Positions 1-64,000 of a stretch of DNA of 64,000 nt are shown piece after piece (the first letter of the stretch is position 1; the number at the start of each line of letters is the position of its first letter). This DNA is from a virus. The DNA lies in IMG/VR virus record IMGVR_UViG_3300023265_000001; one strand, given 5' to 3'. Under the pieces are notes generated by a model, which saw only the letters and a program-made list of their open reading frames with translations, was not told the DNA's origin and made no database searches. Position numbers and translations under genes: made by a program.

Positions 1-165
1 GCGAGTCCGCCAGGTCGTGTTGACGGGCCGGGTCCGTACGGGGTCGGTCGGCAGGTCGCACTTCCGGCGCCCGGTCTGCAACCTCGCGTACTCGCAGGCG
101 CGGTGATCGGGCTCCCAGTATTCAGAGAGCACCCAGAACGGCAGGTCTTTGTCGGTGCGAGACAT
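1..165 (-). CDS. hypothetical protein, N-terminal 55 codons (gene continues past left edge)
   Basis: ATG 165-163 with AAGGAGG 5 nt upstream on minus strand; frame open to nt 1; strong G/C at codon position 3. Confidence 0.5.
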   Translation of the reverse strand, partial: MSRTDKDLPFWVLSEYWEPDHRACEYARLQTGRRKCDLPTDPVRTRPVNTTWRTR

Positions 166-244
166 CTCGTCCTCCTTAGAGGACCACGCGGTGTGGCCCT
201 ACTAAGGCGGATGCGCTGTCATGCTCATGTGGGACAGCATACCA

Positions 245-481
245 CTAGTGCCCGACATTTTTCCGGCGGATCGCATCGGCGCGCAGACGGCGCAGACGAT
301 GAACCAGGACGGGCTCGGCGGCTTCCGCCTCGGGCCGGTCGATCAGCCTGTTCAGCAAGCCGTAGTAGCGGGTCGGCGTGAGTCCGAACTCGTCGCGCAT
401 AGCGGAGTCCTTCTCGCCGCGCAGCCTCCACTCGCGGTGCTCGAAGGCCAGAAAGGCGAGATCCCGCTCCGAAAGCGTCAC
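245..481 (-). CDS. DUF3263-like small protein
   Basis: 78 aa; LSERDLAFLAFE..W..G.K..A.R.EFG...RYYGLLNRLID pattern recalls actinobacterial DUF3263; 4-nt overlap with upstream gene. Confidence 0.6.
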   Translation of the reverse strand: MTLSERDLAFLAFEHREWRLRGEKDSAMRDEFGLTPTRYYGLLNRLIDRPEAEAAEPVLVHRLRRLRADAIRRKNVGH

Positions 482-798
482 GCGGTTTCGCCGCGGAAGT
501 ACGGCCGGCGCGCGGATACCAGCTGGCCCATGTCACGGAGCGGAATCGCGACAGCGCCGGCGGCGATGGCGGCCGTGCGACGGGCATCGACCACGTCGTA
601 GTGGAAGTGCGCGCAGACGCCGTCGATGCTCGGGCAGGGGCCGTACTTGCAGTGCCCCTGAAACCAGCTGCGTCGCATCCCGATCTGCTCGGCGAACTGG
701 TGCAGCTCCTCGACGCTGGTGGCGGTCAGGTGCGACCAGCGTGCGGTGATTCCCCCGACGCGCGCCTTGGCGCGAAAGTCGTCAACGTAGACGGTCAC
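478..798 (-). CDS. DUF4031-like protein
   Basis: 106 aa; MTVYVDD..W.HL.A.S.EELH.FAE.IG...WFQ...HYD pattern typical of DUF4031. Confidence 0.6.
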   Translation of the reverse strand: MTVYVDDFRAKARVGGITARWSHLTATSVEELHQFAEQIGMRRSWFQGHCKYGPCPSIDGVCAHFHYDVVDARRTAAIAAGAVAIPLRDMGQLVSARRPYFRGETA

Positions 799-852
799 TG
801 GATCACTCCTTTTCCTGAGGGCAGGGCAGCCGGTTCAGCCGGGACGCGATGC

Positions 853-1053
853 TCATGGTCGCTTCTCCTCTTGCGGCAACGGGACCACCAGGAAGGCGCG
901 GTCGCAGTTGGCGTAGGGGCAGTGCAAGACGTCATCCCAGGCGTGCCGCGGCGGCGGAACCCAGACGAGCCGGACGCGGGCCGGCACCTGGCACTCATTC
1001 TCGCAGTCCATCACCGCGGGGCCATCGATGACAGTCACTTCACCAGCCCGCAT
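853..1053 (-). CDS. hypothetical Cys-containing protein (66 aa)
   Basis: C-terminal part of ORF 853..1281 (upstream part is R/G-rich noise); ATG 1053, or GTG 1038 overlapping upstream TGA as GTGA. Confidence 0.45.
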   Translation of the reverse strand: MRAGEVTVIDGPAVMDCENECQVPARVRLVWVPPPRHAWDDVLHCPYANCDRAFLVVPLPQEEKRP

Positions 1054-1508
1054 TTGTAGGAAGGCCGGCAGAAGCCGCCCGGCAGTCGGCCGCAGCACTG
1101 AAACATCACAGCCGGCTCCGCGCTGGTGTCTCCCGTCTTCCCGGGGCCGGCCTCCGCCGGGCGCGAGAGGGCCGGCAGTTCGACGTCCCACTCGTTGCCC
1201 ACGAGATCCTCCGCGTCGATCTGGACCGAGCCGTCCGGATGGAACTCGATCTCTGTCCAGCCGCCGTCTGTAGTGTCCCATTCCAGTTGTACGCCGCCGG
1301 TGACCAACGGGACGATGCGCGGCTGCGGCAGCCTGGGCACCGCGGGGACGATCAGCGCCAGGCAGGTCAGGAACCGGCGCGCCGCTTCGATCGCGGCGCT
1401 GCTGATCGGCCTGGCGCCGTACGAATCCCAGCCCGGCCGCAACTGGGAGAACTCCGAGAGCTGCCTGTCCACGTACAGCGACCAGGGGAGCTGCTTGGGC
1501 TTAGGCAC
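1035..1508 (-). CDS. hypothetical protein (157 aa)
   Basis: ORF track; normal amino-acid composition and GC3 bias; member of minus-strand operon 3632->1. Confidence 0.6.
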   Translation of the reverse strand: MPKPKQLPWSLYVDRQLSEFSQLRPGWDSYGARPISSAAIEAARRFLTCLALIVPAVPRLPQPRIVPLVTGGVQLEWDTTDGGWTEIEFHPDGSVQIDAEDLVGNEWDVELPALSRPAEAGPGKTGDTSAEPAVMFQCCGRLPGGFCRPSYKCGLVK

Positions 1509-1920
1509 GCTGGCTCAGCTCGTCAACCTGCTGGCGCGCCGCCAGTACCGCATTGCCCACGCCTTCCCTGAGCGCCTTCGCGCCGCGGTACTGGTCGAGC
1601 AGCTCGGATATGACCGCCAGCGCCTTGCCGTAGATGCTGGCCTCGGCGACCGCCATCGTCAGCGGGGAGGAGGCCAGGCTGGCGAGCGCAGCGGCGCGCG
1701 GGCCTTCGCAGTCGGGGTGGCAGTAGTCCAGATTGTTGGCCTGCTCCCAGGTGGGGATCCGGTCGCCGGAGACCATCTCGACGGTCCTGAAGGTTCCGCT
1801 CCGGGTGAGCACCCAGTCGGCGCCGACTGCCTCGACGCGGCGACACGCGTACGAGTCCCGCCCGAACGAGCCGGCTGCGAAGCCGTGGATGACGTCGCCG
1901 GTAGTGAATCCGTGGGTCAT
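1501..1920 (-). CDS. hypothetical protein (139 aa)
   Basis: Internal ATG 1920 (MTHGFTTGDV) of ORF 1501..2115; upstream 65 codons are R/P/G noise. Confidence 0.6.
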   Translation of the reverse strand: MTHGFTTGDVIHGFAAGSFGRDSYACRRVEAVGADWVLTRSGTFRTVEMVSGDRIPTWEQANNLDYCHPDCEGPRAAALASLASSPLTMAVAEASIYGKALAVISELLDQYRGAKALREGVGNAVLAARQQVDELSQRA

Positions 1921-1922
1921 CG

Positions 1923-2342
1923 TCAGCCGCCAATCTTCCAGTGGTAGCTGTCGGGACGCACCTTGGGCATCGGCAGGCCGTTCTCCTCGGCGATCTGCTC
2001 GATCTCTGCAGTCCGTCGGTCGAAGGCCTCGGCCCTCTTGCGGTCCAGCTCGCGCGCCTCCGTGGGAGACGTCAGGCCGCGCATGAAGACGCCGACGACG
2101 AGGGCGACCGGCCACACCATCCCGATCACGGCGCCGAGAACAATGTCCATCCCCCGGTTCTCGGAGGAGACCAGAGGCTGACCGTGGTCCTCGTGGGGCT
2201 TCTTGAAGCGCTGCTCCCAGCTTTCCCGAACGGACAGCTCACGCTGGGCTTCCTGGTCGATCAGGTACAGCGCGGCGCTGCGCGCGGTCCACAGCCAGCC
2301 GAGCCCGTAGCCGGCGCAGGCCACGATCCAGTCGATCGGCAT
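1923..2342 (-). CDS. hypothetical membrane protein (139 aa)
   Basis: Internal ATG 2342 (MPIDWIVACAGYGLGWLW); two hydrophobic segments; ATGA overlap with upstream gene. Confidence 0.6.
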   Translation of the reverse strand: MPIDWIVACAGYGLGWLWTARSAALYLIDQEAQRELSVRESWEQRFKKPHEDHGQPLVSSENRGMDIVLGAVIGMVWPVALVVGVFMRGLTSPTEARELDRKRAEAFDRRTAEIEQIAEENGLPMPKVRPDSYHWKIGG

Positions 2343-2821
2343 CACAGAACCTCCGTCTTCGCGTCTGCGTCCAGGACGATGGCGGCGGCTTCCGCGCTGG
2401 AGCAGCAGGTGTCGCAGCCGTGGTCCTTGAACGGATTCTTGTCGTCGGGATCCACGTGGCCGATGCCGTGCGGGCAGTACCGCTCGATCACGCCGCGGTC
2501 GGCGCGCCAGTGCTGCGGCCAGCCCAGCATGTGGTGCTGGGTCGGCCAGTGGATGGCGCAGGGGCGCACGCAGACCGCTGCCCCGTGCGCCCACATCAGC
2601 TCGCCGCCGTTCAGCCTGACGTAGCCCCTGACGGCTGTGCGGTGCTCCGGCGTCGGCAGAGCCCTCCGCTCGACCCATTCGGAGAACTCCGGCCAGGTCA
2701 GTCCGAGGTACTCGTGCAGCTGCAGACCAGAGGCCCGGTCGTCGTGCCAGCGATCGATCCAGTCGTCGATGTCGCCGGCCAGCGCCCTGCCGTCGAAGTA
2801 GTCGTCGAGAAAGGTGATCAT
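2342..2821 (-). CDS. hypothetical protein (159 aa), His/Cys-rich C-terminal half
   Basis: ORF track; coupled overlaps at both ends. Confidence 0.65.
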   Translation of the reverse strand: MITFLDDYFDGRALAGDIDDWIDRWHDDRASGLQLHEYLGLTWPEFSEWVERRALPTPEHRTAVRGYVRLNGGELMWAHGAAVCVRPCAIHWPTQHHMLGWPQHWRADRGVIERYCPHGIGHVDPDDKNPFKDHGCDTCCSSAEAAAIVLDADAKTEVL

Positions 2822-3147
2822 CGTACGACCGCGCCTACCTCATCGACGCGGAGACGGACGATACGGCCGCGGCCCTCGGTCTCGTCGTTGGAGATGTCGT
2901 CGGCCGGCACGCCGGCCCGGTAGGCCTGCTCCAGCGCGGCGAAGGTGCCGCTGATGTAGACCGGCCGCTGGCCGCCGTTGTCGAGCCAGCCCCAGTACGA
3001 GCCGTGCTCGTCCTCGACGACGTCGATCTCGGCGACGCCGACGCCATCGCCGAGCGCAGCCCAGCCGCGGGGGCCGAAGTGGAAGAACTCTCTGCCCTCG
3101 GCGCTGGCATGCCGGCGCTGGGCGAACATCCGCCAGGTCTCACTCAT
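2818..3147 (-). CDS. hypothetical protein (109 aa)
   Basis: ORF track; 4-nt overlap with downstream gene. Confidence 0.65.
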   Translation of the reverse strand: MSETWRMFAQRRHASAEGREFFHFGPRGWAALGDGVGVAEIDVVEDEHGSYWGWLDNGGQRPVYISGTFAALEQAYRAGVPADDISNDETEGRGRIVRLRVDEVGAVVR

Positions 3148-3394
3148 GGGTGGGCTCCTTGGTCTCGCGGCCGAGCATGTGATCGATGGCGGCCCGGCGG
3201 TCCGCCACGCGGATGGCGTTCGTGTCGCCGTAGCGCAGGAACCATTCCCTGGATCCGTCCCCGGCCGGCCCCCATGCCACAGCCGAAGGGCTCTTGGACA
3301 GCCCCTGGCTCAGGTAGAGCGCACCGCCGACCGCCTCGTAGACAGTCCGGTCGTCGGTCTGGTCGACAACCCAGACGCTGATCGTCTCAGCCAC
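3140..3394 (-). CDS. hypothetical protein (84 aa)
   Basis: ORF track; overlaps neighbours by 8 nt on both sides. Confidence 0.6.
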   Translation of the reverse strand: MAETISVWVVDQTDDRTVYEAVGGALYLSQGLSKSPSAVAWGPAGDGSREWFLRYGDTNAIRVADRRAAIDHMLGRETKEPTHE

Positions 3395-3632
3395 TGATGT
3401 CTGCCTCGTGGGCGCCCGCCTGCAGCGCTGTGCGGCTGAGCATCCGGCTGAGCATCCGGATCCCGTCCGCCAGATCCTCCTCGTCGTACTCGATGATCCC
3501 GTTCCCGTCCTTGGTCACCGACAGCTTGATCAGCGGTCGACCGGAGCCCGGATCGCCGATCATCACGAACACCTCGTCGTGCGCTTTGGCGTCCTCGACC
3601 CGGAGGCCGTCCACCTCGCTGGTGATACGCAT
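3387..3632 (-). CDS. hypothetical protein (81 aa), first gene of minus-strand operon
   Basis: ORF track; acidic; non-coding region upstream. Confidence 0.65.
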   Translation of the reverse strand: MRITSEVDGLRVEDAKAHDEVFVMIGDPGSGRPLIKLSVTKDGNGIIEYDEEDLADGIRMLSRMLSRTALQAGAHEADISG

Positions 3633-3711
3633 ATTTGCTCCCTTCCTGTGGGTTCAGCGTACAGCATCGCATACCACATGGGGAGAGTCGAACGGTACAA
3701 GGTTGCCCTGC

Positions 3712-3864
3712 TCAGCGGCCCGTCACGATGGGCGCCTGAGGGCCAGGCGCAGTGGGCGGCGCGGAGTGGGCGTTGGCAGCGACCTGAGCGGCCGGCAGTG
3801 TCAGCAGGGACAGGACAACGACCACGGCGACGCGTCGGAGATAGCGAGCACGAACAGCAGACAT
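3712..3864 (-). CDS. possible small secreted peptide (50 aa)
   Basis: ATG 3864, GAGAGG upstream; MSAVRARYLRRVAVVVVLSLLTLPAAQVAA looks like a signal peptide; below ORF-track size cut-off. Confidence 0.3.
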   Translation of the reverse strand: MSAVRARYLRRVAVVVVLSLLTLPAAQVAANAHSAPPTAPGPQAPIVTGR

Positions 3865-3909
3865 GGGAAGGCCTCTCGCAAATTCGGGTGGGTCGAACGT
3901 ACCGCGAGC

Positions 3910-4160
3910 CTTGCGACCCCGCTGAAACGCCTGAAAATCCTAAGGTTTGGGACAATGTCCAATCTGCGTAGTATGCGGCCACCTTGCGACCCCCTATAGC
4001 AAACTTGGTTTGCCATAGATTTGCTATACGTATTTGATCTTGCGACCCAGTGATCTTGTAATACATCTGCAGGTCATCTGGGTTGTGACCCTCTTGCGAC
4101 CCCCCTTGCGACCCAGGGTCCAAGCCCGAGGCCCGCGCAGCAGACATGATCTTGCGACCC
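3910..4160 (+). repeat. six direct copies of CTTGCGACCC
   Basis: Exact 10-mers at 3910, 3983, 4039, 4093, 4105, 4151, all same orientation, in non-coding DNA. Confidence 0.9.
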
Positions 4161-4650
4161 TGGCCTCACACACGCATAGCAATTGCCATCATGGGGTGTG
4201 ACCATCGACGGTGCCAAAACGTGGGCTGACCTGCGTTTTGTCCATCAAGGAGATCAACTCCGGCCCGCTGGCCCAGATAGATCCAGATCGATGTCATAGC
4301 AAATGCCATGGCAAATGCTATGGCAAAACACATAGCAAACCCGGTTTTACGTAGTTTGCCATTCGGTTGAATACATGATCACTGAACGCTCGTTCACCTG
4401 AACGTGCGTTCAGGAAGCCGCGCGATAGCAAGTGCCATCAAAATGCCCCTGACCTGGTGTTCCACTCACAGGCCGTATAGCAAAACATGGCAAAACTGAT
4501 GGCAAATGCCATGGCAAATGCTATGGCAAGTGTTATGGCAAACGGATAGCAAACGCATGGCAAATCGATAGCAGAAGTAAGAAGTTACTAGCAGAGCTAG
4601 TAACTAAAGACCTCTTGTCGCAAGCTTCGCTGGCGACTGGCAAATGCCAT
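3996..4650. repeat. iteron field: >25 ATRGCAAA / TTTGCYAT half-sites incl. two tandem 11-12-bp arrays
   Basis: Tandem units start 4296/4308/4320/4332 and 4477/4487/4499/4511/4523/4535/4546/4557/4568; further inverted pairs at 3996-4028, 4178-4191, 4425-4438, 4638-4650. Confidence 0.9.
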
Positions 4651-4703
4651 CACCGATGAGGCGATGGCGGAGATCGCTGTCGGGGTGTGGTACGTTCTTC
4701 GGC

Positions 4704-4946
4704 ATGACGCCCCGGACCTTCATCGCCGCCACCGCCGACACCCTGCTCGGTGCCGCCGAGCGGCTCGACTGGGCCGAGGCCGACACCACCGCCGAGCAGG
4801 GCCGGAGCATGATCCTCGGCAACCTGCTGCGGCTGAGTTCGCTGAGCCTGGCGCTGACCGCCGTCCCGTTCATCGTCATCGACGTGATCTTCGGCGAGAT
4901 GGACCGAGCGACAGCCAGCGAGCCGCTGACCCCGGAACTCCGTTAG
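4704..4946 (+). CDS. hypothetical membrane protein (80 aa)
   Basis: Internal ATG 4704 of ORF 4644..4946; C-terminal hydrophobic segment LLRLSSLSLALTAVPFIVIDVIF. Confidence 0.45.
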   Translation: MTPRTFIAATADTLLGAAERLDWAEADTTAEQGRSMILGNLLRLSSLSLALTAVPFIVIDVIFGEMDRATASEPLTPELR

Positions 4947-5003
4947 CGACTTCCACACCAGGCTGTCTCACCAGCCAGGCCGTGTCACCGGCCAGATACG
5001 AAG

Positions 5004-5041
5004 AAGCCCCAGCCGTTTGCGGATCCAGCTGGGGCTTTTTC
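5004..5041. terminator. bidirectional intrinsic terminator
   Basis: AAGCCCCAGC...GCTGGGGCTT hairpin followed by TTTTT; lies between convergent genes. Confidence 0.75.
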
Positions 5042-5052
5042 GTGCCCGTTGA

Positions 5053-6129
5053 CTACCGGAACGGCGGCGTCCCGAACGCCACTCGCAGGGCTTCGATCCC
5101 GGCTGCCTTCGGGTCCAGGGTCCCCCACTGCGGAGTGTTCGAGCTGAAGTAGTTCGTCGCCACGATCTGGCCTTCACCCCGGAGCAGCTGCTCAGCGTTG
5201 ATGCGTTGCACGGCCGCCGGCCAGGCCCGGATGTAGGGCGCCTGACCGTTCACGTGGTCCTTGTTGGTACCCCACTCAGCGATGATGATCGGCTTCTTGC
5301 GGGCGTTCGGGCCGAGCAGGCGATAGCTGGTGATCATCTCCGACAGCCGGTCATACGGCGCGAGGTTGCCGGATCGGTTGTAGACGTTCCACTGCATCAC
5401 GTCGGTCGGCATGCTCTCGCCGTGCAGGCGCTTGAAGGAGTCGAAGCCGGACCAGGCGCCGGCCCATCCGGTGGAGAACGTGACGCCGCGGCCCAGGCGC
5501 GCGATGCCGACCGGCGGGTTCTTCAGCCAGCCGATCATGTACGAGTAGGCGGCGGCGGCCTTGGCGTCGGAGGTGATCCGGTCAAACACGGCGGACCCGG
5601 CGGAGGTGCCGAACTCGTTGTCGGTGTCGACCTCGCTGGCGAACTGGATGTTCACCCAGCCGGTCACCGGGACCTTGCGCAGCTCCACGAGCAGCCGGTG
5701 CAGCAGGCCGTCGATCGCACCCTTGGTCACCTGGTCGTACGAGTACGCCACCGGGTACGTGGTGTTCGCGCGCCGCTGGATTGTGCCGTTCGGCGCCGGC
5801 ACCGAGTAGCTCTTGCCCTCGACGGTGAAGTTCTGGGCGGACGCCGGCGCGCCGTAGACCTTCAGCTCGACGACCAGGTTGTAGAGCAGGCCGGCGGCGA
5901 CGAGCTGGGAGCGCCAGGTCTGCCCGGGGTAGATGGCCGGCCCGGTCTCGGCCAGCGAGTGGTAGCCGGTGAAGGAGCGCATGTTGACGTTGGCGAAGTC
6001 CGTTCGCCAGTCGCCGTTGCTGGCCACGTAGATGCCGCCGCGGACGCGTTCCGTAACGGCGTATTGGCTGCGCTGCAGAACCTCGTCTTGCCCGACCCCG
6101 ACATCGGTGATCGTGGTGACGGTTGCCAT
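5053..6129 (-). CDS. glycoside hydrolase-like protein (TIM-barrel, clan GH-A-like)
   Basis: 358 aa; QFASEVDTDNEFG and IIIAEWGT resemble acid/base and nucleophile Glu strands of GH5/GH26-type enzymes; by-eye only. Confidence 0.5.
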   Translation of the reverse strand: MATVTTITDVGVGQDEVLQRSQYAVTERVRGGIYVASNGDWRTDFANVNMRSFTGYHSLAETGPAIYPGQTWRSQLVAAGLLYNLVVELKVYGAPASAQNFTVEGKSYSVPAPNGTIQRRANTTYPVAYSYDQVTKGAIDGLLHRLLVELRKVPVTGWVNIQFASEVDTDNEFGTSAGSAVFDRITSDAKAAAAYSYMIGWLKNPPVGIARLGRGVTFSTGWAGAWSGFDSFKRLHGESMPTDVMQWNVYNRSGNLAPYDRLSEMITSYRLLGPNARKKPIIIAEWGTNKDHVNGQAPYIRAWPAAVQRINAEQLLRGEGQIVATNYFSSNTPQWGTLDPKAAGIEALRVAFGTPPFR

Positions 6130-6440
6130 CAGGCGACCGTCTTCCAGATGTACTCGGTGTTGTCCTGGTTGACGCTGAGCATGGTCCAGACCCGGCCCGC
6201 GCTGTCCTCGGGCGCACCGGTCACGACGCGGTCGGCCGGCGCGTCGACCACGTATTCGGATTCGGTGACCACCGGGTCCGAGGTGGTGCCGTCGGGCATG
6301 AAGACCACGGTCGTCGTACGGATCATGCCGCGCACCTCATCGGGGTCTCTGGGCACGATCGTGACGGTCAGCGTGATCTCCTCGCCCGGGGCGTAGACAG
6401 GCGGCGTGCGGTCGTACGAGTGCGAGACGGTGGTGAGCAT
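6129..6440 (-). CDS. hypothetical protein (103 aa), beta-rich
   Basis: ORF track; ATGA overlap with the hydrolase gene. Confidence 0.6.
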   Translation of the reverse strand: MLTTVSHSYDRTPPVYAPGEEITLTVTIVPRDPDEVRGMIRTTTVVFMPDGTTSDPVVTESEYVVDAPADRVVTGAPEDSAGRVWTMLSVNQDNTEYIWKTVA

Positions 6441-6547
6441 GCTGGTCCTCTCGATTAGCTACTCCATTGAGGAGGGTAATTACCTACCGTAGCGTGCTGA
6501 GCTGCTGGCCAAGAGATCCGCGCGTCGCTCCGCAGAAGTCGGTCGTG

Positions 6548-6994
6548 ATGGCTTACGCTGTCGCCATGACCTATGACGCAGGGCTCGACCACATGCTGGT
6601 GAAGTGGGGCATGAGCCTGGCCCATATCGCCCGCGTGACCAAGCTTCCGATCAGCCGCGTGCGGCACTGGCGCACCGGAGGCGAGCCGGCCGCGCCGCCG
6701 ATCGAGACCCGCAACCGGCTGGACGAGTTCGACCGGCTGCTGCGCTCGCTGCAGGACGCCGGCGCCGAAGAGCCGATCTACCAGCTGGAGCGCAGGCTCG
6801 TCGCCGGCTATACCGTGGTCGGCTGGGATCTCTATGACGAGGGCGAGTTCGAGGCGCTCGGCCAGATCGCCGCCGGCACGAACCCCGTGCATGTTCTGGA
6901 CCTGGCCATCCGGGACTGGCGGGATCGCTTCGGCACCCAGTTCGAGGTCTTCGAGGACACCGACGGGATCCCGTCGATCAGGTTCAAACAGTGA
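6548..6994 (+). CDS. putative HTH protein
   Basis: ATG 6548 (or 6566) within ORF 6467..6994; MSLAHIARVTKLPISRVRHWRTG looks like helix-turn-helix. Confidence 0.45.
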   Translation: MAYAVAMTYDAGLDHMLVKWGMSLAHIARVTKLPISRVRHWRTGGEPAAPPIETRNRLDEFDRLLRSLQDAGAEEPIYQLERRLVAGYTVVGWDLYDEGEFEALGQIAAGTNPVHVLDLAIRDWRDRFGTQFEVFEDTDGIPSIRFKQ

Positions 6995-7083
6995 GTCCGG
7001 AACCTCGACGGTGAACTGGTCCGGGTCCACATCCAGTAATCGATGTCGCTGTAGGCCCGAGGATTTGTTTTACGCTGCTCCAT

Positions 7084-7124
7084 GACGAAGGCCCCGCACC
7101 AGACGGTGCGGGGCCTTCGTTTAT
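7084..7124. terminator. bidirectional intrinsic terminator
   Basis: GACGAAGGCCCCGCACC agac GGTGCGGGGCCTTCGT hairpin plus TTT; convergent genes. Confidence 0.75.
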
Positions 7125-7134
7125 CCAGGTCAGA

Positions 7135-7386
7135 TCAGGTCCGAATGACCGGCGGTGCCTTCAGCACCCCGAGCACCTCGTCCGCCAGGTCCTCAGCCCA
7201 CGCCATGCAGCTGGGGTCTTCTCGGCCCGCCTCGGCGGCCTGCTCGACCTCGTCCAGGCCATAGTTGCTCCACGAGAACTCGGTAATCGCTTCGATCACC
7301 CGCTGCCGGCGCTCGAACCGGGCCTTCGTGAACACCTCGTCGACCGTGGGCAGGAGGTCGCCTTCGGAACCCGGCACGTCAGGCAC
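7135..7386 (-). CDS. hypothetical acidic protein (83 aa)
   Basis: ORF track; 8-nt overlap with upstream vWA gene. Confidence 0.6.
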   Translation of the reverse strand: MPDVPGSEGDLLPTVDEVFTKARFERRQRVIEAITEFSWSNYGLDEVEQAAEAGREDPSCMAWAEDLADEVLGVLKAPPVIRT

Positions 7387-8062
7387 CCTTCTCCACCTCG
7401 GTACGCAGCGCCGCGGCGACCGCCTCCGGGGTGGCGCCCTTCGAGTAGGACCGGGTCGACGCCGTCATGCCGGCGTAGCTGGACCGCGTCCCGGCGGCCG
7501 TGTTCGCCGTCTGGATGACGTTGTGGTCCCGGAATCCGAGCGACCGCCCCTGCTGCCACGCCGACGGGCCGGCCCCCAGGAACACGGCCTGCCACCGGCC
7601 GGTGCCCTCACGCTCCTCGATCATCTTGCTGATCTGCTCCGTGGTGAACCGGTGCGAGGAGTTCTCCTGGCCGTCGGTCTGCACCACCAGCAGAACCTTG
7701 TCCTCCGGCCCGAGTTCGGTCTCCCGCTCGAAGTCCACGATCATTCGGCCGACCGCGTCCAGCAGCGCAGTCCCGCCCTGCTTCGCGTGGTAGTTCCGGT
7801 TGTCCAGCCGCGGCATCGCCGACAGCTTCGAGGCGTTCGACAGCAGGTGGTACTCGGTCCCGAAGATGGCCGTGGTCACCCGGTACTTGGACCCCTTGTC
7901 CTTGCGCAGGCTGTCGATGTACTCGTTGAACCCGCTGATGGTGGCCTGCGCCAGGCCGTGCATGCTCGCGCTGTCGTCGACCGTCATCAGCACGTGCGTG
8001 ATGGGCTTGCCGGGCTTCGCGGCACTCGGCTCGGACTTCTGGGCCTTCAGGGCTTCGCTCAT
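7379..8062 (-). CDS. von Willebrand factor A (vWA) domain protein
   Basis: ATG 8062 with GGAAGGAG upstream; MIDAS DDSASM (DxSxS), GGTALLDA, VVQTDGQENSS; the 300 codons upstream in ORF 7379..8965 are noise. Confidence 0.8.
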   Translation of the reverse strand: MSEALKAQKSEPSAAKPGKPITHVLMTVDDSASMHGLAQATISGFNEYIDSLRKDKGSKYRVTTAIFGTEYHLLSNASKLSAMPRLDNRNYHAKQGGTALLDAVGRMIVDFERETELGPEDKVLLVVQTDGQENSSHRFTTEQISKMIEEREGTGRWQAVFLGAGPSAWQQGRSLGFRDHNVIQTANTAAGTRSSYAGMTASTRSYSKGATPEAVAAALRTEVEKGA

Positions 8063-8197
8063 GACTCTCCTTCCGGGCGCCGGCTGCGCCTCGAACTCGC
8101 AGCGTACCGGGCCGGTCTGACATGTGACTAGCGTGATCAAAACCCATGTGGTAAAGACCCTGATACCCTGTGCTGACTTCCCAAGAAAGGACCCCCA

Positions 8198-9001
8198 ATG
8201 GGCCAGCTCAGCGAGGACGCCAAGACCGACGCACTGCACTTCGCGCTGCGCGTCGCCGACGCGGCCGACTCGATCATCCTGTTCCACGCCGGCAACGTGC
8301 GCTCCGAGATGAAGCCCGACGGAACCCCGGTCTCCGACGTCGACCGTGCGATCGAGCGCATGGTCCACGCCGCCGTGAAGCGCGACCGCCGCGGCGAGGA
8401 GGTGCTGGGCGAGGAAAACGTCACCGGCTACAGGCCCGACGGTTCCCGGATCTGGGTCGTCGACCCGATCGACGGGACCGAGCTGCTCGTCAACGGCGAC
8501 CCCGGCTACGTCTTCAGCATGGCCCTCGTGATCGACGGCCAGCCCGAGGTCGCCGTCGTGCGCGACCCGAGGACCGGACGCAGCTGGTACGCCACGCTGG
8601 GCGGCGGCGCCTGGCTGAACGGCACGACCAGGCTCCGGGTCTCCGACCACACCCAGATCATCAGGCAGGCCGGCTGGGAGCCGGCCCGGCCGGCCGGCAA
8701 CATGTTCCTCTGGCCCGACGTCGTCAGCCTGGTCGACGGGGCCGGAGTCACCCCGCTCGAATACGGGTCTGTCATCCGGTCGGCCATGGACGTCGCGATG
8801 GGTCGCCTCGACGGGTTGATGTTCGGCCGATCCGGGCCGTGGGACATGGCCACCGCCGCGCTCATCGTGCCCGAGGCCGGCGGCCGGTTCACTGACCTGC
8901 TGGGCTTCAACCAGCGCGTCGACCAGCCGGTCAACGGCGGCCTGCTCTCCAACCTCTGGATCCACGAGGACCTGGTCCAGTTGGTCGAATACCAGCGCTA
9001 G
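8198..9001 (+). CDS. inositol monophosphatase / CysQ-SuhB family phosphatase
   Basis: 267 aa; GEE, WVVDPIDGT and WD.A.AALIV motifs of the IMPase fold. Confidence 0.85.
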   Translation: MGQLSEDAKTDALHFALRVADAADSIILFHAGNVRSEMKPDGTPVSDVDRAIERMVHAAVKRDRRGEEVLGEENVTGYRPDGSRIWVVDPIDGTELLVNGDPGYVFSMALVIDGQPEVAVVRDPRTGRSWYATLGGGAWLNGTTRLRVSDHTQIIRQAGWEPARPAGNMFLWPDVVSLVDGAGVTPLEYGSVIRSAMDVAMGRLDGLMFGRSGPWDMATAALIVPEAGGRFTDLLGFNQRVDQPVNGGLLSNLWIHEDLVQLVEYQR

Positions 9002-9060
9002 CCTGAACGCGAAGAAGCCCGGACCGCGTGGAGAGGTCCGGGCTTCTTCGCGCTCAGGCT
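9000..9060. terminator. long bidirectional terminator hairpin
   Basis: AGCCTGAaCGCGAAGAAGCCCGGACC ... GGTCCGGGCTTCTTCGCGcTCAGGCT; between convergent genes. Confidence 0.7.
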
Positions 9061-9063
9061 AGG

Positions 9064-9264
9064 TCAGTCCGGCAGAATGTCCTGCCCGATCACGTCCTCG
9101 CGGATGAACCGCTCGCAGTCGACCTTGCTTCTGAACCAGCACCCGTCGATCGGATAGCAGCCCAACGGCGTCTGCAGGTAAGCCCTCCAGGGGTACCGCT
9201 CGTCGTAGCCCTCTTCGTCCTTGTCGCCCGGATCGGCAAACCAGCCGCTGCGGTATTCACTCAT
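9064..9264 (-). CDS. hypothetical protein (66 aa)
   Basis: ORF track; acidic, Trp/Cys-containing. Confidence 0.6.
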   Translation of the reverse strand: MSEYRSGWFADPGDKDEEGYDERYPWRAYLQTPLGCYPIDGCWFRSKVDCERFIREDVIGQDILPD

Positions 9265-9496
9265 CGGTCGTTTCTACCTCCAGTCCGTGCCGGGCCGGGT
9301 CGCACACCCACCCCCACCCCAATCCCAGCGTGGTCGGGACCTGGCGCATATACGTCCAGGCGGTGCCAGCGAAGTACTTGCGCAGGTCTGCGCTCGTCGC
9401 GGGGTATGCCACCCACACGCCGCGCCGGCACTCCGGGATCAGGCAGTGGTACGGCCGCCGGCTGGCGATCAGCGACGGGCGGGCGAGCATGGCCAT
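9257..9496 (-). CDS. hypothetical protein (79 aa)
   Basis: Internal ATG 9496 (MAMLARPSLIA) of ORF 9257..10057 with GGAG upstream; rest of that ORF is low-complexity noise. Confidence 0.5.
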   Translation of the reverse strand: MAMLARPSLIASRRPYHCLIPECRRGVWVAYPATSADLRKYFAGTAWTYMRQVPTTLGLGWGWVCDPARHGLEVETTDE

Positions 9497-9952
9497 GGGC
9501 GCTCCATCTGGATGCGGGCACCGCGGTAGTGCCCGATTCGAGCAGCGTATACCAGTATGTGGACGCCAGATAGCCCTCCAGATAGGCCCCTGAGAGCCAA
9601 AACCAGGCCTCCGTAGGCCAGTTCCCGCGCCGAGGGGCGTTAGGCCGGCAGCGGCCCGCTGAGCGGGCGCACGAGCCTGTTCTGCTCGAAGGCCGGCCTG
9701 GCCAAAGCAGCGCAGCAAAGTTTTGCGACTCATCGACACCGCGAGGCCCAGAACGCTCCGGGCGCGCCCGCGAGGCGGGGGCAGGGGGTCCCCACCCCCT
9801 CTGACCAGGCAAAACACGGTGCAACTTGACACGTCGGCCCGGGTGTGGTTGTCTGTAGTGGCTTCACCGGAGCGACGCAGCGAGCGAGGCGGGCACAGCC
9901 CCCCGACACTGCGTAACCACAGAGGCAGGCACGGCACGACGCAACACAGCAC

Positions 9953-9993
9953 GTCAAGCTCGACTTGACAGGCACGGCACGGCACGCTAGGTT
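9953..9993 (+). promoter_or_regulatory. sigma70-type promoter 1 with palindromic -35 operator
   Basis: GTCAAG-n5-CTTGAC (9953-9969); TTGACA 9965-70, 17-nt spacer, TAGGTT 9988-93. Confidence 0.6.
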
Positions 9994-10115
9994 GATGGGG
10001 CACGGCAGGGAACGGGCAGGGCACAGGTAGCGCTAGACGGACGCACAGGGACATCACCTGCCTCCGCTACTGACCCCCGCACATACGCCCTGCACAACGT
10101 GCACAGCAAGCAAGC

Positions 10116-10156
10116 GTCAAGCCGCACTTGACAAGCGGGGCGCAGCACGGTACGGT
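10116..10156 (+). promoter_or_regulatory. sigma70-type promoter 2 with palindromic -35 operator
   Basis: GTCAAG-n5-CTTGAC (10116-10132); TTGACA 10128-33, 17-nt spacer, TACGGT 10151-56. Confidence 0.6.
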
Positions 10157-10254
10157 TACACCGCAACATCCCGGCCCACCTGGGCAGGGCGCACGGAAGC
10201 GGGCCACACGGTGGCAAGACGGCAAGCGCACGAATCAAGACCCGCAGTGTGAGT

Positions 10255-10295
10255 GTCAAGCGGGACTTGACAAGTAGGGCCGAGAGCGGTAACGT
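10255..10295 (+). promoter_or_regulatory. sigma70-type promoter 3 with palindromic -35 operator
   Basis: GTCAAG-n5-CTTGAC (10255-10271); TTGACA 10267-72, 17-nt spacer, TAACGT 10290-95. Confidence 0.6.
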
Positions 10296-10926
10296 TCTCC
10301 CCAGCAACACGGACGGCACGGAAGCGGGACGCGGCGAGCGTCAAGACGAACCCCTGGTGGGAAGGCGGGCCTGAGGTCCGCACGCCATAACAGCACTGGC
10401 GACAACCGGTGCACCTCGGGGTGGCTTGTCCTTTGAGAACTCCATAGCGTGGACGTTGATGGGCCGGAGTGTGCGGACCCATGGGTGAGCGTCGAATCCA
10501 GGTGGGCGGTACCGACCCGCTCGCAAAAACCTGGGCAGAAAAAAGGCCGACATTGGCCCCGTGCAGATCCACTTCTGGTGGGCGACGGATACAGCTACTC
10601 CGGTTCACGCCGGACTGCCGTCACGGGATTCCTCTCGGGAGGTTTGGAAACCTCCCCGATCTGGCCGGATCACCTCGGCGTACCTGCCGAGCACACAAAA
10701 ACAGCACCGCGAGGTGTTGGTGACCCTACGTGGCGACATTGTGGAGGCTCCCTGGACGGGTTGAGCTGCAGCGATGGGCGTCAAGACACACCACAGATTG
10801 CGCTTGACGTGGTGCTCGGGGACCTTCCGGGCTGGTGAGGCTGCATATAGCGGCAACCTCCCAGCTAGTGGGTGTCCGAGCACTGCTCTGGCCCAATCAG
10901 GGCAGGGAATCGAGCGAGGAGCGATC
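10296..10926 (+). other. ~0.6-kb untranslated leader / candidate structured RNA
   Basis: No credible ORF in any frame; locally lower GC; several short hairpins (e.g. GGGAGGT ttggaa ACCTCCC ~10637-56, CTCGGC gtacct GCCGAG ~10674-91). Confidence 0.3.
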
Positions 10927-11049
10927 ATGCAGCAGACGATCGAGCGCAAGGCTACCGACAAGAACGCCGGCCAGGAGACTGTGCCCACCGATCCGGCTCA
11001 CGAGCTGACCTGGGAGCGGGCCGTGGAAATGGCCATCGCTGGCTACTGA
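10927..11049 (+). CDS. array ORF 1, small hypothetical protein (40 aa)
   Basis: ATG 10927 after GAGCGAGGAG; stop TGA lies inside repeat SIR-01. Confidence 0.5.
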   Translation: MQQTIERKATDKNAGQETVPTDPAHELTWERAVEMAIAGY

Positions 11050-11108
11050 TCCTGTGGTTGAGGTCGAGGCGCGGCGTAAGCCGTGCTTGGACTCCGGCAC
11101 AGGGCCGG
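11046..11108 (+). repeat. SIR-01 structured intergenic repeat, family A
   Basis: CTGATC + outer stem CCTGTG/CACAGG + TTGAGGTCG + AGGCGCGGC/GCCGTGCTT hairpin + GCCGG. Confidence 0.85.
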
Positions 11109-11127
11109 TTTGGCAAGGGAGCGCGGC

Positions 11128-11352
11128 ATGGAAACCGAAACGTCGATGAACTTCGACCAGATGCACGACCAGCACGTGATCGAGTTCGCCGACCAGATCC
11201 TCGGGGTCAAGGAGTGGATGCGGATGTTCGGCAACAAAGATCACCCGCACTTCGGCCCGGTGACCGATCTCTGGGACCAGGCCGCCGCCGAGCTGGAGGA
11301 TCGCGGCCTTTTCGTCGAGTTCCGGGAAGAGCGAGGCATGGACCTGGACTGA
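11128..11352 (+). CDS. array ORF 2, hypothetical acidic protein (74 aa)
   Basis: ATG 11128 20 nt after SIR-01, GGGAG SD; stop in SIR-02. Confidence 0.6.
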   Translation: METETSMNFDQMHDQHVIEFADQILGVKEWMRMFGNKDHPHFGPVTDLWDQAAAELEDRGLFVEFREERGMDLD

Positions 11353-11411
11353 TCCTGCGGTTGAGGTCGAGGCGCGGTGCGAACCGTGCCTGGACTCCGG
11401 CGCAGGGCCGG
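11349..11411 (+). repeat. SIR-02, family A
   Basis: Outer stem CCTGCG/CGCAGG; inner AGGCGCGG tgcgaa CCGTGCCT. Confidence 0.85.
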
Positions 11412-11431
11412 ATGGAAGCGAGGAAGTTGTC

Positions 11432-11704
11432 ATGGACATGCTCAAGTTCGCCGAGGACATGTACGCCGTTTACTCGACGCGGCAGATGTTCCGGGTGGCT
11501 CGCCTGGTGACGCCGGACGAGGACCGTTCCCGCTGGGTGGCGACTGCCGACAGCCGGGTGTGGCGCCAGGACAACGATCGCTGGCAGGGCATGGGCGACT
11601 GGGAGGTTGTCCGGCACCCTGACGGGGAGATCCGGGAGCACCTGACCGAGCAGTTGCACCACTACGGCGTGGCTCCGTCGTCGCCGATGTGGGAGACGTA
11701 CTGA
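11432..11704 (+). CDS. array ORF 3, hypothetical protein (90 aa)
   Basis: ORF track; SD GAGGAAG; stop in SIR-03. Confidence 0.6.
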   Translation: MDMLKFAEDMYAVYSTRQMFRVARLVTPDEDRSRWVATADSRVWRQDNDRWQGMGDWEVVRHPDGEIREHLTEQLHHYGVAPSSPMWETY

Positions 11705-11763
11705 TCCTGCGGTTGAGGTCGAGGCGCGGCGTAGGCCGTGCCTGGACTCCGGCGCAGGGCCGG
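11701..11763 (+). repeat. SIR-03, family A
   Basis: Outer stem CCTGCG/CGCAGG; inner AGGCGCGGC gtag GCCGTGCCT. Confidence 0.85.
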
Positions 11764-11782
11764 ACGGAACGAGGGAGACATC

Positions 11783-12103
11783 ATGGGCGACGCCACGGCG
11801 GTCGAGATCATCACGGCGGCGGAACTGATCACGCCGGATGACTACACGACCGAACTGGGCAAGCGCTGGGCGGCGCACCGCAACGAGTGGGTGACCGTGA
11901 CCGAGATCCGGCTGGCGCACACCGGCGGCCAGCTGGCGGGCTACATCGTGGCCGGTGACGACAACCACGTGTTCGGCATGGCGGAGTGCACCGACGGCTC
12001 CTCCAAGTCGGTGGCGCACTGCGTCCTGGACACGTCGTCGGGCAGGGAGCACATGATCGCCAGTGTGATCGCTGTCTGGGCTGACAGCTGGGGCGGTAAC
12101 TGA
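11783..12103 (+). CDS. array ORF 4, hypothetical protein (106 aa)
   Basis: ATG 11783 after GAGGGAGACATC; stop in SIR-04. Confidence 0.6.
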   Translation: MGDATAVEIITAAELITPDDYTTELGKRWAAHRNEWVTVTEIRLAHTGGQLAGYIVAGDDNHVFGMAECTDGSSKSVAHCVLDTSSGREHMIASVIAVWADSWGGN

Positions 12104-12162
12104 TCCTGCGGTTGAGGTCGAGGCGCGGCGCTGGCCGTGCCTGGACTCCGGCGCAGGGCCGG
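12100..12162 (+). repeat. SIR-04, family A
   Basis: Outer stem CCTGCG/CGCAGG; same inner helix, loop gctg. Confidence 0.85.
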
Positions 12163-12180
12163 ATTGAGCAAGGGGGCGTC

Positions 12181-12426
12181 ATGCCGAAGTTCGAGATCCA
12201 CGCCAACGGGGACCGTCAGGAAACCATCGAGCTGGAGATGCCCAAGATCGGGCTGCTGATCGAGGTGGTCAGCGCGTTCTGGACGCACGATGTGTTCCGC
12301 AACGAGGGTGGCTGCCCGTTCACGGTTGCGGTGGTCAAGCACGACGGCCGAACCGTGGCGTATGGGTGGCTGGAGCCTGCGGGTTGGATGTGGGACGACA
12401 TCGACGAGGCTTACGACGAGAGCTGA
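12181..12426 (+). CDS. array ORF 5, hypothetical protein (81 aa)
   Basis: ATG 12181 after AGGGGG; stop in SIR-05. Confidence 0.6.
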   Translation: MPKFEIHANGDRQETIELEMPKIGLLIEVVSAFWTHDVFRNEGGCPFTVAVVKHDGRTVAYGWLEPAGWMWDDIDEAYDES

Positions 12427-12485
12427 TCCTGCGGTTGAGGTCGAGGCGCGGCGTAGGCCGTGCCTCGACTCCGGCGCAGGGCCGG
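12423..12485 (+). repeat. SIR-05, family A
   Basis: Outer stem CCTGCG/CGCAGG. Confidence 0.85.
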
Positions 12486-12504
12486 ACGTACGGAAGGTGT
12501 GAGC

Positions 12505-12762
12505 ATGAGCTACCGCGTCGAGGTGCTGGAGCCCCTCACGGAGGAGCCGCTGGGCTTCCTGATGACCGAGGACGACGAGAATCCGAACAACGTCGAGCGG
12601 GTCGCCAGCTTCGACACCCTGGAGGATGTCCGGCAGGCAATCGGCGAGTCGATCGCCGCTGGCCGCCCGATGGACTACCTGGTCGAGGACGAGAGCGGCG
12701 AGCACATCGGCGTGGCCTACGCCGATGGGGAGGTGTGGCACTACGAACTGCCCGAGGACTGA
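12505..12762 (+). CDS. array ORF 6, hypothetical strongly acidic protein (85 aa)
   Basis: ATG 12505 after GGAAGG; D/E-rich; stop in SIR-06. Confidence 0.6.
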   Translation: MSYRVEVLEPLTEEPLGFLMTEDDENPNNVERVASFDTLEDVRQAIGESIAAGRPMDYLVEDESGEHIGVAYADGEVWHYELPED

Positions 12763-12820
12763 TCCTGTGGTTGAGGGTGCGGGCCGCTACGGCGGCTCGT
12801 CGCCTCCGGCACAGGGCCGG
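12759..12820 (+). repeat. SIR-06, family B
   Basis: Outer stem CCTGTG/CACAGG; TTGAGGGTG; inner GCCGC tacg GCGGC; CGCCTCCGG. Confidence 0.85.
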
Positions 12821-12837
12821 ATGAGAGCGAGGGCACG

Positions 12838-13092
12838 ATGACCTTCCGAATGATGATCCGTGAGGCTGTCAAGGGTGGCGGCATCGAGGAATATCACCCC
12901 GAGGTCAGCGCCAAAGAGATCGACTACTTCGTCACGGTCACGGAGAAGTTCTACGGGGCCTGCCCGCAGTTCTTCGCGGTGACGATCATCGACGAGGACA
13001 CCGACGAACCGGTGCTGTACGGGGCTCGCCAGCAGGGCGACGTGTGGCGCTGGAGCGGGGCGTACTACGCACCACGGCCGAAAGGCTACTGA
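12838..13092 (+). CDS. array ORF 7, hypothetical protein (84 aa)
   Basis: ORF track; SD GAGGG; stop in SIR-07. Confidence 0.6.
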   Translation: MTFRMMIREAVKGGGIEEYHPEVSAKEIDYFVTVTEKFYGACPQFFAVTIIDEDTDEPVLYGARQQGDVWRWSGAYYAPRPKGY

Positions 13093-13151
13093 TCCTGCGG
13101 TTGAGGTCGAGGCGCGGCGTAGGCCGTGCCTGGACTCCGGCGCAGGGCCGG
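13089..13151 (+). repeat. SIR-07, family A
   Basis: Identical core to SIR-03. Confidence 0.85.
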
Positions 13152-13168
13152 ACGGAAGTGAGGGCATC

Positions 13169-13660
13169 ATGACCAGGATCATCGACCAGCGGGTCCGGGA
13201 CTTCGTCGCCGAGACCGGGCTGGATCTCGTGACGGTCAGCGAGTACGTCGAGGACGTCGTTACCGGCTACATCGGCACGCTGTTGTGGAGCGAGTCGTGC
13301 AACGGCACGGCGCCGTTGCACGTCTGCGACCACCTCAGTAGGCAAGGTGACGAGGCTGCCGACTGCGACACGAGCTTGGACTCGCTGGGCTACGCCGAGA
13401 ACGATCTCGCCGGGGAGGCTTACGACTCGATCCGGGAGGACGTCGCGGACTTCGTCTGCGCCAACTGGGCGGACCTGTACGGCTCCGACATGGACGCCGG
13501 GCAGGCCGGTCACGACTTCCTGCTCACCCGCAACCACCACGGTGCGGGTTTCTGGGACCGGGGGCTCGGCGAGCGTGGCGACAGGCTCACGGCCAACGCT
13601 CACCCGTACGGCACAACCGACGCCTACGTGGGAGACGACGAGCTGGTCTACGTGAGCTGA
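13169..13660 (+). CDS. array ORF 8, hypothetical acidic protein (163 aa)
   Basis: ORF track; conserved-looking GHDFLLTRNHHGAGFWDRG segment; stop in SIR-08. Confidence 0.65.
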   Translation: MTRIIDQRVRDFVAETGLDLVTVSEYVEDVVTGYIGTLLWSESCNGTAPLHVCDHLSRQGDEAADCDTSLDSLGYAENDLAGEAYDSIREDVADFVCANWADLYGSDMDAGQAGHDFLLTRNHHGAGFWDRGLGERGDRLTANAHPYGTTDAYVGDDELVYVS

Positions 13661-13720
13661 TCGTCCAGATGAGGGTGAGCGCCGGTTACGCCCGGCGCTT
13701 CGCCTCCGGTGGATGGCCGG
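13657..13720 (+). repeat. SIR-08, family B variant
   Basis: Outer stem GTCCA/TGGAT; ATGAGGGTG; inner GCGCCGG ttacg CCCGGCGC; CGCCTCCGG. Confidence 0.75.
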
Positions 13721-13741
13721 CCGATTTCCAGGAGGAATCTC

Positions 13742-14011
13742 ATGATCGCCAACCTGATCGACAAGACTCACGCCATCGGCGGTATCCGGGTGGCCGAGCG
13801 TCCCCGCCGCGCTGTGCGGCGCGGTGGCCCCGTGGTCATCGTGCCGCTGGCTGACGGTTCCGAGAAGGTCTACCCGGTCGGCCGTGATGTCGAGGTTACA
13901 GGCTGGACGGAGCCGTTCCAAGCGGGTCCGGTCAAGGCGCTTGTCGGTGGTCAGCGCATCGACTACGCCGAGCGTACGGCCAACTTCACCGTGAGCCGTA
14001 ATCCTCGCTGA
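13742..14011 (+). CDS. array ORF 9, hypothetical protein (89 aa)
   Basis: ATG 13742 after CAGGAGGAA. Confidence 0.6.
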   Translation: MIANLIDKTHAIGGIRVAERPRRAVRRGGPVVIVPLADGSEKVYPVGRDVEVTGWTEPFQAGPVKALVGGQRIDYAERTANFTVSRNPR

Positions 14012-14030
14012 GCTGAGTGTCACGGCCAAC

Positions 14031-14060
14031 TTGACAGGGTAGGGTGAGGGCCGCTACTGT
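14031..14060 (+). promoter_or_regulatory. promoter module copy 1
   Basis: TGTCACGGCCAACTTGACA; TTGACA 14031-36, 18-nt spacer, TACTGT 14055-60; homologous to modules at 17289 and 21759. Confidence 0.6.
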
Positions 14061-14096
14061 GGTCCTCAGCAAGGCAACGAGCGAGAGGGACGGGAC

Positions 14097-14294
14097 ATGG
14101 CAATCACACAGGACGTACTGGCGGGCAGCGCCGCATACGACGCAGTAGCCCAGACGGAGAGCGTCGAGGAAAAGCGACACCTGCTCCGGGCGTTCCGGCC
14201 GGGCGTGCTGCACTACCTCGCCGATGCGGTCTACGTGGAATGGGAGGGGCTGCGCGAGGAGACCGTGATCAACAACATCCTGACCGAACTCTGA
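14097..14294 (+). CDS. array ORF 10, hypothetical protein (65 aa)
   Basis: ORF track; SD GAGAGGGACGGGAC; stop in SIR-09. Confidence 0.6.
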   Translation: MAITQDVLAGSAAYDAVAQTESVEEKRHLLRAFRPGVLHYLADAVYVEWEGLREETVINNILTEL

Positions 14295-14352
14295 TCCTGT
14301 GGTTGAGGGTGGGCGCCAGCGTGCTGGCGCTACGCCTCCGGCACAGGGCCGG
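14291..14352 (+). repeat. SIR-09, family B
   Basis: Outer stem CCTGTG/CACAGG; inner GCGCCAG cgtg CTGGCGC. Confidence 0.85.
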
Positions 14353-14370
14353 TACGAGCAAGGGAGCGAC

Positions 14371-14748
14371 ATGGACCCCAACGCCGCGTTGGAGCAGATC
14401 AGGGCAGCCCGCCGAGAGATCCAGTCGGTGGCCGAGCAGATCGTCTGGCCCTACCAGGGCGACCGTGAGCGGAACCTGGAGCGGGTCGCCGAGGAGCTGG
14501 CCGAACTCTTCCAGGGCTTGGATGAGTTCCTGACACACGGCGGTTTTCTGCCGAGCGACTGGGAGGGCAAGCGCAAGGCGTTCACCCCGGAGCAGGGGGA
14601 CGTCATCGCCGAGGCGCTGGGCGACGCCTACGCCTACCGCAACGACTCCGGCGAGAGGGACGAGGAGGACCTGGAGGAGTACGAGCGGGAGGCGTGCCGC
14701 CGGTACACGCAGCTGGCGACCGAACTGGGCGTGAAGATCGCCAACTGA
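14371..14748 (+). CDS. array ORF 11, hypothetical acidic protein (125 aa)
   Basis: ATG 14371 after AGGGAG; stop in SIR-10. Confidence 0.6.
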   Translation: MDPNAALEQIRAARREIQSVAEQIVWPYQGDRERNLERVAEELAELFQGLDEFLTHGGFLPSDWEGKRKAFTPEQGDVIAEALGDAYAYRNDSGERDEEDLEEYEREACRRYTQLATELGVKIAN

Positions 14749-14806
14749 TCCTGTGGTTGAGGGTGCGGGCCGCCACGGCGGCCCGATGCCTCCGGCACAG
14801 GGCCGG
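14745..14806 (+). repeat. SIR-10, family B
   Basis: Outer stem CCTGTG/CACAGG; inner GGGCCGC cacg GCGGCCC. Confidence 0.85.
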
Positions 14807-14827
14807 AAGTGAGCACGAGGAGCGACC

Positions 14828-15187
14828 ATGAAGCTGCACACCGACATCCTGACGTCGATGAACATCGACGAGGCGCTGAACCGAGCCAAGGAGGCGGGCA
14901 AGGTCACTCGGGACATCTACTTCGTCCAGAAGAACGGCGCCGGGTCTCGGTCCCGCCGGGCCGGGTACGAGATCCAGCTGGGCACCGACGACAAGACGTC
15001 GGGACCGACCAACTCCCGGCGCTTCAAGAACAGCGGCTGGACCGGCGCCGACACGGTGTACGCGGCGACCTACGACGAGTGGGGATGGTTCATCGCCCAG
15101 CTCTTCCAGGTCGACCCTGACGCCATCTTCGGCGGCTACAAGGGCGTGGAGGACTTCCACGAGCAGACCAAGAACGCGTATCGCTGA
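14828..15187 (+). CDS. array ORF 12, hypothetical protein (119 aa)
   Basis: ORF track; SD GAGGAG; stop in SIR-11. Confidence 0.6.
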   Translation: MKLHTDILTSMNIDEALNRAKEAGKVTRDIYFVQKNGAGSRSRRAGYEIQLGTDDKTSGPTNSRRFKNSGWTGADTVYAATYDEWGWFIAQLFQVDPDAIFGGYKGVEDFHEQTKNAYR

Positions 15188-15245
15188 TCCTGCGGGTGAG
15201 GGTGGGCGCCGGGTAACCGGCGCCATGCCTCCGGCGCAGGGCCGG
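15184..15245 (+). repeat. SIR-11, family B
   Basis: Outer stem CCTGCG/CGCAGG; GTGAGGGTG; inner GGCGCCGG gtaa CCGGCGCC. Confidence 0.85.
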
Positions 15246-15264
15246 ACAGAATGAGGGAGACATC

Positions 15265-15642
15265 ATGGGCAGCGTCCTGGACTACTTCGTCCGTCACATC
15301 ACGCTGGTGCTCGACAACGACGAGGTGACCTACAACCGAATGACACGGACGGCGATCCGCATCGTCCGCAACAGCGGGGTCACGGTCTCCGAGTGGAAGA
15401 AGATGAACAGCGAGGACCGCCGCGACGAGTACGCCATGAAGATCGGCGAGCGTCTGGTGGAGATCATCGAGGATGAGTACCTCGCCGAGGCGGTCAGTGA
15501 CGGCACGGTCGGCGCGCAGCTGATCAGCGAGGTCATGATCACCGGCGACAGCGCGTTCGTCTACGAGATCGGCAGTCACTACATCCCCGAGGACGCCGAC
15601 GTCGTCGACCTGCTCGACGACGAGGACGAGGACGAGGACTGA
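15265..15642 (+). CDS. array ORF 13, hypothetical protein with poly-acidic tail (125 aa)
   Basis: ORF track; SD GAGGGAG; ends LLDDEDEDED; stop in SIR-12. Confidence 0.6.
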   Translation: MGSVLDYFVRHITLVLDNDEVTYNRMTRTAIRIVRNSGVTVSEWKKMNSEDRRDEYAMKIGERLVEIIEDEYLAEAVSDGTVGAQLISEVMITGDSAFVYEIGSHYIPEDADVVDLLDDEDEDED

Positions 15643-15700
15643 TCCTGCGGATGAGGGTGCGGGCCGCTGAAGCGGCCCGATGCCTCCGGCACAGGGCCGG
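15639..15700 (+). repeat. SIR-12, family B
   Basis: Outer stem CCTGCG/CACAGG (one mismatch); inner GGGCCGC tgaa GCGGCCC. Confidence 0.8.
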
Positions 15701-15719
15701 TATGTACGAGGGAGTGGCG

Positions 15720-16004
15720 ATGGCAACCCTTTACGGCGTGATCTACACAGCCGACGACGAGAGCACCACCGAGCACTCGGCCCACATCACCAAAGATGAC
15801 GCGGCACGGGCTGGCGCTGAGCTGGTCAAGGCCGAGGTCGAGCGCATCAGGTCGTGGGACCCGTCAGCGCCTGACCTGCCCGAGGCGTGGGCAGGCGACT
15901 GGGACCTGATCGACTGGATGCGCTCGCACTACGAGGTGCGTCTGGAGATCGAGCCCGTCGAGGTCTCCGAGGATGTGATCCGGGCGCTGATTGCCCGGCG
16001 CTGA
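15720..16004 (+). CDS. array ORF 14, hypothetical acidic protein (94 aa)
   Basis: ATG 15720 after GAGGGAG; stop in SIR-13. Confidence 0.6.
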   Translation: MATLYGVIYTADDESTTEHSAHITKDDAARAGAELVKAEVERIRSWDPSAPDLPEAWAGDWDLIDWMRSHYEVRLEIEPVEVSEDVIRALIARR

Positions 16005-16062
16005 TCCTGCGGATGAAGGTGCGGGCCGCTACGGCGGCTCGTCGCCTCCGGCGCAGGGCCGG
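16001..16062 (+). repeat. SIR-13, family B
   Basis: Outer stem CCTGCG/CGCAGG; ATGAAGGTG; inner GGGCCGC tacg GCGGCTC. Confidence 0.85.
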
Positions 16063-16081
16063 ATGGAACGAGGGAGACACC

Positions 16082-16450
16082 ATGACCATGCCTCACATCA
16101 AGGTCTACCGCGAGTGGACCGTCTGGGAGAACGAGGGCGACGACGAGCCCACCGTGGTCAAGCAGGAGGAAGACACCTACCCCTGCTTCCCCGATGCGAT
16201 CGACCACCAGGACGGCCTGACGGTCGTCGACCTGGCGGTGGCGGTCCTGGAGGGCAAGCTCTACGTGACCGAGACCAGCAACCACCCGTGGTCGCTGGGG
16301 AGCTGGTACAGCGCCACTCCTGGCCCCGATCACAGCTGGGGCATGAACGGCGCCGACGAGAGCCTGACGGCGCACCTGGAGGGCTTCACACCGGAGGAGG
16401 AGACGACGATCTTCGAGACGGTGAGCAAGCACGTGCCGTCGATGCGCTGA
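16082..16450 (+). CDS. array ORF 15, hypothetical acidic protein (122 aa)
   Basis: ATG 16082 after GAGGGAGACACC; stop in SIR-14. Confidence 0.6.
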   Translation: MTMPHIKVYREWTVWENEGDDEPTVVKQEEDTYPCFPDAIDHQDGLTVVDLAVAVLEGKLYVTETSNHPWSLGSWYSATPGPDHSWGMNGADESLTAHLEGFTPEEETTIFETVSKHVPSMR

Positions 16451-16509
16451 CCGTACGGATGAGGGTGGCTGCCAGCACGCTGGCAGCTCGCCTCCGGCGT
16501 ACGGGCCGG
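16447..16509 (+). repeat. SIR-14, family B
   Basis: Outer stem CCGTACG/CGTACGG (covaries vs CCTGCG); inner GCTGCCAGC ac GCTGGCAGC. Confidence 0.85.
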
Positions 16510-16528
16510 ACTGACGAAGGGAAACATC

Positions 16529-16864
16529 ATGAGCCTGAACTGGGACACCACCGCGTGCGTCGAGGACGTCACCAGCGAGGAGCACTGGAAGATCACCGAG
16601 GCCATCATCTGGGGCACCATGGCCGTGGACATGGGCCGGATCACCGAGGCGAACTACAAGAAGTTCGCCAAGCGGATCGACATGGTGCAGGGTCTGTACG
16701 GCGCGCTCTACCAGGTCTTCGAGGATGGGAAGGTCGTGGACCGCCCGGTCACCGAGGAAGACATCCGCCGGCGCATCGGTCTGAAGACCAATGTGACCAC
16801 GACCAGCGACGCCAAGTTCAACAAGCGGATGGCCGATGCGCTTCAGCGCAAGGGCCGGGCCTGA
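16529..16864 (+). CDS. array ORF 16, hypothetical protein (111 aa)
   Basis: ORF track; SD GAAGGGAAA; stop in SIR-15. Confidence 0.6.
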   Translation: MSLNWDTTACVEDVTSEEHWKITEAIIWGTMAVDMGRITEANYKKFAKRIDMVQGLYGALYQVFEDGKVVDRPVTEEDIRRRIGLKTNVTTTSDAKFNKRMADALQRKGRA

Positions 16865-16923
16865 CCGTACGGATGAGGGTGGGCGCCAGCACGCTGGCGT
16901 CGCGCCTCCGGCGTACGGGCCGG
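16861..16923 (+). repeat. SIR-15, family B
   Basis: Outer stem CCGTACG/CGTACGG; inner GCGCCAGC ac GCTGGCGT. Confidence 0.85.
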
Positions 16924-16942
16924 AACGACGAAGGGAAGCAAG

Positions 16943-17230
16943 ATGCAGCGAGACAACCTGGCTATCGCGGTGTCCTACGAGGGTGAGCGGGAGGTTGACA
17001 GCGGCGGTGTGAGCAAGCTGGCCGAGCTGTACCGCCAGATGCAGTACGGCGCGGACATCCGGATCCTGAGCGTGGCCGCGCTGGACGAGGGCGGGGTGCT
17101 GGTGCCGGTGAAGCACGAGATGCTGCCCTACACCTTCGACGACAACTCGATGGCCTACCCGGTCGTCAAGGTGACCATGCCGGACGGCCTGGCCGAGTGG
17201 GCGACCTTTTCGCTGGACGGCCGCGCCTAA
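16943..17230 (+). CDS. array ORF 17, hypothetical protein (95 aa)
   Basis: ORF track; SD GAAGGGAAG; TAA stop abuts SIR-16. Confidence 0.6.
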   Translation: MQRDNLAIAVSYEGEREVDSGGVSKLAELYRQMQYGADIRILSVAALDEGGVLVPVKHEMLPYTFDDNSMAYPVVKVTMPDGLAEWATFSLDGRA

Positions 17231-17288
17231 TCGTGCGCTGATGGTGGCGCCCGGCTTCGGCCGGGCGTTGCCACCGTCGCATGACGGA
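17228..17288 (+). repeat. SIR-16, family C
   Basis: Outer stem CGTGCG/CGCATG; CTGATGG; inner GGTGGCGCCCGGC ttcg GCCGGGCGttGCCACC; followed by a promoter. Confidence 0.85.
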
Positions 17289-17306
17289 CACACTGTCACG
17301 ACCAAC

Positions 17307-17335
17307 TTGACAGTGGGGTTGAGATGCACTACGTT
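17307..17335 (+). promoter_or_regulatory. promoter module copy 2
   Basis: CACTGTCA..TGACAGTG inverted repeat over -35; TTGACA 17307-12, 17-nt spacer, TACGTT 17330-35; then TCTCAGCAGGGAAAAC. Confidence 0.65.
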
Positions 17336-17371
17336 GGGTCTCAGCAGGGAAAACGACACACGGAGGTCACC

Positions 17372-17785
17372 ATGGGGAAGCTGCTCGCATCCAAGTTCCT
17401 GGAGCAGGTCATTCACCAGATGCCGGAGGACGTACTGGCCAACTACGGCAACTGCAGCGTGCCGGAGTCACACGAAAGCCCTGGTGCTCGGTTCCTCAAC
17501 GGAGCACGTCAAGGCTTCCTGCAGATTCTGGATCAGTACAACGGCGAGAGCCGGCAGGAGACCCAGGACAAGGTCTGGGGCGTGGCTGCGGAATGCCCGG
17601 CTGGAGTCATCAGCCTGCTTTGGGAGCAGTTCGCCGACCTGCACGCCTACCGCGAGGACATCGAAATGGAGATGCGCTCGCTGAACGACATGGCGCACAT
17701 CGCGTTGCAGCAGATCGCCGAGCGCGTCATCCAGGACCTGCTCAACGAGTGGTTCGACCAGCTCGAAGCGCCCGAATACTACTGA
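17372..17785 (+). CDS. array ORF 18, hypothetical protein (137 aa)
   Basis: ATG 17372 after CGGAGG; stop in SIR-17. Confidence 0.6.
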   Translation: MGKLLASKFLEQVIHQMPEDVLANYGNCSVPESHESPGARFLNGARQGFLQILDQYNGESRQETQDKVWGVAAECPAGVISLLWEQFADLHAYREDIEMEMRSLNDMAHIALQQIAERVIQDLLNEWFDQLEAPEYY

Positions 17786-17841
17786 CGTACGGATGATGGT
17801 GCGGCCCGGGTGACCGGGCCGATGCCACCGCTGTACGGCGG
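17782..17841 (+). repeat. SIR-17, family C
   Basis: Outer stem CGTACGG/CTGTACG (7 bp incl. one G-U); ATGATGG; inner GGCCCGG gtga CCGGGCC. Confidence 0.85.
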
Positions 17842-17863
17842 AACGATCGAGAGTGAGGCAGGC

Positions 17864-18157
17864 ATGACAACCTCTTACGTGCTGACGGTTCGGCACCCCG
17901 ACTACGGCAACGAGTACACAGTCGACGGCGACGTGCATGTCGTCGACATCGACCTGGGCAACGGATTCTTCGTGCGGCCCGGCGACTACGAGACCGCGAT
18001 GGACTTCGCGCTCTCCGTCGACAGGCTGTCGGACGTGCCGATCACCTCCCCGGTCTTCTCGGCCGGGCTGGCCATCTTCAGGGAGGCGCTGAGGGACTGG
18101 GACAACGTGCTGCCGATCATCGACGAGTACGAGCAGGAGCGCTGCCGCGTCGCCTGA
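17864..18157 (+). CDS. array ORF 19, hypothetical acidic protein (97 aa)
   Basis: ATG 17864 after GAGTGAGGCAGGC; stop in SIR-18. Confidence 0.6.
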   Translation: MTTSYVLTVRHPDYGNEYTVDGDVHVVDIDLGNGFFVRPGDYETAMDFALSVDRLSDVPITSPVFSAGLAIFREALRDWDNVLPIIDEYEQERCRVA

Positions 18158-18214
18158 TCCGTGCGCTGATGGTGCGGCCCGGTCATCCGGGCCGCCGCCA
18201 CCGCCGCACGGCGG
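18154..18214 (+). repeat. SIR-18, family C
   Basis: Outer stem CGTGCG/CGCACG; inner GGCCCGG tcat CCGGGCC. Confidence 0.85.
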
Positions 18215-18233
18215 AACGATCGAGGGAGCAACC

Positions 18234-18683
18234 ATGGTCAGGTACTGCGAGGACAAGCTGGTCGACGAGCACGGTGACAAGCAGGAGGACATCACCTGCC
18301 CCGGCCACCTCAGCAAGTTCGACGACTGCGTCCAGGAGGCGCTGTGGGAGCTGGTGCTGGACAACGGCGGCGAGCTGCAGACGGGGACCGACGACTTCGA
18401 GGGCACCTTCACGCTCTTCAACTTCGCCGACGAAGAGGCGGTGGAGATCAACCCGGATGGTGTCGACGCCCGCTGGGTGATGGTGCCGGAGGGCTACTAC
18501 ATCCTGCAGACCACCAGCGGCGGGTTCGTCTACACGCTGAAGTACGAGACCTACCGCGAGGCGCGGGAGGCGTACGAGGTGGCCGACGACCGCTACAGCC
18601 GCTGGGAGAAGGGGTGCGAGCAGACCGGGCACGAGGTCTGCGAGACCGAAGACGAATGCCAGCTGGGTGGAATCCCCGCCTGA
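18234..18683 (+). CDS. array ORF 20, hypothetical acidic Cys-containing protein (149 aa)
   Basis: ORF track; SD GAGGGAG. Confidence 0.6.
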   Translation: MVRYCEDKLVDEHGDKQEDITCPGHLSKFDDCVQEALWELVLDNGGELQTGTDDFEGTFTLFNFADEEAVEINPDGVDARWVMVPEGYYILQTTSGGFVYTLKYETYREAREAYEVADDRYSRWEKGCEQTGHEVCETEDECQLGGIPA

Positions 18684-18713
18684 CGCCGGCAAGGATGCGA
18701 GAAGGAGAGGGCG

Positions 18714-18902
18714 ATGCCTGAAGACCACTACGACCTGCTGCACCGCACGCTGGGCGGCGGGCTGAACGATCGCCAGCACGGCGCGGTGTACGGGCTGGCC
18801 TACCAGTTCGGCCACAGCGCCGGGGAGGACGAGGTCAGGGTCTACTACGAGGACCTGGCGGACATGGCCCGAGCGGTCATCGACGCCAACGACGAGCGCT
18901 GA
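18714..18902 (+). CDS. array ORF 21, hypothetical protein (62 aa)
   Basis: ORF track; SD GAAGGAGAGGG; its last codons form the 5' strand of the SIR-19 outer stem. Confidence 0.55.
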   Translation: MPEDHYDLLHRTLGGGLNDRQHGAVYGLAYQFGHSAGEDEVRVYYEDLADMARAVIDANDER

Positions 18903-18948
18903 TGGTGCGGCCCGGCATGTCCGGGCCGACGCCACCGCCGCTCGGCGG
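18893..18948 (+). repeat. SIR-19, family C
   Basis: Outer stem CGAGCG/CGCTCG; upstream ORF stops at the second TGA (gcgcTGAtgg); inner GGCCCGG catgt CCGGGCC. Confidence 0.85.
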
Positions 18949-18970
18949 AACGAGACACAGGGAGCACCGA

Positions 18971-19546
18971 ATGCGCACTATCACGGCAGATGATTTCGAC
19001 GTCTACACCCTGGACGAGCTGGAGCCGGAAGCACGGCTTCGGGCCATCGGCGAGGTCGCCGAGAAGCTGGGCAGCACCTGGTGGGACAGCAACGACAACG
19101 ACGACATCAGCGACGTCATGCGCTACACCCTGGCCAACAAGTTCGGCACTCCTGGTCACGGTGACTTCGGCGTCGGCGACTTCCCCGGCATCACGGGAGT
19201 CACGCTGCAGAGCTGGGACCTGGACCGGGGCAACTACATCGGGCTGACGGGTGTCCTGACCCGCGAGAACGCGCCCGCCCTGCCCTGGACGGACGGCGTC
19301 GAGCAGGTGGCACTGCGAGAGGGCAACGAGTACACGTCGATCGACGTCGAGTTCGACGACATGCTGGCCGAGCCGGACATGGAGCTGGCCAACGACCAGA
19401 TGACCGAGGCGATCACCGACGCGATGCACGAGGCGCTGCGCGACGGCCGGGCCGAGATGGAATACAAGACCGGTGAGGAGTACGCCGCCGGTTTCATCGA
19501 GGGCAACGGTCTGGAGTTCCTGGAGGACGGCACGCAGTACCCCTGA
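18971..19546 (+). CDS. array ORF 22, hypothetical strongly acidic protein (191 aa)
   Basis: ATG 18971 after AGGGAG; stop in SIR-20. Confidence 0.6.
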   Translation: MRTITADDFDVYTLDELEPEARLRAIGEVAEKLGSTWWDSNDNDDISDVMRYTLANKFGTPGHGDFGVGDFPGITGVTLQSWDLDRGNYIGLTGVLTRENAPALPWTDGVEQVALREGNEYTSIDVEFDDMLAEPDMELANDQMTEAITDAMHEALRDGRAEMEYKTGEEYAAGFIEGNGLEFLEDGTQYP

Positions 19547-19603
19547 TCGAGCGCTGATGGTGGCGCCCGGCTCCGGCCGGGCGTTGCCACCGCCGCTCGG
19601 CGG
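19543..19603 (+). repeat. SIR-20, family C
   Basis: Outer stem CGAGCG/CGCTCG; inner as SIR-16 (loop tccg). Confidence 0.85.
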
Positions 19604-19624
19604 AACGGGACACAAGGAGTGGAC

Positions 19625-19918
19625 ATGGCAGGCATGAAGCAGCTGATGACGGCGATCGAGGAGATGGCGGAGACGCTGGCCAACAGCGACACCGCGCTGG
19701 CGCACCTGACGTGCCGCGAGGTGGGCTCAATCGTGGACGTGCTGGTGTTGTCGGGCTTGGAGCAGCACGTCGGCGGTGTCCTCATGGGGCACGCCTACGG
19801 CGACAGCGGCACGGGCGACACGCACCACGATCTGTACCAGTCAGACGAGCGGGGCAACGAGGACGAGCTGGTGGACGGTTACATCGAGGCCGCGAAGCAG
19901 CGACTCGGCGTGCGCTGA
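19625..19918 (+). CDS. array ORF 23, hypothetical protein (97 aa)
   Basis: ATG 19625 8 nt after AAGGAG (GTG 19619 alternative); stops at second TGA of SIR-21. Confidence 0.6.
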   Translation: MAGMKQLMTAIEEMAETLANSDTALAHLTCREVGSIVDVLVLSGLEQHVGGVLMGHAYGDSGTGDTHHDLYQSDERGNEDELVDGYIEAAKQRLGVR

Positions 19919-19964
19919 TGGTGCGGCCCGGCATGTCCGGGCCGACGCCACCGCCGCACGGCGG
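19909..19964 (+). repeat. SIR-21, family C
   Basis: Outer stem CGTGCG/CGCACG; core identical to SIR-19. Confidence 0.85.
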
Positions 19965-19990
19965 AATCCCGAGCAGGAAGTGAGACCACC

Positions 19991-20353
19991 ATGAAGCAGG
20001 AACTCAAAGGTCAGGCCCGCCTGGACCCGAACGCCGCCGAGTACGAAGAGGCCATCGGGGGCGGGCTCAGCGCCGAGAGCACCGTGGCGCTGGGGTGGCC
20101 CACGGAGGACATCAACCCCAGCGACACCCCGGCCGAGGCAATCGAGCGGTTGTGCAACTACAAGGCCGGGATCGCAGCGCGGGCGCTGGCCGAGTACGCC
20201 CGGCTCACCGGCGGGCAGGGCGAGTCCATCCGAACCAACGCGGGTGACTTCGTCACGGACCTGATGCACCTGCTCGACGCCCTGGAGGTCGAGTTCTACG
20301 AGATCGCCGACTACGGCTACGACAACCACGCGGCAGAGCAGACCGAGCAGTGA
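19991..20353 (+). CDS. array ORF 24, hypothetical acidic protein (120 aa)
   Basis: ORF track; SD GGAAGTGAG; stops at TGATGG of SIR-22. Confidence 0.6.
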   Translation: MKQELKGQARLDPNAAEYEEAIGGGLSAESTVALGWPTEDINPSDTPAEAIERLCNYKAGIAARALAEYARLTGGQGESIRTNAGDFVTDLMHLLDALEVEFYEIADYGYDNHAAEQTEQ

Positions 20354-20399
20354 TGGTGGCGGCCGGGCATCCCGGCCGCACGCCACCGCCGCTCGGCGG
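20343..20399 (+). repeat. SIR-22, family C
   Basis: Outer stem CCGAGC/GCTCGG (5' strand coding); inner GGCGGCCGGG catc CCGGCCGC. Confidence 0.85.
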
Positions 20400-20423
20400 G
20401 ACGAACGCTACGAACGGAGCGGC

Positions 20424-20810
20424 ATGGACATCAAGACCCTGAGCGACAGCGACCTCTACGCCCTGATGACCGACATCCAGAACGAGCTGCGGCACCGTAC
20501 CGAGGTGCAGGCCGCAACCTCTCTGATCGGCGTGCTGCAGGCCAACCAGTACACGGCCGCCTTCGCCCCGCTGGCCAAGGCGATCAGCTTCGGCTCCAAG
20601 GAGTACGACAACGGGTTCTTCTACGACTCGGCGCAGGCCGAGCTGACTCTCGGCAGCGGAACGAGGGTGCAGGTCGACCTGTCGGACATCAGCGAGGTCG
20701 AGGAGCTGCTCACCGACCTGAGCGACTCCGAACGGCGCGAGTACGGCTCGCTGTTCGAGACGAGCAGCGTTCGGATCGACCTGCGCACCGGCGAGGTCGT
20801 GCACCGCTGA
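20424..20810 (+). CDS. array ORF 25, hypothetical protein (128 aa)
   Basis: ORF track; SD GGAGCGGC; stop abuts SIR-23. Confidence 0.6.
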   Translation: MDIKTLSDSDLYALMTDIQNELRHRTEVQAATSLIGVLQANQYTAAFAPLAKAISFGSKEYDNGFFYDSAQAELTLGSGTRVQVDLSDISEVEELLTDLSDSERREYGSLFETSSVRIDLRTGEVVHR

Positions 20811-20867
20811 CGTGCACCGATGGTGCGGCCCGGCTACGGCCGGGCCGACGCCACCGCTGCACGGCGG
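20808..20867 (+). repeat. SIR-23, family C
   Basis: Outer stem CGTGCA/TGCACG; inner GGCCCGGC tac GGCCGGGCC. Confidence 0.85.
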
Positions 20868-20887
20868 AAGAGACCAGGGAGAATGCG

Positions 20888-21259
20888 ATGACCAATCAGA
20901 TCGAGACCTACTACTTCGTCACCAGGGCAGGCGTCGAGTTCGCCGCGATGGCTATCCCCGCCAGCATCCAGGGGCCGAACGCTCGGCGGGCGCCGGCCGG
21001 CAGAGGCCAGGCTTCCGTCGAGTTCTACGACATGCGCTTCCCGAGCTGTGCCCGCGAGGGCGAGCCTGGCCAGTACGTGGCCAGCTACCGCCTCGACACC
21101 ATCGTGGGCAGCCCTGACGCGCTCGATGCAGGCGACTTCGATGGCACCACAGCGTTGATGCTGTCGGGCGACGAGCCGGACTGGATCATCGACGCCGCGA
21201 GCATGTTGGATGTCTCGACGTGGCTTGCCACGATCAAGGCGAATCGCTGGCTGGAATAG
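20888..21259 (+). CDS. array ORF 26, hypothetical protein (123 aa)
   Basis: ORF track; SD AGGGAGAA. Confidence 0.6.
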   Translation: MTNQIETYYFVTRAGVEFAAMAIPASIQGPNARRAPAGRGQASVEFYDMRFPSCAREGEPGQYVASYRLDTIVGSPDALDAGDFDGTTALMLSGDEPDWIIDAASMLDVSTWLATIKANRWLE

Positions 21260-21289
21260 ATCCAGCCAGACTGACGATAGGAGCCAGGT

Positions 21290-21700
21290 ATGAGCACTCC
21301 CCCTGCGGAGCCGGAGCCGGAACGCACGATCAGCGAGATCGTGTACGGCAAGGTCGAGGGCATCGACGCCACCGAGGATGAGCAGGAGCGCCTGAAGGAC
21401 TTCCTGCGCACCAACCCGACGCTGCGCCTGTCGAACCTGATCCGGGTGTGGTTCCCCGACCTGGCCGCCGAGGTGGCGGCCGAGGCCGAGAACTACGACA
21501 CCAGCGGCGACCCGAACTACACGGTGCGCGGCGAGGCCGTAGGCGAGACTCAGCAGGCGGAGGGGCTGAACCGGGGTGACGCCTGGGTCGCCCGTTTCGT
21601 CGGCGACTACATCGGCCAGGCGCTGCGCGAGGTGGATGCGCGAGAGCTGGCGAACGAGCACTATCGCCTGCGGATGCAGGAAGGGCAGCTGCAGGGCTGA
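21290..21700 (+). CDS. array ORF 27, hypothetical acidic protein (136 aa)
   Basis: ORF track; SD TAGGAG; stop abuts SIR-24. Confidence 0.6.
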   Translation: MSTPPAEPEPERTISEIVYGKVEGIDATEDEQERLKDFLRTNPTLRLSNLIRVWFPDLAAEVAAEAENYDTSGDPNYTVRGEAVGETQQAEGLNRGDAWVARFVGDYIGQALREVDARELANEHYRLRMQEGQLQG

Positions 21701-21758
21701 CGTGCGCTGACGGGACCGCCCAGCGAGGGGGCTGGGCGGTGCCACCGTCGCACGACGG
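21698..21758 (+). repeat. SIR-24, family C variant
   Basis: Outer stem CGTGCG/CGCACG; CTGACGG; inner ACCGCCCAGC gaggg GCTGGGCGGT; followed by a promoter. Confidence 0.8.
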
Positions 21759-21777
21759 ACCCAGTGTCACGGCCTAC

Positions 21778-21806
21778 TTGACACTGGGTTTGAGGTGCAC
21801 TACGGT
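21778..21806 (+). promoter_or_regulatory. promoter module copy 3
   Basis: CCAGTGTCA n9 TGACACTGG inverted repeat over -35; TTGACA 21778-83, 17-nt spacer, TACGGT 21801-06; then TCTCAGCAGGGAAAAC. Confidence 0.65.
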
Positions 21807-21840
21807 GTGTCTCAGCAGGGAAAACAACAAGGAGGAACGG

Positions 21841-22017
21841 ATGATCTACAACGTGCGACACAGCGTCGTGCACCTCGTCGAGGCGCAGTCGCCGGAGGCG
21901 GCTATCGCGGCATTGCGCGACAGCCTGCTGCGAGCCGGGTTCGAGCCCTTCACCGACGAGGCCACCGACGCCTTCGAGACCGTCGACCAGGACGCCACCG
22001 CCGATTCGCTGCCCTGA
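21841..22017 (+). CDS. array ORF 28, hypothetical acidic protein (58 aa)
   Basis: ATG 21841 after AAGGAGGAA; stop in SIR-25. Confidence 0.55.
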   Translation: MIYNVRHSVVHLVEAQSPEAAIAALRDSLLRAGFEPFTDEATDAFETVDQDATADSLP

Positions 22018-22074
22018 CCGAGCACCGATGGTGCGGCCCGGCATGTCCGGGCCGACGCCACCGCCGCTCGGCGG
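22015..22074 (+). repeat. SIR-25, family C
   Basis: Outer stem CCGAGC/GCTCGG; core identical to SIR-19/21. Confidence 0.85.
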
Positions 22075-22096
22075 AACCCCAAACGAACGGAGCAAC

Positions 22097-22549
22097 ATGA
22101 ACGACATCGACACCCGGCCCGGCCTGTGGCTGTTGACCAGCCAGCGCCGCCCCCACATCGTCATCGACACTAGGACCGGCCAGCCGGTCAGCAAGGGCGA
22201 CGAGATCACGTCGTTCCGTGGCGAGAAGAGCACACTGCAGTCCGTCTCCCGAGGCCCGCAGTACAACGGCACCTCGAAAGTCACCAACGCCAAGGGTTGG
22301 GAGTATTACGACTCGGTGTACGAGCTGCTCGTCCTGCCCCTGATCGAGGTCGGCGAGCTGTACCGTCTCGACATCTACAACCGGGAAGACATGATCCGGA
22401 AGTACCACTTCGTCCAGATCACCGACATCGCCGAGGACCGTACGGTCACGGCGTACGAGGTGGACGACGACGGCGGGCCGACTTCCAACGAGATCACCTT
22501 CCGCTGGGACGACGTCTACATCGCGGACCTGTACGCAGACGTGTGCTGA
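22097..22549 (+). CDS. array ORF 29, hypothetical protein (150 aa)
   Basis: ATG 22097 after ACGGAGCAAC; stops at TGATGG of SIR-26. Confidence 0.6.
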   Translation: MNDIDTRPGLWLLTSQRRPHIVIDTRTGQPVSKGDEITSFRGEKSTLQSVSRGPQYNGTSKVTNAKGWEYYDSVYELLVLPLIEVGELYRLDIYNREDMIRKYHFVQITDIAEDRTVTAYEVDDDGGPTSNEITFRWDDVYIADLYADVC

Positions 22550-22595
22550 TGGTGGCGGCCGGGCTTCCCGGCCGCACGCCACCGCCACACGGCGG
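22541..22595 (+). repeat. SIR-26, family C
   Basis: Outer stem GTGTG/CACAC (5' strand coding); inner as SIR-22. Confidence 0.8.
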
Positions 22596-22622
22596 AACCT
22601 ACGAGCGAGAGTGAGACCCCCT

Positions 22623-22802
22623 ATGAGCACCCCGAAGCAGACCAAGACGATCGGTTCGGTCGTGGCCAGCCTCATCGCCGGCAAGCCGGCCGGGCCGGGC
22701 GCCCCGGACCGCTACAACGGCAAGCACCGCCGGACCCGCAAGCTGCTCCCGGGCACCTCTGGCCGGCCGACGGACAACCCGCCGCCGCCGGCCGCGGCCT
22801 GA
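22623..22802 (+). CDS. array ORF 30, small basic Pro-rich protein (59 aa)
   Basis: ATG 22623 within ORF 22611..22802; SD GAGAGTGAG. Confidence 0.45.
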   Translation: MSTPKQTKTIGSVVASLIAGKPAGPGAPDRYNGKHRRTRKLLPGTSGRPTDNPPPPAAA

Positions 22803-22862
22803 CGACGCACCGGCCAGCCTTCGGGTTGGCCACGTGCTGCTGACCCGCACGTCAAGTACGGC

Positions 22863-22891
22863 TTGACGCAGTCAGTGTCAACTGCTACCTT
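22863..22891 (+). promoter_or_regulatory. sigma70-type promoter with GTCAAG-n5-CTTGAC palindrome
   Basis: GTCAAGtacggCTTGAC 22851-67; TTGACG 22863-68, 17-nt spacer, TACCTT 22886-91. Confidence 0.55.
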
Positions 22892-22898
22892 GAGTTCA

Positions 22899-22957
22899 CC
22901 GCAAGGGAGATGGTGGCCGCCGGTTACGACCGGCGGCGCGCCACCGCCGTGCGGCGG
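22899..22957 (+). repeat. SIR-27, family C (here downstream of a promoter, in a 5' leader)
   Basis: Outer stem CCGCA/TGCGG; GATGGTGGCCGCCGG ttacga CCGGCGGCgcGCCACC. Confidence 0.75.
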
Positions 22958-22989
22958 AGGGAAAACCCCTTAAACGAAGGAGATCCACC

Positions 22990-23199
22990 ATGAACGTCTA
23001 CGCCGTGAGCTTCAAGGGCCGCTCGACCCGCCGCGCCGATGGTGCACAGGGCCGCGAGACCCGCACCATCGAGGCCCTGGACATCCACGACGCCCGCTCA
23101 CTGGCCAGCGAGCTGGCTGCCGCCGGCCTGAAGCTGGACGGGGTGGTGTGCGACGAGGTGAACGTGGCCAACGTCGTCAAGGTCAAGGTCAAGTACTGA
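22990..23199 (+). CDS. array ORF 31, hypothetical protein (69 aa)
   Basis: ORF track; SD GAAGGAGA; stop in SIR-28. Confidence 0.6.
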   Translation: MNVYAVSFKGRSTRRADGAQGRETRTIEALDIHDARSLASELAAAGLKLDGVVCDEVNVANVVKVKVKY

Positions 23200-23256
23200 T
23201 CGTGCGCTGATGGTGGCGCCCGGCTTCGGCCGGGCGTTGCCACCGCCGCACGGCGG
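23196..23256 (+). repeat. SIR-28, family C
   Basis: Outer stem CGTGCG/CGCACG; core identical to SIR-16. Confidence 0.85.
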
Positions 23257-23279
23257 ACGAACGAAGGAGGACATGTCAG

Positions 23280-23708
23280 ATGGATTACCAGCACGGAAGC
23301 TTGCAGCAGTGGCGAGAGCAGGCCGAGCGTGCGCTGGCTGAGGCCGAGGCCGAGGTAGCCAGGGCGGCCAAGGGGCAGGCCATGTACGCGACCTGTCAGG
23401 CTTTCCCGGACGCCTTCACCGTGGTCTTCGCCGACCACCGGGGGCGCGAGATGGACGAACCGGTGGTCATCTCGCAGGTCCTCACCCGCAGCCGCCACGA
23501 CCTGCTCGCCGCGACTCGGCACGACAGCGGCCCCGAAGACCAGGCGGAGTGGGAGAAGCGCCAGCAGGAGCGCCTCCCGCTGGACGAGATCGCCGAGATG
23601 ATCACCCGGGCCTACGACATCGACCCGGAGCTGTTCCGGGACGCCAGGCGCCCCGAAGATCGCTTTCAGGCCTACGCGGAGCGCCGGTACGAGTTCGACG
23701 TGCACTGA
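23280..23708 (+). CDS. array ORF 32, hypothetical protein (142 aa)
   Basis: ORF track; SD GAAGGAGGA; last codons form 5' strand of SIR-29 outer stem. Confidence 0.6.
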   Translation: MDYQHGSLQQWREQAERALAEAEAEVARAAKGQAMYATCQAFPDAFTVVFADHRGREMDEPVVISQVLTRSRHDLLAATRHDSGPEDQAEWEKRQQERLPLDEIAEMITRAYDIDPELFRDARRPEDRFQAYAERRYEFDVH

Positions 23709-23754
23709 CGGTGGCGCCCGGCCCTGGCCGGGCGTTGCCACCGCTGCACGGCGG
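23700..23754 (+). repeat. SIR-29, family C
   Basis: Outer stem GTGCA/TGCAC; inner GGTGGCGCCCGGC cctg GCCGGGCGttGCCACC. Confidence 0.85.
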
Positions 23755-23773
23755 AGAAAACACAGGAGGAGCG

Positions 23774-24175
23774 ATGCCCGACATCACCAACGAAAGATTC
23801 ATGGCCCGGCCGGCGGCCGAGCGGCAGGAGGTGCTCCGGCTTCTGATGGCTGGCCAGCGCGGCGCCAACCTGGCCCTGGCTCGATTCCTGGCAGCCGACG
23901 CGGCGGCCCGGGTCCGCGAGATCCATGCGACGGCCACCGAGCTGCTCTTCGACGTGACCGAGGTCACGGAGCAGGGCAACGAGGGGCTCCTGGCTGACAC
24001 CGCCCTGGTCCTGGACCGGGACGGAAGGGTGCTGTTCGACGGAGCTACGGCGCCGGCGCACAGCTGCGAGGAGCTGTTCGAGGTGGAGTACCTGATCGCC
24101 GAAGCGGCCGACAACGGGCATCTGTTCGGCCAGAGCGGGTCGCGCTGGCGCCTGGACATCGAGGCGGGCGAATGA
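23774..24175 (+). CDS. array ORF 33, hypothetical protein (133 aa)
   Basis: ATG 23774 after CAGGAGGAG; in frame within ORF 23549..24175. Confidence 0.6.
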   Translation: MPDITNERFMARPAAERQEVLRLLMAGQRGANLALARFLAADAAARVREIHATATELLFDVTEVTEQGNEGLLADTALVLDRDGRVLFDGATAPAHSCEELFEVEYLIAEAADNGHLFGQSGSRWRLDIEAGE

Positions 24176-24759
24176 ACAAGGTCGCCATCACCGACCCGTC
24201 CGTGACCGTGATCTACGGGGTCACGGAGGACGACAACCCGCTCGACGCAGCGATGCGCATGATCGACGAGGCCAAGGTTCGCCCGGCGCACGACCGGCCC
24301 GGCTACTTCCACAACCAAGACCCCGGCGAGCACATCAACGTGCACACCCACCACGCGGACTCGCTGCCCGAGCAGTGGATGGAGATGGCCCCGCTCGGCG
24401 TGCAGAAGGCCGGCGACGTGGGCGGCGATGCGCAGGTCAGCGAGGCGTTCAGTCGGCGCTGGGTGATGCGCCGGCGCGTCGGCGACTGGGCGGTCTTCAC
24501 GGCCACCTTCTACGTCGCGCTGGTCCCCCCGAGCGCCGGGGCTGACCAGCCTCGCGTGGTCGAGGTCATGGAGGACTACGAGATCGCCGAAGACCTGCAC
24601 GACCTGGACGGCTCGCAGACCTTCGCCGAGACGCGGTACCGCGGCCTGGTGGGCGAGCCGACCGAGGAGCACGCCCGGCTGCTCGCAGAGCAGATGAACG
24701 CAGGGCGCGTCCAGTGGACGGGCTCCGAGTTCTACGGGCACTTCATCCCCCTGCGCTGA
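24172..24759 (+). CDS. array ORF 34, hypothetical protein (195 aa)
   Basis: ORF track; ATGA overlap with ORF 33; stops at TGATGG of SIR-30. Confidence 0.6.
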   Translation: MNKVAITDPSVTVIYGVTEDDNPLDAAMRMIDEAKVRPAHDRPGYFHNQDPGEHINVHTHHADSLPEQWMEMAPLGVQKAGDVGGDAQVSEAFSRRWVMRRRVGDWAVFTATFYVALVPPSAGADQPRVVEVMEDYEIAEDLHDLDGSQTFAETRYRGLVGEPTEEHARLLAEQMNAGRVQWTGSEFYGHFIPLR

Positions 24760-24806
24760 TGGTGCGGCCCGGCTCCGGCCGGGCCGTCGCCACCGTCGCA
24801 TGACGG
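24751..24806 (+). repeat. SIR-30, family C
   Basis: Short outer stem TGCG/CGCA; inner GGCCCGGC tcc GGCCGGGCC. Confidence 0.7.
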
Positions 24807-24823
24807 ATACCGATGGGAGAAAG

Positions 24824-25246
24824 ATGGACGCCGAAATCCGGGACGCCTACGGCAGGATGCTGTGGCTGGAACCCAAAGACCTGGCCGAGATCGCCACCCG
24901 GCACCGGAGCCGGAGCGGCGGGCTGGTCGCCCCGACCGACCCGAGCAGCCCTGCGGGCCTGTTCCTCGTGGACGCCAAGATGACCCTGCTCGGATACCTG
25001 GACGACAAGAACAGGCTGCCGGCGGCCGGCCGCGGCGACCAGGAGTTCCTGTTCCACTTCGTCGAGTCGGCCGCATCGGACGACGTCTGGCAGGCATTCG
25101 CGGAGCTGAGGGCCTGGCAGACGGGGCACGCCAAGGACTACTACGGCCTGGGCGCCAGCATGCCCTTCGAGCTGCTCAACAACATCGCGTGGGATATCTG
25201 CCGGAACCTGGTCACCGACTTCTGCGCGAAGGGGTCGCAGCGCTGA
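24824..25246 (+). CDS. array ORF 35, hypothetical protein (140 aa)
   Basis: ATG 24824 after GGGAGAAAG. Confidence 0.6.
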   Translation: MDAEIRDAYGRMLWLEPKDLAEIATRHRSRSGGLVAPTDPSSPAGLFLVDAKMTLLGYLDDKNRLPAAGRGDQEFLFHFVESAASDDVWQAFAELRAWQTGHAKDYYGLGASMPFELLNNIAWDICRNLVTDFCAKGSQR

Positions 25247-25488
25247 TGGCTGGCTACGGCAAGGTGAAGTACCGGATTCTGGTCGAGGTCGAGGTTGACC
25301 TGGACGCATGGGTCGAGGCTCGCCAGCCCAGCAATAAGAGCGAGACAAACGTCAGGGCGAACGTGCAGCACGAGACCGAGTTGGCCTGCCAGGACGAGGC
25401 ATTCGTCGGCCTGGTCAGCGACCACTTCCAGGCCCACGGCGGGGCCGTGCGCATCCTCGCCCCGACACGACCGGCCTACACCGACTGA
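25246..25488 (+). CDS. array ORF 36, hypothetical protein (80 aa)
   Basis: ATG 25246 overlaps upstream TGA (TGATG); tail of ORF 24862..25488. Confidence 0.55.
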   Translation: MAGYGKVKYRILVEVEVDLDAWVEARQPSNKSETNVRANVQHETELACQDEAFVGLVSDHFQAHGGAVRILAPTRPAYTD

Positions 25489-25569
25489 CGTCTTCTGTGC
25501 CGGCCGGGCTCCCCGGCCGGCGCGGTGGTCGCCAGACCAGGACCACCGCGAGCAGAGGAGCAACCCCAC

Positions 25570-25878
25570 GTGACCCGACTGCAGCGAATCGCCGCCGAGG
25601 CGCGAATCGCCAACCAGACAGATCAGACGATCACCCACGAGATAGCCCGGAGCGTAGCCGAGTACTTCGGTCTGGGCTCCGAGGATCCCCTCGACGACGA
25701 GTTCGTCCGGATCGGCCGGCTGCCGACCCGGATCCGGACCGTGATGGAGATCCACCAGGCGCTGACTTTCGGCCACACCGAGCTGCACATGGCGATGGCG
25801 TTGGGTCGTTACATGCGCAAGCGCGTCACCCAGGGCCTGACCGGAGAGACCTTCGGCTGGGCCGAATTGATCAATTAA
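25570..25878 (+). CDS. array ORF 37, hypothetical protein (102 aa)
   Basis: GTG 25570 after AGAGGAGCAACCCCAC; within ORF 25525..25878. Confidence 0.5.
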   Translation: MTRLQRIAAEARIANQTDQTITHEIARSVAEYFGLGSEDPLDDEFVRIGRLPTRIRTVMEIHQALTFGHTELHMAMALGRYMRKRVTQGLTGETFGWAELIN

Positions 25879-25889
25879 CAGGAGGAATC

Positions 25890-26171
25890 ATGACTGAGCA
25901 GAAGACCCCTTACTTCCCCTCGGGCAAGCGTGGCTGGGATGCCACGGCGACCGTCGAGGAGATGGCCGAGTGGGTGCTCGGCGCGCTCAACAACGACAAC
26001 GTTGTTCGCTTCGTCACCGACCACGACCTGGACCTCAGGGCTATCGACAGCATCACCGACCTGGAGGTCGACCTCGACAACTGGACGCCGGGACACGTCG
26101 AGATGCCGCGGTCCACGATCATCACACTGGCCAACGGGCAGAAATTCCGGGTGACGATCCAGGAGGACTGA
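25890..26171 (+). CDS. array ORF 38, hypothetical acidic protein (93 aa)
   Basis: ATG 25890 after CAGGAGGAATC; stop in SIR-31. Confidence 0.6.
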   Translation: MTEQKTPYFPSGKRGWDATATVEEMAEWVLGALNNDNVVRFVTDHDLDLRAIDSITDLEVDLDNWTPGHVEMPRSTIITLANGQKFRVTIQED

Positions 26172-26233
26172 CGATCGTGCCGATGATGGTCCGTCCGGCT
26201 TCGGCCGGGCGTGGCCACCGGGGCATGACCGGG
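26169..26233 (+). repeat. SIR-31, family C variant
   Basis: Outer stem GTGCC/GGCAT; GATGATGG; inner CCGGC ttcg GCCGG core; followed by a promoter. Confidence 0.7.
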
Positions 26234-26247
26234 ATGTCATAAGCAAC

Positions 26248-26276
26248 TTGACACGTAGTACGTAGAGCGCTACGCT
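26248..26276 (+). promoter_or_regulatory. sigma70-type promoter
   Basis: TTGACA 26248-53, 17-nt spacer, TACGCT 26271-76; AAGGAGGAA SD follows. Confidence 0.6.
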
Positions 26277-26297
26277 ACTCGAAACCAAGGAGGAATC

Positions 26298-26993
26298 ATG
26301 ATCGACCTGGGTAAGTGGCCCACGCTGCGCGTCGTCGGAGAGCCGGTGACCGAGGCAGAGGCAAGCCGAATCCTGATCGGCACGTTCTCGTGGTGGGGCG
26401 CCTTCGCCAACGACAAGGACTGGCTGGGTCAGGTGCGCGCCATCGCAGGCGAGTTCGGGATGCCGGTCGAGCCGCTGCGCGACGACTTCGGCTCCCACGA
26501 CGAGTATGTCAAGCATGCGTTCCGGGTCTGGCTGCCGGCATTCACCACGTGGACCGAGGAGCACGGGGTGCTCACCACGATCAGCCCGGACAGCATCGGC
26601 AACGACCGCATCACCGGCACCTACCGGGCCTGGTGTCACTGGGATGGCCTGATCGAGGGCCAGTACAGCGTCGGCAAGGACCCCGGCGAGGACGAAATCC
26701 TGGATGAGTGGGAGCAGATCGCCCGGCTGCACCCCGGCCTGGTCCTGACCGCCGATCTCGTCTCGGAGCACGACGACTGCCGGGGTGACACCAGCAACCC
26801 GGAGGGTTACACCGCCGCGTATCGCTACCACGTGGCCCACGGCATGGTCCGGATGGAGCAGAGCCTCAGCTTCGAGCCGCTGGTGCTCAGTGACGAGTAC
26901 ATGCACCGGGCGCACAACGAAGACCGGATGAGCGACCGCGGGACGACCCCCGAGCGCCTGCGCCGGGCGTTCCGAGACCTGGTGGGTGCCTGA
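26298..26993 (+). CDS. hypothetical protein (231 aa)
   Basis: ORF track; strong SD. Confidence 0.65.
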   Translation: MIDLGKWPTLRVVGEPVTEAEASRILIGTFSWWGAFANDKDWLGQVRAIAGEFGMPVEPLRDDFGSHDEYVKHAFRVWLPAFTTWTEEHGVLTTISPDSIGNDRITGTYRAWCHWDGLIEGQYSVGKDPGEDEILDEWEQIARLHPGLVLTADLVSEHDDCRGDTSNPEGYTAAYRYHVAHGMVRMEQSLSFEPLVLSDEYMHRAHNEDRMSDRGTTPERLRRAFRDLVGA

Positions 26994-27115
26994 TGAAGGT
27001 CTTCCTGCTCTGCCGCGTCCTGGGCCGGCACAAGCCGGTCCCGTCCTGGGTGTCCAACAAATGGCGCCACTCCTACTGCGAGCGCTGCAAGCTCGACCTG
27101 TGCTCGCCCGCCTGA
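26993..27115 (+). CDS. small Cys-containing protein (40 aa)
   Basis: ATG overlaps upstream TGA (TGATG); MKVFLLCRVLGRHKP...CERCKLDLC; below ORF-track cut-off. Confidence 0.4.
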   Translation: MKVFLLCRVLGRHKPVPSWVSNKWRHSYCERCKLDLCSPA

Positions 27116-27132
27116 CCACGAAAGGATCAGCC

Positions 27133-27309
27133 GTGACCTACGACGACCTGCTCGCCGCCGTCGAGCTGCACCGACCGCAGCTGATGGACAAGCACGCCCA
27201 CCCCACCACCGACCCGGCCAAGATCGTCCACCGGCGCTGTGGGGAGTGCCGGATCAACATCCCCGTGCAGGGGTGCCCCACCTGGGAGCGGGGCAAGATC
27301 GATGCGTGA
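27133..27309 (+). CDS. small Cys-containing protein (58 aa)
   Basis: GTG 27133 after GAAAGGA; CGECRINIPVQGC. Confidence 0.45.
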   Translation: MTYDDLLAAVELHRPQLMDKHAHPTTDPAKIVHRRCGECRINIPVQGCPTWERGKIDA

Positions 27310-27472
27310 CATCGACCGGCTGATCGAGTTCATCCAGGAGTGCGACCGGATCCCTCCGGTGCACAAGCGCGTGCTCATCAATCGGATCGAGTCGCCCCCG
27401 ACCCGGGAGGAGCTGGACCGGGCGGCGGCCGAGGTGCGCGCCGAGAGCGCGCCGGCGGGAGGCGATGCCTGA
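27302..27472 (+). CDS. hypothetical protein (56 aa)
   Basis: ATG 27302 overlapping upstream gene end; tail of ORF 27239..27472. Confidence 0.45.
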   Translation: MRDIDRLIEFIQECDRIPPVHKRVLINRIESPPTREELDRAAAEVRAESAPAGGDA

Positions 27473-27708
27473 TGGCGGGCTCGTACTGCCAGTACTGCGA
27501 CCGTCGCTGCTTCGTCTCGCGTCAGGTCATCGTGGCCGGCCAGCTGGTCTGGGCCGGCCACATGGCCACGTGCGAGCGCGGCAAGGAGCACGACCGGAAC
27601 GCGATCGGCATGGACTCCACCACCGCGCACAACCCGGTCTGGGACGAATGCCCCTGCGCGCTCTGCAAGCCTGCCGCGGTCGGCTCGGGGGGTCCCGATG
27701 CCCAGTAA
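27472..27708 (+). CDS. Cys-rich (zinc-ribbon-like) protein (78 aa)
   Basis: ATG 27472 overlaps upstream TGA; CQYCDRRC ... CERG ... CPCALC. Confidence 0.5.
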   Translation: MAGSYCQYCDRRCFVSRQVIVAGQLVWAGHMATCERGKEHDRNAIGMDSTTAHNPVWDECPCALCKPAAVGSGGPDAQ

Positions 27709-27910
27709 CCGCCTCGCGGGGCACACGCTCCCGCTGGAGGGGCGCGTGCAGCTCGCCGGTCGGCTGATCGGGGACGGCAACGGGGAAGGGCGGGCGGTCT
27801 GCTCGTGCACCGACTACTCGCCCCTGCTGCCGTCCACGCGCGCCCGCCAGCAGTGGCACCGCGAGCACAAGGACGAGATCCGCTCCCGACGCAGCCCGGA
27901 GGAGTCGTGA
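27698..27910 (+). CDS. hypothetical protein (70 aa)
   Basis: ORF track; overlaps neighbours. Confidence 0.5.
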   Translation: MPSNRLAGHTLPLEGRVQLAGRLIGDGNGEGRAVCSCTDYSPLLPSTRARQQWHREHKDEIRSRRSPEES

Positions 27911-28107
27911 TGCACAGGACTCAGTTCGAGGTGCGCAACACGGACGGCACCCTGCTGGACGTGGGCGACTTCATCAACTGCCCGGACCTCGCGGATACCC
28001 GCATCGACCGGTGCCTGAAGCACTACCCGGAGGCCACCGTTATCCGCTCCGACGACCCGGACTGGTATCAGGGGAAACCGGCGCCCGCGGGCACGGAGGG
28101 AGAGTGA
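27910..28107 (+). CDS. hypothetical protein (65 aa)
   Basis: ATG 27910 overlaps upstream TGA; tail of ORF 27805..28107. Confidence 0.5.
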   Translation: MHRTQFEVRNTDGTLLDVGDFINCPDLADTRIDRCLKHYPEATVIRSDDPDWYQGKPAPAGTEGE

Positions 28108-28109
28108 CC

Positions 28110-28409
28110 ATGGGCGTCTCCGAGAGCGGGTACACCCACCCGCTGGTCCACGTCAATCGCAGCTCCCCGGACCCCTCGATCCCGCCGTGTTACGACTGCG
28201 GCGCCCAGGTCGACGACTACTACACGGAACCGAACCGGTGCGGCCCCTGCCACGCCAAGCATGTCAAGTGTGGGGGTGCACCCCTGGAGCCGTCCGGCGT
28301 GCCCTGCGATTACCACGACTTCCCGCACGGGGAAGCGTGTCCGGGCGCCCCGGTGTGCTCGCTGGGCCGGCCCGGTAGCCCGCCGAATCCGGGAGCGGAT
28401 CATGCCTGA
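28110..28409 (+). CDS. Cys-rich protein (99 aa)
   Basis: ATG 28110 after GGAGGGAGAGTGACC; CYDCG...CGPCH..C...C..H. Confidence 0.5.
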   Translation: MGVSESGYTHPLVHVNRSSPDPSIPPCYDCGAQVDDYYTEPNRCGPCHAKHVKCGGAPLEPSGVPCDYHDFPHGEACPGAPVCSLGRPGSPPNPGADHA

Positions 28410-28713
28410 GGACCCGATGCACATCGACAACGTACGGGTGCGGCAAGCCGCGGACAGCGCAGAGCGGGACATGTTCCGGGACCTCGCCCGAGAGATCGAC
28501 GGCCCGTCGCCGCCCGGTATCGGTGCCCTGCTGAGGCGAGCGCTCAGCCAGCCCGCGGCGAGTACCGCGCCCAATCCGCCGACGCGGTGCTGCGATCGGT
28601 ACGGCATCGGAGACCACGACAGCGCAGACCACGCCGATCCCGATCTGATGCGCATGCAAAGTTGGGACGCCCACGAGAACGCCGAGCGGGTCGAGGACGA
28701 TACCGGTTCGTAG
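28402..28713 (+). CDS. hypothetical protein (103 aa)
   Basis: ATG 28402 within ORF 28261..28713; 8-nt overlap with upstream gene. Confidence 0.5.
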   Translation: MPEDPMHIDNVRVRQAADSAERDMFRDLAREIDGPSPPGIGALLRRALSQPAASTAPNPPTRCCDRYGIGDHDSADHADPDLMRMQSWDAHENAERVEDDTGS

Positions 28714-28730
28714 CACTGAGGGCTTCTGTC

Positions 28731-28753
28731 GCCGCCGGCCCTGGGCCGGCGGC
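28731..28753 (+). terminator. GC hairpin without U-tract (possible I-shaped terminator)
   Basis: GCCGCCGGCC ctg GGCCGGCGGC 18 nt after stop. Confidence 0.35.
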
Positions 28754-28786
28754 GTGCAGTGGACGTCAGTTCAAGAGGGGAGATCG

Positions 28787-29125
28787 ATGGAAACCACACA
28801 CAAGAAGCAGGTCCGGGTCGCGTTTCTCGACGAGGAGACACAGGGCATCGGGCCGAACGGCCGTGGCACTCGGGTCGCGCCCGGTGCCTACATCATCGCT
28901 GACCTGGACGGCATGGAGCCGGGGATGCTGATGCTGCAGGTCGCCGGCAGCATCCTGCTGCTGGCGATCGTGCAGGAGAGCGACGCCAACCACATCCAGG
29001 AGGTCCTGGATGGTCCGCACGCCCGTGATTGGGCCGCCTACTACCGCGCCCACCCGAACACCGTGGCCAGCTGGGGCGAGCAGAACGGCCGGCGGCCGGG
29101 TGCGCCCTATAACCAGGAGGACTGA
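28787..29125 (+). CDS. hypothetical protein (112 aa)
   Basis: ATG 28787 after AGAGGGGAGATCG. Confidence 0.6.
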   Translation: METTHKKQVRVAFLDEETQGIGPNGRGTRVAPGAYIIADLDGMEPGMLMLQVAGSILLLAIVQESDANHIQEVLDGPHARDWAAYYRAHPNTVASWGEQNGRRPGAPYNQED

Positions 29126-29127
29126 TC

Positions 29128-29730
29128 ATGGACTACAGCGTTGACATCGTCCCGATCGAGACGATCGTCGGGCGCGTCGCCCGGGACCAGATCTTCCCGC
29201 TGGGCCGCTACACCCACATCGGTGCCAACCTGCCCGAGATCACCGAGCAGTACGCCGACGACTTCCTGACCTCCATCGCCCAGGAGCAGGCGCCGCCGCT
29301 GACCATCACCCTGGACTCCAGCGGGGTGGTCGTCTCCGGCCAGCACCACCTGAGCATCCTGGTCGGCGCCCTGCTGCACCCGGACGAGCGCCACAACTGG
29401 GTGGAGCTGCCGAAGTTCCTCGACACGATGGTGGTCACCGACATCGGCGAGCCCAGCGGACCGACTGTCTGGTCCTCCTATGAGCCCGCCGGCCACGCCG
29501 TGACCTGGCTGCCGGTGAACTACATCCCCCGCACGGCGGCCTGGACCAGTTGGTGCGAGACGCTCGGGAACTCGCAGCTGATCACGGCCCGGGAGGCCCG
29601 CAAGGTCCTGTCCGAGGCGAACCGGATCGCCCGGATGTTCATGGACTACCGGGTGGTCCTGATCCGCGCTGGCCGGAACGTCAGCGGCTCGCGGCTCGCT
29701 GAGCTTATGGCGGCCCGCGGCCAGCACTGA
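29128..29730 (+). CDS. hypothetical protein (200 aa)
   Basis: ORF track; SD CAGGAGGA; VVVSGQHHLSIL faintly ParB/DUF262-like (weak). Confidence 0.6.
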   Translation: MDYSVDIVPIETIVGRVARDQIFPLGRYTHIGANLPEITEQYADDFLTSIAQEQAPPLTITLDSSGVVVSGQHHLSILVGALLHPDERHNWVELPKFLDTMVVTDIGEPSGPTVWSSYEPAGHAVTWLPVNYIPRTAAWTSWCETLGNSQLITAREARKVLSEANRIARMFMDYRVVLIRAGRNVSGSRLAELMAARGQH

Positions 29731-29817
29731 TCGCAGGCGGCGCCAGGATGCACGATGATGGAGCGTACGCATCTACCGACGTCCATCCTGGCACCGCACC
29801 CGCACTGAGGAGATCGA

Positions 29818-30300
29818 ATGCCGTTCACCAACAGCCTGCAGGTCGTCGAGCACGACATCCGGTCGTGGAAGCTGCTCAACGACCTGCACTATCAAGGCGA
29901 CACCGACCACTTCACCGTGCCGGCCGGCTATGTCACCGACTTCGCCAGCGTGCCCGACTCGCTCGTGTGGCTGCTCAACAAGACCGGCCCTTACACCCGG
30001 GCCGCGGTCGTGCACGACTGGCTGATCACCGACGAGATCCCCGCCAAGCGGGTTACCTCGCGCGACACCGACGGCCTGTTCCGCCGGATCATGCGCGAGG
30101 AGGGCGTCCCGTTCCCGAAGCGCTGGGTGATGTGGGCCGCCGTACGCATGGGCGCCCTGTTCTCCCCCGGCCGGGCATACGGCCGGCAGTTCTACCGCGA
30201 CGCGCCGCTGATCACCCTGATTGCCGTGCTGTCGCTCCCCATCGTGCCGGCGACCCTGCTGGTGCTGATCACCCGGACGCTGTTGCGCCCCCTGCGGTAG
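29818..30300 (+). CDS. DUF1353-like protein
   Basis: 160 aa; FTVPAGYVTDFASVP ... AAVVHDWL ... SRDTDGLF pattern of DUF1353; C-terminal TM. Confidence 0.65.
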   Translation: MPFTNSLQVVEHDIRSWKLLNDLHYQGDTDHFTVPAGYVTDFASVPDSLVWLLNKTGPYTRAAVVHDWLITDEIPAKRVTSRDTDGLFRRIMREEGVPFPKRWVMWAAVRMGALFSPGRAYGRQFYRDAPLITLIAVLSLPIVPATLLVLITRTLLRPLR

Positions 30301-30306
30301 AGAGGG

Positions 30307-30648
30307 ATGGCCATGCTGGACCCGAGCGAAGCCTGGGCGCTGGACGTCGAGGACGGCTCGCCGCCGACCATCGAGCACCCCGAGATCTTCACGCAGGGAA
30401 TGACCTGCCTTGGGTGCCCTGAGACATACGAAGGCATGCTGACCAGCGGCCTGCTGTTCTTCTTCCGCTACCGGCGAGGCCTGGCCTTCCTGGGCGTCGC
30501 GCCGACCGAGGACGGCGCGCTGATGGGCACCGAGTCGCAGGGGACCGGCGCATCGATGGCGGTCGGGGATGACCTGCAGGGGGTATTCAGCAACGACCAG
30601 CAGCGCAACGACACGTTCGCCGCGCTGCTGGACCGGATCTACCACTGA
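30307..30648 (+). CDS. hypothetical protein (113 aa)
   Basis: ORF track; stop abuts SIR-32. Confidence 0.6.
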   Translation: MAMLDPSEAWALDVEDGSPPTIEHPEIFTQGMTCLGCPETYEGMLTSGLLFFFRYRRGLAFLGVAPTEDGALMGTESQGTGASMAVGDDLQGVFSNDQQRNDTFAALLDRIYH

Positions 30649-30704
30649 CGTGCGCTGATGGTCGCAGCCGGGCCTGCCGGCTGCGTGCCACCGTCGCATG
30701 GCGG
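30646..30704 (+). repeat. SIR-32, family C
   Basis: Outer stem CGTGCG/CGCATG; CTGATGG; inner GCAGCCGGG cct GCCGGCTGC. Confidence 0.8.
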
Positions 30705-30718
30705 AGAGATGAGGAGTC

Positions 30719-30919
30719 ATGGAGAGCAGCAAACGAACCGAGAAGTGGCTGGTGCTGAACAGCTCGCTCGGCTGGCCGATCGAATGCAAGGACGCCGACC
30801 AGGCGGCCGACATGGTCCGCGAGTTCCGAACGGACAACACGCTGGTCGAGCGGATCGTCACCGTGACCACCACGACCACCAGCCAGGTGACCGTGGCTGA
30901 GTTCCTGGGAGAGCCCTAG
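30719..30919 (+). CDS. hypothetical protein (66 aa)
   Basis: ORF track; SD GAGGAG. Confidence 0.6.
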   Translation: MESSKRTEKWLVLNSSLGWPIECKDADQAADMVREFRTDNTLVERIVTVTTTTTSQVTVAEFLGEP

Positions 30920-31188
30920 TGGTCTGGCAACGTGGCCGGCTCCGCGCCGGCGGAACCGGCTTCGTCGGCGAGTCGGCCGGAGCGGGCCTGCGCGCCGACG
31001 ACAGCAAGCGGATCGCCTGCCCGAAGTGCGGCGCAGGGATCCGGATGCGCTGCCGCGGCAAGGACGGTCACTACCTGCAGCGGCTGCACACGGAACGACA
31101 GGCCGCGTTCAAAGAGGTCAGACAGCCTTCGCTCACGGCCCGCCGCCGGCCCGCGCAGCGCCCGCAAGCAGAAGAGGGAGAGGAGTGA
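30919..31188 (+). CDS. basic zinc-ribbon-like protein (89 aa)
   Basis: GTG 30919; CPKCGAGIRMRCRGKDGH; start uncertain. Confidence 0.45.
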   Translation: MVWQRGRLRAGGTGFVGESAGAGLRADDSKRIACPKCGAGIRMRCRGKDGHYLQRLHTERQAAFKEVRQPSLTARRRPAQRPQAEEGEE

Positions 31189-31190
31189 CG

Positions 31191-31427
31191 ATGCGACTGT
31201 TTCTCGTAACCGACTGGGCCGCCAGCTTCAACGAGCTGGAGGCCGCGGTGGTGCTGGCCGACTCGCCCAACGAAGCCAGGGAGCTGGTCGAGGAGGCCGA
31301 CCTGGCCGCCGCTGCCAGGCCGAACCGCGACGGCTCGATGCCGCCGCTGCGCAAGGGCGCGCAGCTGGTCGTCCTGGAGTTGCCGATGGAGCGTGGCATC
31401 GTGCACGGGAACGGCCGGTGGGCCTGA
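31191..31427 (+). CDS. hypothetical protein (78 aa)
   Basis: ATG 31191 after GGGAGAGGAG. Confidence 0.55.
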   Translation: MRLFLVTDWAASFNELEAAVVLADSPNEARELVEEADLAAAARPNRDGSMPPLRKGAQLVVLELPMERGIVHGNGRWA

Positions 31428-31783
31428 TGGTCGACCCCGTCCTGCACGGCATGTTCCTCGGCGACGTGCTGCTGACCGCCCTGATCGACACCGAGGGCTC
31501 GCTGGGCACCTGGGCCATCTGCGGATCCTGGCAGACCGAATCCTGCCTGGAGGTGGCCGTACGGCAGGCCAGCGGGGTCCGGATCCATATCAACCGGCAG
31601 GTCATCGAGCGCGGCCTGGCGCGGGCGCTCGGCTGTGAGGGCAGCGGGCCGACGGAGCTGGATGCCGATGCGCACTCCAGGATCGTGAAGGCCGACGCCA
31701 AGCAGGATGCCAGCCACCTGACGCCGGCGGCAGCCAGCATGGTCATCCAGCTCGGGGTGTTCGGCCGGGTGCTGTACCGATGA
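31427..31783 (+). CDS. hypothetical protein (118 aa)
   Basis: ATG 31427 overlaps upstream TGA; tail of ORF 30932..31783. Confidence 0.55.
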   Translation: MVDPVLHGMFLGDVLLTALIDTEGSLGTWAICGSWQTESCLEVAVRQASGVRIHINRQVIERGLARALGCEGSGPTELDADAHSRIVKADAKQDASHLTPAAASMVIQLGVFGRVLYR

Positions 31784-32211
31784 CCGTGCCGCCGCGGAAG
31801 GTCAACGGGCAGTGCCCTGAGTGCCTGCGCCACGACCTGTGGCAGGCGCCACGTAACTGCGTGCGCTGCGCCATGCAGGAGGCGGACCAGATGGGCTACA
31901 AGGCCTTCAACCTCTCCGAGATGTCGGCCTGGGACGACGACTTCTACGCCACCCTGATCAGGCACTACGAGGCCGGCTGGGTCCGGCCGGCGCACTTCTA
32001 CGTCTACGTGGGCTACACCCGCGGCCGGCTCAACCTGCCCATGGAGCCGCTGATGAGCCTGGACGCGACAGGCTGGGACGCCGCTGCCGGGCGGTACGAG
32101 AGCGCGGTAGTCGCCACCATGGCGGCGATGCGCGCAACCTACCGGTACGAGGCGGTGTGGATCGTGACGAAGTCCGGTGCCTGGATGATCGCGGACACCC
32201 GTAGTTTCTAA
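31780..32211 (+). CDS. hypothetical protein with N-terminal CxxC..CxxC (143 aa)
   Basis: ORF track; ATGA overlap. Confidence 0.6.
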   Translation: MTVPPRKVNGQCPECLRHDLWQAPRNCVRCAMQEADQMGYKAFNLSEMSAWDDDFYATLIRHYEAGWVRPAHFYVYVGYTRGRLNLPMEPLMSLDATGWDAAAGRYESAVVATMAAMRATYRYEAVWIVTKSGAWMIADTRSF

Positions 32212-32278
32212 TCCGTCAAGTGACACTGGACAATGTCCGGATGATCAGGTAACGTACCTGGTAGAAGCCGGACCGATC

Positions 32279-32312
32279 CACTCAGCGCCCGCCGGTCGGC
32301 GGGCGCTGAGTG
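32279..32312 (+). terminator. strong GC hairpin (terminator or leader structure)
   Basis: CACTCAGCGCCCGCC ggtc GGCGGGCGCTGAGTG; no U-tract. Confidence 0.45.
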
Positions 32313-32350
32313 CTGTCGGGACGAAACCGCACGTAGTGAAGGGAGAGACC

Positions 32351-32803
32351 GTGATCAGCATCAACGACGTGATCGCCTTGAGCGAGAAGATCAAGAACGC
32401 ACCCCAGTTCGCCGGCGCCGAAGGTGCGGCCACGGTGGCGGGCCTCATCGACGAGGCCCGCGTGGTCTACGGCAAGTGGCTGAACGTCACCCGGGCACGC
32501 ATCCTGGCCGACGAGCACTACCTGAACGGCGCGTCGCAGCGCACCCTGGCGTCCACGCAGGGCGTCTCGGTCAACGCGGTCTCGCTGTGGCTGAAGCAGT
32601 ACGGCCCGACGGAGTACGTGACCGTCCGGCAGGAGGCCGAGGCCTTCGTGATCGAGACCGTGAAGCCGCGGGCGGTCCGGGACCTGATCGGCGCCGGCCG
32701 GCGCGTGGCGCCATCCACGTGGGGTCTGTTCGACAACGACCTGGGCCTGATCTACACGGGCAAGCCCGAGAAGCTGTGGAACAACCTGGCCAGCCAGGCC
32801 TGA
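32351..32803 (+). CDS. HTH DNA-binding protein (150 aa)
   Basis: GTG 32351 4 nt after GAAGGGAGAG; GASQRTLASTQGVSVNAVSLWLKQYG helix-turn-helix. Confidence 0.6.
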   Translation: MISINDVIALSEKIKNAPQFAGAEGAATVAGLIDEARVVYGKWLNVTRARILADEHYLNGASQRTLASTQGVSVNAVSLWLKQYGPTEYVTVRQEAEAFVIETVKPRAVRDLIGAGRRVAPSTWGLFDNDLGLIYTGKPEKLWNNLASQA

Positions 32804-32804
32804 T

Positions 32805-32839
32805 AGAGGGCACGCATCCATGAGGGGCGTGCCCTCTTG
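32805..32839 (+). terminator. intrinsic terminator
   Basis: AGAGGGCACGC ... GCGTGCCCTCTT. Confidence 0.65.
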
Positions 32840-32859
32840 ATGTTGGTGTCACATCTGAC

Positions 32860-32889
32860 TTGACAGCGTAGGACAGTATTAGATAGGCT
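32860..32889 (+). promoter_or_regulatory. sigma70-type promoter
   Basis: TTGACA 32860-65, 18-nt spacer, TAGGCT 32884-89. Confidence 0.55.
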
Positions 32890-32917
32890 GACATCATAAG
32901 CAACGGAGGGAGAACGA

Positions 32918-33097
32918 ATGGACAGGGACGCATTCACCGTGCTGATCGCGGTGTGCACGCTGTTCGTCGGCATGCTGCTGATGGGCATCGTGGACAGCCA
33001 GTTCGAGAAGGCTCGCTGCAAAACCCTGGAGCGGGAGATCGGCGTCAACCTCGCCTACACCTTCAGCACCGGCTGCGTGCCGGCAGACAAGCTGTGA
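32918..33097 (+). CDS. small membrane protein (59 aa)
   Basis: ATG 32918 after CGGAGGGAG; one TM (FTVLIAVCTLFVGMLLMGIV); below ORF-track cut-off. Confidence 0.5.
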   Translation: MDRDAFTVLIAVCTLFVGMLLMGIVDSQFEKARCKTLEREIGVNLAYTFSTGCVPADKL

Positions 33098-33543
33098 GCG
33101 ACGACCAGCAGGGCACCAGCTCTGCAGACAGCGTCGGAGATGGGTTCCGGCGCATCGAACTGGCCGGCGGTACCGAGCGCGGTGAGCGCGGTGTGCAGTG
33201 GGCCGCGGCCGAAATGGTCCGCCGGCAGCAGACTCCGCTGGAGGGCGACGAGTCACGGCGGGAACGCTGGGACGAACCGCTGATCATCTACGTCGAAGAG
33301 ATCGGCGGCTTCAGCGAGCAGGCCAAAGACCTGCTCGCGCGACTTGCCCATGAGGGCCGATCGGAAGGCGTCGTCGTGTCGGTCAGGCGCGACGTGAAAG
33401 GCCCGAAGCACCCGGTCACCAGGCCGGTCTCGGAGCGGTTCGACCCGCCCCTGGAGTACCGGCCGTACGAAGAGATCTACGCCCTGGTGAACAGGCTGTG
33501 GGCAGACATCGAAAACCGAAGCACCACGAAGGGACGCAAATGA
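33094..33543 (+). CDS. hypothetical protein (149 aa)
   Basis: GTG 33094 overlaps upstream stop (GTGA); tail of ORF 32953..33543. Confidence 0.5.
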   Translation: MSDDQQGTSSADSVGDGFRRIELAGGTERGERGVQWAAAEMVRRQQTPLEGDESRRERWDEPLIIYVEEIGGFSEQAKDLLARLAHEGRSEGVVVSVRRDVKGPKHPVTRPVSERFDPPLEYRPYEEIYALVNRLWADIENRSTTKGRK

Positions 33544-34811
33544 CCGACGTCAACGAGGCTTTCCGCACCGAGCGCCTCTCCCAGATCGCCTTCGCCCAGA
33601 GCGCCGGCGAGCGGGCCGCGCAGAGCAACGAGGACCGGGTCCGCGAGTTCGACAGCCGTGTCGCGGACGGCAAGCTCCGCAACCTCGGCAACAACCGGTT
33701 CCAGGTCACCGACCCCAGCTCCTGGGACAACGGCGAGGTGCTGGTCCTGCGTCAGATCGACGTGCAGGGCGTGATGCAGCGGCAGATCCTGCCGGAGCAC
33801 GGCCTCGACGACAGCACCGGCACCGTGAAGGTCTACTCCCGGGCGCCGATGTGGCACGAGCTGGGCACCGTCATCCCCGAGGGCGTCAGCGACATCGACA
33901 CGGTCATGGAGCTGGGCGGCCTGAACTACCAGGTCGAGAAGCGGCCGTACCTCTATCGCAACCCGGTCACCGGCGTCGAGGAGACCCTCGACGGCCAGTT
34001 CACCACGTACCGGATGGACACCGGGAAGGCGCTCGGCACCGTCGGCAACATGTACGAGCCGGCGCAGAACCGCGACAGCTTCGAGTTCCTGGAGAAGCTG
34101 GTCGCCCGGACCGGCGTCATCTGGGAGTCGGCCGGCCCGCTGCGCAACGGCGCCAAGACGTTCGTCTCGATGCGCCTGCCGCAGGAGATCCGCATCGACC
34201 CGAACGGCGTGAACGACGAGATCCTGCCGTTCGTGATCGCCCTGAACAGCCACGACGGCTCCGGCAAGTTCGAGGTCATGGTCAGCCCGTGGCGCCCGAT
34301 CTGCGGCAACACGGAGCGGTTCGCCGTCCGGGACGCGCTGGTCCGCTGGGGCACCCGCCACACCAGCAACGGCGACGACAAGATGCGCGAGAAGATCCTC
34401 GACGCGCAGCGCACGATGGCCAACTCGGTCCAGTACTTCGAGCGGTTTGTCGAGGAGGAGAACGCGCTCGCGCAGGTGGCGATGCGGGACTCCGACATCG
34501 ACGCTCTGATCAACGAGATCTGGGGCGAGGTCGACGAGGACGCGACCAAGCAGGCCATCACCAAGCGCGCGAAGTTCGCGGAGAAGATCCGGCAGGGCCA
34601 CGCCGTCAACGTGGAGCAGGTCGGGTCCACCCTCTACGCCTTCGAGCGCACCGTGACCGCGTTCGCGGACCACGAGAAGACCTACAAGCCGCGCTCCAGC
34701 TCGCTGAAGGGCAAGGACGCCCTCATCCGGGCGACCGCGGTGGTCGAGGATCTCTCGGGCGACCTGAAGAGCCGGGCGCACCGCAAGCTGATGCTCCGCG
34801 TCAACCGCTGA
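33540..34811 (+). CDS. DUF932 (phage/plasmid-like TIGR03299-type) protein
   Basis: ATG 33540 (ATGA overlap); 423 aa; YRMDTGKALGTVGNMYEPAQN, GAKTFVSMRLP, LNSHDGSGKFEVMVSPWRPICGNT. Confidence 0.75.
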   Translation: MTDVNEAFRTERLSQIAFAQSAGERAAQSNEDRVREFDSRVADGKLRNLGNNRFQVTDPSSWDNGEVLVLRQIDVQGVMQRQILPEHGLDDSTGTVKVYSRAPMWHELGTVIPEGVSDIDTVMELGGLNYQVEKRPYLYRNPVTGVEETLDGQFTTYRMDTGKALGTVGNMYEPAQNRDSFEFLEKLVARTGVIWESAGPLRNGAKTFVSMRLPQEIRIDPNGVNDEILPFVIALNSHDGSGKFEVMVSPWRPICGNTERFAVRDALVRWGTRHTSNGDDKMREKILDAQRTMANSVQYFERFVEEENALAQVAMRDSDIDALINEIWGEVDEDATKQAITKRAKFAEKIRQGHAVNVEQVGSTLYAFERTVTAFADHEKTYKPRSSSLKGKDALIRATAVVEDLSGDLKSRAHRKLMLRVNR

Positions 34812-34868
34812 CCTGACCATCACCGTCGTCGCCGGCTCCGGCCGGCGGCGAGCGGCGGTCGCCAGGAG
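34809..34868 (+). repeat. SIR-33, family D
   Basis: TGA + CCTGAC..GTCgcCAGG outer stem; inner ACCGtCGtCGCCGGC tcc GCCGGCGgCGagCGG; runs into AGGAGG SD. Confidence 0.8.
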
Positions 34869-34889
34869 GCGAACGAGACAGGGGAAACC

Positions 34890-35228
34890 ATGACCAAGAC
34901 GAACCTGAACGAGCTGATGGACCGGATCATCAACGGCCCCGACCCGTTCGAGCGGGCCAAGATCGCCTACGAGAACTTCGCTGAGGGCTGGCGCCGCGCG
35001 AACCAGGCGACACGCGGCATCGACGACCTGATGGATCGGAGCGCCGAGCTGGCCCGGTCCGGCGGCAGGGACACCGAGCTGCTGGTGGAGATCGCCGATC
35101 GTCTGGAGCGGTTCGCGGTCGAGAAAGAGCGAAGCCGAGTGATCGACACGATCACCGCCAGCACCGCCGCGGAGATGCGCTGCCTGTCGGAGGTCTACCG
35201 GCGGCTCGCCCAGAAGGACGACGAGTAG
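34890..35228 (+). CDS. hypothetical protein (112 aa)
   Basis: ORF track. Confidence 0.6.
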   Translation: MTKTNLNELMDRIINGPDPFERAKIAYENFAEGWRRANQATRGIDDLMDRSAELARSGGRDTELLVEIADRLERFAVEKERSRVIDTITASTAAEMRCLSEVYRRLAQKDDE

Positions 35229-35286
35229 CAGCCTGACCATCACCGTCGTCGCCGGCTCCGGCCGGCGGCGTGCGGCGGTCGCCAGG
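35226..35286 (+). repeat. SIR-34, family D
   Basis: ~95% identical to SIR-33 over ~75 nt although flanking ORFs are unrelated. Confidence 0.8.
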
Positions 35287-35308
35287 AGGCGAACGAGAGA
35301 GGGGCAAC

Positions 35309-35671
35309 ATGTCGCAGCACCTGGAGTACTTCGAGTCCATCGCTCTGGACCTGAAGCAGCTGAGGTATCGAGACGACGACCTGGCGCAGCTGCTGGTCCG
35401 TGGCACCCGGTACGGCGGGGACTGGGTACTGAGCGCCAGTCCGTTCTTCGACGGCCAGCCGACGGACGCCGGCGTCGTCGGGAAGATCGAGACCACGGGC
35501 GTGAAGGGTGACGCCACCTGGGCGTTTCAGACCGCCTGCGTCTGGGTCGGGGACGCATGCAAGAAGGCGGACCTGGTGGTGGCGAGTTCGGAAGATCTCC
35601 GCAACCTGCTGCCGGCCGAGGAGCGCGAGTACTTCTGCAACGCGATGATCTTCATCGACCGGCTGCTCTGA
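35309..35671 (+). CDS. hypothetical protein (120 aa)
   Basis: ATG 35309 after GAGAGGGGCAAC. Confidence 0.6.
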   Translation: MSQHLEYFESIALDLKQLRYRDDDLAQLLVRGTRYGGDWVLSASPFFDGQPTDAGVVGKIETTGVKGDATWAFQTACVWVGDACKKADLVVASSEDLRNLLPAEEREYFCNAMIFIDRLL

Positions 35672-35722
35672 CCACCACCGTGCGGCCCGGGATACCCCCG
35701 GGCCGGGCGGCGGTCGCCAGGA
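35669..35722 (+). repeat. SIR-35, family D variant
   Basis: ACCGtGCGGCCCGGG atac CCCGGGCCGgGCGG then GGTCGCCAGGAGGCGAC. Confidence 0.65.
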
Positions 35723-35752
35723 GGCGACAAGCAATGACGAAAGGGGAAATCT

Positions 35753-36202
35753 ATGACATACAACGAGCAGGAACCGATTCCGAGCGGCAAGCCGCTGTTC
35801 AGCCGGACGATGGTGTTCGTCATCGTCGGGGGTGTCATCGGCCTGCTGGCCCTGACGTTCGTGGGCATCTTCCTGCAGGCCCGGGACAGCCAGGAGCCGG
35901 AACGCCGCTCGCTCAGCGCGACGCAGCAGCGGTGCGACGCGGCCGGCGCCGGGACCACCGTGCAGGACGACGGCAACACCCTGGTCGTGAACAGCATCGG
36001 CGCAGACCACCCGATGACCGGCGTTGACACGGCGGCGCTGCGATGCATCTTCGACGACGTCAAGATGCCCTCGTTCGTGTCCGAGGCGGTCTGGGCCACC
36101 CGGGCGCTGGACGGCCGCCAGGAGGACTCCTGGCCGGGCTACACGGCCGCGTGGAGCTACCACCCGGACTCCGGCCTGCGGATGATCATCCGAGCCGTCT
36201 GA
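35753..36202 (+). CDS. membrane-anchored protein (149 aa)
   Basis: ORF track; N-terminal TM (MVFVIVGGVIGLLALTFVGIFL). Confidence 0.6.
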   Translation: MTYNEQEPIPSGKPLFSRTMVFVIVGGVIGLLALTFVGIFLQARDSQEPERRSLSATQQRCDAAGAGTTVQDDGNTLVVNSIGADHPMTGVDTAALRCIFDDVKMPSFVSEAVWATRALDGRQEDSWPGYTAAWSYHPDSGLRMIIRAV

Positions 36203-36210
36203 CGAAGACC

Positions 36211-36247
36211 AAGAGGCCGCCGACCAGCACCTGGTCGGCGGCCTCTG
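36211..36247. terminator. bidirectional terminator
   Basis: AAGAGGCCGCCGACCAG cac CTGGTCGGCGGCCTCT between convergent genes. Confidence 0.7.
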
Positions 36248-36250
36248 CTG

Positions 36251-36931
36251 TCACCAGGCGACGCCGGTTACGGCCTTCCACACGGCCAGGTCCCTGATCG
36301 CCGTCTTGGAAATCTTGATCTTCGTAGTCACGCCCGGCCCGTACGGCGCGCTCTGGTCGTCGTACTGCATGGCCGAGAGCTTGGCCCAGCCGCCGTAGCC
36401 GGCGTTCCAGTCGGCCGAGGCGTCACCCGGGTAGCTGCCCGGGTAGCCGTCATTCGGCGCCGCCCACAGGTACGGCGTGTAGGTGCCGCCGACCTTGCCG
36501 GCGAACCGGGACGTCCACCACCAGTCCCCCGTGTAGTTGAAGATCGGCCGGCCAAGCAGCTTCTGCATGGTGGTCACGTACTCGGTCCAGATCGTCCAGG
36601 TCGGCTGCTTCGCCTTGTCCTTCTCCTCGGCGTCCACCGAGTGCCCGATGGCGGTCGGGCCACCGAGCAGCTTGATCCGGTTGAAGACGAACTTGGCCTG
36701 TTCCGCGCCGGACGCTGAGTTGTCGAGCCAGTGGAACGTGCAGAGGCGCAGCTTTTCGGCCCGCGCCTCCTTGACCCGCGCGACGTCGTCGGGCTGGTCC
36801 GGGTACAGCTCCTCCCCCGCGGTCATTCCGTGAGAGATCTTGATGTTGACGGCTCCGAAGCCGGCCTTGACCAGCTGGGAGAGTGGCAAGCCTTTCTGCC
36901 ACCGAGCGATGTCCGAGACGTAGGCAGTCAT
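36251..36931 (-). CDS. GH25-type muramidase (lysozyme)
   Basis: ATG 36931; VSDIARWQKG..VKAGFGAVNIKISHG, LCTFHW..SGAEQAKFVF, VDAEE, NYTGDWWW, MQYDD align by eye with Cellosyl-type GH25 motifs. Confidence 0.7.
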   Translation of the reverse strand: MTAYVSDIARWQKGLPLSQLVKAGFGAVNIKISHGMTAGEELYPDQPDDVARVKEARAEKLRLCTFHWLDNSASGAEQAKFVFNRIKLLGGPTAIGHSVDAEEKDKAKQPTWTIWTEYVTTMQKLLGRPIFNYTGDWWWTSRFAGKVGGTYTPYLWAAPNDGYPGSYPGDASADWNAGYGGWAKLSAMQYDDQSAPYGPGVTTKIKISKTAIRDLAVWKAVTGVAW

Positions 36932-36980
36932 AGATCGAAGGTACGACGTGACCAGCGTGTTGGATATGCCACCGCAGGCC

Positions 36981-37020
36981 GTCAAGTGTCAAGTTCAGCT
37001 TGTGCATGTCAAGTTCAGCT
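36981..37020 (-). promoter_or_regulatory. divergent promoter region with duplicated -35 box
   Basis: 14-bp direct repeat TGTCAAGTTCAGCT at 36987 and 37007 (minus strand AGCTGAACTTGACA, i.e. TTGACA twice). Confidence 0.4.
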
Positions 37021-37067
37021 GGTAATGTCCCAGCCAACGTAGAGAATCACGACAGGACGGAGGGCTG

Positions 37068-37529
37068 ATGAAGAACGCGCAGGAGCAGCTGCAGGTCTAC
37101 GCCGCCGGCTGGGCCGCGATGAAGTGGCTGGCCCGGCACGCCAGGACCCAGTGCTTCGCCTGCGAGCGTTACCACCGCGCGGTCGCCGCCGGTAAGCCTG
37201 CCTCGCAGGAGGTTCGGTACCGGTGCCCGCTCGCGCGTAAGCACCACGGCGAGTACATGGCCGTCGAGAAGATGCTGCTGGAGCTGAACGACGACTTCGA
37301 GTGCGACCTGATCGACAACTCGCGGCCTGAGCTGCTGTGCTCCGGCCCGGCCAGGTACGCCCTGGTGCAGCGCAGCCGGCGCGGCGGGTCGCTGGTGCAC
37401 TTCCAGATCGGGTGTCAGGCGCACGCCCAGTTCGCCGAGGCCAAGGCCGTGGTGAACGGCGACGCGGGGACCTTCACGGTTGAGGATTTGGAGACGGTGG
37501 TCCGCGAGGACGCCACCAAGATGCGATGA
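37068..37529 (+). CDS. hypothetical Cys/His-containing protein (153 aa)
   Basis: ORF track; SD ACGGAGGG. Confidence 0.6.
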   Translation: MKNAQEQLQVYAAGWAAMKWLARHARTQCFACERYHRAVAAGKPASQEVRYRCPLARKHHGEYMAVEKMLLELNDDFECDLIDNSRPELLCSGPARYALVQRSRRGGSLVHFQIGCQAHAQFAEAKAVVNGDAGTFTVEDLETVVREDATKMR

Positions 37530-37543
37530 GAGGAGCTGGTTTC

Positions 37544-37789
37544 ATGACCGACAAGCGCGAGTCCGACGAGCCCATCCGGGTGCAGCTCAAAGCGCACGAC
37601 GGCTGGTTCGTACCGAACCGGACGTACGAGAAGACGATCGAGGTTGACCGAGACGACTGGAACTGGCGCGACGCCGCTGGTCGGCGAGAGCTGGTCGAGG
37701 AGATGCAGCGAGATTGGCTGCAGGAGACCTTCGACCTGTCGTACGAGGTTCTCGACGGGCGCGACTTCGACGATCCGAGCGAGGAATGA
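37544..37789 (+). CDS. hypothetical acidic protein (81 aa)
   Basis: ATG 37544 after GAGAGGAG. Confidence 0.6.
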   Translation: MTDKRESDEPIRVQLKAHDGWFVPNRTYEKTIEVDRDDWNWRDAAGRRELVEEMQRDWLQETFDLSYEVLDGRDFDDPSEE

Positions 37790-38091
37790 TGATCACACTT
37801 CGCGAGCTGCACCTGCAGTTCCGCACCGAGGACCGCCGCGACCAGGGCTGGCGAGAGCGCCTGGTCGGCAAGCGCGAGTGCCCCAAGGCCACGCGCTGCG
37901 ACCCGGACACCGCCGGCCTGTGCCGGTGGTGCCGGAAGCCGTGCGCCGAACGGACGCCGGCCCCGGCGGCGCCCTACGACCTGAACGAGGGAGCCATCCT
38001 GATCCAGGAGGCGTACGACTACCACTACAACCCGGACGGCGCCGACCTCCCGTTCGCGCTGACCGGTTCCTTCTACGTGGGGAGCGAGTGA
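37786..38091 (+). CDS. hypothetical protein (101 aa)
   Basis: ATG 37786 (ATGA overlap). Confidence 0.55.
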   Translation: MMITLRELHLQFRTEDRRDQGWRERLVGKRECPKATRCDPDTAGLCRWCRKPCAERTPAPAAPYDLNEGAILIQEAYDYHYNPDGADLPFALTGSFYVGSE

Positions 38092-38459
38092 TGCGACGAC
38101 CGAGCCGGTCTACCAGAGACGGGGTCGTCGCGCTGGCCCTGGGCACCGTGATGGTGACGGGTGTCATAGGCGCCCCGTTCGCCTGGTTCCACTACCAGGA
38201 CCGGGCGTACGAGCAGAGGCAGGAAGCCGGGCGGGGACGCTGGCAGGCCCATCTGGACGAGATGACGACCTGCTCCACGAAGGGGTGGGTCTACGTGCCG
38301 TCCAGCTGGACGGGTGGCACCGGCTGCCTGCCGCCGGACATGTACGTCTGCCTCTCCCGAAACGGCGTATGGATCAGCACGCCGCTGCTGCCCGATCGCA
38401 TCGAGGACGGGTACTGCGAGCTGCCTGAGTCCCCCTCGGCGTCCCCGGAGCCGAGGTGA
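38091..38459 (+). CDS. membrane-anchored Cys-containing protein (122 aa)
   Basis: ATG 38091 overlaps upstream TGA; N-terminal TM. Confidence 0.55.
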   Translation: MRRPSRSTRDGVVALALGTVMVTGVIGAPFAWFHYQDRAYEQRQEAGRGRWQAHLDEMTTCSTKGWVYVPSSWTGGTGCLPPDMYVCLSRNGVWISTPLLPDRIEDGYCELPESPSASPEPR

Positions 38460-38848
38460 GCGCCACCTCGGTCTGGGGCCGAGACGGACTGCAAGGCACC
38501 ACCACCGCGACGCGCAGCGCGGCGTTCCAGATGATCGAACGCAAGCTGTCCGGTCAGGCCCGGATCGACGCCATGGACTTCGTCAGGAATCGCCACCGCC
38601 GGGAAGCCCACCTGATCAGCCTCATCGAGCGCCTGGAGCAGAAGCCCGACCTGGAGAAGGAGTGCCACTCTAGGGCAATGCTGACCGACAGCCAGGCGAT
38701 GCAGCTGATCCGGGAAAGCCTCGCCGGCGACAGCACGGCTGTCCTGGCCGAACGGTACGGCGTGAAACCCGGGACGGCAGCGCACATCTCCAAGGGGCGC
38801 AGTCGCCCCCGCCTGTACGAGCAAGTGATGGAAGAAAGGGAGACATGA
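38456..38848 (+). CDS. hypothetical protein, possible HTH (130 aa)
   Basis: GTG 38456; C-terminal LAERYGVKPGTAAHISKGR. Confidence 0.5.
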   Translation: MSATSVWGRDGLQGTTTATRSAAFQMIERKLSGQARIDAMDFVRNRHRREAHLISLIERLEQKPDLEKECHSRAMLTDSQAMQLIRESLAGDSTAVLAERYGVKPGTAAHISKGRSRPRLYEQVMEERET

Positions 38849-39210
38849 ACGCACCGCTGAGCCCGCAGAGCGACCAGCAGTGGGCAGACCTGCTGATGCA
38901 CCAGGAGACCCTGGAGCGCGCCAAGCTGGACGCCGAGGTCAAGATGCACCAGCAGGACGTGGAAGCTCGCACTGAGCAGCTGGTGAGCCGGCGTCGCCTG
39001 ACCGGGACCATCGTGCTCGCCGGCAGCATCACCTTTGCTGTCGCGTTCTTCTTCAGCGTGATGGCCTTGTTCATCAGCCAGGACCTCAAACACGACGAGC
39101 AGATGAGCAAGGACTGCATTGCCGTGGGCCGAGTCTGGTCTCCCGCCGAGAACATCTGCTACCCGACCGGGGAGAAGCCCGGAGAGAAGCCCGAGAAGGA
39201 GACCCGATGA
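38845..39210 (+). CDS. membrane protein (121 aa)
   Basis: ORF track; one TM; ATGA overlap. Confidence 0.6.
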   Translation: MNAPLSPQSDQQWADLLMHQETLERAKLDAEVKMHQQDVEARTEQLVSRRRLTGTIVLAGSITFAVAFFFSVMALFISQDLKHDEQMSKDCIAVGRVWSPAENICYPTGEKPGEKPEKETR

Positions 39211-39560
39211 CCAAGCCCCTGACGCCCACTACCGACGAGCAGTACCTGATCGAGCTGCGCGAGTCCCGCGCGCATGACCTGGCCATGAGGAAGTCCGACA
39301 ACGATCGCGCCGTCAAGATCGCGCAGGAGGAGACGGAGCGCCGCGAGACTGGCCGCCGGTACGTTGTGGTCGGCCTGGTCGTGTTCGTGCTCGGAGCCAT
39401 CCTGGCCAGCCTGATCTACTGGGGGATCTGGAACACTCGGTCTGACGACGCCGCGCGTGACAGGCAGGTGCAGCTGAACGGCCAGATCGCCGAGGCATGC
39501 ATCGCCGCCGGGAACATCTGGTACGACGGCAACTGCCTGATCACCAAGAACACCCCGTGA
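39207..39560 (+). CDS. membrane protein (117 aa), similar architecture to previous
   Basis: ORF track; one TM; ATGA overlap. Confidence 0.6.
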   Translation: MTKPLTPTTDEQYLIELRESRAHDLAMRKSDNDRAVKIAQEETERRETGRRYVVVGLVVFVLGAILASLIYWGIWNTRSDDAARDRQVQLNGQIAEACIAAGNIWYDGNCLITKNTP

Positions 39561-39814
39561 CAGGGGCCACGCACCGAACCACACTCATTCGCTTCAATGA
39601 GCAGCTGCAGATGTGGACGACGGTCGAACGCCGGCCGCGCCGGCATCGCAGGCTGCCGACCCTGACCCGGCTGCTGGCCGGCTCGGCTGGCCTGACCCGG
39701 AAACAGGCGCAGCGCGCGATCGGGTCCACCGGTGATTTGCAGCTGGATCAGCGCTTGAAGAAGTCGCGCACGCTGTATGGAGCCCGCCGGCGATCTCGCC
39801 GCGGACGGAAGTAA
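39557..39814 (+). CDS. small basic protein (85 aa)
   Basis: GTG 39557 overlaps upstream stop (GTGA). Confidence 0.4.
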   Translation: MTGATHRTTLIRFNEQLQMWTTVERRPRRHRRLPTLTRLLAGSAGLTRKQAQRAIGSTGDLQLDQRLKKSRTLYGARRRSRRGRK

Positions 39815-39827
39815 CGGAAGGGGACTG

Positions 39828-40322
39828 ATGACCAACCGGAGGATGTCCTCTCGGAACGCGCTGAGCATCGGCACGCTGGCCCTGCTGGCCGGCCCTGGCG
39901 TCGCCGCGTGCGACGACTCGGGCTACTACGAGGACTCGGGCTACTACTCCAGCGACGTCGAAGAGGCCCAGCAGACCCAGTTCCAGTGCGCCCGGGAAGA
40001 GGACGGGATGGAGATCGCCGTCGACTGCGCGCTGGTTGACGACGACCGCGGGGAGGTCTACTACGGCGGCTCGTACGTGCCCGTGTTCATCTACGGCAGC
40101 ACCTACGGCGGGTCGACCTACTCCCCCGGACAGCGCCTGCCGGCCGACCCGAACCGCGCCAAGATCGGGTACAAGGACTCGGCGGGGCGCACGCGCTGGG
40201 GCCTGCCGGCCACCGGCCGGGTCGCCAACAACACCAAGACCGGCGTGATCGGCAAGGGCGGCCAGCCGGTCGCGCGCGGCGGGAACGTCGGCGGCGGGAG
40301 CGGCGCGAAGAGCGGCGGCTGA
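39828..40322 (+). CDS. lipoprotein (164 aa)
   Basis: ATG 39828 after GGAAGGGGA; signal peptide ending in lipobox-like GVAAC. Confidence 0.6.
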   Translation: MTNRRMSSRNALSIGTLALLAGPGVAACDDSGYYEDSGYYSSDVEEAQQTQFQCAREEDGMEIAVDCALVDDDRGEVYYGGSYVPVFIYGSTYGGSTYSPGQRLPADPNRAKIGYKDSAGRTRWGLPATGRVANNTKTGVIGKGGQPVARGGNVGGGSGAKSGG

Positions 40323-40328
40323 CAGAGA

Positions 40329-40371
40329 CACGAAGAAGGGGCGACCGGCATCCGGTCGCCCCTTCTTCGTG
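40329..40371. terminator. bidirectional terminator (twin of 50261-50317)
   Basis: CACGAAGAAGGGGCGACCGG catc CGGTCGCCCCTTCTTCGTG. Confidence 0.75.
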
Positions 40372-40386
40372 TCAGCTAGCTGGTGG

Positions 40387-40812
40387 TCAGCTCAGCCACT
40401 TGATCGAGGTGATCTCGTCCACCTGCGTCGGGTGGGTGAGCGTCATGTGCGCCGAACCGTCCCCGTTGACCAGGGTGAACGCCTGTCCGGTGCAACCGGC
40501 GTCGTTGTAGAACCGGACGGACACCCCGGACCCGTTCCAGATCGAGGAGATCTGGTCGTTGTAGCCGACGTTGTCGCAGGTGCCGTTGGCGCGCTTGAGC
40601 CGGTCGTCCCGGTTGCCGGACCAGGCGTCACCGGTATACATGCAGAGCAGCGAGCTGCCACAGGACGAGGGCTTCGCCGTCCGGGCGGCCTGGTCCTGGC
40701 CGGCGGGCGTGGGCGGTACGCCGGCGGACGCCGGGGTGGAAATCAGGAACAGGGTGGACATGGCCAGGGCGATGGCGGCGAAGAACGCCGCCATGCGGTT
40801 ATAGAAGGTCAT
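40387..40812 (-). CDS. secreted peptidase-inhibitor I36 (SMPI)/beta-gamma-crystallin-like protein
   Basis: ATG 40812; signal peptide; C..LC.YTG..WSG....C.N......ISS..N......FYND.GC.G pattern. Confidence 0.55.
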   Translation of the reverse strand: MTFYNRMAAFFAAIALAMSTLFLISTPASAGVPPTPAGQDQAARTAKPSSCGSSLLCMYTGDAWSGNRDDRLKRANGTCDNVGYNDQISSIWNGSGVSVRFYNDAGCTGQAFTLVNGDGSAHMTLTHPTQVDEITSIKWLS

Positions 40813-40863
40813 GGATAAGACCCTATCAGGGTCAATGCCTGCATCCGACCCAGGGATCACACA

Positions 40864-40898
40864 CAGAAGGCCCTGCAGGATGCCTGCAGGGCCTTCTG
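40864..40898 (-). terminator. intrinsic terminator hairpin
   Basis: CAGAAGGCCCTGCAGG atg CCTGCAGGGCCTTCTG. Confidence 0.6.
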
Positions 40899-40911
40899 GG
40901 ATCGGCTGCGA

Positions 40912-41418
40912 TCAGTACTGCGCCAGCTTGCGCTTCTGGGCAGTGGAGAACTTCAGCGGCGGCACGTGCTTCGGCCGGCCGCAGCGCTGCCGCGGGTCCA
41001 TCGCGGTGGTGCAGTCGGCCTGGTGCTGCAGGAACCGCTGGTGCCCCAGCTCGTGGACGAGCAACCACTTCTTCGTCTTCGGCCCGAAGTTGCCCTTCCA
41101 GCCCCGGATGTGCTTGGTCCGGTAGACGTCGATGGTGATCGTCGAGCCGCTGGACCAGCCAGCGGTGTCGCTCAGCCGCCCCTGCTTGATCGTGATGCAC
41201 TTCCAGGCCGCCGGCGTGCACTTCCGGACCACGCTCATCCGGGAGCCGGTGTAGCTGTCGACAAAGCTGACGGCCGCGGTGACCGGCCAGTCGCGCGGCA
41301 GCTTGTTGATCACCTGGATGGTCTTGCCGTTCCAGGGCACCGCGGCCTGAGCCGGCGCCGGAATGGCAAACACCCCCGCGGTGATCGCGAGGGTGGCAAG
41401 CGCTGCTGTTCGTTTCAT
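40912..41418 (-). CDS. small secreted zinc metalloprotease (metzincin-like)
   Basis: 168 aa; signal peptide; HELGHQRFLQH fits HExxHxxxxxH; Met-containing TAMDP shortly after. Confidence 0.65.
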   Translation of the reverse strand: MKRTAALATLAITAGVFAIPAPAQAAVPWNGKTIQVINKLPRDWPVTAAVSFVDSYTGSRMSVVRKCTPAAWKCITIKQGRLSDTAGWSSGSTITIDVYRTKHIRGWKGNFGPKTKKWLLVHELGHQRFLQHQADCTTAMDPRQRCGRPKHVPPLKFSTAQKRKLAQY

Positions 41419-41627
41419 GAAGTCCTCTCGGGTTCGGGTGGTGGCGGCTGCTGGTCGAGCGGCAGCACATGCCCCGTGTACTTGTCAGTGAAGATCACGA
41501 TGACGCCGTAAGGCCTCATCTCTTCAGCTGCCGCCGCGTGGCGGCGCCGGGCGTAGGTCGCCGCAGCGGCGCGGCGCGCCTTGCTGGTGTCGGCGCGCCG
41601 GCGAAGGCCCTTCGGCGTATCGGTCAT
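41415..41627 (-). CDS. small basic protein (70 aa)
   Basis: ATG 41627; 4-nt overlap with protease gene start; no clear SD. Confidence 0.4.
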   Translation of the reverse strand: MTDTPKGLRRRADTSKARRAAAATYARRRHAAAAEEMRPYGVIVIFTDKYTGHVLPLDQQPPPPEPERTS

Positions 41628-41638
41628 GGAACGGAATC

Positions 41639-41673
41639 TACAGCAGTGTTGCAGTGTCTGCAAGACTGCTGTA
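41639..41673. promoter_or_regulatory. 35-bp near-perfect palindrome (operator) in divergent promoter region
   Basis: TACAGCAGT g TTGCAG tgt CTGCAA g ACTGCTGTA; followed by TACGGT and ATG 41685 (short or no leader). Confidence 0.6.
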
Positions 41674-41684
41674 CGGTACACCCC

Positions 41685-43043
41685 ATGAGCGACGAGAAGA
41701 GGACGTCCCACGGGACGGAGGACGCGGTACAGGACACGGAACACCTGGAGAACACGGAGCACCGTCCCTCGGTACGGAAGAGGATCGCCGACTGGCGGAC
41801 GTCCCGCGCGATGACTGCCCATGAGAACGCTCAGGCGGCCCGGCTCGCGGAACACCGCAAGGAACAGGAGCGGAACGCCGCGCGGGACAGGGCGGCCCGT
41901 GCGGCTGCAGCGTCCCGCAAGGCCGCGGAGAACACGTCCGGGACGGAACGGGACGACCTCTTGGCTCCCGTCCCGCGCAAGATGCGCTGGCTCGCGGTCT
42001 GGCTGGACCGTACCATCGGCGCTCTCCCGCTCCTCGCTCCGCTGATCCTCTCGGGGTACTTCACTACGCACGTGTTCTACGGCGAGGGACAGCCGATCAA
42101 TATCCCCCTCGGTGTGGCCATCCTCGCTGCTGGTGCCCTGGAAGGTGGCGTCTGGAAGCTGGTCGCACTGCTGTCGAAGACGATGCTGGAGGGCGACTCC
42201 ACCGTGGGGCTGCGCGCCAGCCTGGCCATCTACCTGAGCGTCATCTCCGGCCTCATCTACTGGCACGCGGACTGGGTTGCCAGGTCGCAGGGGGCCGACA
42301 GCGGCGCCCTGGACGGCTGGGGCTGGGTCCCGGCCGCTGGCGCAGCCATCTTCTCGCTGCTTGGCGTTCGGATCTGGATGCACAGCGCTCGCTTCCAGTA
42401 CCGAGTAGCACTGCGAGAAGCCGGCCGGGTCGACAAGCAGGCGCCCAAGTTCGCGTTCCTCGCGTGGATCCTCACACCGGTGGAGACCCCCAAGGCGCTC
42501 CGTCACGCAGTGCGGTACAGGATCGAGAGCCCGATCGAGGCGGTGGAGGACAGGCGCCTCTGGGTCGCGGCCGACAAGCCCCGAGTCTGGCCCGTCCTTG
42601 AGGACACGGAACAGAGCGTTCCGTTCCACCAGGAGGTCCCGTCCCGTCCCGTCCCGCTGACTGCGACGGTACGCACCCAGACGTCCCCCGTCCCCCGTCC
42701 CGCTGTCCCTCGGGCTGAGCGCCCCGCGCTCTCCTCCGCCCCGGCTCCGACGTCCCCCGCGTCCTCGGAGAGCGCCATCGACGAGATGGAGGACATCCTG
42801 AAGTACGCGGGACACCTCCTGATCGTGATCGACGCGTTCCGCGGCTGGGAGAACGGGCCTGTCCCGTCGGTGCGGAACATACGGGACGCGATCCACGCGT
42901 ACCGCCAGAACCAGGAGGACGGCGGCGAGTTCCGTTCCATGTCCGTCGCCGACAAGGTCCAGAAGGCGCTCATCAAGCTCCGCGAGCACCCGCACCTGGT
43001 CGACATCATGAACGCTCAGCGTGGCACCGAGGAGACCTCCTAG
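41685..43043 (+). CDS. DUF2637-like integral membrane protein of transfer region
   Basis: ATG 41685 within ORF 41469..43043; basic N-terminus, 4-5 TM segments, P/S-rich linker; family call is by recollection. Confidence 0.5.
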   Translation: MSDEKRTSHGTEDAVQDTEHLENTEHRPSVRKRIADWRTSRAMTAHENAQAARLAEHRKEQERNAARDRAARAAAASRKAAENTSGTERDDLLAPVPRKMRWLAVWLDRTIGALPLLAPLILSGYFTTHVFYGEGQPINIPLGVAILAAGALEGGVWKLVALLSKTMLEGDSTVGLRASLAIYLSVISGLIYWHADWVARSQGADSGALDGWGWVPAAGAAIFSLLGVRIWMHSARFQYRVALREAGRVDKQAPKFAFLAWILTPVETPKALRHAVRYRIESPIEAVEDRRLWVAADKPRVWPVLEDTEQSVPFHQEVPSRPVPLTATVRTQTSPVPRPAVPRAERPALSSAPAPTSPASSESAIDEMEDILKYAGHLLIVIDAFRGWENGPVPSVRNIRDAIHAYRQNQEDGGEFRSMSVADKVQKALIKLREHPHLVDIMNAQRGTEETS

Positions 43044-43090
43044 CCACGCAACGCTCTGACCTGCGCAAACCCCCGGAAAGGAACTTCTAC

Positions 43091-43375
43091 ATGGAAACGA
43101 ACCGGACTTCTAGCTTCCCGGCTGAGACCGTCTCGCACCGCCCGAACTACGGCTACACGGTCGCCAGTGTGCTTGCCGTGCCCACTTCCCTGGCCACCGC
43201 CGGTACCTACTGGCAGCACCTGAGGGGAGAGGACACGGCGGTGGCCGGCTCGGTTGCGCTGCTGCTGTTCCTGGCGTACGCGTACGCGCTGGCCTCGGCC
43301 CGGCTGAAGACCAACCGCCGACTGAGGGCGTACCGCGAGAAGAATCCCGACGTTGAGCTGCTGCACGGTCCCTGA
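43091..43375 (+). CDS. membrane protein (94 aa)
   Basis: ORF track; SD GGAAAGGAA; two TM. Confidence 0.6.
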   Translation: METNRTSSFPAETVSHRPNYGYTVASVLAVPTSLATAGTYWQHLRGEDTAVAGSVALLLFLAYAYALASARLKTNRRLRAYREKNPDVELLHGP

Positions 43376-43400
43376 CCTGCAGAAACACTAGGAGAAAGCC

Positions 43401-43724
43401 ATGCGATTCACCCGATCGGAAGAGGACCCGCTCCTCCACCACACGCGCCAGCCCCACTTCGTTGAGATCTTCTTTCGCGGGCGCCGGCTGGATCAGCCGT
43501 TCGTGACCGAGGTCGCGATCGGGAACTACGGGGACCTGCGGGAACTGGCCGTCGAGGCGGCGCGGGCCAACGAGGCGGATCCGGTCAAGGATCCGGCCCG
43601 GTATCTGGTCCGGGTGTACGAGCACAGGATCGCCAAATCGGGTCCGCGGCGCGGTGCGCGCGTCGTGGATTACGTGCCGAGAACTGAGGAGGGAGGCCCC
43701 CATGGATACACACACGCAGCGTGA
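43401..43724 (+). CDS. hypothetical protein (107 aa)
   Basis: ORF track; SD TAGGAGAAAG. Confidence 0.6.
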   Translation: MRFTRSEEDPLLHHTRQPHFVEIFFRGRRLDQPFVTEVAIGNYGDLRELAVEAARANEADPVKDPARYLVRVYEHRIAKSGPRRGARVVDYVPRTEEGGPHGYTHAA

Positions 43725-44103
43725 GGTAGAAGTTCCGGATGGAAGTGGTCCGGAGTACCAACGTGCTGATCATGGCACGGGTGATGTTGAACAACCTCGG
43801 GAAGTAGCAGTCACGCAGCGTGGCAAGCAGACGGCCCTGGCCTACCTCGGGGACGTCCAGCAGGCCCGCGCCGTGGCCAAGGCGCCCCCTCCCCTGGGTG
43901 TGCTCTGGTCGCAGCTCTGGGAGGCACCTGAGGTGCTCGCAGACAACGGTCTGATGCGCTTCCTGGCGCGGGTCTACGCCCCCGTCGGGATGCTCATCGT
44001 GAGCACCCTGTACTGGCTCGTGGCGGCCCATCTTCACCCTGTGCGAGCGCTGCTCGTCGACACGGCGATCGGCTTCGCCATCTGGCTCTGGTTCTTCTCC
44101 TGA
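43702..44103 (+). CDS. membrane protein (133 aa)
   Basis: ATG 43702 after GAGGAGGGAGG. Confidence 0.55.
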   Translation: MDTHTQREVEVPDGSGPEYQRADHGTGDVEQPREVAVTQRGKQTALAYLGDVQQARAVAKAPPPLGVLWSQLWEAPEVLADNGLMRFLARVYAPVGMLIVSTLYWLVAAHLHPVRALLVDTAIGFAIWLWFFS

Positions 44104-44205
44104 TCGCTTCCGTCGCCCTCGGTCACCGAGGGTCGGCGGTGGCCATCAGGCCTGGCACCACCCCAAGCAAGATCCAACCCCAGCTCGGAAGGAGCACACG
44201 CACCG

Positions 44206-44655
44206 ATGGGAATCACTGCTGGATTCATGATCACCCTGGTCCTCGGCATCGTCCTGCGCTCGCAGGCCCACAAGATGGGCGGCGGCGACGGCGGTGGCCG
44301 TGGCGGCGGTGGCGGCACCCGGTTCAACCTGCGGCCCTGGTACCTCTGGGGCGCGCTGATCTCCCTGGCCGCCTCCGGCACCCTGGCCGTCGACACGATC
44401 GTCGGCGACTTCATCACCGGTATCGCCAACCTGGCCCCCTGGGTCGGCTGGTGCTGGGCGATCGTCCTGGTCGCCGGCACCGTGAAGGACCTGTGGAACG
44501 ACCGCGAGCCCGATAAGGTCGCGCCCTGGTTCCTGTTCCTGCTGCCCTCGGTCTCCAACGGCCTCTCGGGTGAGTTCGGCGGCCTGCTGAACTCGATGTG
44601 GGACACCTACGGCAACTGGGCCGGCGAGTTCATCGGCCGGATCTTCGGGGTCTGA
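44206..44655 (+). CDS. multi-TM membrane protein with Gly-rich loop (149 aa)
   Basis: ORF track; SD GGAAGGAG. Confidence 0.65.
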   Translation: MGITAGFMITLVLGIVLRSQAHKMGGGDGGGRGGGGGTRFNLRPWYLWGALISLAASGTLAVDTIVGDFITGIANLAPWVGWCWAIVLVAGTVKDLWNDREPDKVAPWFLFLLPSVSNGLSGEFGGLLNSMWDTYGNWAGEFIGRIFGV

Positions 44656-44660
44656 TCAAC

Positions 44661-45971
44661 ATGCCCCTGCTCGTAATCGCGATCATCACGCAGGTCATCT
44701 ACAACGCGATGACCAAAGGCGTGGAGTGGGGCTCGGACGCATCACGACGGGCGTGGGCCGCTTCGGCGGCCCGCTCCGCCGAGCTGGCCGACCGCATCCG
44801 CCAACGGCTCCTGGACAAGCTCGACGAGTGGGAGTCGGACCCGCGCACCCGCGGGTACGTCGCCTGGACCGCCAAGGCCCTCGGCAAGACCGTCAAGGGA
44901 ATCGGCAGGGGCACCCTGTGGGGCCTGCTCGCCGGCGCCCGCGGGGCCGGCGCTGTCGCCCGCGTGCTCGGCGGCGGCGCGTTCGCACGCACCGGCCTGC
45001 TCGGCGCACTGGCCCAGGCTGTCCGGACCGGAACCGCCCGCGGCGCCCGCTGGTGGCGCCGGCGCCGGGGTGACAGGGCCTCCGAGAAGGCCAACGACTG
45101 GGCGGACCGGGCCGAGCGATGGGGAGACACCATCCCCGGCGAGACCGCTGACCCCCCGCCGGCCGAGGACTGGGGTCCCGAGGACCCCTGGACCAAGGAC
45201 GACCCGACGCCGGATGCGGAGCAGCCCGACGTCGAGCACGACGATGAACCGGCCGAGGAGGCAGCTCGTGAGCCTTACAACGCCGGCACCGCGACGGTCG
45301 GAGACCCGGTAGGCCAGCCGGCCCCGGCCGCCTCCCCCATCCCGATCGGTGACAGCCCCGAACCGGCCGGTAACGGACAGGCTAGAAGTCCCGAGCCGAC
45401 ACCGGTACCATGGGGCGGAGGCGGTGCCCTCGGCGGCACCACCGGGCACGGAGAACTGGTCCAGGACACTCCCGGGCCGGGCAACGAAGGGAGCGATATG
45501 TCGAGCGTGGCAACTACCACGGGGACCGGCCTGGCCCCGGCCGGCAGCGGGACCATTGCGCCGCTGTCGACATCCGCCGACTGCATGCAGTACGAGCAGG
45601 CTCAGAACTTCTTCCGGGAGCAGGAGGAGCGCGCCAACACCTTGGCGAACCTTGCCGAGGAGATCCACCAGCTGCAGGTACGGCTGGGGCACGCCGCGAC
45701 CATCATGGCCACCGACCACGTGACCGCCCAGGACGCCCTGGCGCGCTTCCGCATCCAGGCGCCCAACGTCAGCGGCTCCATCGACCTGCTGTTCAACGTC
45801 GCCGGCAAGGCGGCCAGTGACCAGCAGATGCTGGAGGTCTTCAACTCCCTGAACGTGGTCTCGGTGCAGATGGCCGCGGACGCCGCCAACCTGCGGGACC
45901 GCTTCCAGACCGCCTACGAGATCATCTCGGCGGAGAACGCCGACGCCCAGTTCGTCAACCAGAGCCAGTAA
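44661..45971 (+). CDS. membrane-anchored protein with acidic/Pro-rich linker and helical C-domain (436 aa)
   Basis: ATG 44661 within ORF 44598..45971. Confidence 0.6.
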   Translation: MPLLVIAIITQVIYNAMTKGVEWGSDASRRAWAASAARSAELADRIRQRLLDKLDEWESDPRTRGYVAWTAKALGKTVKGIGRGTLWGLLAGARGAGAVARVLGGGAFARTGLLGALAQAVRTGTARGARWWRRRRGDRASEKANDWADRAERWGDTIPGETADPPPAEDWGPEDPWTKDDPTPDAEQPDVEHDDEPAEEAAREPYNAGTATVGDPVGQPAPAASPIPIGDSPEPAGNGQARSPEPTPVPWGGGGALGGTTGHGELVQDTPGPGNEGSDMSSVATTTGTGLAPAGSGTIAPLSTSADCMQYEQAQNFFREQEERANTLANLAEEIHQLQVRLGHAATIMATDHVTAQDALARFRIQAPNVSGSIDLLFNVAGKAASDQQMLEVFNSLNVVSVQMAADAANLRDRFQTAYEIISAENADAQFVNQSQ

Positions 45972-45983
45972 GTCCCAGCAGCG

Positions 45984-46015
45984 AGAACGGGCCGCCGCGA
46001 GCGGCCCGTTCTTTT
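45984..46015 (+). terminator. intrinsic terminator
   Basis: AGAACGGGCCGC cgcga GCGGCCCGTTCT + TTT. Confidence 0.75.
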
Positions 46016-46035
46016 ATCCCCAGGAGGGCCACACC

Positions 46036-48420
46036 ATGACCGACACCACCACACAGCCTCGGCGCCGGCCGCGCCCGCACCCGCCGCGGGAGGCGGACCG
46101 GGAGCCGCTGACCATGCCGCCGCGCGATGACGGCGACGACCCGATCCCGCCGCCGAAGAACCGCAGCCAGCAGGGCCTCGCCCGCCGTGCGGTCCAGCAG
46201 CGCTCGCTCGCGCCGGTCATCTCCGAGGCGCGCATCGCCGCGACCAAGCCGCTCATCCCGGTGGCGCACGCCGCGCGCGAGAAGCTGAAGCCCGTCATGC
46301 ACGCCGGCGTCGGCCTGGCCGGGGCCGCCATGGTCGGCACGCAGATGGCGCAGACGCCGGGCTCCACGCTGCCCATGGCGCTCGCCACTGTCGTCATCGG
46401 CCCGGCAACCTGGTACGCCGGCCGGCAGACGATCGAGCGGCAGATGGCCGGCCTGCCCCCGGAGCGGATCGCCCGCGCTCGCCGGTTCTCCTCGGCCGTC
46501 GCCACCGCGGCCGGCGGCTGGTTCACCTCGGCCGCCGCGCTGGGCGTCGACCCGAACAGCATCGGCGGGAAGATCAACCTGACCGTCGGCGGCCTGATCG
46601 GCCTCTGGGCCGCATCGCCGTACGTCCGGTTCCGCAACCAGCCGCGCATCGTCGCCACCCCTGAGCCCGAGCGGGAGCCGGAGCCGACGCCCGAGGAGGA
46701 AGAGGAGCCGATCGAGGAGTCGCCGATGGGCTTCGCTGTCACCGCGGCGCTGTACCGGACCCGGTGGGCCGAGCGCGTCGCGATCTCGCAGGGCGCCCTG
46801 CCGTCGACCTCGCTCGACCCCGACTCGATCGAAGAGATCAAGGGCGGCTGGACCGCCACCATCGTCTCGGACACCCCGGGCCTGCTCGCGCCGGAGCGGT
46901 TCGTGCCGGCCGGCAGCCGGGTCGCGGCTGCATACGGTGTCGGCCTGGCTGATGTCACGATCGAGACCGCGGCTGACAACGCCTCGAAGGCGCAGCTGAC
47001 GCTGTTCCACGACAACCCGCTGATCAGCTTCCAGCACTGGGCCGGGCCGTACGCGGTCATCAACGGGACCAAGATGTTCGACACGTCCACCGGCGTGGCG
47101 CTCATCGGCCTGCACGCTGATGCTGACCTGGTCCGCTACCGGTTCTGGAACCAGGGCGGCGCCTGGCACGACCTGATCTCCGGGGCCACCGGCTCCGGTA
47201 AGAGCGAGTTCGTCAGCCTGCTGCTGGCCTACGAGCGGCACGCGGTCGTCGAGGTGCCCGTGATGGACCTGGAGACCGGGCAGCCCAAGCTGGACGAAGA
47301 CGGCAACGCGATCACGGTCAAGAAGGGCCTGATCGTCTCTCGGATCATCGACCCGCAGTGGGGTCAGAGCTTTGGCGACTGGCAGGATTCGGTCGACTGG
47401 TTCGCGCCCACGATCGACGAAGCCCGGATTCTGCTGCAGAAGACCGAGAAGGAGATGTACGCCCGCAACCGGGCGTTCGGCCGGACGAAGTGGTACGACG
47501 AGAGGCGCAAGAAGTGGCGGCGCGGGGTCAAGGACTTCCCGCTCAGCCCGGACATGCCGCTGATCGTCATCACCATCGACGAGGCGCACGAGGTCCTGAA
47601 GGACGACGAGTGCAAGCGGATCGTCGCCAAGCTCGGCAAGATGGGCCGGAAGACCGGCATCAAGCTGCGCCTGATCACCCAGGTCCCGCTGCTGCAGGAA
47701 CTGGGTGGCGAAATGGCCATCCGGGACGCGGTCGCCGGCGGTAACGTCGTCGTTTTCCGTACGGCCAACAGCCTCTCGGGTCAGGTGGCCTTCAACGGCG
47801 GCCTGGACCGGGTGCAGCCGCACACGATCCCGCGCGAGTGGCCGAAGGGCCGCGCCAAGCCCGGCGAGGAAACCACGGCTGGACTGGGCTACGCGCTCGG
47901 CCCCAGCTCGCGCTCCGCGATCATGCGCGCCTTCTACCCCGGAGACGCCATCGACTGGATGTACCAGAACGGCGAGGAGTGGGGGATCCCGGGCGTGCTT
48001 GACCGCACCACCCGGGAGGCCGGCACCGGCTACGAGGACCGGCACCAGCGGCTGGCTGAACTGGACGACCTGGACGAGATCCCGGACGGCACACCGGCCG
48101 GGTCGCGCCGGGCCACCGGCATGACCTGCGCCCAGGTCGTCCTGGCGGCGTTCCTGGCCAAGGCGAGCGACGACTACAAGCTGAAGCTGGAGGATCTCGT
48201 CGGGGTTGTCAACGGCGAGTTCAGCGCCCGGATGGTCAGCAACGTGCTGAAGGACTTCGGCAAGCGCGGCTGGGTGATCTCGGGGAAGGCCGGCGACATG
48301 CAGCACGGCTGGCACCAGCTGACGGTCAAGGGTCGTGAGGAGGCCGCGGATCAGCTCTCTGTCGACGACGTGATCGAGAACCCGGCGGCGGACGAAGTGG
48401 CCATGCTCGCCAGATCCTGA
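46036..48420 (+). CDS. traB: FtsK/SpoIIIE-family conjugative DNA translocase (TraB-like)
   Basis: 794 aa; N-terminal TM region, Walker A GATGSGKSEF, Walker B IVITIDEAHE, C-terminal winged-helix-like tail. Confidence 0.85.
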   Translation: MTDTTTQPRRRPRPHPPREADREPLTMPPRDDGDDPIPPPKNRSQQGLARRAVQQRSLAPVISEARIAATKPLIPVAHAAREKLKPVMHAGVGLAGAAMVGTQMAQTPGSTLPMALATVVIGPATWYAGRQTIERQMAGLPPERIARARRFSSAVATAAGGWFTSAAALGVDPNSIGGKINLTVGGLIGLWAASPYVRFRNQPRIVATPEPEREPEPTPEEEEEPIEESPMGFAVTAALYRTRWAERVAISQGALPSTSLDPDSIEEIKGGWTATIVSDTPGLLAPERFVPAGSRVAAAYGVGLADVTIETAADNASKAQLTLFHDNPLISFQHWAGPYAVINGTKMFDTSTGVALIGLHADADLVRYRFWNQGGAWHDLISGATGSGKSEFVSLLLAYERHAVVEVPVMDLETGQPKLDEDGNAITVKKGLIVSRIIDPQWGQSFGDWQDSVDWFAPTIDEARILLQKTEKEMYARNRAFGRTKWYDERRKKWRRGVKDFPLSPDMPLIVITIDEAHEVLKDDECKRIVAKLGKMGRKTGIKLRLITQVPLLQELGGEMAIRDAVAGGNVVVFRTANSLSGQVAFNGGLDRVQPHTIPREWPKGRAKPGEETTAGLGYALGPSSRSAIMRAFYPGDAIDWMYQNGEEWGIPGVLDRTTREAGTGYEDRHQRLAELDDLDEIPDGTPAGSRRATGMTCAQVVLAAFLAKASDDYKLKLEDLVGVVNGEFSARMVSNVLKDFGKRGWVISGKAGDMQHGWHQLTVKGREEAADQLSVDDVIENPAADEVAMLARS

Positions 48421-48430
48421 CGCAATCTGA

Positions 48431-48466
48431 CAGAAGGGCGCTCACCACACGGTGGGCGCCCTTCTG
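48431..48466 (+). terminator. intrinsic terminator hairpin
   Basis: CAGAAGGGCGC ... GCGCCCTTCTG. Confidence 0.65.
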
Positions 48467-48511
48467 TATGTCGTCATAGTGTTATAGGCTGATGGAAACC
48501 CACAGAGAAAG

Positions 48512-49522
48512 GTGAATGTCTTGCCGAACAGCAAAATCAGAACCCTCCGCCAGCAGGTGGAGGCCGACATCCTGTTCGCCCTCGGCGAGGGAGATGCTCG
48601 CGGGGAAACACTGGCCGACCTGGGCAAGGCTCACGGGCACGACTCGTCCGCCACCCTGCAGGCCCTCAACAAGCTGCACCGGGACAAGCTGATCGGCATC
48701 AGCGGGGCGAACTGGTACCGGCTGACCAACGACGGGGCTTTGGCCCTGCTCTTCCTCCTCGACCGGCTGCCCAAACGCCTCCGCAAGGAGATCCAGCCGC
48801 CGTTCAGCTGGGGCCTCACGCCCACCAATGGGCACCTGGAAGTCGGGCTGCAGGCAGCCGGCGCCTGGCACTACTGGACGCTGTTCGACGACCGCGGCGC
48901 CCACAACGTGCTGGTTGCCGGGTCCTCCGGATCCGGGACGACCAACGCTCTGCGAGTACTGCTGCAGGCGACCGCCAAGTCCGACCTGGTGCGTGTGTGG
49001 GCCGCGGACCCGGCGTTCGACCTCGATCGCGCTGGGGAGTTCGGCATCGATCGCCTGGAGCGCGACAACGACGGGATCGAAGTGCTGATCGACGACGTCC
49101 TCCAGGTCATCGAACGGCGCCACCAGGTTCTCGCCGAGAACGGCGACGCGCGCTGGACCGGCCCCACCCGCGGCATGCCGCTGGGGATCCTCATGCTGAC
49201 CGGCGCGGCCCAGATCTTCGAGCGCCACCCGGACTGGATGCACCGCATTCTGCGCGCCGGCCGGAAGGTCGGCGTAATGGTCGCCGCGGAGGTCGGCGAC
49301 CTGACCCTGAGGACTTTTCAGAACGTGCCGATCCGCGACTCGTTCCTGGCGGACAACGTGCTGATCCTGCGCATGGTCAGCGAGGCATCCATCCCTACGA
49401 TCAAGATGCTGCCCGAGGGCCTCCCCCCGATCCCCCGGTGGATCAACAACCTGTACGTGCCCTCGTCGGGCATCGGGTACGACCAGGACGGCACTCTGCT
49501 GCGGTCCATCTACGTCCCGTGA
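48512..49522 (+). CDS. wHTH + FtsK-like P-loop ATPase (336 aa)
   Basis: GTG 48512 after AGAAAGG; N-terminal MarR/wHTH-like segment; Walker A VAGSSGSGTTNAL. Confidence 0.65.
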   Translation: MNVLPNSKIRTLRQQVEADILFALGEGDARGETLADLGKAHGHDSSATLQALNKLHRDKLIGISGANWYRLTNDGALALLFLLDRLPKRLRKEIQPPFSWGLTPTNGHLEVGLQAAGAWHYWTLFDDRGAHNVLVAGSSGSGTTNALRVLLQATAKSDLVRVWAADPAFDLDRAGEFGIDRLERDNDGIEVLIDDVLQVIERRHQVLAENGDARWTGPTRGMPLGILMLTGAAQIFERHPDWMHRILRAGRKVGVMVAAEVGDLTLRTFQNVPIRDSFLADNVLILRMVSEASIPTIKMLPEGLPPIPRWINNLYVPSSGIGYDQDGTLLRSIYVP

Positions 49523-50262
49523 TGGGCCGTGGGCACGCGGCGTCCGGCATGGCAGCTGGCGCCGCGTGCACGGCCTGGGGGCTCCCCGCGCTCGATTACG
49601 TGGTTCCGGGTGGGGTATGGCCCACAATCCTGCTGGGGGCGATCCTGGCGGGCTGGAGCCTCGCTCCCGACATCGACCACGAACGGGCCACCGCCACCAC
49701 GGCGTTCGGCCCGTTCTCGCGTTTCACTCATAGGCTCGCCGCGCGGGCCAGCTACCACTTCACCAAGGCCACCGGCACCAAGTACGACGAGCCGCGCGAG
49801 CACCGCGGGCTGACCCACACCCCGACCTTCTGTGTCGGCGTCTTCGTGGTGCTGGCGGTGCTCGGCGAGCGCTGGCCGCGGGCGGTCATCGCCGTGGTGG
49901 TCGGCCTGGCCGTGGGGATGCTGGTCCGGCTGCTGGCCAAGCCACCCGTCTCGATGGCGGCGGGGGCGCTGGCCGGCGTGGCGCTGTTCGCCATCTCCGT
50001 GCACGTTCCCGGGCCTGGACCGCTGCTCGCCGCCGGCGCTGCCGCGCTGGGCTGCGCGGTGCACATCTGGGGCGACTGGATTACACGCGAGGGCGTGCCG
50101 TTGGCTGCGCCCTGGCTGAAGGTCAGGGGGAAACGCTGGTGGAACTTCCGGCTCCCGCTCGTGCTGACCTTCAAGGCCGGCAGCAAGACCGAGAACGTAT
50201 TCGTGGCTGGATTCTGGATGGTGACGCTGCTGGCCACTGCGAAGACCGCCGGCGTCCTCTGA
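49522..50262 (+). CDS. membrane-bound metal-dependent hydrolase (YdjM/DUF457-like)
   Basis: ATG 49522 overlaps upstream TGA; DIDHERA, HRGLTHTP, HIWGDWIT motifs between TM segments. Confidence 0.55.
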   Translation: MGRGHAASGMAAGAACTAWGLPALDYVVPGGVWPTILLGAILAGWSLAPDIDHERATATTAFGPFSRFTHRLAARASYHFTKATGTKYDEPREHRGLTHTPTFCVGVFVVLAVLGERWPRAVIAVVVGLAVGMLVRLLAKPPVSMAAGALAGVALFAISVHVPGPGPLLAAGAAALGCAVHIWGDWITREGVPLAAPWLKVRGKRWWNFRLPLVLTFKAGSKTENVFVAGFWMVTLLATAKTAGVL

Positions 50263-50317
50263 CGGGCACGAAGAAGGGGCGAGACCGCGATGGTCTCGCC
50301 CCTTCTTCGTGCCCGTC
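50261..50317. terminator. long bidirectional terminator (twin of 40329-40371)
   Basis: GACGGGCACGAAGAAGGGGCGAGACC gcgat GGTCTCGCCCCTTCTTCGTGCCCGTC. Confidence 0.75.
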
Positions 50318-50320
50318 AGG

Positions 50321-51163
50321 TCACCAGCGGCTGCCGCTCCGGCCGTTGATGTCGCCCATGGTGGTCTTGGCCGTGATCCCGGGGTGCTCCGGGTGGCTGA
50401 TGTTGCCCATGGTGGTCTTCAGGAGCAGCTTCTGGCCGTCGAACTGCTTGATCTTGACGTTGCCAGCGGTGCTGACCATCCGACCGCTGCCGGTCAGACG
50501 CCCGACCTTGACGTTCCCGCTCGCCGAGGAGAGGTTGATGTAACCGCCGACGTCCTCCAGCTTCACGTTCCCCGAGCTGCAGTCCACGTTCGCCCCGTCG
50601 TGCACGTAGCCGACCCAGATGTCGCCGGCGGCCAGGTCAGCGTCCAGCTCCGCGACGCTGGCCAGTCGGGCGTTACCCGAGCTGAGCTTACCGGCGAAGG
50701 CCCCCAGGTTGCCCAGAGTCTCGACGTCGCCTGCACCGGAACGGATGTTGACGCTGGTGTTGGTGGGCACCCTCACGACGCCCTGCACGCCGCGGGTGAC
50801 GAAAGACCCGCCGCCCGAGCTGAAGTTGTTGTACTGCACGTTCCCGTGGCCGACCTGGACGTTGCGGTTCCCGTGCATGTGCACGCCGCCGAAGATCGTG
50901 CCGGCCACGACGCCGACGTTGCCGCTCACGACCGTGTGCGAGTCGGGGCCTTTCACGGTCAGCTCGTAGGTGTCGCCGTAGACCTCGCCGGTCGCTGCGC
51001 GGATCATCTGAGCGCCCAGGCCGTCCTCGTCGTCCTCGGTGAACAGGGTGACCTCGATGTCGTTGCGGTCCTCGGCGACCACCTGGAAGTCCGCCGTGTC
51101 CGTCCTGATCTTCAGCAGGCCGGGAAGGCTGGGGCTGCCCTGGAGTACGCGGGTGTAGGTCAT
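50321..51163 (-). CDS. DUF4097-like beta-helix ('putative adhesin') protein
   Basis: ATG 51163 after GGGAGAAG; repetitive GNV.V/SGNVK beta-solenoid pattern; upstream 31 codons of ORF 50321..51256 just read through the iterons. Confidence 0.55.
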   Translation of the reverse strand: MTYTRVLQGSPSLPGLLKIRTDTADFQVVAEDRNDIEVTLFTEDDEDGLGAQMIRAATGEVYGDTYELTVKGPDSHTVVSGNVGVVAGTIFGGVHMHGNRNVQVGHGNVQYNNFSSGGGSFVTRGVQGVVRVPTNTSVNIRSGAGDVETLGNLGAFAGKLSSGNARLASVAELDADLAAGDIWVGYVHDGANVDCSSGNVKLEDVGGYINLSSASGNVKVGRLTGSGRMVSTAGNVKIKQFDGQKLLLKTTMGNISHPEHPGITAKTTMGDINGRSGSRW

Positions 51164-51207
51164 GTCTTCTCCCTTCGTCGGCCGGTCGGCCGCTGCAACC
51201 TCGATGG

Positions 51208-51242
51208 CGTTTGCTATGGCAAATGCTATGGCAATTGCCATC
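51208..51242. promoter_or_regulatory. satellite ATRGCAAA iteron operator
   Basis: TTTGCTATGGCAAATGCTATGGCAATTGCCAT, 45 nt upstream of the DUF4097-like gene start. Confidence 0.7.
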
Positions 51243-51292
51243 GAGACCACAGTCAATGACCGGATGTCGTACTCAGTACCCTACCGTGACTG

Positions 51293-51832
51293 TCAAGCTT
51301 GACCTTCAGTTCCGGCCGGAGGGCGGCGGTTCCTGGCCCACTCCTTCCGGTCGCGGACCTCCGGATCCCACGACTCGATCAAGCCGTTCACCCAGATCTG
51401 GCCGCGGGCCGATCTCATGCCCTCCAGGATCTGCCCTACCTGAGCGACGAGGCCGGCGCCATCGTCGACAGGGTGACCGTTGTGCCACCAGCCGCAGCAC
51501 CGGCACCAGTACGCGACGTACTCCCGACGCTCCGCGACATCCCGGGCGCGCCTCTCCGTCAGCCGGCGCTTGCCCAGGCACATCCCGGCGGCGATGCCCC
51601 AGCACGGACCGCAGACGACAGCGCCGGGCCGAAGGATCTCCCGGCCGCAGCCGACCGGGCACCGAGCAACTCGCCGGTCCCTGGACGCCTTCTTGCGGCA
51701 GGTGGGCGAGCAGTAGGTGGCCGGTTCCTGGCCGGGCATCACGGTCACCTCGAAGAAGGCCCCGCAGCTGGACCGAGCGCAGATCTTCGTGAAGATCTGC
51801 GGGAAGGTCTCTGCGGGGTCCTCGGTGTTCAT
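51293..51832 (-). CDS. multi-Cys (zinc-ribbon-like) protein (179 aa)
   Basis: ATG 51832 (ATGA overlap); C.RSSCG...YCSPTCRKKA, CPVGCG, CGPCW, WCRCCGWWH. Confidence 0.55.
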   Translation of the reverse strand: MNTEDPAETFPQIFTKICARSSCGAFFEVTVMPGQEPATYCSPTCRKKASRDRRVARCPVGCGREILRPGAVVCGPCWGIAAGMCLGKRRLTERRARDVAERREYVAYWCRCCGWWHNGHPVDDGAGLVAQVGQILEGMRSARGQIWVNGLIESWDPEVRDRKEWARNRRPPAGTEGQA

Positions 51833-52377
51833 TTGTCGCAGGGGGTCCAGTGCAACCCCATGCCTCCAGAGTGGTTGCCCGGCGTGGCGCCGGAGCCCTT
51901 GCCCTTGAGCCGCATGACGAGGCCGACGCCGGTGGCCACCACGGCAAAGCCCACGAGGCCGGCGCCAGTCATCCCGGCGGTCACCTCGCGGATCTGGGAG
52001 ACCACCCACATCCCAGCTGCGAACAGCAGCCCCAGGGCGAACAGGATGACGCCAGCGACGACTACCGGGCGAAACCAGGCCTGCTTGCGCAGCGCGGTGC
52101 GGGACGGCGCTGCCGGCCGTGCGGCGATAGCCGCGGTCGCCTCCGGCCGGACCGGCGTTGCGCCTTCCACGTAGAGCCCGGCCGGCTTACGGAAGCGGAC
52201 CACGGCGAACGATCCGCCGGCGTCGTACCTCATGGCGCTGGCGCCCACGAACAGACCGCGGTCACGGAGCTGCTGCACAACGCCCGCGACGTACCGCTCG
52301 TCGCCATAGGCCTTGCGCTGCACCTCCTCGAACCGCTGTGCGCCCTGCTCCCGGGCGGCGTTGTTGGTGTTGCTCAT
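51829..52377 (-). CDS. membrane protein (182 aa)
   Basis: ATG 52377 after GAGAGG (GTG 52383 alternative); two TM segments. Confidence 0.55.
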   Translation of the reverse strand: MSNTNNAAREQGAQRFEEVQRKAYGDERYVAGVVQQLRDRGLFVGASAMRYDAGGSFAVVRFRKPAGLYVEGATPVRPEATAAIAARPAAPSRTALRKQAWFRPVVVAGVILFALGLLFAAGMWVVSQIREVTAGMTGAGLVGFAVVATGVGLVMRLKGKGSGATPGNHSGGMGLHWTPCDK

Positions 52378-52440
52378 ACCCACCTCTCTTCGTTGACGGA
52401 CACCGCAGCGCCCGGCCGTAGCCGGGCGTCACGGAGAGCG

Positions 52441-53022
52441 TCAGCGGCCCTCGTGGTACCAGTCGCCGAACCCAGCCCTGGTGATCTTGAGGTTGCCCAG
52501 GTCCAGCTGGAGCTGCATCCGCTCATCGTCCATGCAGTCGCCCCACGTGCCCGCCCAGCGCCGGTCACCGTTGCGGCCGGTGTGGATGTAGACCTCCTCG
52601 GCGCCAGCCGCGATCGATCCGCGACGGCAGAACTGCGCCATGCTCGGCTCGAAAACCAGCCGGAAAAAGTCACTGTCTGGAGCCCTCTTGAGCTGTCCGA
52701 TGGCCGAGGCATACCCGACCGCGTCGACCATGGCGACCGCCGTGGTCGAGCTGCGGCCGATCACGAGCAGGGCGCCCTCGGTGAACAGGCCGGCCTCGCG
52801 CAATGCGTCGGTGTGCGCGACCTGAAGGCCGGCGACACGCCACTCCTTCTCGTCCGCATGGCCGACCATTCGCGACCGCAACGCCGCCGAGGCGGAGGCC
52901 TTACTCGGCGCGACCACGTAGACGATGTAGTCGGCCCGTCCGCGCTCCGGCGCCAGGATGGCCTCCACCCGAGAATTGCTCGTGTGGATGAGCCCCATCT
53001 GGTAGATCTTCGGCTTCGCCAC
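52441..53022 (-). CDS. hypothetical protein (193 aa)
   Basis: GTG 53022; ORF track. Confidence 0.55.
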   Translation of the reverse strand: MAKPKIYQMGLIHTSNSRVEAILAPERGRADYIVYVVAPSKASASAALRSRMVGHADEKEWRVAGLQVAHTDALREAGLFTEGALLVIGRSSTTAVAMVDAVGYASAIGQLKRAPDSDFFRLVFEPSMAQFCRRGSIAAGAEEVYIHTGRNGDRRWAGTWGDCMDDERMQLQLDLGNLKITRAGFGDWYHEGR

Positions 53023-53024
53023 GG

Positions 53025-53243
53025 TCAGACCGCCGGCTCGTCGTCAGGGTCGTCGAACCGGGCGTACGAGACCACGCCATTTTCCAGCTCGACCTCGATG
53101 CAGCCGTTCACGAAGCCTCGGCGCTCGGCTTCCGTCATCGCGTCCCAGTCCTCGCGCTCCACGACGATGGGCACCTCGATCAGGCCGGGGACCGGCTCGA
53201 CGGTGACCGTGAAGCAGACCGGGTTGCTCTCGCTATCGCTCAT
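53025..53243 (-). CDS. hypothetical acidic protein (72 aa)
   Basis: ORF track. Confidence 0.6.
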   Translation of the reverse strand: MSDSESNPVCFTVTVEPVPGLIEVPIVVEREDWDAMTEAERRGFVNGCIEVELENGVVSYARFDDPDDEPAV

Positions 53244-53354
53244 GTCATCCTTCCTGTACGTTGCGTTGTTCAGCCAGAGTACAGCTTCAACTTGACATAT
53301 ACAAGTCGGTGGGCCAACTTGACTTGGGCTGATGAGTACGGCACTATATGCGAC

Positions 53355-53633
53355 ATGGATTTGAAGCAGGCAGATACCGACCGGAGGGTCGGCGCCGTTG
53401 AGGCCAAGGTCGGGGCCGTAATGGTCCTCGAAGAGGCCACCAACGCGTTCGCCGTAGCCCGAAACCAGGCGTACAACCGGCGCGACGCGGCAGTCCGCCG
53501 CGCAGCGCTGGTCCTGACCCAGAAGGAGATCGCGGAGATCACGGGGCTCAGCGCCGAGACCATCCGCAAGATCACCAAGGGTTACCCCGTCAGCTGGCCG
53601 CGCCGGGTGACCGTCCGAGGACTGGCGCGCTGA
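53355..53633 (+). CDS. HTH protein (92 aa)
   Basis: ATG 53355, no SD (possibly leaderless, TATATG just upstream); TQKEIAEITGLSAETIRKI. Confidence 0.5.
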   Translation: MDLKQADTDRRVGAVEAKVGAVMVLEEATNAFAVARNQAYNRRDAAVRRAALVLTQKEIAEITGLSAETIRKITKGYPVSWPRRVTVRGLAR

Positions 53634-53863
53634 TGGCCAGTGACTGGAAGAAGCTCATGGAAGCGCTGAAAGACGAGGACTACGAGGTGGAGCACCAGCG
53701 CGGTGGCCACTACGGGATCTTCAAGGACGGCAAGCGGGTCGGCACGCTGGTCTGCTCGGCCAGCGACCACCGCAGCTGGCAGAACACGCTAGGCCAGCTG
53801 CGCAGACAGCTGAACTTCGACTACCGGCCAAAGCAGACGCGCAGCAAGAAGGAGGAAGAGTGA
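53633..53863 (+). CDS. HicA/YcfA-like small protein (76 aa)
   Basis: ATG overlaps upstream TGA; WKKLMEALKDEDYEVEHQRGGHYGIF.DGKRVGTL resembles HicA toxin layout (weak). Confidence 0.4.
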   Translation: MASDWKKLMEALKDEDYEVEHQRGGHYGIFKDGKRVGTLVCSASDHRSWQNTLGQLRRQLNFDYRPKQTRSKKEEE

Positions 53864-55038
53864 CCCAGCTCGACGAGGTATTCGATCTCGATCTTTTCGA
53901 CCGGATGGTCAACGAGCGATTCGTGCGGGTGCAGTACCACCCGACGGAGCCGCTGGCGATTGCCAACTACACGGAGACCGCGGTCTTCGACAAGGCCTGG
54001 AACGGCGTCACCCTGCAGTGCCGCGGCCTGATCTACAACACCGCGACGTTGGAGGTGGTCGCGCGGCCCTTCCGGAAGTTCTTCAACCACTCGGAGGGCG
54101 CAGCGCCGGCCATCGGCCTGAACGCGCCCGTGACCGTCACCGACAAAAAGGACGGCTCGTTGGGTGTGCTGTACCGGATGCCGGTCAGCGGTAAGTGGGC
54201 GGTCGCGACCCGCGGCTCGTTCACCAGTGAGCAGGCCGCTCGCGCCACCGTGCTCTACCTGATGAACTACGAGGCCCGGTTCGAGCCGCGGCCGAGCCTC
54301 ACGTACCTCTTCGAGATCATCTACCCCCAGAACCGCATCGTCGTGGACTACGGCCGCATGGCGGATCTGATCCTGCTCGGCGCCGTTGACATCCGGACCG
54401 GCAAGTCGATCAGCCCCGGCGTCATCCAGGACGAGCAGATGCTCGGGCGGCGCTGGCCCGGCCCGGTCACCGAGACCTTCAGCTACCGCACGTACGGCGA
54501 GGCCCTGGCAGCCGCGCCCCGGCCGGGCATGGAGGGCCTGGTCGTGCACGACCTGCTCACCGACGAGCGAGTGAAGATCAAGCAGGAGGACTACGTCACC
54601 CTGCACCGGCTGGTCACCGGCCTGACCTCGCGGCGCGTGCACGAGGCGATGCTGGCCGGCATTGACCTCGACGAGTTCATCGCGCCGCTGCCGGACGAGT
54701 TCCACGACTGGGTGCGCGGCGTCGCCGCCGACATCGACTTCGTGGTGCGGGAAGCCAACCGCGCCATCAACCGGCAGTGGCACCGCGTGGTCGCCACCTG
54801 CGAGGAGCAGTCTGCGGAGGGCGAGTGGCCGGCCAGCGTGAGCATGGGCATGGACACCGGCAGCGCGCTGACGCGCGAGCAGCGCAAGCTGTTCGCCTCG
54901 ATCGCGCAGTCGGAGACCTACGCCTGGGCGCTGTTCGCACGCCTCGACGGGCGGGACTACCAGGAGAAGCTGCTCAAGCAGGCGGAGCCGGAGATCGAGA
55001 CGCCGCAGGGCCGGACCTTCACGGAGGCGACCGCGTGA
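53860..55038 (+). CDS. T4 Rnl1-family RNA ligase
   Basis: GTG 53860 after AAGGAGGA; LQCRGLIYN, RPFRKFFN, motif I TDKKDGSL, TRGSFTSEQA, YLFEIIYPQNRIV, MEGLVVH, KIKQEDYVTLH match T4 RnlA landmarks. Confidence 0.8.
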   Translation: MTQLDEVFDLDLFDRMVNERFVRVQYHPTEPLAIANYTETAVFDKAWNGVTLQCRGLIYNTATLEVVARPFRKFFNHSEGAAPAIGLNAPVTVTDKKDGSLGVLYRMPVSGKWAVATRGSFTSEQAARATVLYLMNYEARFEPRPSLTYLFEIIYPQNRIVVDYGRMADLILLGAVDIRTGKSISPGVIQDEQMLGRRWPGPVTETFSYRTYGEALAAAPRPGMEGLVVHDLLTDERVKIKQEDYVTLHRLVTGLTSRRVHEAMLAGIDLDEFIAPLPDEFHDWVRGVAADIDFVVREANRAINRQWHRVVATCEEQSAEGEWPASVSMGMDTGSALTREQRKLFASIAQSETYAWALFARLDGRDYQEKLLKQAEPEIETPQGRTFTEATA

Positions 55039-55391
55039 ACGCCGCTGACCTGGCCCTGGCCACCTGGGCCGACGATCACTACTACCTGCTCCAGCGGGCC
55101 ATCCAGCTGCAGTACCGGACCATGCGGGATTTCGCTGAGACCGCGACCGGGGCGCTCAGTGGTGACTACCTCCGGCTGGCCGACAGGTGGCAGTGGATGG
55201 ATCGCTACCTGTTCAACATCGTCGGCGAGAACCAGGACACCGCCGACTGGGTCGCCGAACACAGAGAGAACTTGGCGCAGGCCCTGGAGCAGCTGGCTCT
55301 GTCTTACTCGCAGTGGGGTCATAGCCGTCGAGTCATCCGCGCCGACCGGGAGGAGTTCCTGCGCCTGGCCAGAGAGGTCGCGGGAGAGTGA
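55035..55391 (+). CDS. hypothetical protein (118 aa)
   Basis: GTG 55035 overlaps upstream stop (GTGA). Confidence 0.5.
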   Translation: MNAADLALATWADDHYYLLQRAIQLQYRTMRDFAETATGALSGDYLRLADRWQWMDRYLFNIVGENQDTADWVAEHRENLAQALEQLALSYSQWGHSRRVIRADREEFLRLAREVAGE

Positions 55392-55777
55392 GGCGCGAGT
55401 ACGACGGCGGCCCCGGTCCGAACCCGTACTGGAAGCCGCGCAACAGCGCGAACGGCAACCGGGCGCATGACGCGTTCAACGAGTGGCAGCTGACCATCGG
55501 CTACGCCGCCGGCCGGGAGATTCCCTGGCCGGCGGGCCACCGGCTGGAGGGCTCTACCGGGATCACGCCGGACGGCTTCACTCCTGACGGCGCCCCGGTG
55601 GAGCTGAAGTCCGGGCACGCCCTCCACAGCAAGGCCTCGCGCCGGCAGCTGCACAAGGCCATCTCGGTCCTGGATGCACAGTACGGGGAGATGTGGCTGT
55701 GGGTAGCCGACAGCGGCAACTTCCGCTTCACGCTGGCGTATCGAATGGACCGCGAAGGCAACGTCACAGCGGCTTGA
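55388..55777 (+). CDS. small PD-(D/E)xK-like (restriction-endonuclease-fold) protein, paralogue A
   Basis: GTG 55388; GITPDGFTPDGAPVELKSG fits PD..(n)..ExK; paralogous to 55841..56260. Confidence 0.5.
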   Translation: MRREYDGGPGPNPYWKPRNSANGNRAHDAFNEWQLTIGYAAGREIPWPAGHRLEGSTGITPDGFTPDGAPVELKSGHALHSKASRRQLHKAISVLDAQYGEMWLWVADSGNFRFTLAYRMDREGNVTAA

Positions 55778-55840
55778 CACGACCGAAGAACGCGCGCACG
55801 AGCAGTTCAACATCTGGCAGCAGACCAAGGGGGAAATGAT

Positions 55841-56260
55841 ATGACCGACGAGCAACAGGACTTCCACGAGAATCGCATCGGCGCCACCGAAGTACGAGAT
55901 CGATTTCGGGATTGGCTTCTCACTATCGGCTACCAGCCCTGCTCGTTGCAGCGACACCTGGACCCGGGGGAGGTGGGCGCCAGGCCGGGCTTCCTGGCTG
56001 GGGGTGGGTACTGGGTCATGCCGACTGCCCTGAACTATCACGGTGAGCCCGTGTTGCTGAAGAGCGAGCACTCTTTCAACTCGAAGGCTGGCCGAAAAAA
56101 GTTGCGAGGTTTCATCAACCGCGGCAACAAGAATTACGGCGAGATGTGGGTCTGGTCGGAGGACGGAGACAGTCTTCGTTTCCGGCAGGCATATCTGATG
56201 GGCAAGGACGGCAGCATCTTCTCTCCTAGCCATCACGCTGATTGGTTCGAGATCAGCTGA
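55841..56260 (+). CDS. paralogue B of 55388..55777 with degenerate catalytic motif
   Basis: Shared W.LTIGY, PV.LKS.H...SKA.R..L, YGEMW.W, RF..AY.M...G; PD and E positions replaced (MPTA..LLKSE); visibly lower GC3. Confidence 0.55.
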   Translation: MTDEQQDFHENRIGATEVRDRFRDWLLTIGYQPCSLQRHLDPGEVGARPGFLAGGGYWVMPTALNYHGEPVLLKSEHSFNSKAGRKKLRGFINRGNKNYGEMWVWSEDGDSLRFRQAYLMGKDGSIFSPSHHADWFEIS

Positions 56261-56272
56261 TCCACCAGAAAA

Positions 56273-57337
56273 ATGTCGTACCCAACCGGTACGCTGACCG
56301 GTAAAGCCAACGGAGGAGGAAAGTTGTCCGGAATCAACTACGTCAACCACGTCGTCTTCGTCGTGGACGAGTCGTCCTCGATGCACAACCACAAGCACGA
56401 GGTTGTACGGGTCGTCGACCGGGAGGTCGCCCATCTCGCTCGTAGGTCCCAGGAGCTGGACCAGGAGACCCGAGTCTCGGTCTACACGTTCAACAGCACC
56501 GTGCCGGATCCGATCTTCTACGACAAGGACGTCCTGCGCCTCCCGTCGATCGCCAACCACTACCGCCCCGGCGGCAGGACGGCGCTGATCGACGCCACCA
56601 TCAAGAGCCTGGACGACCTCGGGAAGACTGCTCAGCTCTACGGCGACCACGCCTTCCTCGTCTACGTCGTCACGGACGGCGAGGAGAACCAGTCGCGCCT
56701 CAGCTCCCCCGATCTGCAGGACGCGCTGAAGCGCCTCCCGGAGGAGTGGACGGTCGCCGTCCTGGTGCCGAACATGCGCGGGAAGCACTGGGCGCAGCAG
56801 GACGGATTCGCGCCCAACAACATCGCCATCTGGGACCCCAACGCCAGCGACGGCGTCGAGGACGCCGGCCGGACGATCCGGACCTCTACCGACGACTGGA
56901 TGGCGGACCGCGCCCGCGGCAAGCGCGGCACCAAGGCCCTGTTCTCCACCGGGGTCGATGCCGTGAACGCGGCGACGGTCCGGTCCAGCCTGACGCCGCT
57001 GGGGCCGAACAACTACGACGTCCTGAAGGTCCACGAGGACTCCTACATCAGGCCCTTCATCGAATCCAAGCCCAAGATGCAGTTCGACTCCTACAGGCGG
57101 TTCTACCAGCTGACCAAGACCGAGACGATCCAGTCGAGTAAGCGGATCGCCGTCCGGGAGAGGCAGACCGGCGCGTTCTACACCGGGCCGGCCGCGCGCG
57201 ACCTGCTGGGCCTGCCCGGCATGGATGTCCGGGTCAAGCCGGACTACAACCCGGAGTACGACGTCTTCGTGGAGTCCACCTCCGTGAATCGGCGCCTGAT
57301 CGCGGGCACCGAACTGCTGCTGCTGCCGCTGAGCTGA
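56273..57337 (+). CDS. vWA domain protein with ~150-aa C-terminal extension
   Basis: MIDAS VDESSSM, GGRTALIDA, VVTDGEENQS; ATG 56273 lacks SD, TTG 56324 preceded by GGAGGAGGA is an alternative start; stop in SIR-36. Confidence 0.75.
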   Translation: MSYPTGTLTGKANGGGKLSGINYVNHVVFVVDESSSMHNHKHEVVRVVDREVAHLARRSQELDQETRVSVYTFNSTVPDPIFYDKDVLRLPSIANHYRPGGRTALIDATIKSLDDLGKTAQLYGDHAFLVYVVTDGEENQSRLSSPDLQDALKRLPEEWTVAVLVPNMRGKHWAQQDGFAPNNIAIWDPNASDGVEDAGRTIRTSTDDWMADRARGKRGTKALFSTGVDAVNAATVRSSLTPLGPNNYDVLKVHEDSYIRPFIESKPKMQFDSYRRFYQLTKTETIQSSKRIAVRERQTGAFYTGPAARDLLGLPGMDVRVKPDYNPEYDVFVESTSVNRRLIAGTELLLLPLS

Positions 57338-57395
57338 TCGTCTGGGTGAGGGTGCGCGCCGCCACCGCGGCGCGACGCCTCCGGCAGACGGCCGG
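57334..57395 (+). repeat. SIR-36, family B, isolated copy
   Basis: CTGATC + outer stem GTCTG/CAGAC + GTGAGGGTG + GCGCGCCGC cacc GCGGCGCG + CGCCTCCGG ... GGCCGG. Confidence 0.8.
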
Positions 57396-57411
57396 CACAG
57401 AAAGGGGAAGC

Positions 57412-57888
57412 ATGGGCACCTATCACTACGGCCACCTTGCGTACGGCATCGACATGGGCGGCAGCGAGAAGGCCGAGATCGTCGAGGTCGACGAGTACGG
57501 CACGATCGACCTGCCGTGGCTCGTCCGTGACGACGAGGGGTACCCCGACCACGACCTGTCGGAGGCAGTCACCAGGCGGCTGTACGAGCTGATCCCCGGC
57601 ACGCCGCCGGTGAGTGAGGCCTGGGGAGTGAGCGACCGCGTCAAGTCGCACTACGGGGTCGAGATGCTGGAGCACGGCTGGCCGACCGAGGGGCAGACGC
57701 CCTGCTGGGTCCTGTCGACCTTCCACTTCTCGGTCGACGGCGGCGACACGCTGGCTATCGACCCGCAGGAGATGATCGACCGCGTGACCGAGAGCGGCTG
57801 GAACGAGATGCTCGCCGCCGCCCTGGCCAAGCTGGAGATCACCCCGAACAACCCGACCCCGCGCTGGTACCTGCTGGCCGACCGGTGA
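57412..57888 (+). CDS. hypothetical acidic protein (158 aa)
   Basis: ATG 57412 after AAAGGGGAAGC. Confidence 0.6.
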   Translation: MGTYHYGHLAYGIDMGGSEKAEIVEVDEYGTIDLPWLVRDDEGYPDHDLSEAVTRRLYELIPGTPPVSEAWGVSDRVKSHYGVEMLEHGWPTEGQTPCWVLSTFHFSVDGGDTLAIDPQEMIDRVTESGWNEMLAAALAKLEITPNNPTPRWYLLADR

Positions 57889-58163
57889 CCGACGAGGGCA
57901 TGCTGACCCAACGCGAGGTCGAACACGAGGCTCACGAGCGGCACCACGCGTACGGAGAGATTCCGACCTGCCTGTGGTGCCTGGAGGAGATGGGGCCGGG
58001 CGCCGCCCGAACGATCATGAACGCTCCTCCGGCCGAGCTGCAACTCGCTGAGATGCGCAAGCGCATGGCGGCCATGGCTGTGGAGTACCGGCGCGAGTCG
58101 CGCTGGATCCGCTCCGACGCGGTCGCCGAACTGCTGGAGGACTGGCTCTCGATCCAGCCCTGA
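57885..58163 (+). CDS. hypothetical protein (92 aa)
   Basis: GTG 57885 overlapping upstream stop (ATG 57900 alternative). Confidence 0.5.
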   Translation: MTDEGMLTQREVEHEAHERHHAYGEIPTCLWCLEEMGPGAARTIMNAPPAELQLAEMRKRMAAMAVEYRRESRWIRSDAVAELLEDWLSIQP

Positions 58164-58206
58164 GCACGGCGATGACAACCACACGACAGCACGACGAGAG
58201 GACCGA

Positions 58207-59361
58207 ATGAGCACCCTGAACGTCTCCATCGCAAGACTGACCATCCACCCGCACCCGAACGCTGACCGCCTGGAGCTGGCCCAGGTCGGCCTGTACTGCG
58301 CCGTCGTCGCCAAGGGCGCGTACCAGACGGGCGACTGGGCGCTCTACATCCCGGAGCAGGCGGTCCTGCCGCAGCCGCTGATCGAAGAGCTGGGCGTCGG
58401 CGGCTTCCTCGCCGGCAAGGACAAGAATCGGGTCCGCGCGGCCCGGCTCCGCGGCGAACTGTCGCAGGGCATCGTCTGCCGGCCTCAGAAGCTCAGTGAC
58501 GCGCTGCGGCGCGAGGACCCGAACTGGAACTGGGACGGCCCGGTCCTCGACGAGGTCGACCCGCCCACGTATACGGACTTCGCGGAGTACCTCGGCATCG
58601 AGAAGTGGGTGCCGCCGATCCCGACGAACATGGCCGGACAGGTCTACGCCCCCGACCGGCTGCTGCGCTGGGTCGACATCGAGAACATCAAGCGCTACCC
58701 GGAGATGTTCGAGGCCGGCGAGCCGGTCATCGCGACCGAGAAGATCCACGGCACCTGCTTCATGCTCACCTTCCAGGACAGCGGCGAGGTCGCCGTGTCC
58801 TCCAAGGGGTACGGCGGCAAGGGCCTGGCCATCGAGCGTGACCCGAACAACCTCTACTGGCGTGCGGCCAACGCCTACAGCCTGGAGACCTTCGCGGACA
58901 ACGTTTCGATCGTGGCCGGCGCACCGACTGTCGCGCTGTTCGGCGAGGTCTACGGGGCCGGCGTACAGGACCTGGCGTACGGGACCGATGTGCACCGCGG
59001 GGCGCCCGGCTTCGTGCTCTTCGACATCGCCGTGGACTACGGCGACGGCGTACAGGTCTTCCTCCGGCCCGAGGAGTACGACCGTGTCGTCCGGGAGGTC
59101 AACGAGAAGATGCTCAGCGAGCGCATCCTCGACCAGCCGGTGCTGACCGCGCCGGTCCTGTACGAGGGGCCGTACGACGAGCAGGCGCTGCTCGCCCTGG
59201 CCGAAGGTGGCACTGAGCTGGCCGACGTGGACCAGATCCGCGAGGGCCTGGTCGTTCGCCCGATCAAGGAGGCGCGCTCGCCGATCACGAACGGCCGCAA
59301 GATCGGGAAGATCGTCAGCGAGTCGTACCTGCTCCGCAAGAACGGGACGGAGTTCGAGTGA
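58207..59361 (+). CDS. Rnl5-type (DraRnl/NgrRnl-like) RNA ligase with N-terminal OB module
   Basis: 384 aa; ARLRGELSQG, LGIEKWVPPIPTNMAGQV, motif I TEKIHGT, EGLVVRP, matches by eye to NgrRnl/DraRnl. Confidence 0.8.
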   Translation: MSTLNVSIARLTIHPHPNADRLELAQVGLYCAVVAKGAYQTGDWALYIPEQAVLPQPLIEELGVGGFLAGKDKNRVRAARLRGELSQGIVCRPQKLSDALRREDPNWNWDGPVLDEVDPPTYTDFAEYLGIEKWVPPIPTNMAGQVYAPDRLLRWVDIENIKRYPEMFEAGEPVIATEKIHGTCFMLTFQDSGEVAVSSKGYGGKGLAIERDPNNLYWRAANAYSLETFADNVSIVAGAPTVALFGEVYGAGVQDLAYGTDVHRGAPGFVLFDIAVDYGDGVQVFLRPEEYDRVVREVNEKMLSERILDQPVLTAPVLYEGPYDEQALLALAEGGTELADVDQIREGLVVRPIKEARSPITNGRKIGKIVSESYLLRKNGTEFE

Positions 59362-59639
59362 GCCGCGGAGACGACGGGCTCGCCGTTACGATCCTGGGCG
59401 GCACGGCCGCCCTCCTGGTGGCGGCGCTCGGCATCGCTGCCTGCTCGCCGGCCGGGGAGCAGGACAAGACCAAGGCGCCGGCCGGGCCGGTGCAGATCAG
59501 CCCGAAGCCGTTCACCAGCGACGTCGGGGAAATCTTCCGGTTCGAGACGACGATCGACGGGGCGCCGGTGACCTGCCTGGTCTACGACGGCAACCGCGCC
59601 GGCGGCCTCCACTGCTTCAGGAAGGAGGAGCTGAAATGA
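59358..59639 (+). CDS. lipoprotein (93 aa)
   Basis: GTG 59358 overlaps upstream stop; lipobox-like LGIAAC. Confidence 0.5.
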   Translation: MSRGDDGLAVTILGGTAALLVAALGIAACSPAGEQDKTKAPAGPVQISPKPFTSDVGEIFRFETTIDGAPVTCLVYDGNRAGGLHCFRKEELK

Positions 59640-59746
59640 CCCCGAGAGCGACGATGGTCCTGCTGGGCGCAATTCTCGTGCTCGCACTGATCGCGCTGGG
59701 GCTCGGTGTCGCCCTGGGGCAGAGCGCCGACTTCGGCGCACGCTAG
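59636..59746 (+). CDS. tiny membrane protein (36 aa)
   Basis: ATG 59636 after GGAAGGAGGAG; single TM; below ORF-track cut-off. Confidence 0.4.
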   Translation: MTPRATMVLLGAILVLALIALGLGVALGQSADFGAR

Positions 59747-59756
59747 GGCGAACAGC

Positions 59757-59792
59757 AAGAAGCCCCCGCCAGACTGGCGGGGGCTTCTTTGC
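59757..59792. terminator. bidirectional intrinsic terminator
   Basis: AAGAAGCCCCCGCC agact GGCGGGGGCTTCTT + T. Confidence 0.75.
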
Positions 59793-59794
59793 GC

Positions 59795-60280
59795 TCAGAA
59801 CCCGGCGAACAGGCACGAGACGAAGAAGATGCAGAGGATGTGCCAGCTCTGGTCCAGGTGAAACAGGGCCGTACCCGGGCCGACCTCGTGCACGCCAGCG
59901 CCGCGGGCCACGTTGCAGTGCTCGATGTATTCGGTCAGCCCGACCTTGCCAGCCGCCCACCGCAGCGGGGTGCGCAGGTCAGCCAGGAAGTGCGTGCCGG
60001 CGTGCAGCACCATGCCGGTGGCGATCCATCCGGGGCGCAGCGGCAAGTTCACCTGGGCAGCGACGAGCAGGAACAGGCCCAGGCCGAGCGCGCAGTAGGT
60101 GGCGACGTGTTTGGCGCAGTGCCACACGGCGTCGGCCGTTCGGCCGTTCGGCTGGCCCAGGGCCTTCTTCAGCGCCTGGCCGCCGGTCTGCAGCCAGTGG
60201 TCCCCGAAGTAGTGGGCGGCGAGCAGCGCGGCGAATGCCAGGGCGATCGTCAGGGCACGGATCATGTCGTTGGTTTCCAT
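59795..60280 (-). CDS. DUF3307-like membrane protein
   Basis: 161 aa; AHYFGDHWLQT and later conserved His residues between TM segments. Confidence 0.55.
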   Translation of the reverse strand: METNDMIRALTIALAFAALLAAHYFGDHWLQTGGQALKKALGQPNGRTADAVWHCAKHVATYCALGLGLFLLVAAQVNLPLRPGWIATGMVLHAGTHFLADLRTPLRWAAGKVGLTEYIEHCNVARGAGVHEVGPGTALFHLDQSWHILCIFFVSCLFAGF

Positions 60281-60437
60281 ACGCTGATTCGACCAGGCAT
60301 TCCGGGTTGGTTCTGTGTCAAAAGGCGTGTTCGAGGTGTCGGGTGCGCTACACCATGAGACCTCGTGACAATGTCAAGCTGGTGTTGTATGCTGCTACCG
60401 AGCGGCTGAGAGTTCAGCTGCAAAGAAAGGGGCCGGT

Positions 60438-61370
60438 ATGACGAAACTGACCATCACACGGGGCCTGCCCGGTTGCGGTAAGACCACCGAGGCCCGCCGG
60501 CGCGTCGCGGAGAACCCGCGGCGTCTGGCTCGGGTCAATCGCGACGACGTCGGCGCGCAGCTGCACGGCCGGCGCTTCTACGAGGACCCCGACCTGATGC
60601 GCTCCACGGAGAGGGCCATCACCGTGGCGCAGCACGCGCAGATCGCCGAGCTGCTCAAGCGGGGCTGGGACGTCATCTGCGACGACACCAACCTCGCCCG
60701 GCGCGTCGCGAGGGACCTGCGCAACCTGGCTGTTCGGTGCGGCGCCGAGTTCGAGATCGTCGACATGCTCGAAGTCCCGCTGGAGACGGTCTTCGCGCAG
60801 AACGAGATGCGCGCCGGCACCGACGCCTACGTGCCGGTCGATGTCATCGAGCGGATGATCCGGCGGTACACCGGCAAGCAGGCCTACGAGGTCCCGTTGA
60901 ACCCGGAGCCGACGAGTGACCTCGATGGCTTCAGGGTGTACGAGCCGGAGCCCGGCCTGCCTGACGCCGTCATGGTCGACATCGATGGCACGGTCGCCCT
61001 CATGGGCAGCCGCAGCCCGTACGACGAGTCGCTCGTGCACGAAGATCTGCCGAACGAGGCGGTCATCGAGTCGGTCCGGGAGGCGCACGACGCCGGTAAG
61101 GACATCGTGTTCTGCTCCGGTCGAACCGCGGCGGCCTACGACGCCACCTACGCCTGGGTCGAGCGCGTGGTCCAGGTCCCGATCGCGGGCCTGTTCATGC
61201 GCAAGGTCGGCGACACCCGGAAGGACGACATCGTCAAGCTGGAGCTGTTCGACGAGAACATCCGCGGCCGGTGGAACATCTCCCGGGTCTACGACGACCG
61301 CGATCAGGTCGTCCGGGCCTGGCGGTCGATCGGCCTGCCGGTCTTCCAGGTGGCGGAAGGCAACTTCTGA
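60438..61370 (+). CDS. pnkp: T4-type polynucleotide kinase / 3'-phosphatase
   Basis: 310 aa; GLPGCGKTT, NRDD, DDTNL, phosphatase DIDGT, CSGR, GDTRKDDIVKLELF, DDRDQVVRAWRSIGLPVFQVAEGNF: near-collinear with T4 PseT. Confidence 0.9.
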   Translation: MTKLTITRGLPGCGKTTEARRRVAENPRRLARVNRDDVGAQLHGRRFYEDPDLMRSTERAITVAQHAQIAELLKRGWDVICDDTNLARRVARDLRNLAVRCGAEFEIVDMLEVPLETVFAQNEMRAGTDAYVPVDVIERMIRRYTGKQAYEVPLNPEPTSDLDGFRVYEPEPGLPDAVMVDIDGTVALMGSRSPYDESLVHEDLPNEAVIESVREAHDAGKDIVFCSGRTAAAYDATYAWVERVVQVPIAGLFMRKVGDTRKDDIVKLELFDENIRGRWNISRVYDDRDQVVRAWRSIGLPVFQVAEGNF

Positions 61371-61597
61371 TGTCGGTGGAGGAGATCCTCGCGCGGATGA
61401 TGCTGTTCGTGATCCGGGTGGCCTGGGTCGCGCTGGTCGTCCTGCTGGGCACCGGCCTGAGCTGGCTGGTCTGGGGCGACGTCCCGGAGCTGAAGCTTCT
61501 TGTCGTCGGCGGCCTGGCAGGCTTCGGCCTGGCATGGGTGCTGACGCCGCTGTTCGTGAGCGCCAAGCCGAACGGGGTCAGCGATGGCTCTGTCTGA
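61370..61597 (+). CDS. small membrane protein (75 aa)
   Basis: ATG 61370 overlaps pnkp stop; two TM. Confidence 0.5.
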   Translation: MSVEEILARMMLFVIRVAWVALVVLLGTGLSWLVWGDVPELKLLVVGGLAGFGLAWVLTPLFVSAKPNGVSDGSV

Positions 61598-61934
61598 GGA
61601 GGCGCAGCGGGAGTACGACGAAGCACTGCGCCGGGCCACGATCCGCAACGGGTCGGTGCTCGCCACGAGGGAGCGCCGCTTCGGGTGGCAGGACTTCGAG
61701 GCGACGTTGCACCTGGGGCAGTGCGGCGGCACCTCGGAGCTGAACGCCCAGGAGGACTTCTGGCACGAGTTTGCCGGCACGTTCGCCGAGGCGGGCGATC
61801 ACGAGAAGCACGGGGTGTCGCTCAAGGGCGTGTCCTGCCAGTGCGGTGAACTGTCCGACCGGGAGGTTCGCTGGACCGACTACCCGTCGGCCATGACCGA
61901 GGCGGTCTTCGGGGAAGCCTTCGGGCGGCGCTGA
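61584..61934 (+). CDS. hypothetical protein (116 aa)
   Basis: ORF track. Confidence 0.55.
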   Translation: MALSEEAQREYDEALRRATIRNGSVLATRERRFGWQDFEATLHLGQCGGTSELNAQEDFWHEFAGTFAEAGDHEKHGVSLKGVSCQCGELSDREVRWTDYPSAMTEAVFGEAFGRR

Positions 61935-61944
61935 CCTCTTCTGT

Positions 61945-62022
61945 CCGCGATAGCAAGTGCCATGTGCGATGGCAAACCTGTAGCAAATGCTATGGCAAAT
62001 GCCATGACACTTGCTATCGCGG
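61945..62022. promoter_or_regulatory. 78-bp palindromic ATRGCAAA iteron operator
   Basis: CCGCGATAGCAAGTG ... ATGGCAAA ... AGCAAATGCTATGGCAAATGCCAT ... CACTTGCTATCGCGG, 30 nt upstream of ATG 62054. Confidence 0.75.
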
Positions 62023-62053
62023 AGCAGTGGAAGCCAGACAGAAGGGACAAAGC

Positions 62054-62287
62054 ATGTTTGTGATCGTCATCAACGAACGCCCTCTGTTCGGGGAGCCCGG
62101 CGACCGCTACGAGGTCGAGTTCGGCGACGACTTCGACGCCGCCTCGGAGGCGCTCGTCGAGTGGGCCGACTGGATGGACAGGGGCGTCGACAGCGTGCTC
62201 GCGCTGAACAACCCGAAGGGGGACGGGTGGAACATGCGCCCTGTCCTCATCGCTGAGATCGCACTGACCTACCGGAGGGACACATGA
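62054..62287 (+). CDS. hypothetical acidic protein (77 aa)
   Basis: ATG 62054 after GAAGGGACAAAGC. Confidence 0.55.
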   Translation: MFVIVINERPLFGEPGDRYEVEFGDDFDAASEALVEWADWMDRGVDSVLALNNPKGDGWNMRPVLIAEIALTYRRDT

Positions 62288-63051
62288 CCGAAGATCGACC
62301 CACCCGAGAAGAGCCGCAGTACGTGATCCTGGAAGGCGTTGTCGGCTCGACCGCCTACAACCTGGCCACCCCGACATCCGACCGGGACCGGCTCGGCGTT
62401 TTCCTGGAACCCACCATCAGCTTCCTCAGCCTGGACGGCGTGCCCGAGAAGCGCCGGAGCTGGGTCGGCCCCAAGGCCGCCGGCGACCGCGCGCTGCACG
62501 AGGTCGGCAAGTACTGCGACAAGCTGCTCGGCGGCAACCCGACCTACACCGAGCTGCTCTGGCTGCCCGGCCGGCTGTACGAGGTCGTCACCGACCTGGG
62601 TCTGCAGCTGATCGGGTTGCGGAGCGCGTTCCTGTCGGCGAAGGCCGTCGAGGACTCCTACCTGGGCTACCCGGTCGGGCAGTTCTCCCGGCTGGAGGGC
62701 CGCAAGAAGAAGGCCGGCGAGGGCGAGCAGGTTGGCTTCAGCTCGGACCTGCGCAAGCAGACCGAGAAGCACGCCAGGCACATGCTCCGCCTGCTGGTGC
62801 AGGGCTTCCAGCTCTGGGAGACCGGACAGCTGACGGTCAGCCTGACCGATATGGAGGCCGCGGAGTGCAGGGCCTTCGGCCAGGAGGTCGCCGAGCTGGC
62901 CAGCAAGAACAAACCGATCGCCATCGCCGACGAGAAGCTGGCCGAGTACCGGGCCAAGTTCGCCGGCACACGCACGGCGCTCCCCGAGCGCCCGGACCGG
63001 GAAGGGGTAGACGCATGGCTGAAGGCAGTTCGCCTGGCCGCACTGCGGTGA
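62284..63051 (+). CDS. Pol-beta-superfamily nucleotidyltransferase (RlaP-type, RNA-ligase-associated)
   Basis: 255 aa; GVVGSTAYNLATPTSDRDRLGVF (GS..n..D.D NTase signature); ATGA overlap. Confidence 0.65.
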   Translation: MTEDRPTREEPQYVILEGVVGSTAYNLATPTSDRDRLGVFLEPTISFLSLDGVPEKRRSWVGPKAAGDRALHEVGKYCDKLLGGNPTYTELLWLPGRLYEVVTDLGLQLIGLRSAFLSAKAVEDSYLGYPVGQFSRLEGRKKKAGEGEQVGFSSDLRKQTEKHARHMLRLLVQGFQLWETGQLTVSLTDMEAAECRAFGQEVAELASKNKPIAIADEKLAEYRAKFAGTRTALPERPDREGVDAWLKAVRLAALR

Positions 63052-63509
63052 CCGGCTTCGAGCGCTACGAGACCGACACCCTGCTGCGCATCCACGCCAA
63101 CCTCCGGAACGGCTCGAAGCAGGTCGCCATGTCGGAGGCGGCCGGTACACTCCATGTTCGCCCGAAGCCCGGCGCGGCCACACCGTCCGAGGCCGGCTTC
63201 ACCTTCGTAGCACTGCTCGAAGGCATCAACCACGTGCTCGCATCGAGAGGAATACCTGTGGTCGACTCCCGCAACCCGTACCAGGTCCAGGCCGGTCAGA
63301 TCTGGCAGGACAACGACGCGCGCTACCGCACGCCGGACACCTACCGGTTCATCAAGGTTCTCGGGCTGGACCTCGCCGGCGGCAAGGCACTGGTGGAGAC
63401 CGTGACCGCCGACGGTGCCCCCACTGACGGCCGCCAGCGCTCGATCAAGCTGACCCGGTTCCTGTCCAACAGCACCGGCTACCTGCGCCGGGCGGACCTG
63501 GACCGGTGA
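63048..63509 (+). CDS. hypothetical protein (153 aa)
   Basis: GTG 63048 overlaps upstream stop (GTGA). Confidence 0.5.
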   Translation: MTGFERYETDTLLRIHANLRNGSKQVAMSEAAGTLHVRPKPGAATPSEAGFTFVALLEGINHVLASRGIPVVDSRNPYQVQAGQIWQDNDARYRTPDTYRFIKVLGLDLAGGKALVETVTADGAPTDGRQRSIKLTRFLSNSTGYLRRADLDR

Positions 63510-63823
63510 TGGACGAGCTGCAGATCGACGGCTGGGCTCGCATCTTCGACACCGACACCATCGGCCAGGTGCGCAAGCTGGGCCAGACCCCGGTCCCGTG
63601 GGCCAAGCTCATCACTGAGCAAGGCCAGGCGTTCACCCTGCCGCAGGCGATCCTGTCCCCGATGGATGATCCGGCTATCGAGCGTGCAGCGTTCGCCATC
63701 CTGGACATCCTGCGGGAGTTCGACCCGACCTGGAGCCAGGTCGACACCTCCGAGCTGCGCCGCCGGATCGTACGCACCGCGACCAGCGCGGTGGCGAATT
63801 ACAAGCCTGCAATTAACCGCTGA
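63509..63823 (+). CDS. hypothetical protein (104 aa)
   Basis: ATG 63509 overlaps upstream TGA. Confidence 0.55.
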   Translation: MDELQIDGWARIFDTDTIGQVRKLGQTPVPWAKLITEQGQAFTLPQAILSPMDDPAIERAAFAILDILREFDPTWSQVDTSELRRRIVRTATSAVANYKPAINR

Positions 63824-63837
63824 CAGGAAGGACTCAC

Positions 63838-64000
63838 ATGCCGGATAGCAACCCCACCCGCGACGCCGCCCTGGTCGTCGTCAGGGCCTGGAACGACCGC
63901 TACAGGCGCGCCACCCTGCCCGTGCTCTTCGACAACGGGAGCGCCAAGGTGCCCCTGATGGTCTGGGGGCTGGCCTACGTCGAGCCGAAGAAGTGGCCGG
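63838..64000 (+). CDS. hypothetical protein, N-terminal 54 codons (runs off right edge)
   Basis: ATG 63838 after CAGGAAGGA; open to window end. Confidence 0.5.
   Translation, partial: MPDSNPTRDAALVVVRAWNDRYRRATLPVLFDNGSAKVPLMVWGLAYVEPKKWP

Follow-up and report, generated by a model that had tools for sequence, protein, structure and literature searches.

In phage T4, genetic analysis has linked the kinase/phosphatase Pnkp and the RNA ligase Rnl1 to PrrC. The T4 protein NrdC.11 is RlaP, which adds one or two nucleotides onto damaged RNA 3' ends, and the biochemistry of RlaP has been established on proteins of the Pseudomonas RtcB operon (PMC12776372). In jumbo phages, RtcB, Rnl1 or Rnl2 are combined with a kinase/phosphatase, RlaP and TROVE, and these suites have been interpreted as counteracting host effectors that cleave tRNA (Iyer et al. 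2021, PMC7824862). In the present study, a window of 64,000 nucleotides from a viral metagenome record was analysed, and we consider with good confidence that a 9 kb stretch of this window represents a cassette with which an uncultured tailed phage heals and seals RNA ends. The repair set observed herein (two RNA ligases, Pnkp and RlaP) is of an already known kind, given that T4 itself encodes Pnkp and RlaP beside the ligases Rnl1 and Rnl2, and that several ligases occur together with these two enzymes and TROVE in jumbo phages. It might serve as an ordinary phage counter-defence module.

Four repair enzymes and the genes between them

The features described below are on the plus strand, with one exception. 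The run begins with a 104-aa helix-turn-helix protein (53319..53633), which showed weak matches to HTH_3 and Sigma70_r4 (E ~2e-4, under the Pfam cut-offs), followed by a 76-aa small phage protein (53633..53863; phrog_2089, E 5e-15) with a faint HicA-like similarity (PADLOC, E 0.0036). The latter gene overlaps by 4 nt the start of the first repair gene (53860..55038), which encodes an Rnl1-family ATP-dependent RNA ligase of 392 aa resembling T4 gp63. This protein matched PF09511 (E 1.5e-11), the T4 Rnl1 structure 2c5u (E 2.5e-10) and, over residues 17-381, phrog_562 ("RNA ligase and tail fiber attachment catalyst", E 3.6e-61). Residues K96 (KKDG), E225 (EGLV) and K239/K241 (KIK) match the T4 motifs in the alignment, and orthologues 60-61% identical occupy the same position in related phages.

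The second ATP-dependent RNA ligase (58207..59361, 384 aa) consists of an N-terminal OB domain (PF21189, residues 11-90, E 2e-8) and a nucleotidyltransferase domain (PF09414, residues 172-370, E 6.4e-20), which is the architecture of PHA02142 and of the NgrRnl-DraRnl "Rnl5" enzymes. Matches were also obtained to phrog_968 (E 6e-34) and, over residues 13-352, to the NgrRnl structure 5cot (E 2.6e-12). Motif I is EKIHGT (K179), and REGLVV and KIGK are also present. The KIHG form is that of T4 Rnl2, and its presence in place of the KLDG of NgrRnl is counted against the proposed reading. Full-length homologues were found in only 21 phage records, the best of which are jumbo phages of Caulobacter and Brevundimonas.

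The third enzyme is a bifunctional polynucleotide 5'-kinase/3'-phosphatase of the T4 PseT type (60438..61370, 310 aa; PF13671, E 1.2e-22; PF25109, E 8e-50; phrog_505, E 1e-87), with homologues in 2263 phage records. The near-collinearity with T4 PseT claimed in the earlier note was borne out by an end-to-end alignment of residues 1-310 with residues 1-301 of T4 Pnkp (1ltq, E 1.7e-36). The motifs GLPGCGKT, NRDD, DIDGT and DDR were found, including K15 of the P-loop, D36, D181/D183 of DIDGT and D286/D287. Arg38 of T4 Pnkp is essential for the kinase; in the HMMER alignment this position is Gly, with Arg44/45 close by, and this is also counted against the proposed reading. The fourth enzyme is RlaP, the RNA-ligase-associated Pol-beta nucleotidyltransferase (62284..63051, 255 aa), supported by PF10127 (E 2e-12; 47.8 bits, cut-off 23), phrog_388 (E 1.4e-29) and the GS...DRD signature (G21-S22...D33-x-D35), with homologues in 230 phage records, mostly actinophages. 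Thus, the four enzymes and the von Willebrand factor A (vWA) protein discussed below, all named in the earlier note from the letters alone, were recovered in HMM and structure searches where that note had placed them and well above chance; the ligase lysines, the Pnkp P-loop and DxDGT, whose absence it had regarded as decisive against its proposal, are all present.

Several small ORFs separate these enzymes. Rnl1 is followed by a 118-aa ORF (55035..55391) with no Pfam or PHROG match and by two paralogues of 129 aa (55388..55777) and 139 aa (55841..56260), which are 33% identical (E 5e-20), the first being only partly conserved among related phages. The paralogues correspond to the "PD-(D/E)xK-like pair" of the earlier note; the pairing holds, while the nuclease fold is putative because neither protein matched a Pfam, PHROG or PADLOC family. 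A 158-aa ORF (57412..57888) directly follows the vWA gene in related phages (44-47% identity in contigs L019 and L021), and an 87-aa ORF (57900..58163) precedes the second ligase; neither has a match in Pfam or PHROG. Between the second ligase and Pnkp are two small ORFs of 93 and 36 aa (59358..59746), predicted to be membrane or secreted proteins from their hydrophobic sequences, and the only minus-strand gene of the cluster (59795..60265), encoding a 156-aa DUF3307 membrane protein (PF11750, E 8e-5; phrog_2470, E 1.7e-16) with 56% identical orthologues in the same place in L019 and L021. Three small ORFs of 75, 116 and 77 aa (61370..62287) have no Pfam or PHROG family match, and the latter two are conserved between Pnkp and RlaP in related phages. 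A 164-aa ORF (63015..63509), also without a Pfam or PHROG match, overlaps the 3' end of RlaP and is conserved together with it: orthologues follow RlaP in L015, L019 and L021, and in the unrelated IMG/VR contig L009, a 32% identical copy is flanked by RlaP and Pnkp. With about ten ORFs of no assigned function and a membrane gene on the minus strand interspersed, the cluster does not form a tight operon, which is counted against the proposed reading.

Conservation and possible roles of the cassette

The order Rnl1-vWA-Rnl5-Pnkp-RlaP is kept in two other contigs at 48-69% amino-acid identity, and a compact Rnl1-RlaP-Pnkp module was found in an unrelated IMG/VR contig. The region beyond the window encodes a TROVE protein of 571 aa, about 7 kb from RlaP and 9 kb downstream of Pnkp. 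A YrlA-like, tRNA-like RNA directly precedes its gene on the same strand (31 bits, under the Rfam cut-off of 69). By comparison with T4 and with biochemically characterised homologues, we infer what the enzymes act on, how the two ligases share the work and that the purpose is counter-defence, together with any role that the vWA protein and the small ORFs might have. First, Pnkp would phosphorylate the 5' end and strip the 3' phosphate. Second, RlaP would restore one or two nucleotides where the nuclease had also trimmed the 3' end. Third, Rnl1 would seal breaks in tRNA loops, and the OB-nucleotidyltransferase ligase might seal 3'-OH/5'-PO4 nicks in duplex RNA. In addition, the Ro/TROVE protein and the YrlA-like RNA probably add RNA quality control. 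The healing and sealing of breaks made by host ribonucleases is the accepted reading in T4 and jumbo phages (PMC7824862; PMC12776372), and to this extent the counter-defence role suggested earlier is retained, apart from the conjugative setting in which it had been placed.

The enzymes might, however, be real without forming one anti-ribotoxin system, having separate housekeeping roles in the phage and being brought together through the accumulation of accessory genes in the arm. Rnl1 might act in tail-fibre attachment, like T4 gp63, and Pnkp as a DNA 3'-phosphatase in the metabolism of nucleotides or DNA, with general RNA quality control alongside Ro as a further role. The dual tail-fibre annotation of the Rnl1 PHROG family is consistent with this explanation, as are the dilution of the cluster by about ten unrelated small ORFs without a clear single promoter/terminator frame, its continuity with nucleotide-metabolism genes, and the separation of RlaP, Ro and vWA by tens of kb in Satis-like Streptomyces phages. 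We nevertheless consider it unlikely, since the established T4 genetics ties Pnkp together with Rnl1 to PrrC and since Rnl1, RlaP and Pnkp are adjacent again in unrelated viral contigs and isolates. Moreover, the distribution of RlaP in phages mirrors that of RNA ligases (PMC7824862).

A second question concerns the vWA protein (337 aa, 56324..57337). The earlier note had begun this ORF at 56273, which is possible, but the gene callers and the lengths of homologues favour 56324. The protein matched PF00092 (E 3.6e-6) and phrog_26613 (E 1.9e-92), and its MIDAS (D-x-S-x-S...T...D) is invariant among 49 homologues. In the AF2 model (pLDDT 87), the N-terminal domain matches integrin I domains and the anthrax-receptor vWA domain, and the beta-rich C-terminal domain (pLDDT 92) has no fold match in the PDB. 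It is conceivable, although unlikely, that this protein belongs to the repair system as an integral scaffold or cofactor, with its MIDAS connecting the substrate to a ligase or to the Ro particle. Three diverged phages of this family have its gene between the two ligases, followed by the same 158-aa ORF. When 131 proteins of the phage were sought around vWA homologues at 86 other loci, Ro/TROVE alone recurred (15 loci, compared with 3 for the next protein); the vWA gene lies within a tRNA array at 19 of the 86, and Ro and RlaP are also present in all seven Streptomyces phage records with the vWA gene. However, by a rough estimate, random placement in a genome of 130 kb with these features would give rates of proximity to Ro and tRNA genes close to those observed, and the loci lack phylogenetic independence. 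Within 10 kb of the vWA gene, Rnl1 was present at one of the 86 loci and Pnkp at two, but Rnl5 and RlaP at none. The placement between the ligases, seen by the earlier note as a partnership, is confined to this phage family. The vWA gene adjoins NAD-salvage genes in three other contigs (L020, L023 and L024) and hypothetical genes in Phabba and Satis, the Frankenweenie homologue carries a minor-tail-protein annotation, and fold searches returned generic vWA matches only. A role of the vWA protein in RNA repair is not established.

A tailed-phage replicon

The replicon is a phage genome of about 140.6 kb with 67% G+C, and its host is probably a high-GC actinobacterium. A metagenomic ENA contig (k141_1605235, 140,613 bp) is 100% identical to the window, and further assemblies of the same element (140,573, 140,661 and 141,047 bp) have different start points. 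Upstream of the cassette, DnaE shows 51% identity to that of Saccharomonospora phage PIS 136, and dCTP deaminase, ThyX, Tmk, RNase H and TROVE are encoded downstream. PHROG matches were obtained for 21 of the 79 small ORFs of the window, including 2 HNH endonucleases. A downstream walk through overlapping strain-variant contigs (L014, L016, then L018; overlaps 99.4-100% identical) reached a replication initiator and DnaB and, beyond them, an endolysin, virion structural proteins, a minor tail protein (phrog_538, E 5.5e-38; PF14594) and Dit. No capsid, portal or terminase gene was reached along this walk, about 30 kb of the genome lying beyond it, and this is counted against the proposed reading.

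The earlier note had assigned the cassette to a conjugative plasmid or integrative element, as cargo shielding the incoming DNA from anticodon nucleases of the recipient, and this is now extremely improbable. The only conjugative cue is an FtsK/SpoIIIE-like protein of 794 aa (46036-48420), whose homologues on 126 actinomycete plasmids, mostly of Streptomyces, are 33-35% identical over about half its length; also in favour of this assignment, a DUF932 protein is encoded and the contig was not found in the IMG/VR collection searched. The FtsK match is nevertheless under the Pfam cut-off (18.6 versus 24 bits) and the gene is conserved in related phages. No relaxase or type IV secretion family was found with Pfam and PHROG among about 90 window proteins, and the cluster DNA has no match among PLSDB plasmids. 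The replisome and nucleotide-metabolism genes constitute the set of a large lytic phage, and the Dit, minor tail, virion structural and endolysin genes are on the same contiguous element, linked via independent assemblies whose overlaps share at least 99.4% identity. The redundancy of ligase families, which the earlier note called unusual, is indeed so for plasmids (no full-length T4-type Pnkp among 72,556 in PLSDB) but normal in large phages.

Comparison with known repair systems

Bacterial RtcB-RtcA-RlaP and Pnkp/Hen1 operons follow the same logic of a ligase, an end-healing enzyme and a nucleotidyltransferase. In contrast, the present module is viral, has no RtcB, RtcA or Hen1, is not under RtcR control, and its ligases are ATP-dependent 5'-phosphate ligases. 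With regard to the Ro60/Rsr and YrlA systems, including phage-encoded Ro, Chen et al. (2014, PMC4201824) reported 22 phages in which YrlA and Ro share a strand and are no more than 4 kb apart; the YrlA-like RNA is likewise beside Ro on the same strand herein, although its match is below the cut-off and the module lies outside the window. Among cultured actinophages, Streptomyces phage LilMartin (Samistivirus) and Arthrobacter phage Bauer encode an Rnl1-type ligase and a T4-type Pnkp, both 40% identical to the present proteins. In these phages, the ligase is one to two small genes upstream of Pnkp, the pair sits inside a tRNA/tmRNA array, and a second ligase, RlaP and vWA are absent within the 19 kb inspected.

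The suites of jumbo phages share several ligase families, a kinase/phosphatase, an RlaP that mirrors the ligases and an occasional ROT/TROVE protein (PMC7824862). However, the genome of about 140 kb is below the jumbo range, and jumbo phages usually supplement repair with tRNA arrays, whereas the approximately 120 kb examined contained the tRNA-like YrlA element but no tRNA gene. In T4, the same four activities (pseT, gp63, gp24.1 and NrdC.11) are encoded in a lytic-type phage genome; Pnkp is collinear over its full length, Rnl1 shares its motifs and matches its family over the full length, and RlaP is present in both. The second ligase differs, with an N-terminal OB domain before the nucleotidyltransferase domain rather than the nucleotidyltransferase and C-terminal domains of T4 Rnl2. 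Moreover, the repair genes are scattered in T4 but lie within 9 kb in the present phage, which additionally encodes the vWA protein and the Ro/Y-RNA module and probably infects a high-GC actinobacterium.

A tailed-phage genome

The window is identical base for base to part of a 140,613-bp metagenome contig in ENA, and the same element was recovered in independent assemblies of 140,573, 140,661, and 141,047 bp. The start points of these assemblies differ, pointing to a genome of approximately 140.6 kb that is circular or circularly permuted. In the upstream flank, a nucleoside deoxyribosyltransferase is encoded together with a DnaE-type polymerase, and the downstream flank encodes dCTP deaminase, ThyX, thymidylate kinase (Tmk), RNase H, and a TROVE/Ro protein of 571 aa. 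Identity of the DnaE reaches 51% with its counterpart in Saccharomonospora phage PIS 136 and approximately 46% with the DnaEs of Streptomyces phages; PIS 136, the best DnaE match, was rejected as a close relative because it has only four genes in common with the present element. Within the window, PHROG matches were obtained for 21 of the 79 small ORFs, two HNH endonucleases among them, and a GH25 lysin was also observed. The genome was then followed beyond the window through overlapping strain-variant contigs, with overlaps that were 99.4-100% identical. This walk reached first a DnaD/O-like replication initiator and DnaB, and then, on the opposite strand and in contig L018, an endolysin and virion structural proteins, along with a minor tail protein of 959 aa (phrog_538, E 5.5e-38; PF14594) and the distal tail protein Dit (phrog_106, phrog_33). 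The repair locus is thus continuous with virion and lysis genes, and the element is a tailed phage (Caudoviricetes); its major capsid, portal, and large terminase genes would lie in the remaining approximately 30 kb of the genome.

The earlier note had placed the repair genes on a conjugative element. This assignment is not tenable: the element itself carries tail, Dit, virion, and endolysin genes, and, of a relaxase, a coupling or TraB-type translocase, and a mating apparatus, the only trace was a below-threshold FtsK-like match. This FtsK/SpoIIIE-like protein (46036-48420, 794 aa; Pfam score under the cut-off) is kept in related phages, and homologues with 33-35% identity over approximately half its length were found on 126 actinomycete plasmids, mostly of Streptomyces. 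The gene directly after it (48512-49522) encodes a 336-aa protein with a similarly weak P-loop match, and related phages likewise have the two genes 5' of their repair cluster. These two proteins probably prompted the conjugative reading; the other cue, a DUF932 protein, also matches a phage family (phrog_1221, E 3.4e-59). DNA-level searches of phage and plasmid collections with the 9-kb cluster gave no match.

Several other features of this genome were observed. First, the replication genes are separated from the lysis/tail block by a gene for a protein with a neprosin domain (PF03080; L018 10001-11074, approximately window +90.3 to +91.4 kb); all homologues of this protein (29 matches at E <= 1e-10) were metagenomic (jgi, lgn, ena), and several were located on contigs 30-130 kb in length. 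Second, approximately 29 copies of a structured intergenic repeat of approximately 60 nt, in two sub-families, lie on the plus strand of the early region (11046-30711). Each repeat extends from the CTGA stop codon of a small early gene to just before the next ribosome-binding site and folds as a single long hairpin with interruptions (-44 to -46 kcal/mol, z approximately -4 to -4.7) and no U tract; at least one difference between two copies is apparently compensatory. By analogy with the hairpins between T7 early genes, these structures may serve in RNase III-type processing or mRNA stabilization. No copies of the repeat were found in the repair cluster. Third, three tandem promoter-like copies (TTGACA, a spacer, and a TAnGnT-like hexamer) are located at 9950-10296, where the leftward and rightward gene blocks diverge, and five copies of GTGTCAC-N7-ACTTGACA lie inside the small-gene array at 14009, 17285, 21756, 26226, and 32838.

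Repair enzymes and their conservation

From approximately 53.3 kb onward, the rest of the window is a plus-strand gene run with one minus-strand gene inside, and in this layout the GC3-guided ORF selection agreed with the gene calls of the source contigs. All the domains that had been named from the sequence (Rnl1, vWA, OB ligase, Pnkp, and RlaP) were recovered using profile searches. In addition, the active-site residues on which the earlier note had based its refuting check (ligase Lys, Pnkp P-loop, and DxDGT) were found in structure alignments, and the toolkit therefore cannot be dismissed for want of catalytic residues.

The Rnl1-family ligase (53860-55038, plus strand) matched PF09511 (E 1.5e-11) and, over almost the full protein, phrog_562 (E 3.6e-61). 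In the alignment to the T4 Rnl1 structure, the adenylylated Lys of motif I is kept (K96 in KKDGS, T4 KEDGS), and motifs IV and V are represented by EGLVV at residue 225 (E225) and KIK at 239-241 (K239/K241), corresponding to EGYV and KIK of T4. As to the Rnl1-specific C-terminal domain (tRNA specificity), the structure alignment ends at residue 274, and phrog_562 covers residues 17-381 (profile 19-366 of 377). Two genes lie directly 5' of this ligase (53319-53863), one for an HTH protein and the other for a 76-aa protein that is faintly HicA-like (PADLOC E 0.0036; phrog_2089 E 5e-15); at the equivalent position in the related contig L021, a weak Phd/YefM-antitoxin match was observed.

The second ligase (58207-59361, plus strand, 384 aa) comprises a PHA02142 OB domain (PF21189, residues 11-90) followed by a nucleotidyltransferase domain (PF09414, residues 172-370), without the C-terminal domain of Rnl2-type enzymes, and Naegleria NgrRnl aligns with residues 13-352. 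K179 of motif I (EKIHGT) is aligned to the KLDGS of NgrRnl, with His instead of Asp at the third motif position; this difference calls for some caution, and KIHG is the Rnl2 form of the motif, as opposed to the KLDG of NgrRnl. Motifs IV and V are present as REGLVV at residue 345 and KIGK at residue 365.

The Pnkp, a kinase fused to a HAD phosphatase (60438-61370, plus strand; PF13671 E 1.2e-22, PF25109 E 8e-50), is collinear over residues 1-310 with residues 1-301 of T4 Pnkp in the structure alignment. The kinase half carries GLPGCGKT (K15) and NRDD (D36), matching GCPGSGKS and NRDD of T4, and the phosphatase half carries DIDGT (181-185) and a distal DDR (286-288). Caution is warranted at the position of T4 Arg38, which is Gly in this alignment. 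RlaP (62284-63051, plus strand) scored 47.8 bits with PF10127, well over the family cut-off of 23, and has the Pol-beta signature GS...DxD (G21-S22, D33-R-D35); a sequence search of the PDB with this protein gave no match.

Among the other ORFs of the cluster, Pfam and PHROG assigned a family only to the minus-strand DUF3307 membrane protein and a small phrog_2089 protein. The two ORFs previously described as a PD-(D/E)xK-like pair are true paralogues (33% identity, E 5e-20), but neither of them matched any family in Pfam, PHROG, or PADLOC. For the cluster ORFs of no recognized family, PADLOC made no defence-system assignment.

The gene order Rnl1, small ORFs, vWA, 158-aa ORF (57412-57888), second ligase, minus-strand membrane gene, Pnkp, small ORFs, RlaP, and 164-aa ORF (63015-63509) is common to two other large contigs, with 48-69% protein identity. 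One of these relatives is a contig of 140,724 bp, and the other is a locus on a 49,407-bp contig, the vWA protein of which recurs on contigs as long as 101,565 bp. The 140,724-bp relative also keeps the downstream segment encoding dCTP deaminase, thymidylate synthase, Tmk, RNase H, and Ro. The thymidylate synthase at this position is ThyX (PF02511, L014 7527-8216) in the present phage, whereas it is ThyA (PF00303, L015 7401-8198) in the relative, an in-place non-orthologous replacement. Outside this phage family, an unrelated IMG/VR contig (L009) carries a compact Rnl1-RlaP-(164-aa-like ORF)-Pnkp block; RlaP immediately follows Rnl1 there, and it lies 2.9 kb downstream of the second ligase in the window. 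In Streptomyces phage LilMartin, an Rnl1-type ligase is encoded two small genes 5' of Pnkp within a tRNA/tmRNA array.

Pnkp homologues were found in 2263 phage records, and no full-length homologue was found among the 72,556 plasmids searched; a single-sequence scan of IMG/VR with Pnkp returned one distant contig. RlaP homologues occurred in 230 phage records, for the most part actinophages. The OB-NTase ligase is scarcer (177 records, full length in just 21), and its best full-length matches came from Caulobacter and Brevundimonas jumbo phages. The identity, motif integrity, phage context, and synteny of the cassette are shown by the present analysis.

The vWA protein and the Ro/YrlA-like element

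The vWA protein (56273/56324-57337, plus strand, 337 aa) matched PF00092 (E 3.6e-6) and phrog_26613 (E 1.9e-92), and the positions of its metal-ion-dependent adhesion site (MIDAS, DxSxS...T...D), namely D15, S17, S19, T86, and D118, are invariant across 49 sequences. In the AlphaFold model (pLDDT 87), the N-terminal half matches integrin I domains (probability 1.0) and anthrax-receptor vWA domains, and fold searches with the full model returned only generic vWA domains. The beta-rich C-terminal 130 residues, modelled separately with pLDDT 92, had no credible match among PDB folds (best E 0.02, TM 0.24), and a sequence search of the PDB with the protein gave no match. The family is large: a homology search yielded 2258 matches, and the best 120 of these 2258 are at least 55% identical, approximately 334 aa long, and almost all metagenomic, with no informative name among them. 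Among cultured phages, the gene was found in large ones only (Myrna, Phabba, Satis-like Streptomyces phages, Cr30, and one cyanophage).

The earlier note had regarded this protein as a partner of the ligases. To weigh this claim, 10-kb flanks were surveyed at 80 IMG/VR loci and 6 GTDB loci, which are not independent of each other; the IMG/VR loci were obtained by an alignment query, a single-sequence scan of IMG/VR having found none. Rnl1 was observed near the vWA gene at 1 of the 86 loci and Pnkp at 2, and the second ligase and RlaP were each observed at none within 10 kb. Consequently, the linkage is not kept across independent lineages, and the position between two ligases is kept only inside this phage family. 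Other neighbourhoods are diverse: PnuC and NadR-like NAD-salvage genes lie nearby at three metagenomic loci (L020, L023, L024), the neighbours in Phabba and Satis are hypothetical genes, and the vWA homologue of one isolate (Frankenweenie) is annotated as a minor tail protein.

The phage also encodes a Ro protein. The TROVE gene (PF05731, 571 aa, L014 10001-11716) lies directly downstream, on the same strand, of a YrlA-like element (L014 9801-9932), and the region corresponds to approximately window +70056 to +71971, outside the window. When 461 nt were searched, the element gave a full-length match to the YrlA model RF02553 that, at 31.1 bits (E 6.4e-5), falls short of the gathering score of 69. 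The element is tRNA-like, and ARAGORN calls part of it as tRNA-Val(CAC). The same-strand YrlA-Ro arrangement has been reported in 22 phages (PMC4201824). The closest cellular Ro homologues (46-49% identity) belong to Streptosporangiales, Micromonospora, and Streptomyces, which may point toward the host. The YrlA-like element aside, no tRNA genes were found in the approximately 120 kb examined, and tRNA and Rfam scans at gathering thresholds were negative for the window and four flanking loci. This result suggests that the phage depends on repair and not on its own tRNA supply.

Of the phage's own 131 proteins, only Ro/TROVE recurs clearly near other vWA homologues (15 of the 86 loci; the next best protein at 3), and all seven Streptomyces phage records with a vWA gene also have Ro and RlaP. 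Of the 86 loci, 19 have the vWA gene within a tRNA array. In eleven IMG/VR contigs of other uncultured phages (L040, L045, L046, L049, L065, L069, L084, L091, L094, L097, and L098), the array around it comprises 20-33 tRNA genes, and Ro is often a few kb off; tmRNA was also called at L045 and L062. The closeness of vWA genes to tRNA arrays (22-38%) or to Ro (17%) was rejected as proof of function, these rates being about those of our own rough random-placement estimate for a 130-kb genome carrying Ro/tRNA features; with the loci also non-independent, the vWA-Ro/tRNA link is a lead and not a result.

It is improbable, in our judgment, that the vWA-MIDAS protein is an unrecognised cofactor of phage tRNA/RNA maintenance, together with the Ro/Y-RNA particle or the ligases, rather than a passenger or virion protein. 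The cofactor reading is kept in view because of the unmatched C-terminal domain, the large unnamed family, the position between the ligases, and the recurrence of Ro and tRNA arrays at other loci.

Other vWA genes were also observed. GTDB contains six genes of this family with 48-49% identity, five from Streptomyces assemblies and one from a Marmoricola MAG (L105-L110), and three of the six lie on contigs of 0.49-1.4 Mb; these loci may be prophages, and no Rnl, Pnkp, RlaP, or TROVE was found within 10 kb of the vWA gene in them. In the window, a 528-aa minus-strand ORF (7379-8965) is probably over-extended. The gene callers instead placed a 227-aa vWA-only protein (phrog_7371, E 2e-34) at 7379-8062; the rest of the ORF is overlapped on the plus strand by a protein of 267 aa from the inositol-monophosphatase family (PF00459, 8198-9001). 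Therefore, the phage has a second, different vWA gene.

Proposed pathway and comparison with known systems

By homology, the cassette most likely represents the healing-and-sealing pathway of RNA repair, which was first defined in T4, and substrates and a purpose can be proposed for its enzymes on this basis. First, Pnkp would convert 2',3'-cyclic-phosphate/5'-OH ends to 3'-OH/5'-phosphate ends. Rnl1 would then reseal tRNA loops, i.e. 3'-OH/5'-PO4 breaks in anticodon loops, and the second ligase would seal nicks in duplex RNA. RlaP would add back one or two 3' nucleotides when the nuclease has also trimmed the end, as demonstrated biochemically for a Pseudomonas RlaP in a preprint that also identified T4 NrdC.11 as RlaP (PMC12776372). 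Just such combinations were described in a survey of jumbo phages, in which ligases of several families occur with kinase/phosphatase, with an RlaP that follows the ligases in its distribution, and occasionally with TROVE; they were read as a counter to host tRNA attack (PMC7824862).

Thus, the earlier note was right in its observation and wrong in its replicon assignment, and since the element is a phage, its toolkit belongs to a well-described kind. The finding as such carries little weight, as an uncultured soil actinophage lineage joins many phages with T4-style healing and sealing enzymes; its value lies in correcting the reading of a phage as a conjugative element and in providing a useful specimen, in which four enzyme classes, Ro, and a Y-RNA-like element are found in approximately 18 kb, an OB-NTase ligase rare among cultured actinophages is present, and the genome seems to lean on repair instead of its own tRNA genes. 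The remaining novelty resides in the unrelated early-region features and in the abundant, uncharacterised vWA family, which, if it were a true RNA-repair or Ro cofactor, would represent a small advance in the biology of phage-host conflict. Compared with T4, Rnl1, a second ligase, Pnkp, and RlaP are all present here; unlike in T4, the second ligase has another architecture, the genes are tightly grouped, and a module of Ro and a Y-RNA-like element has been added.
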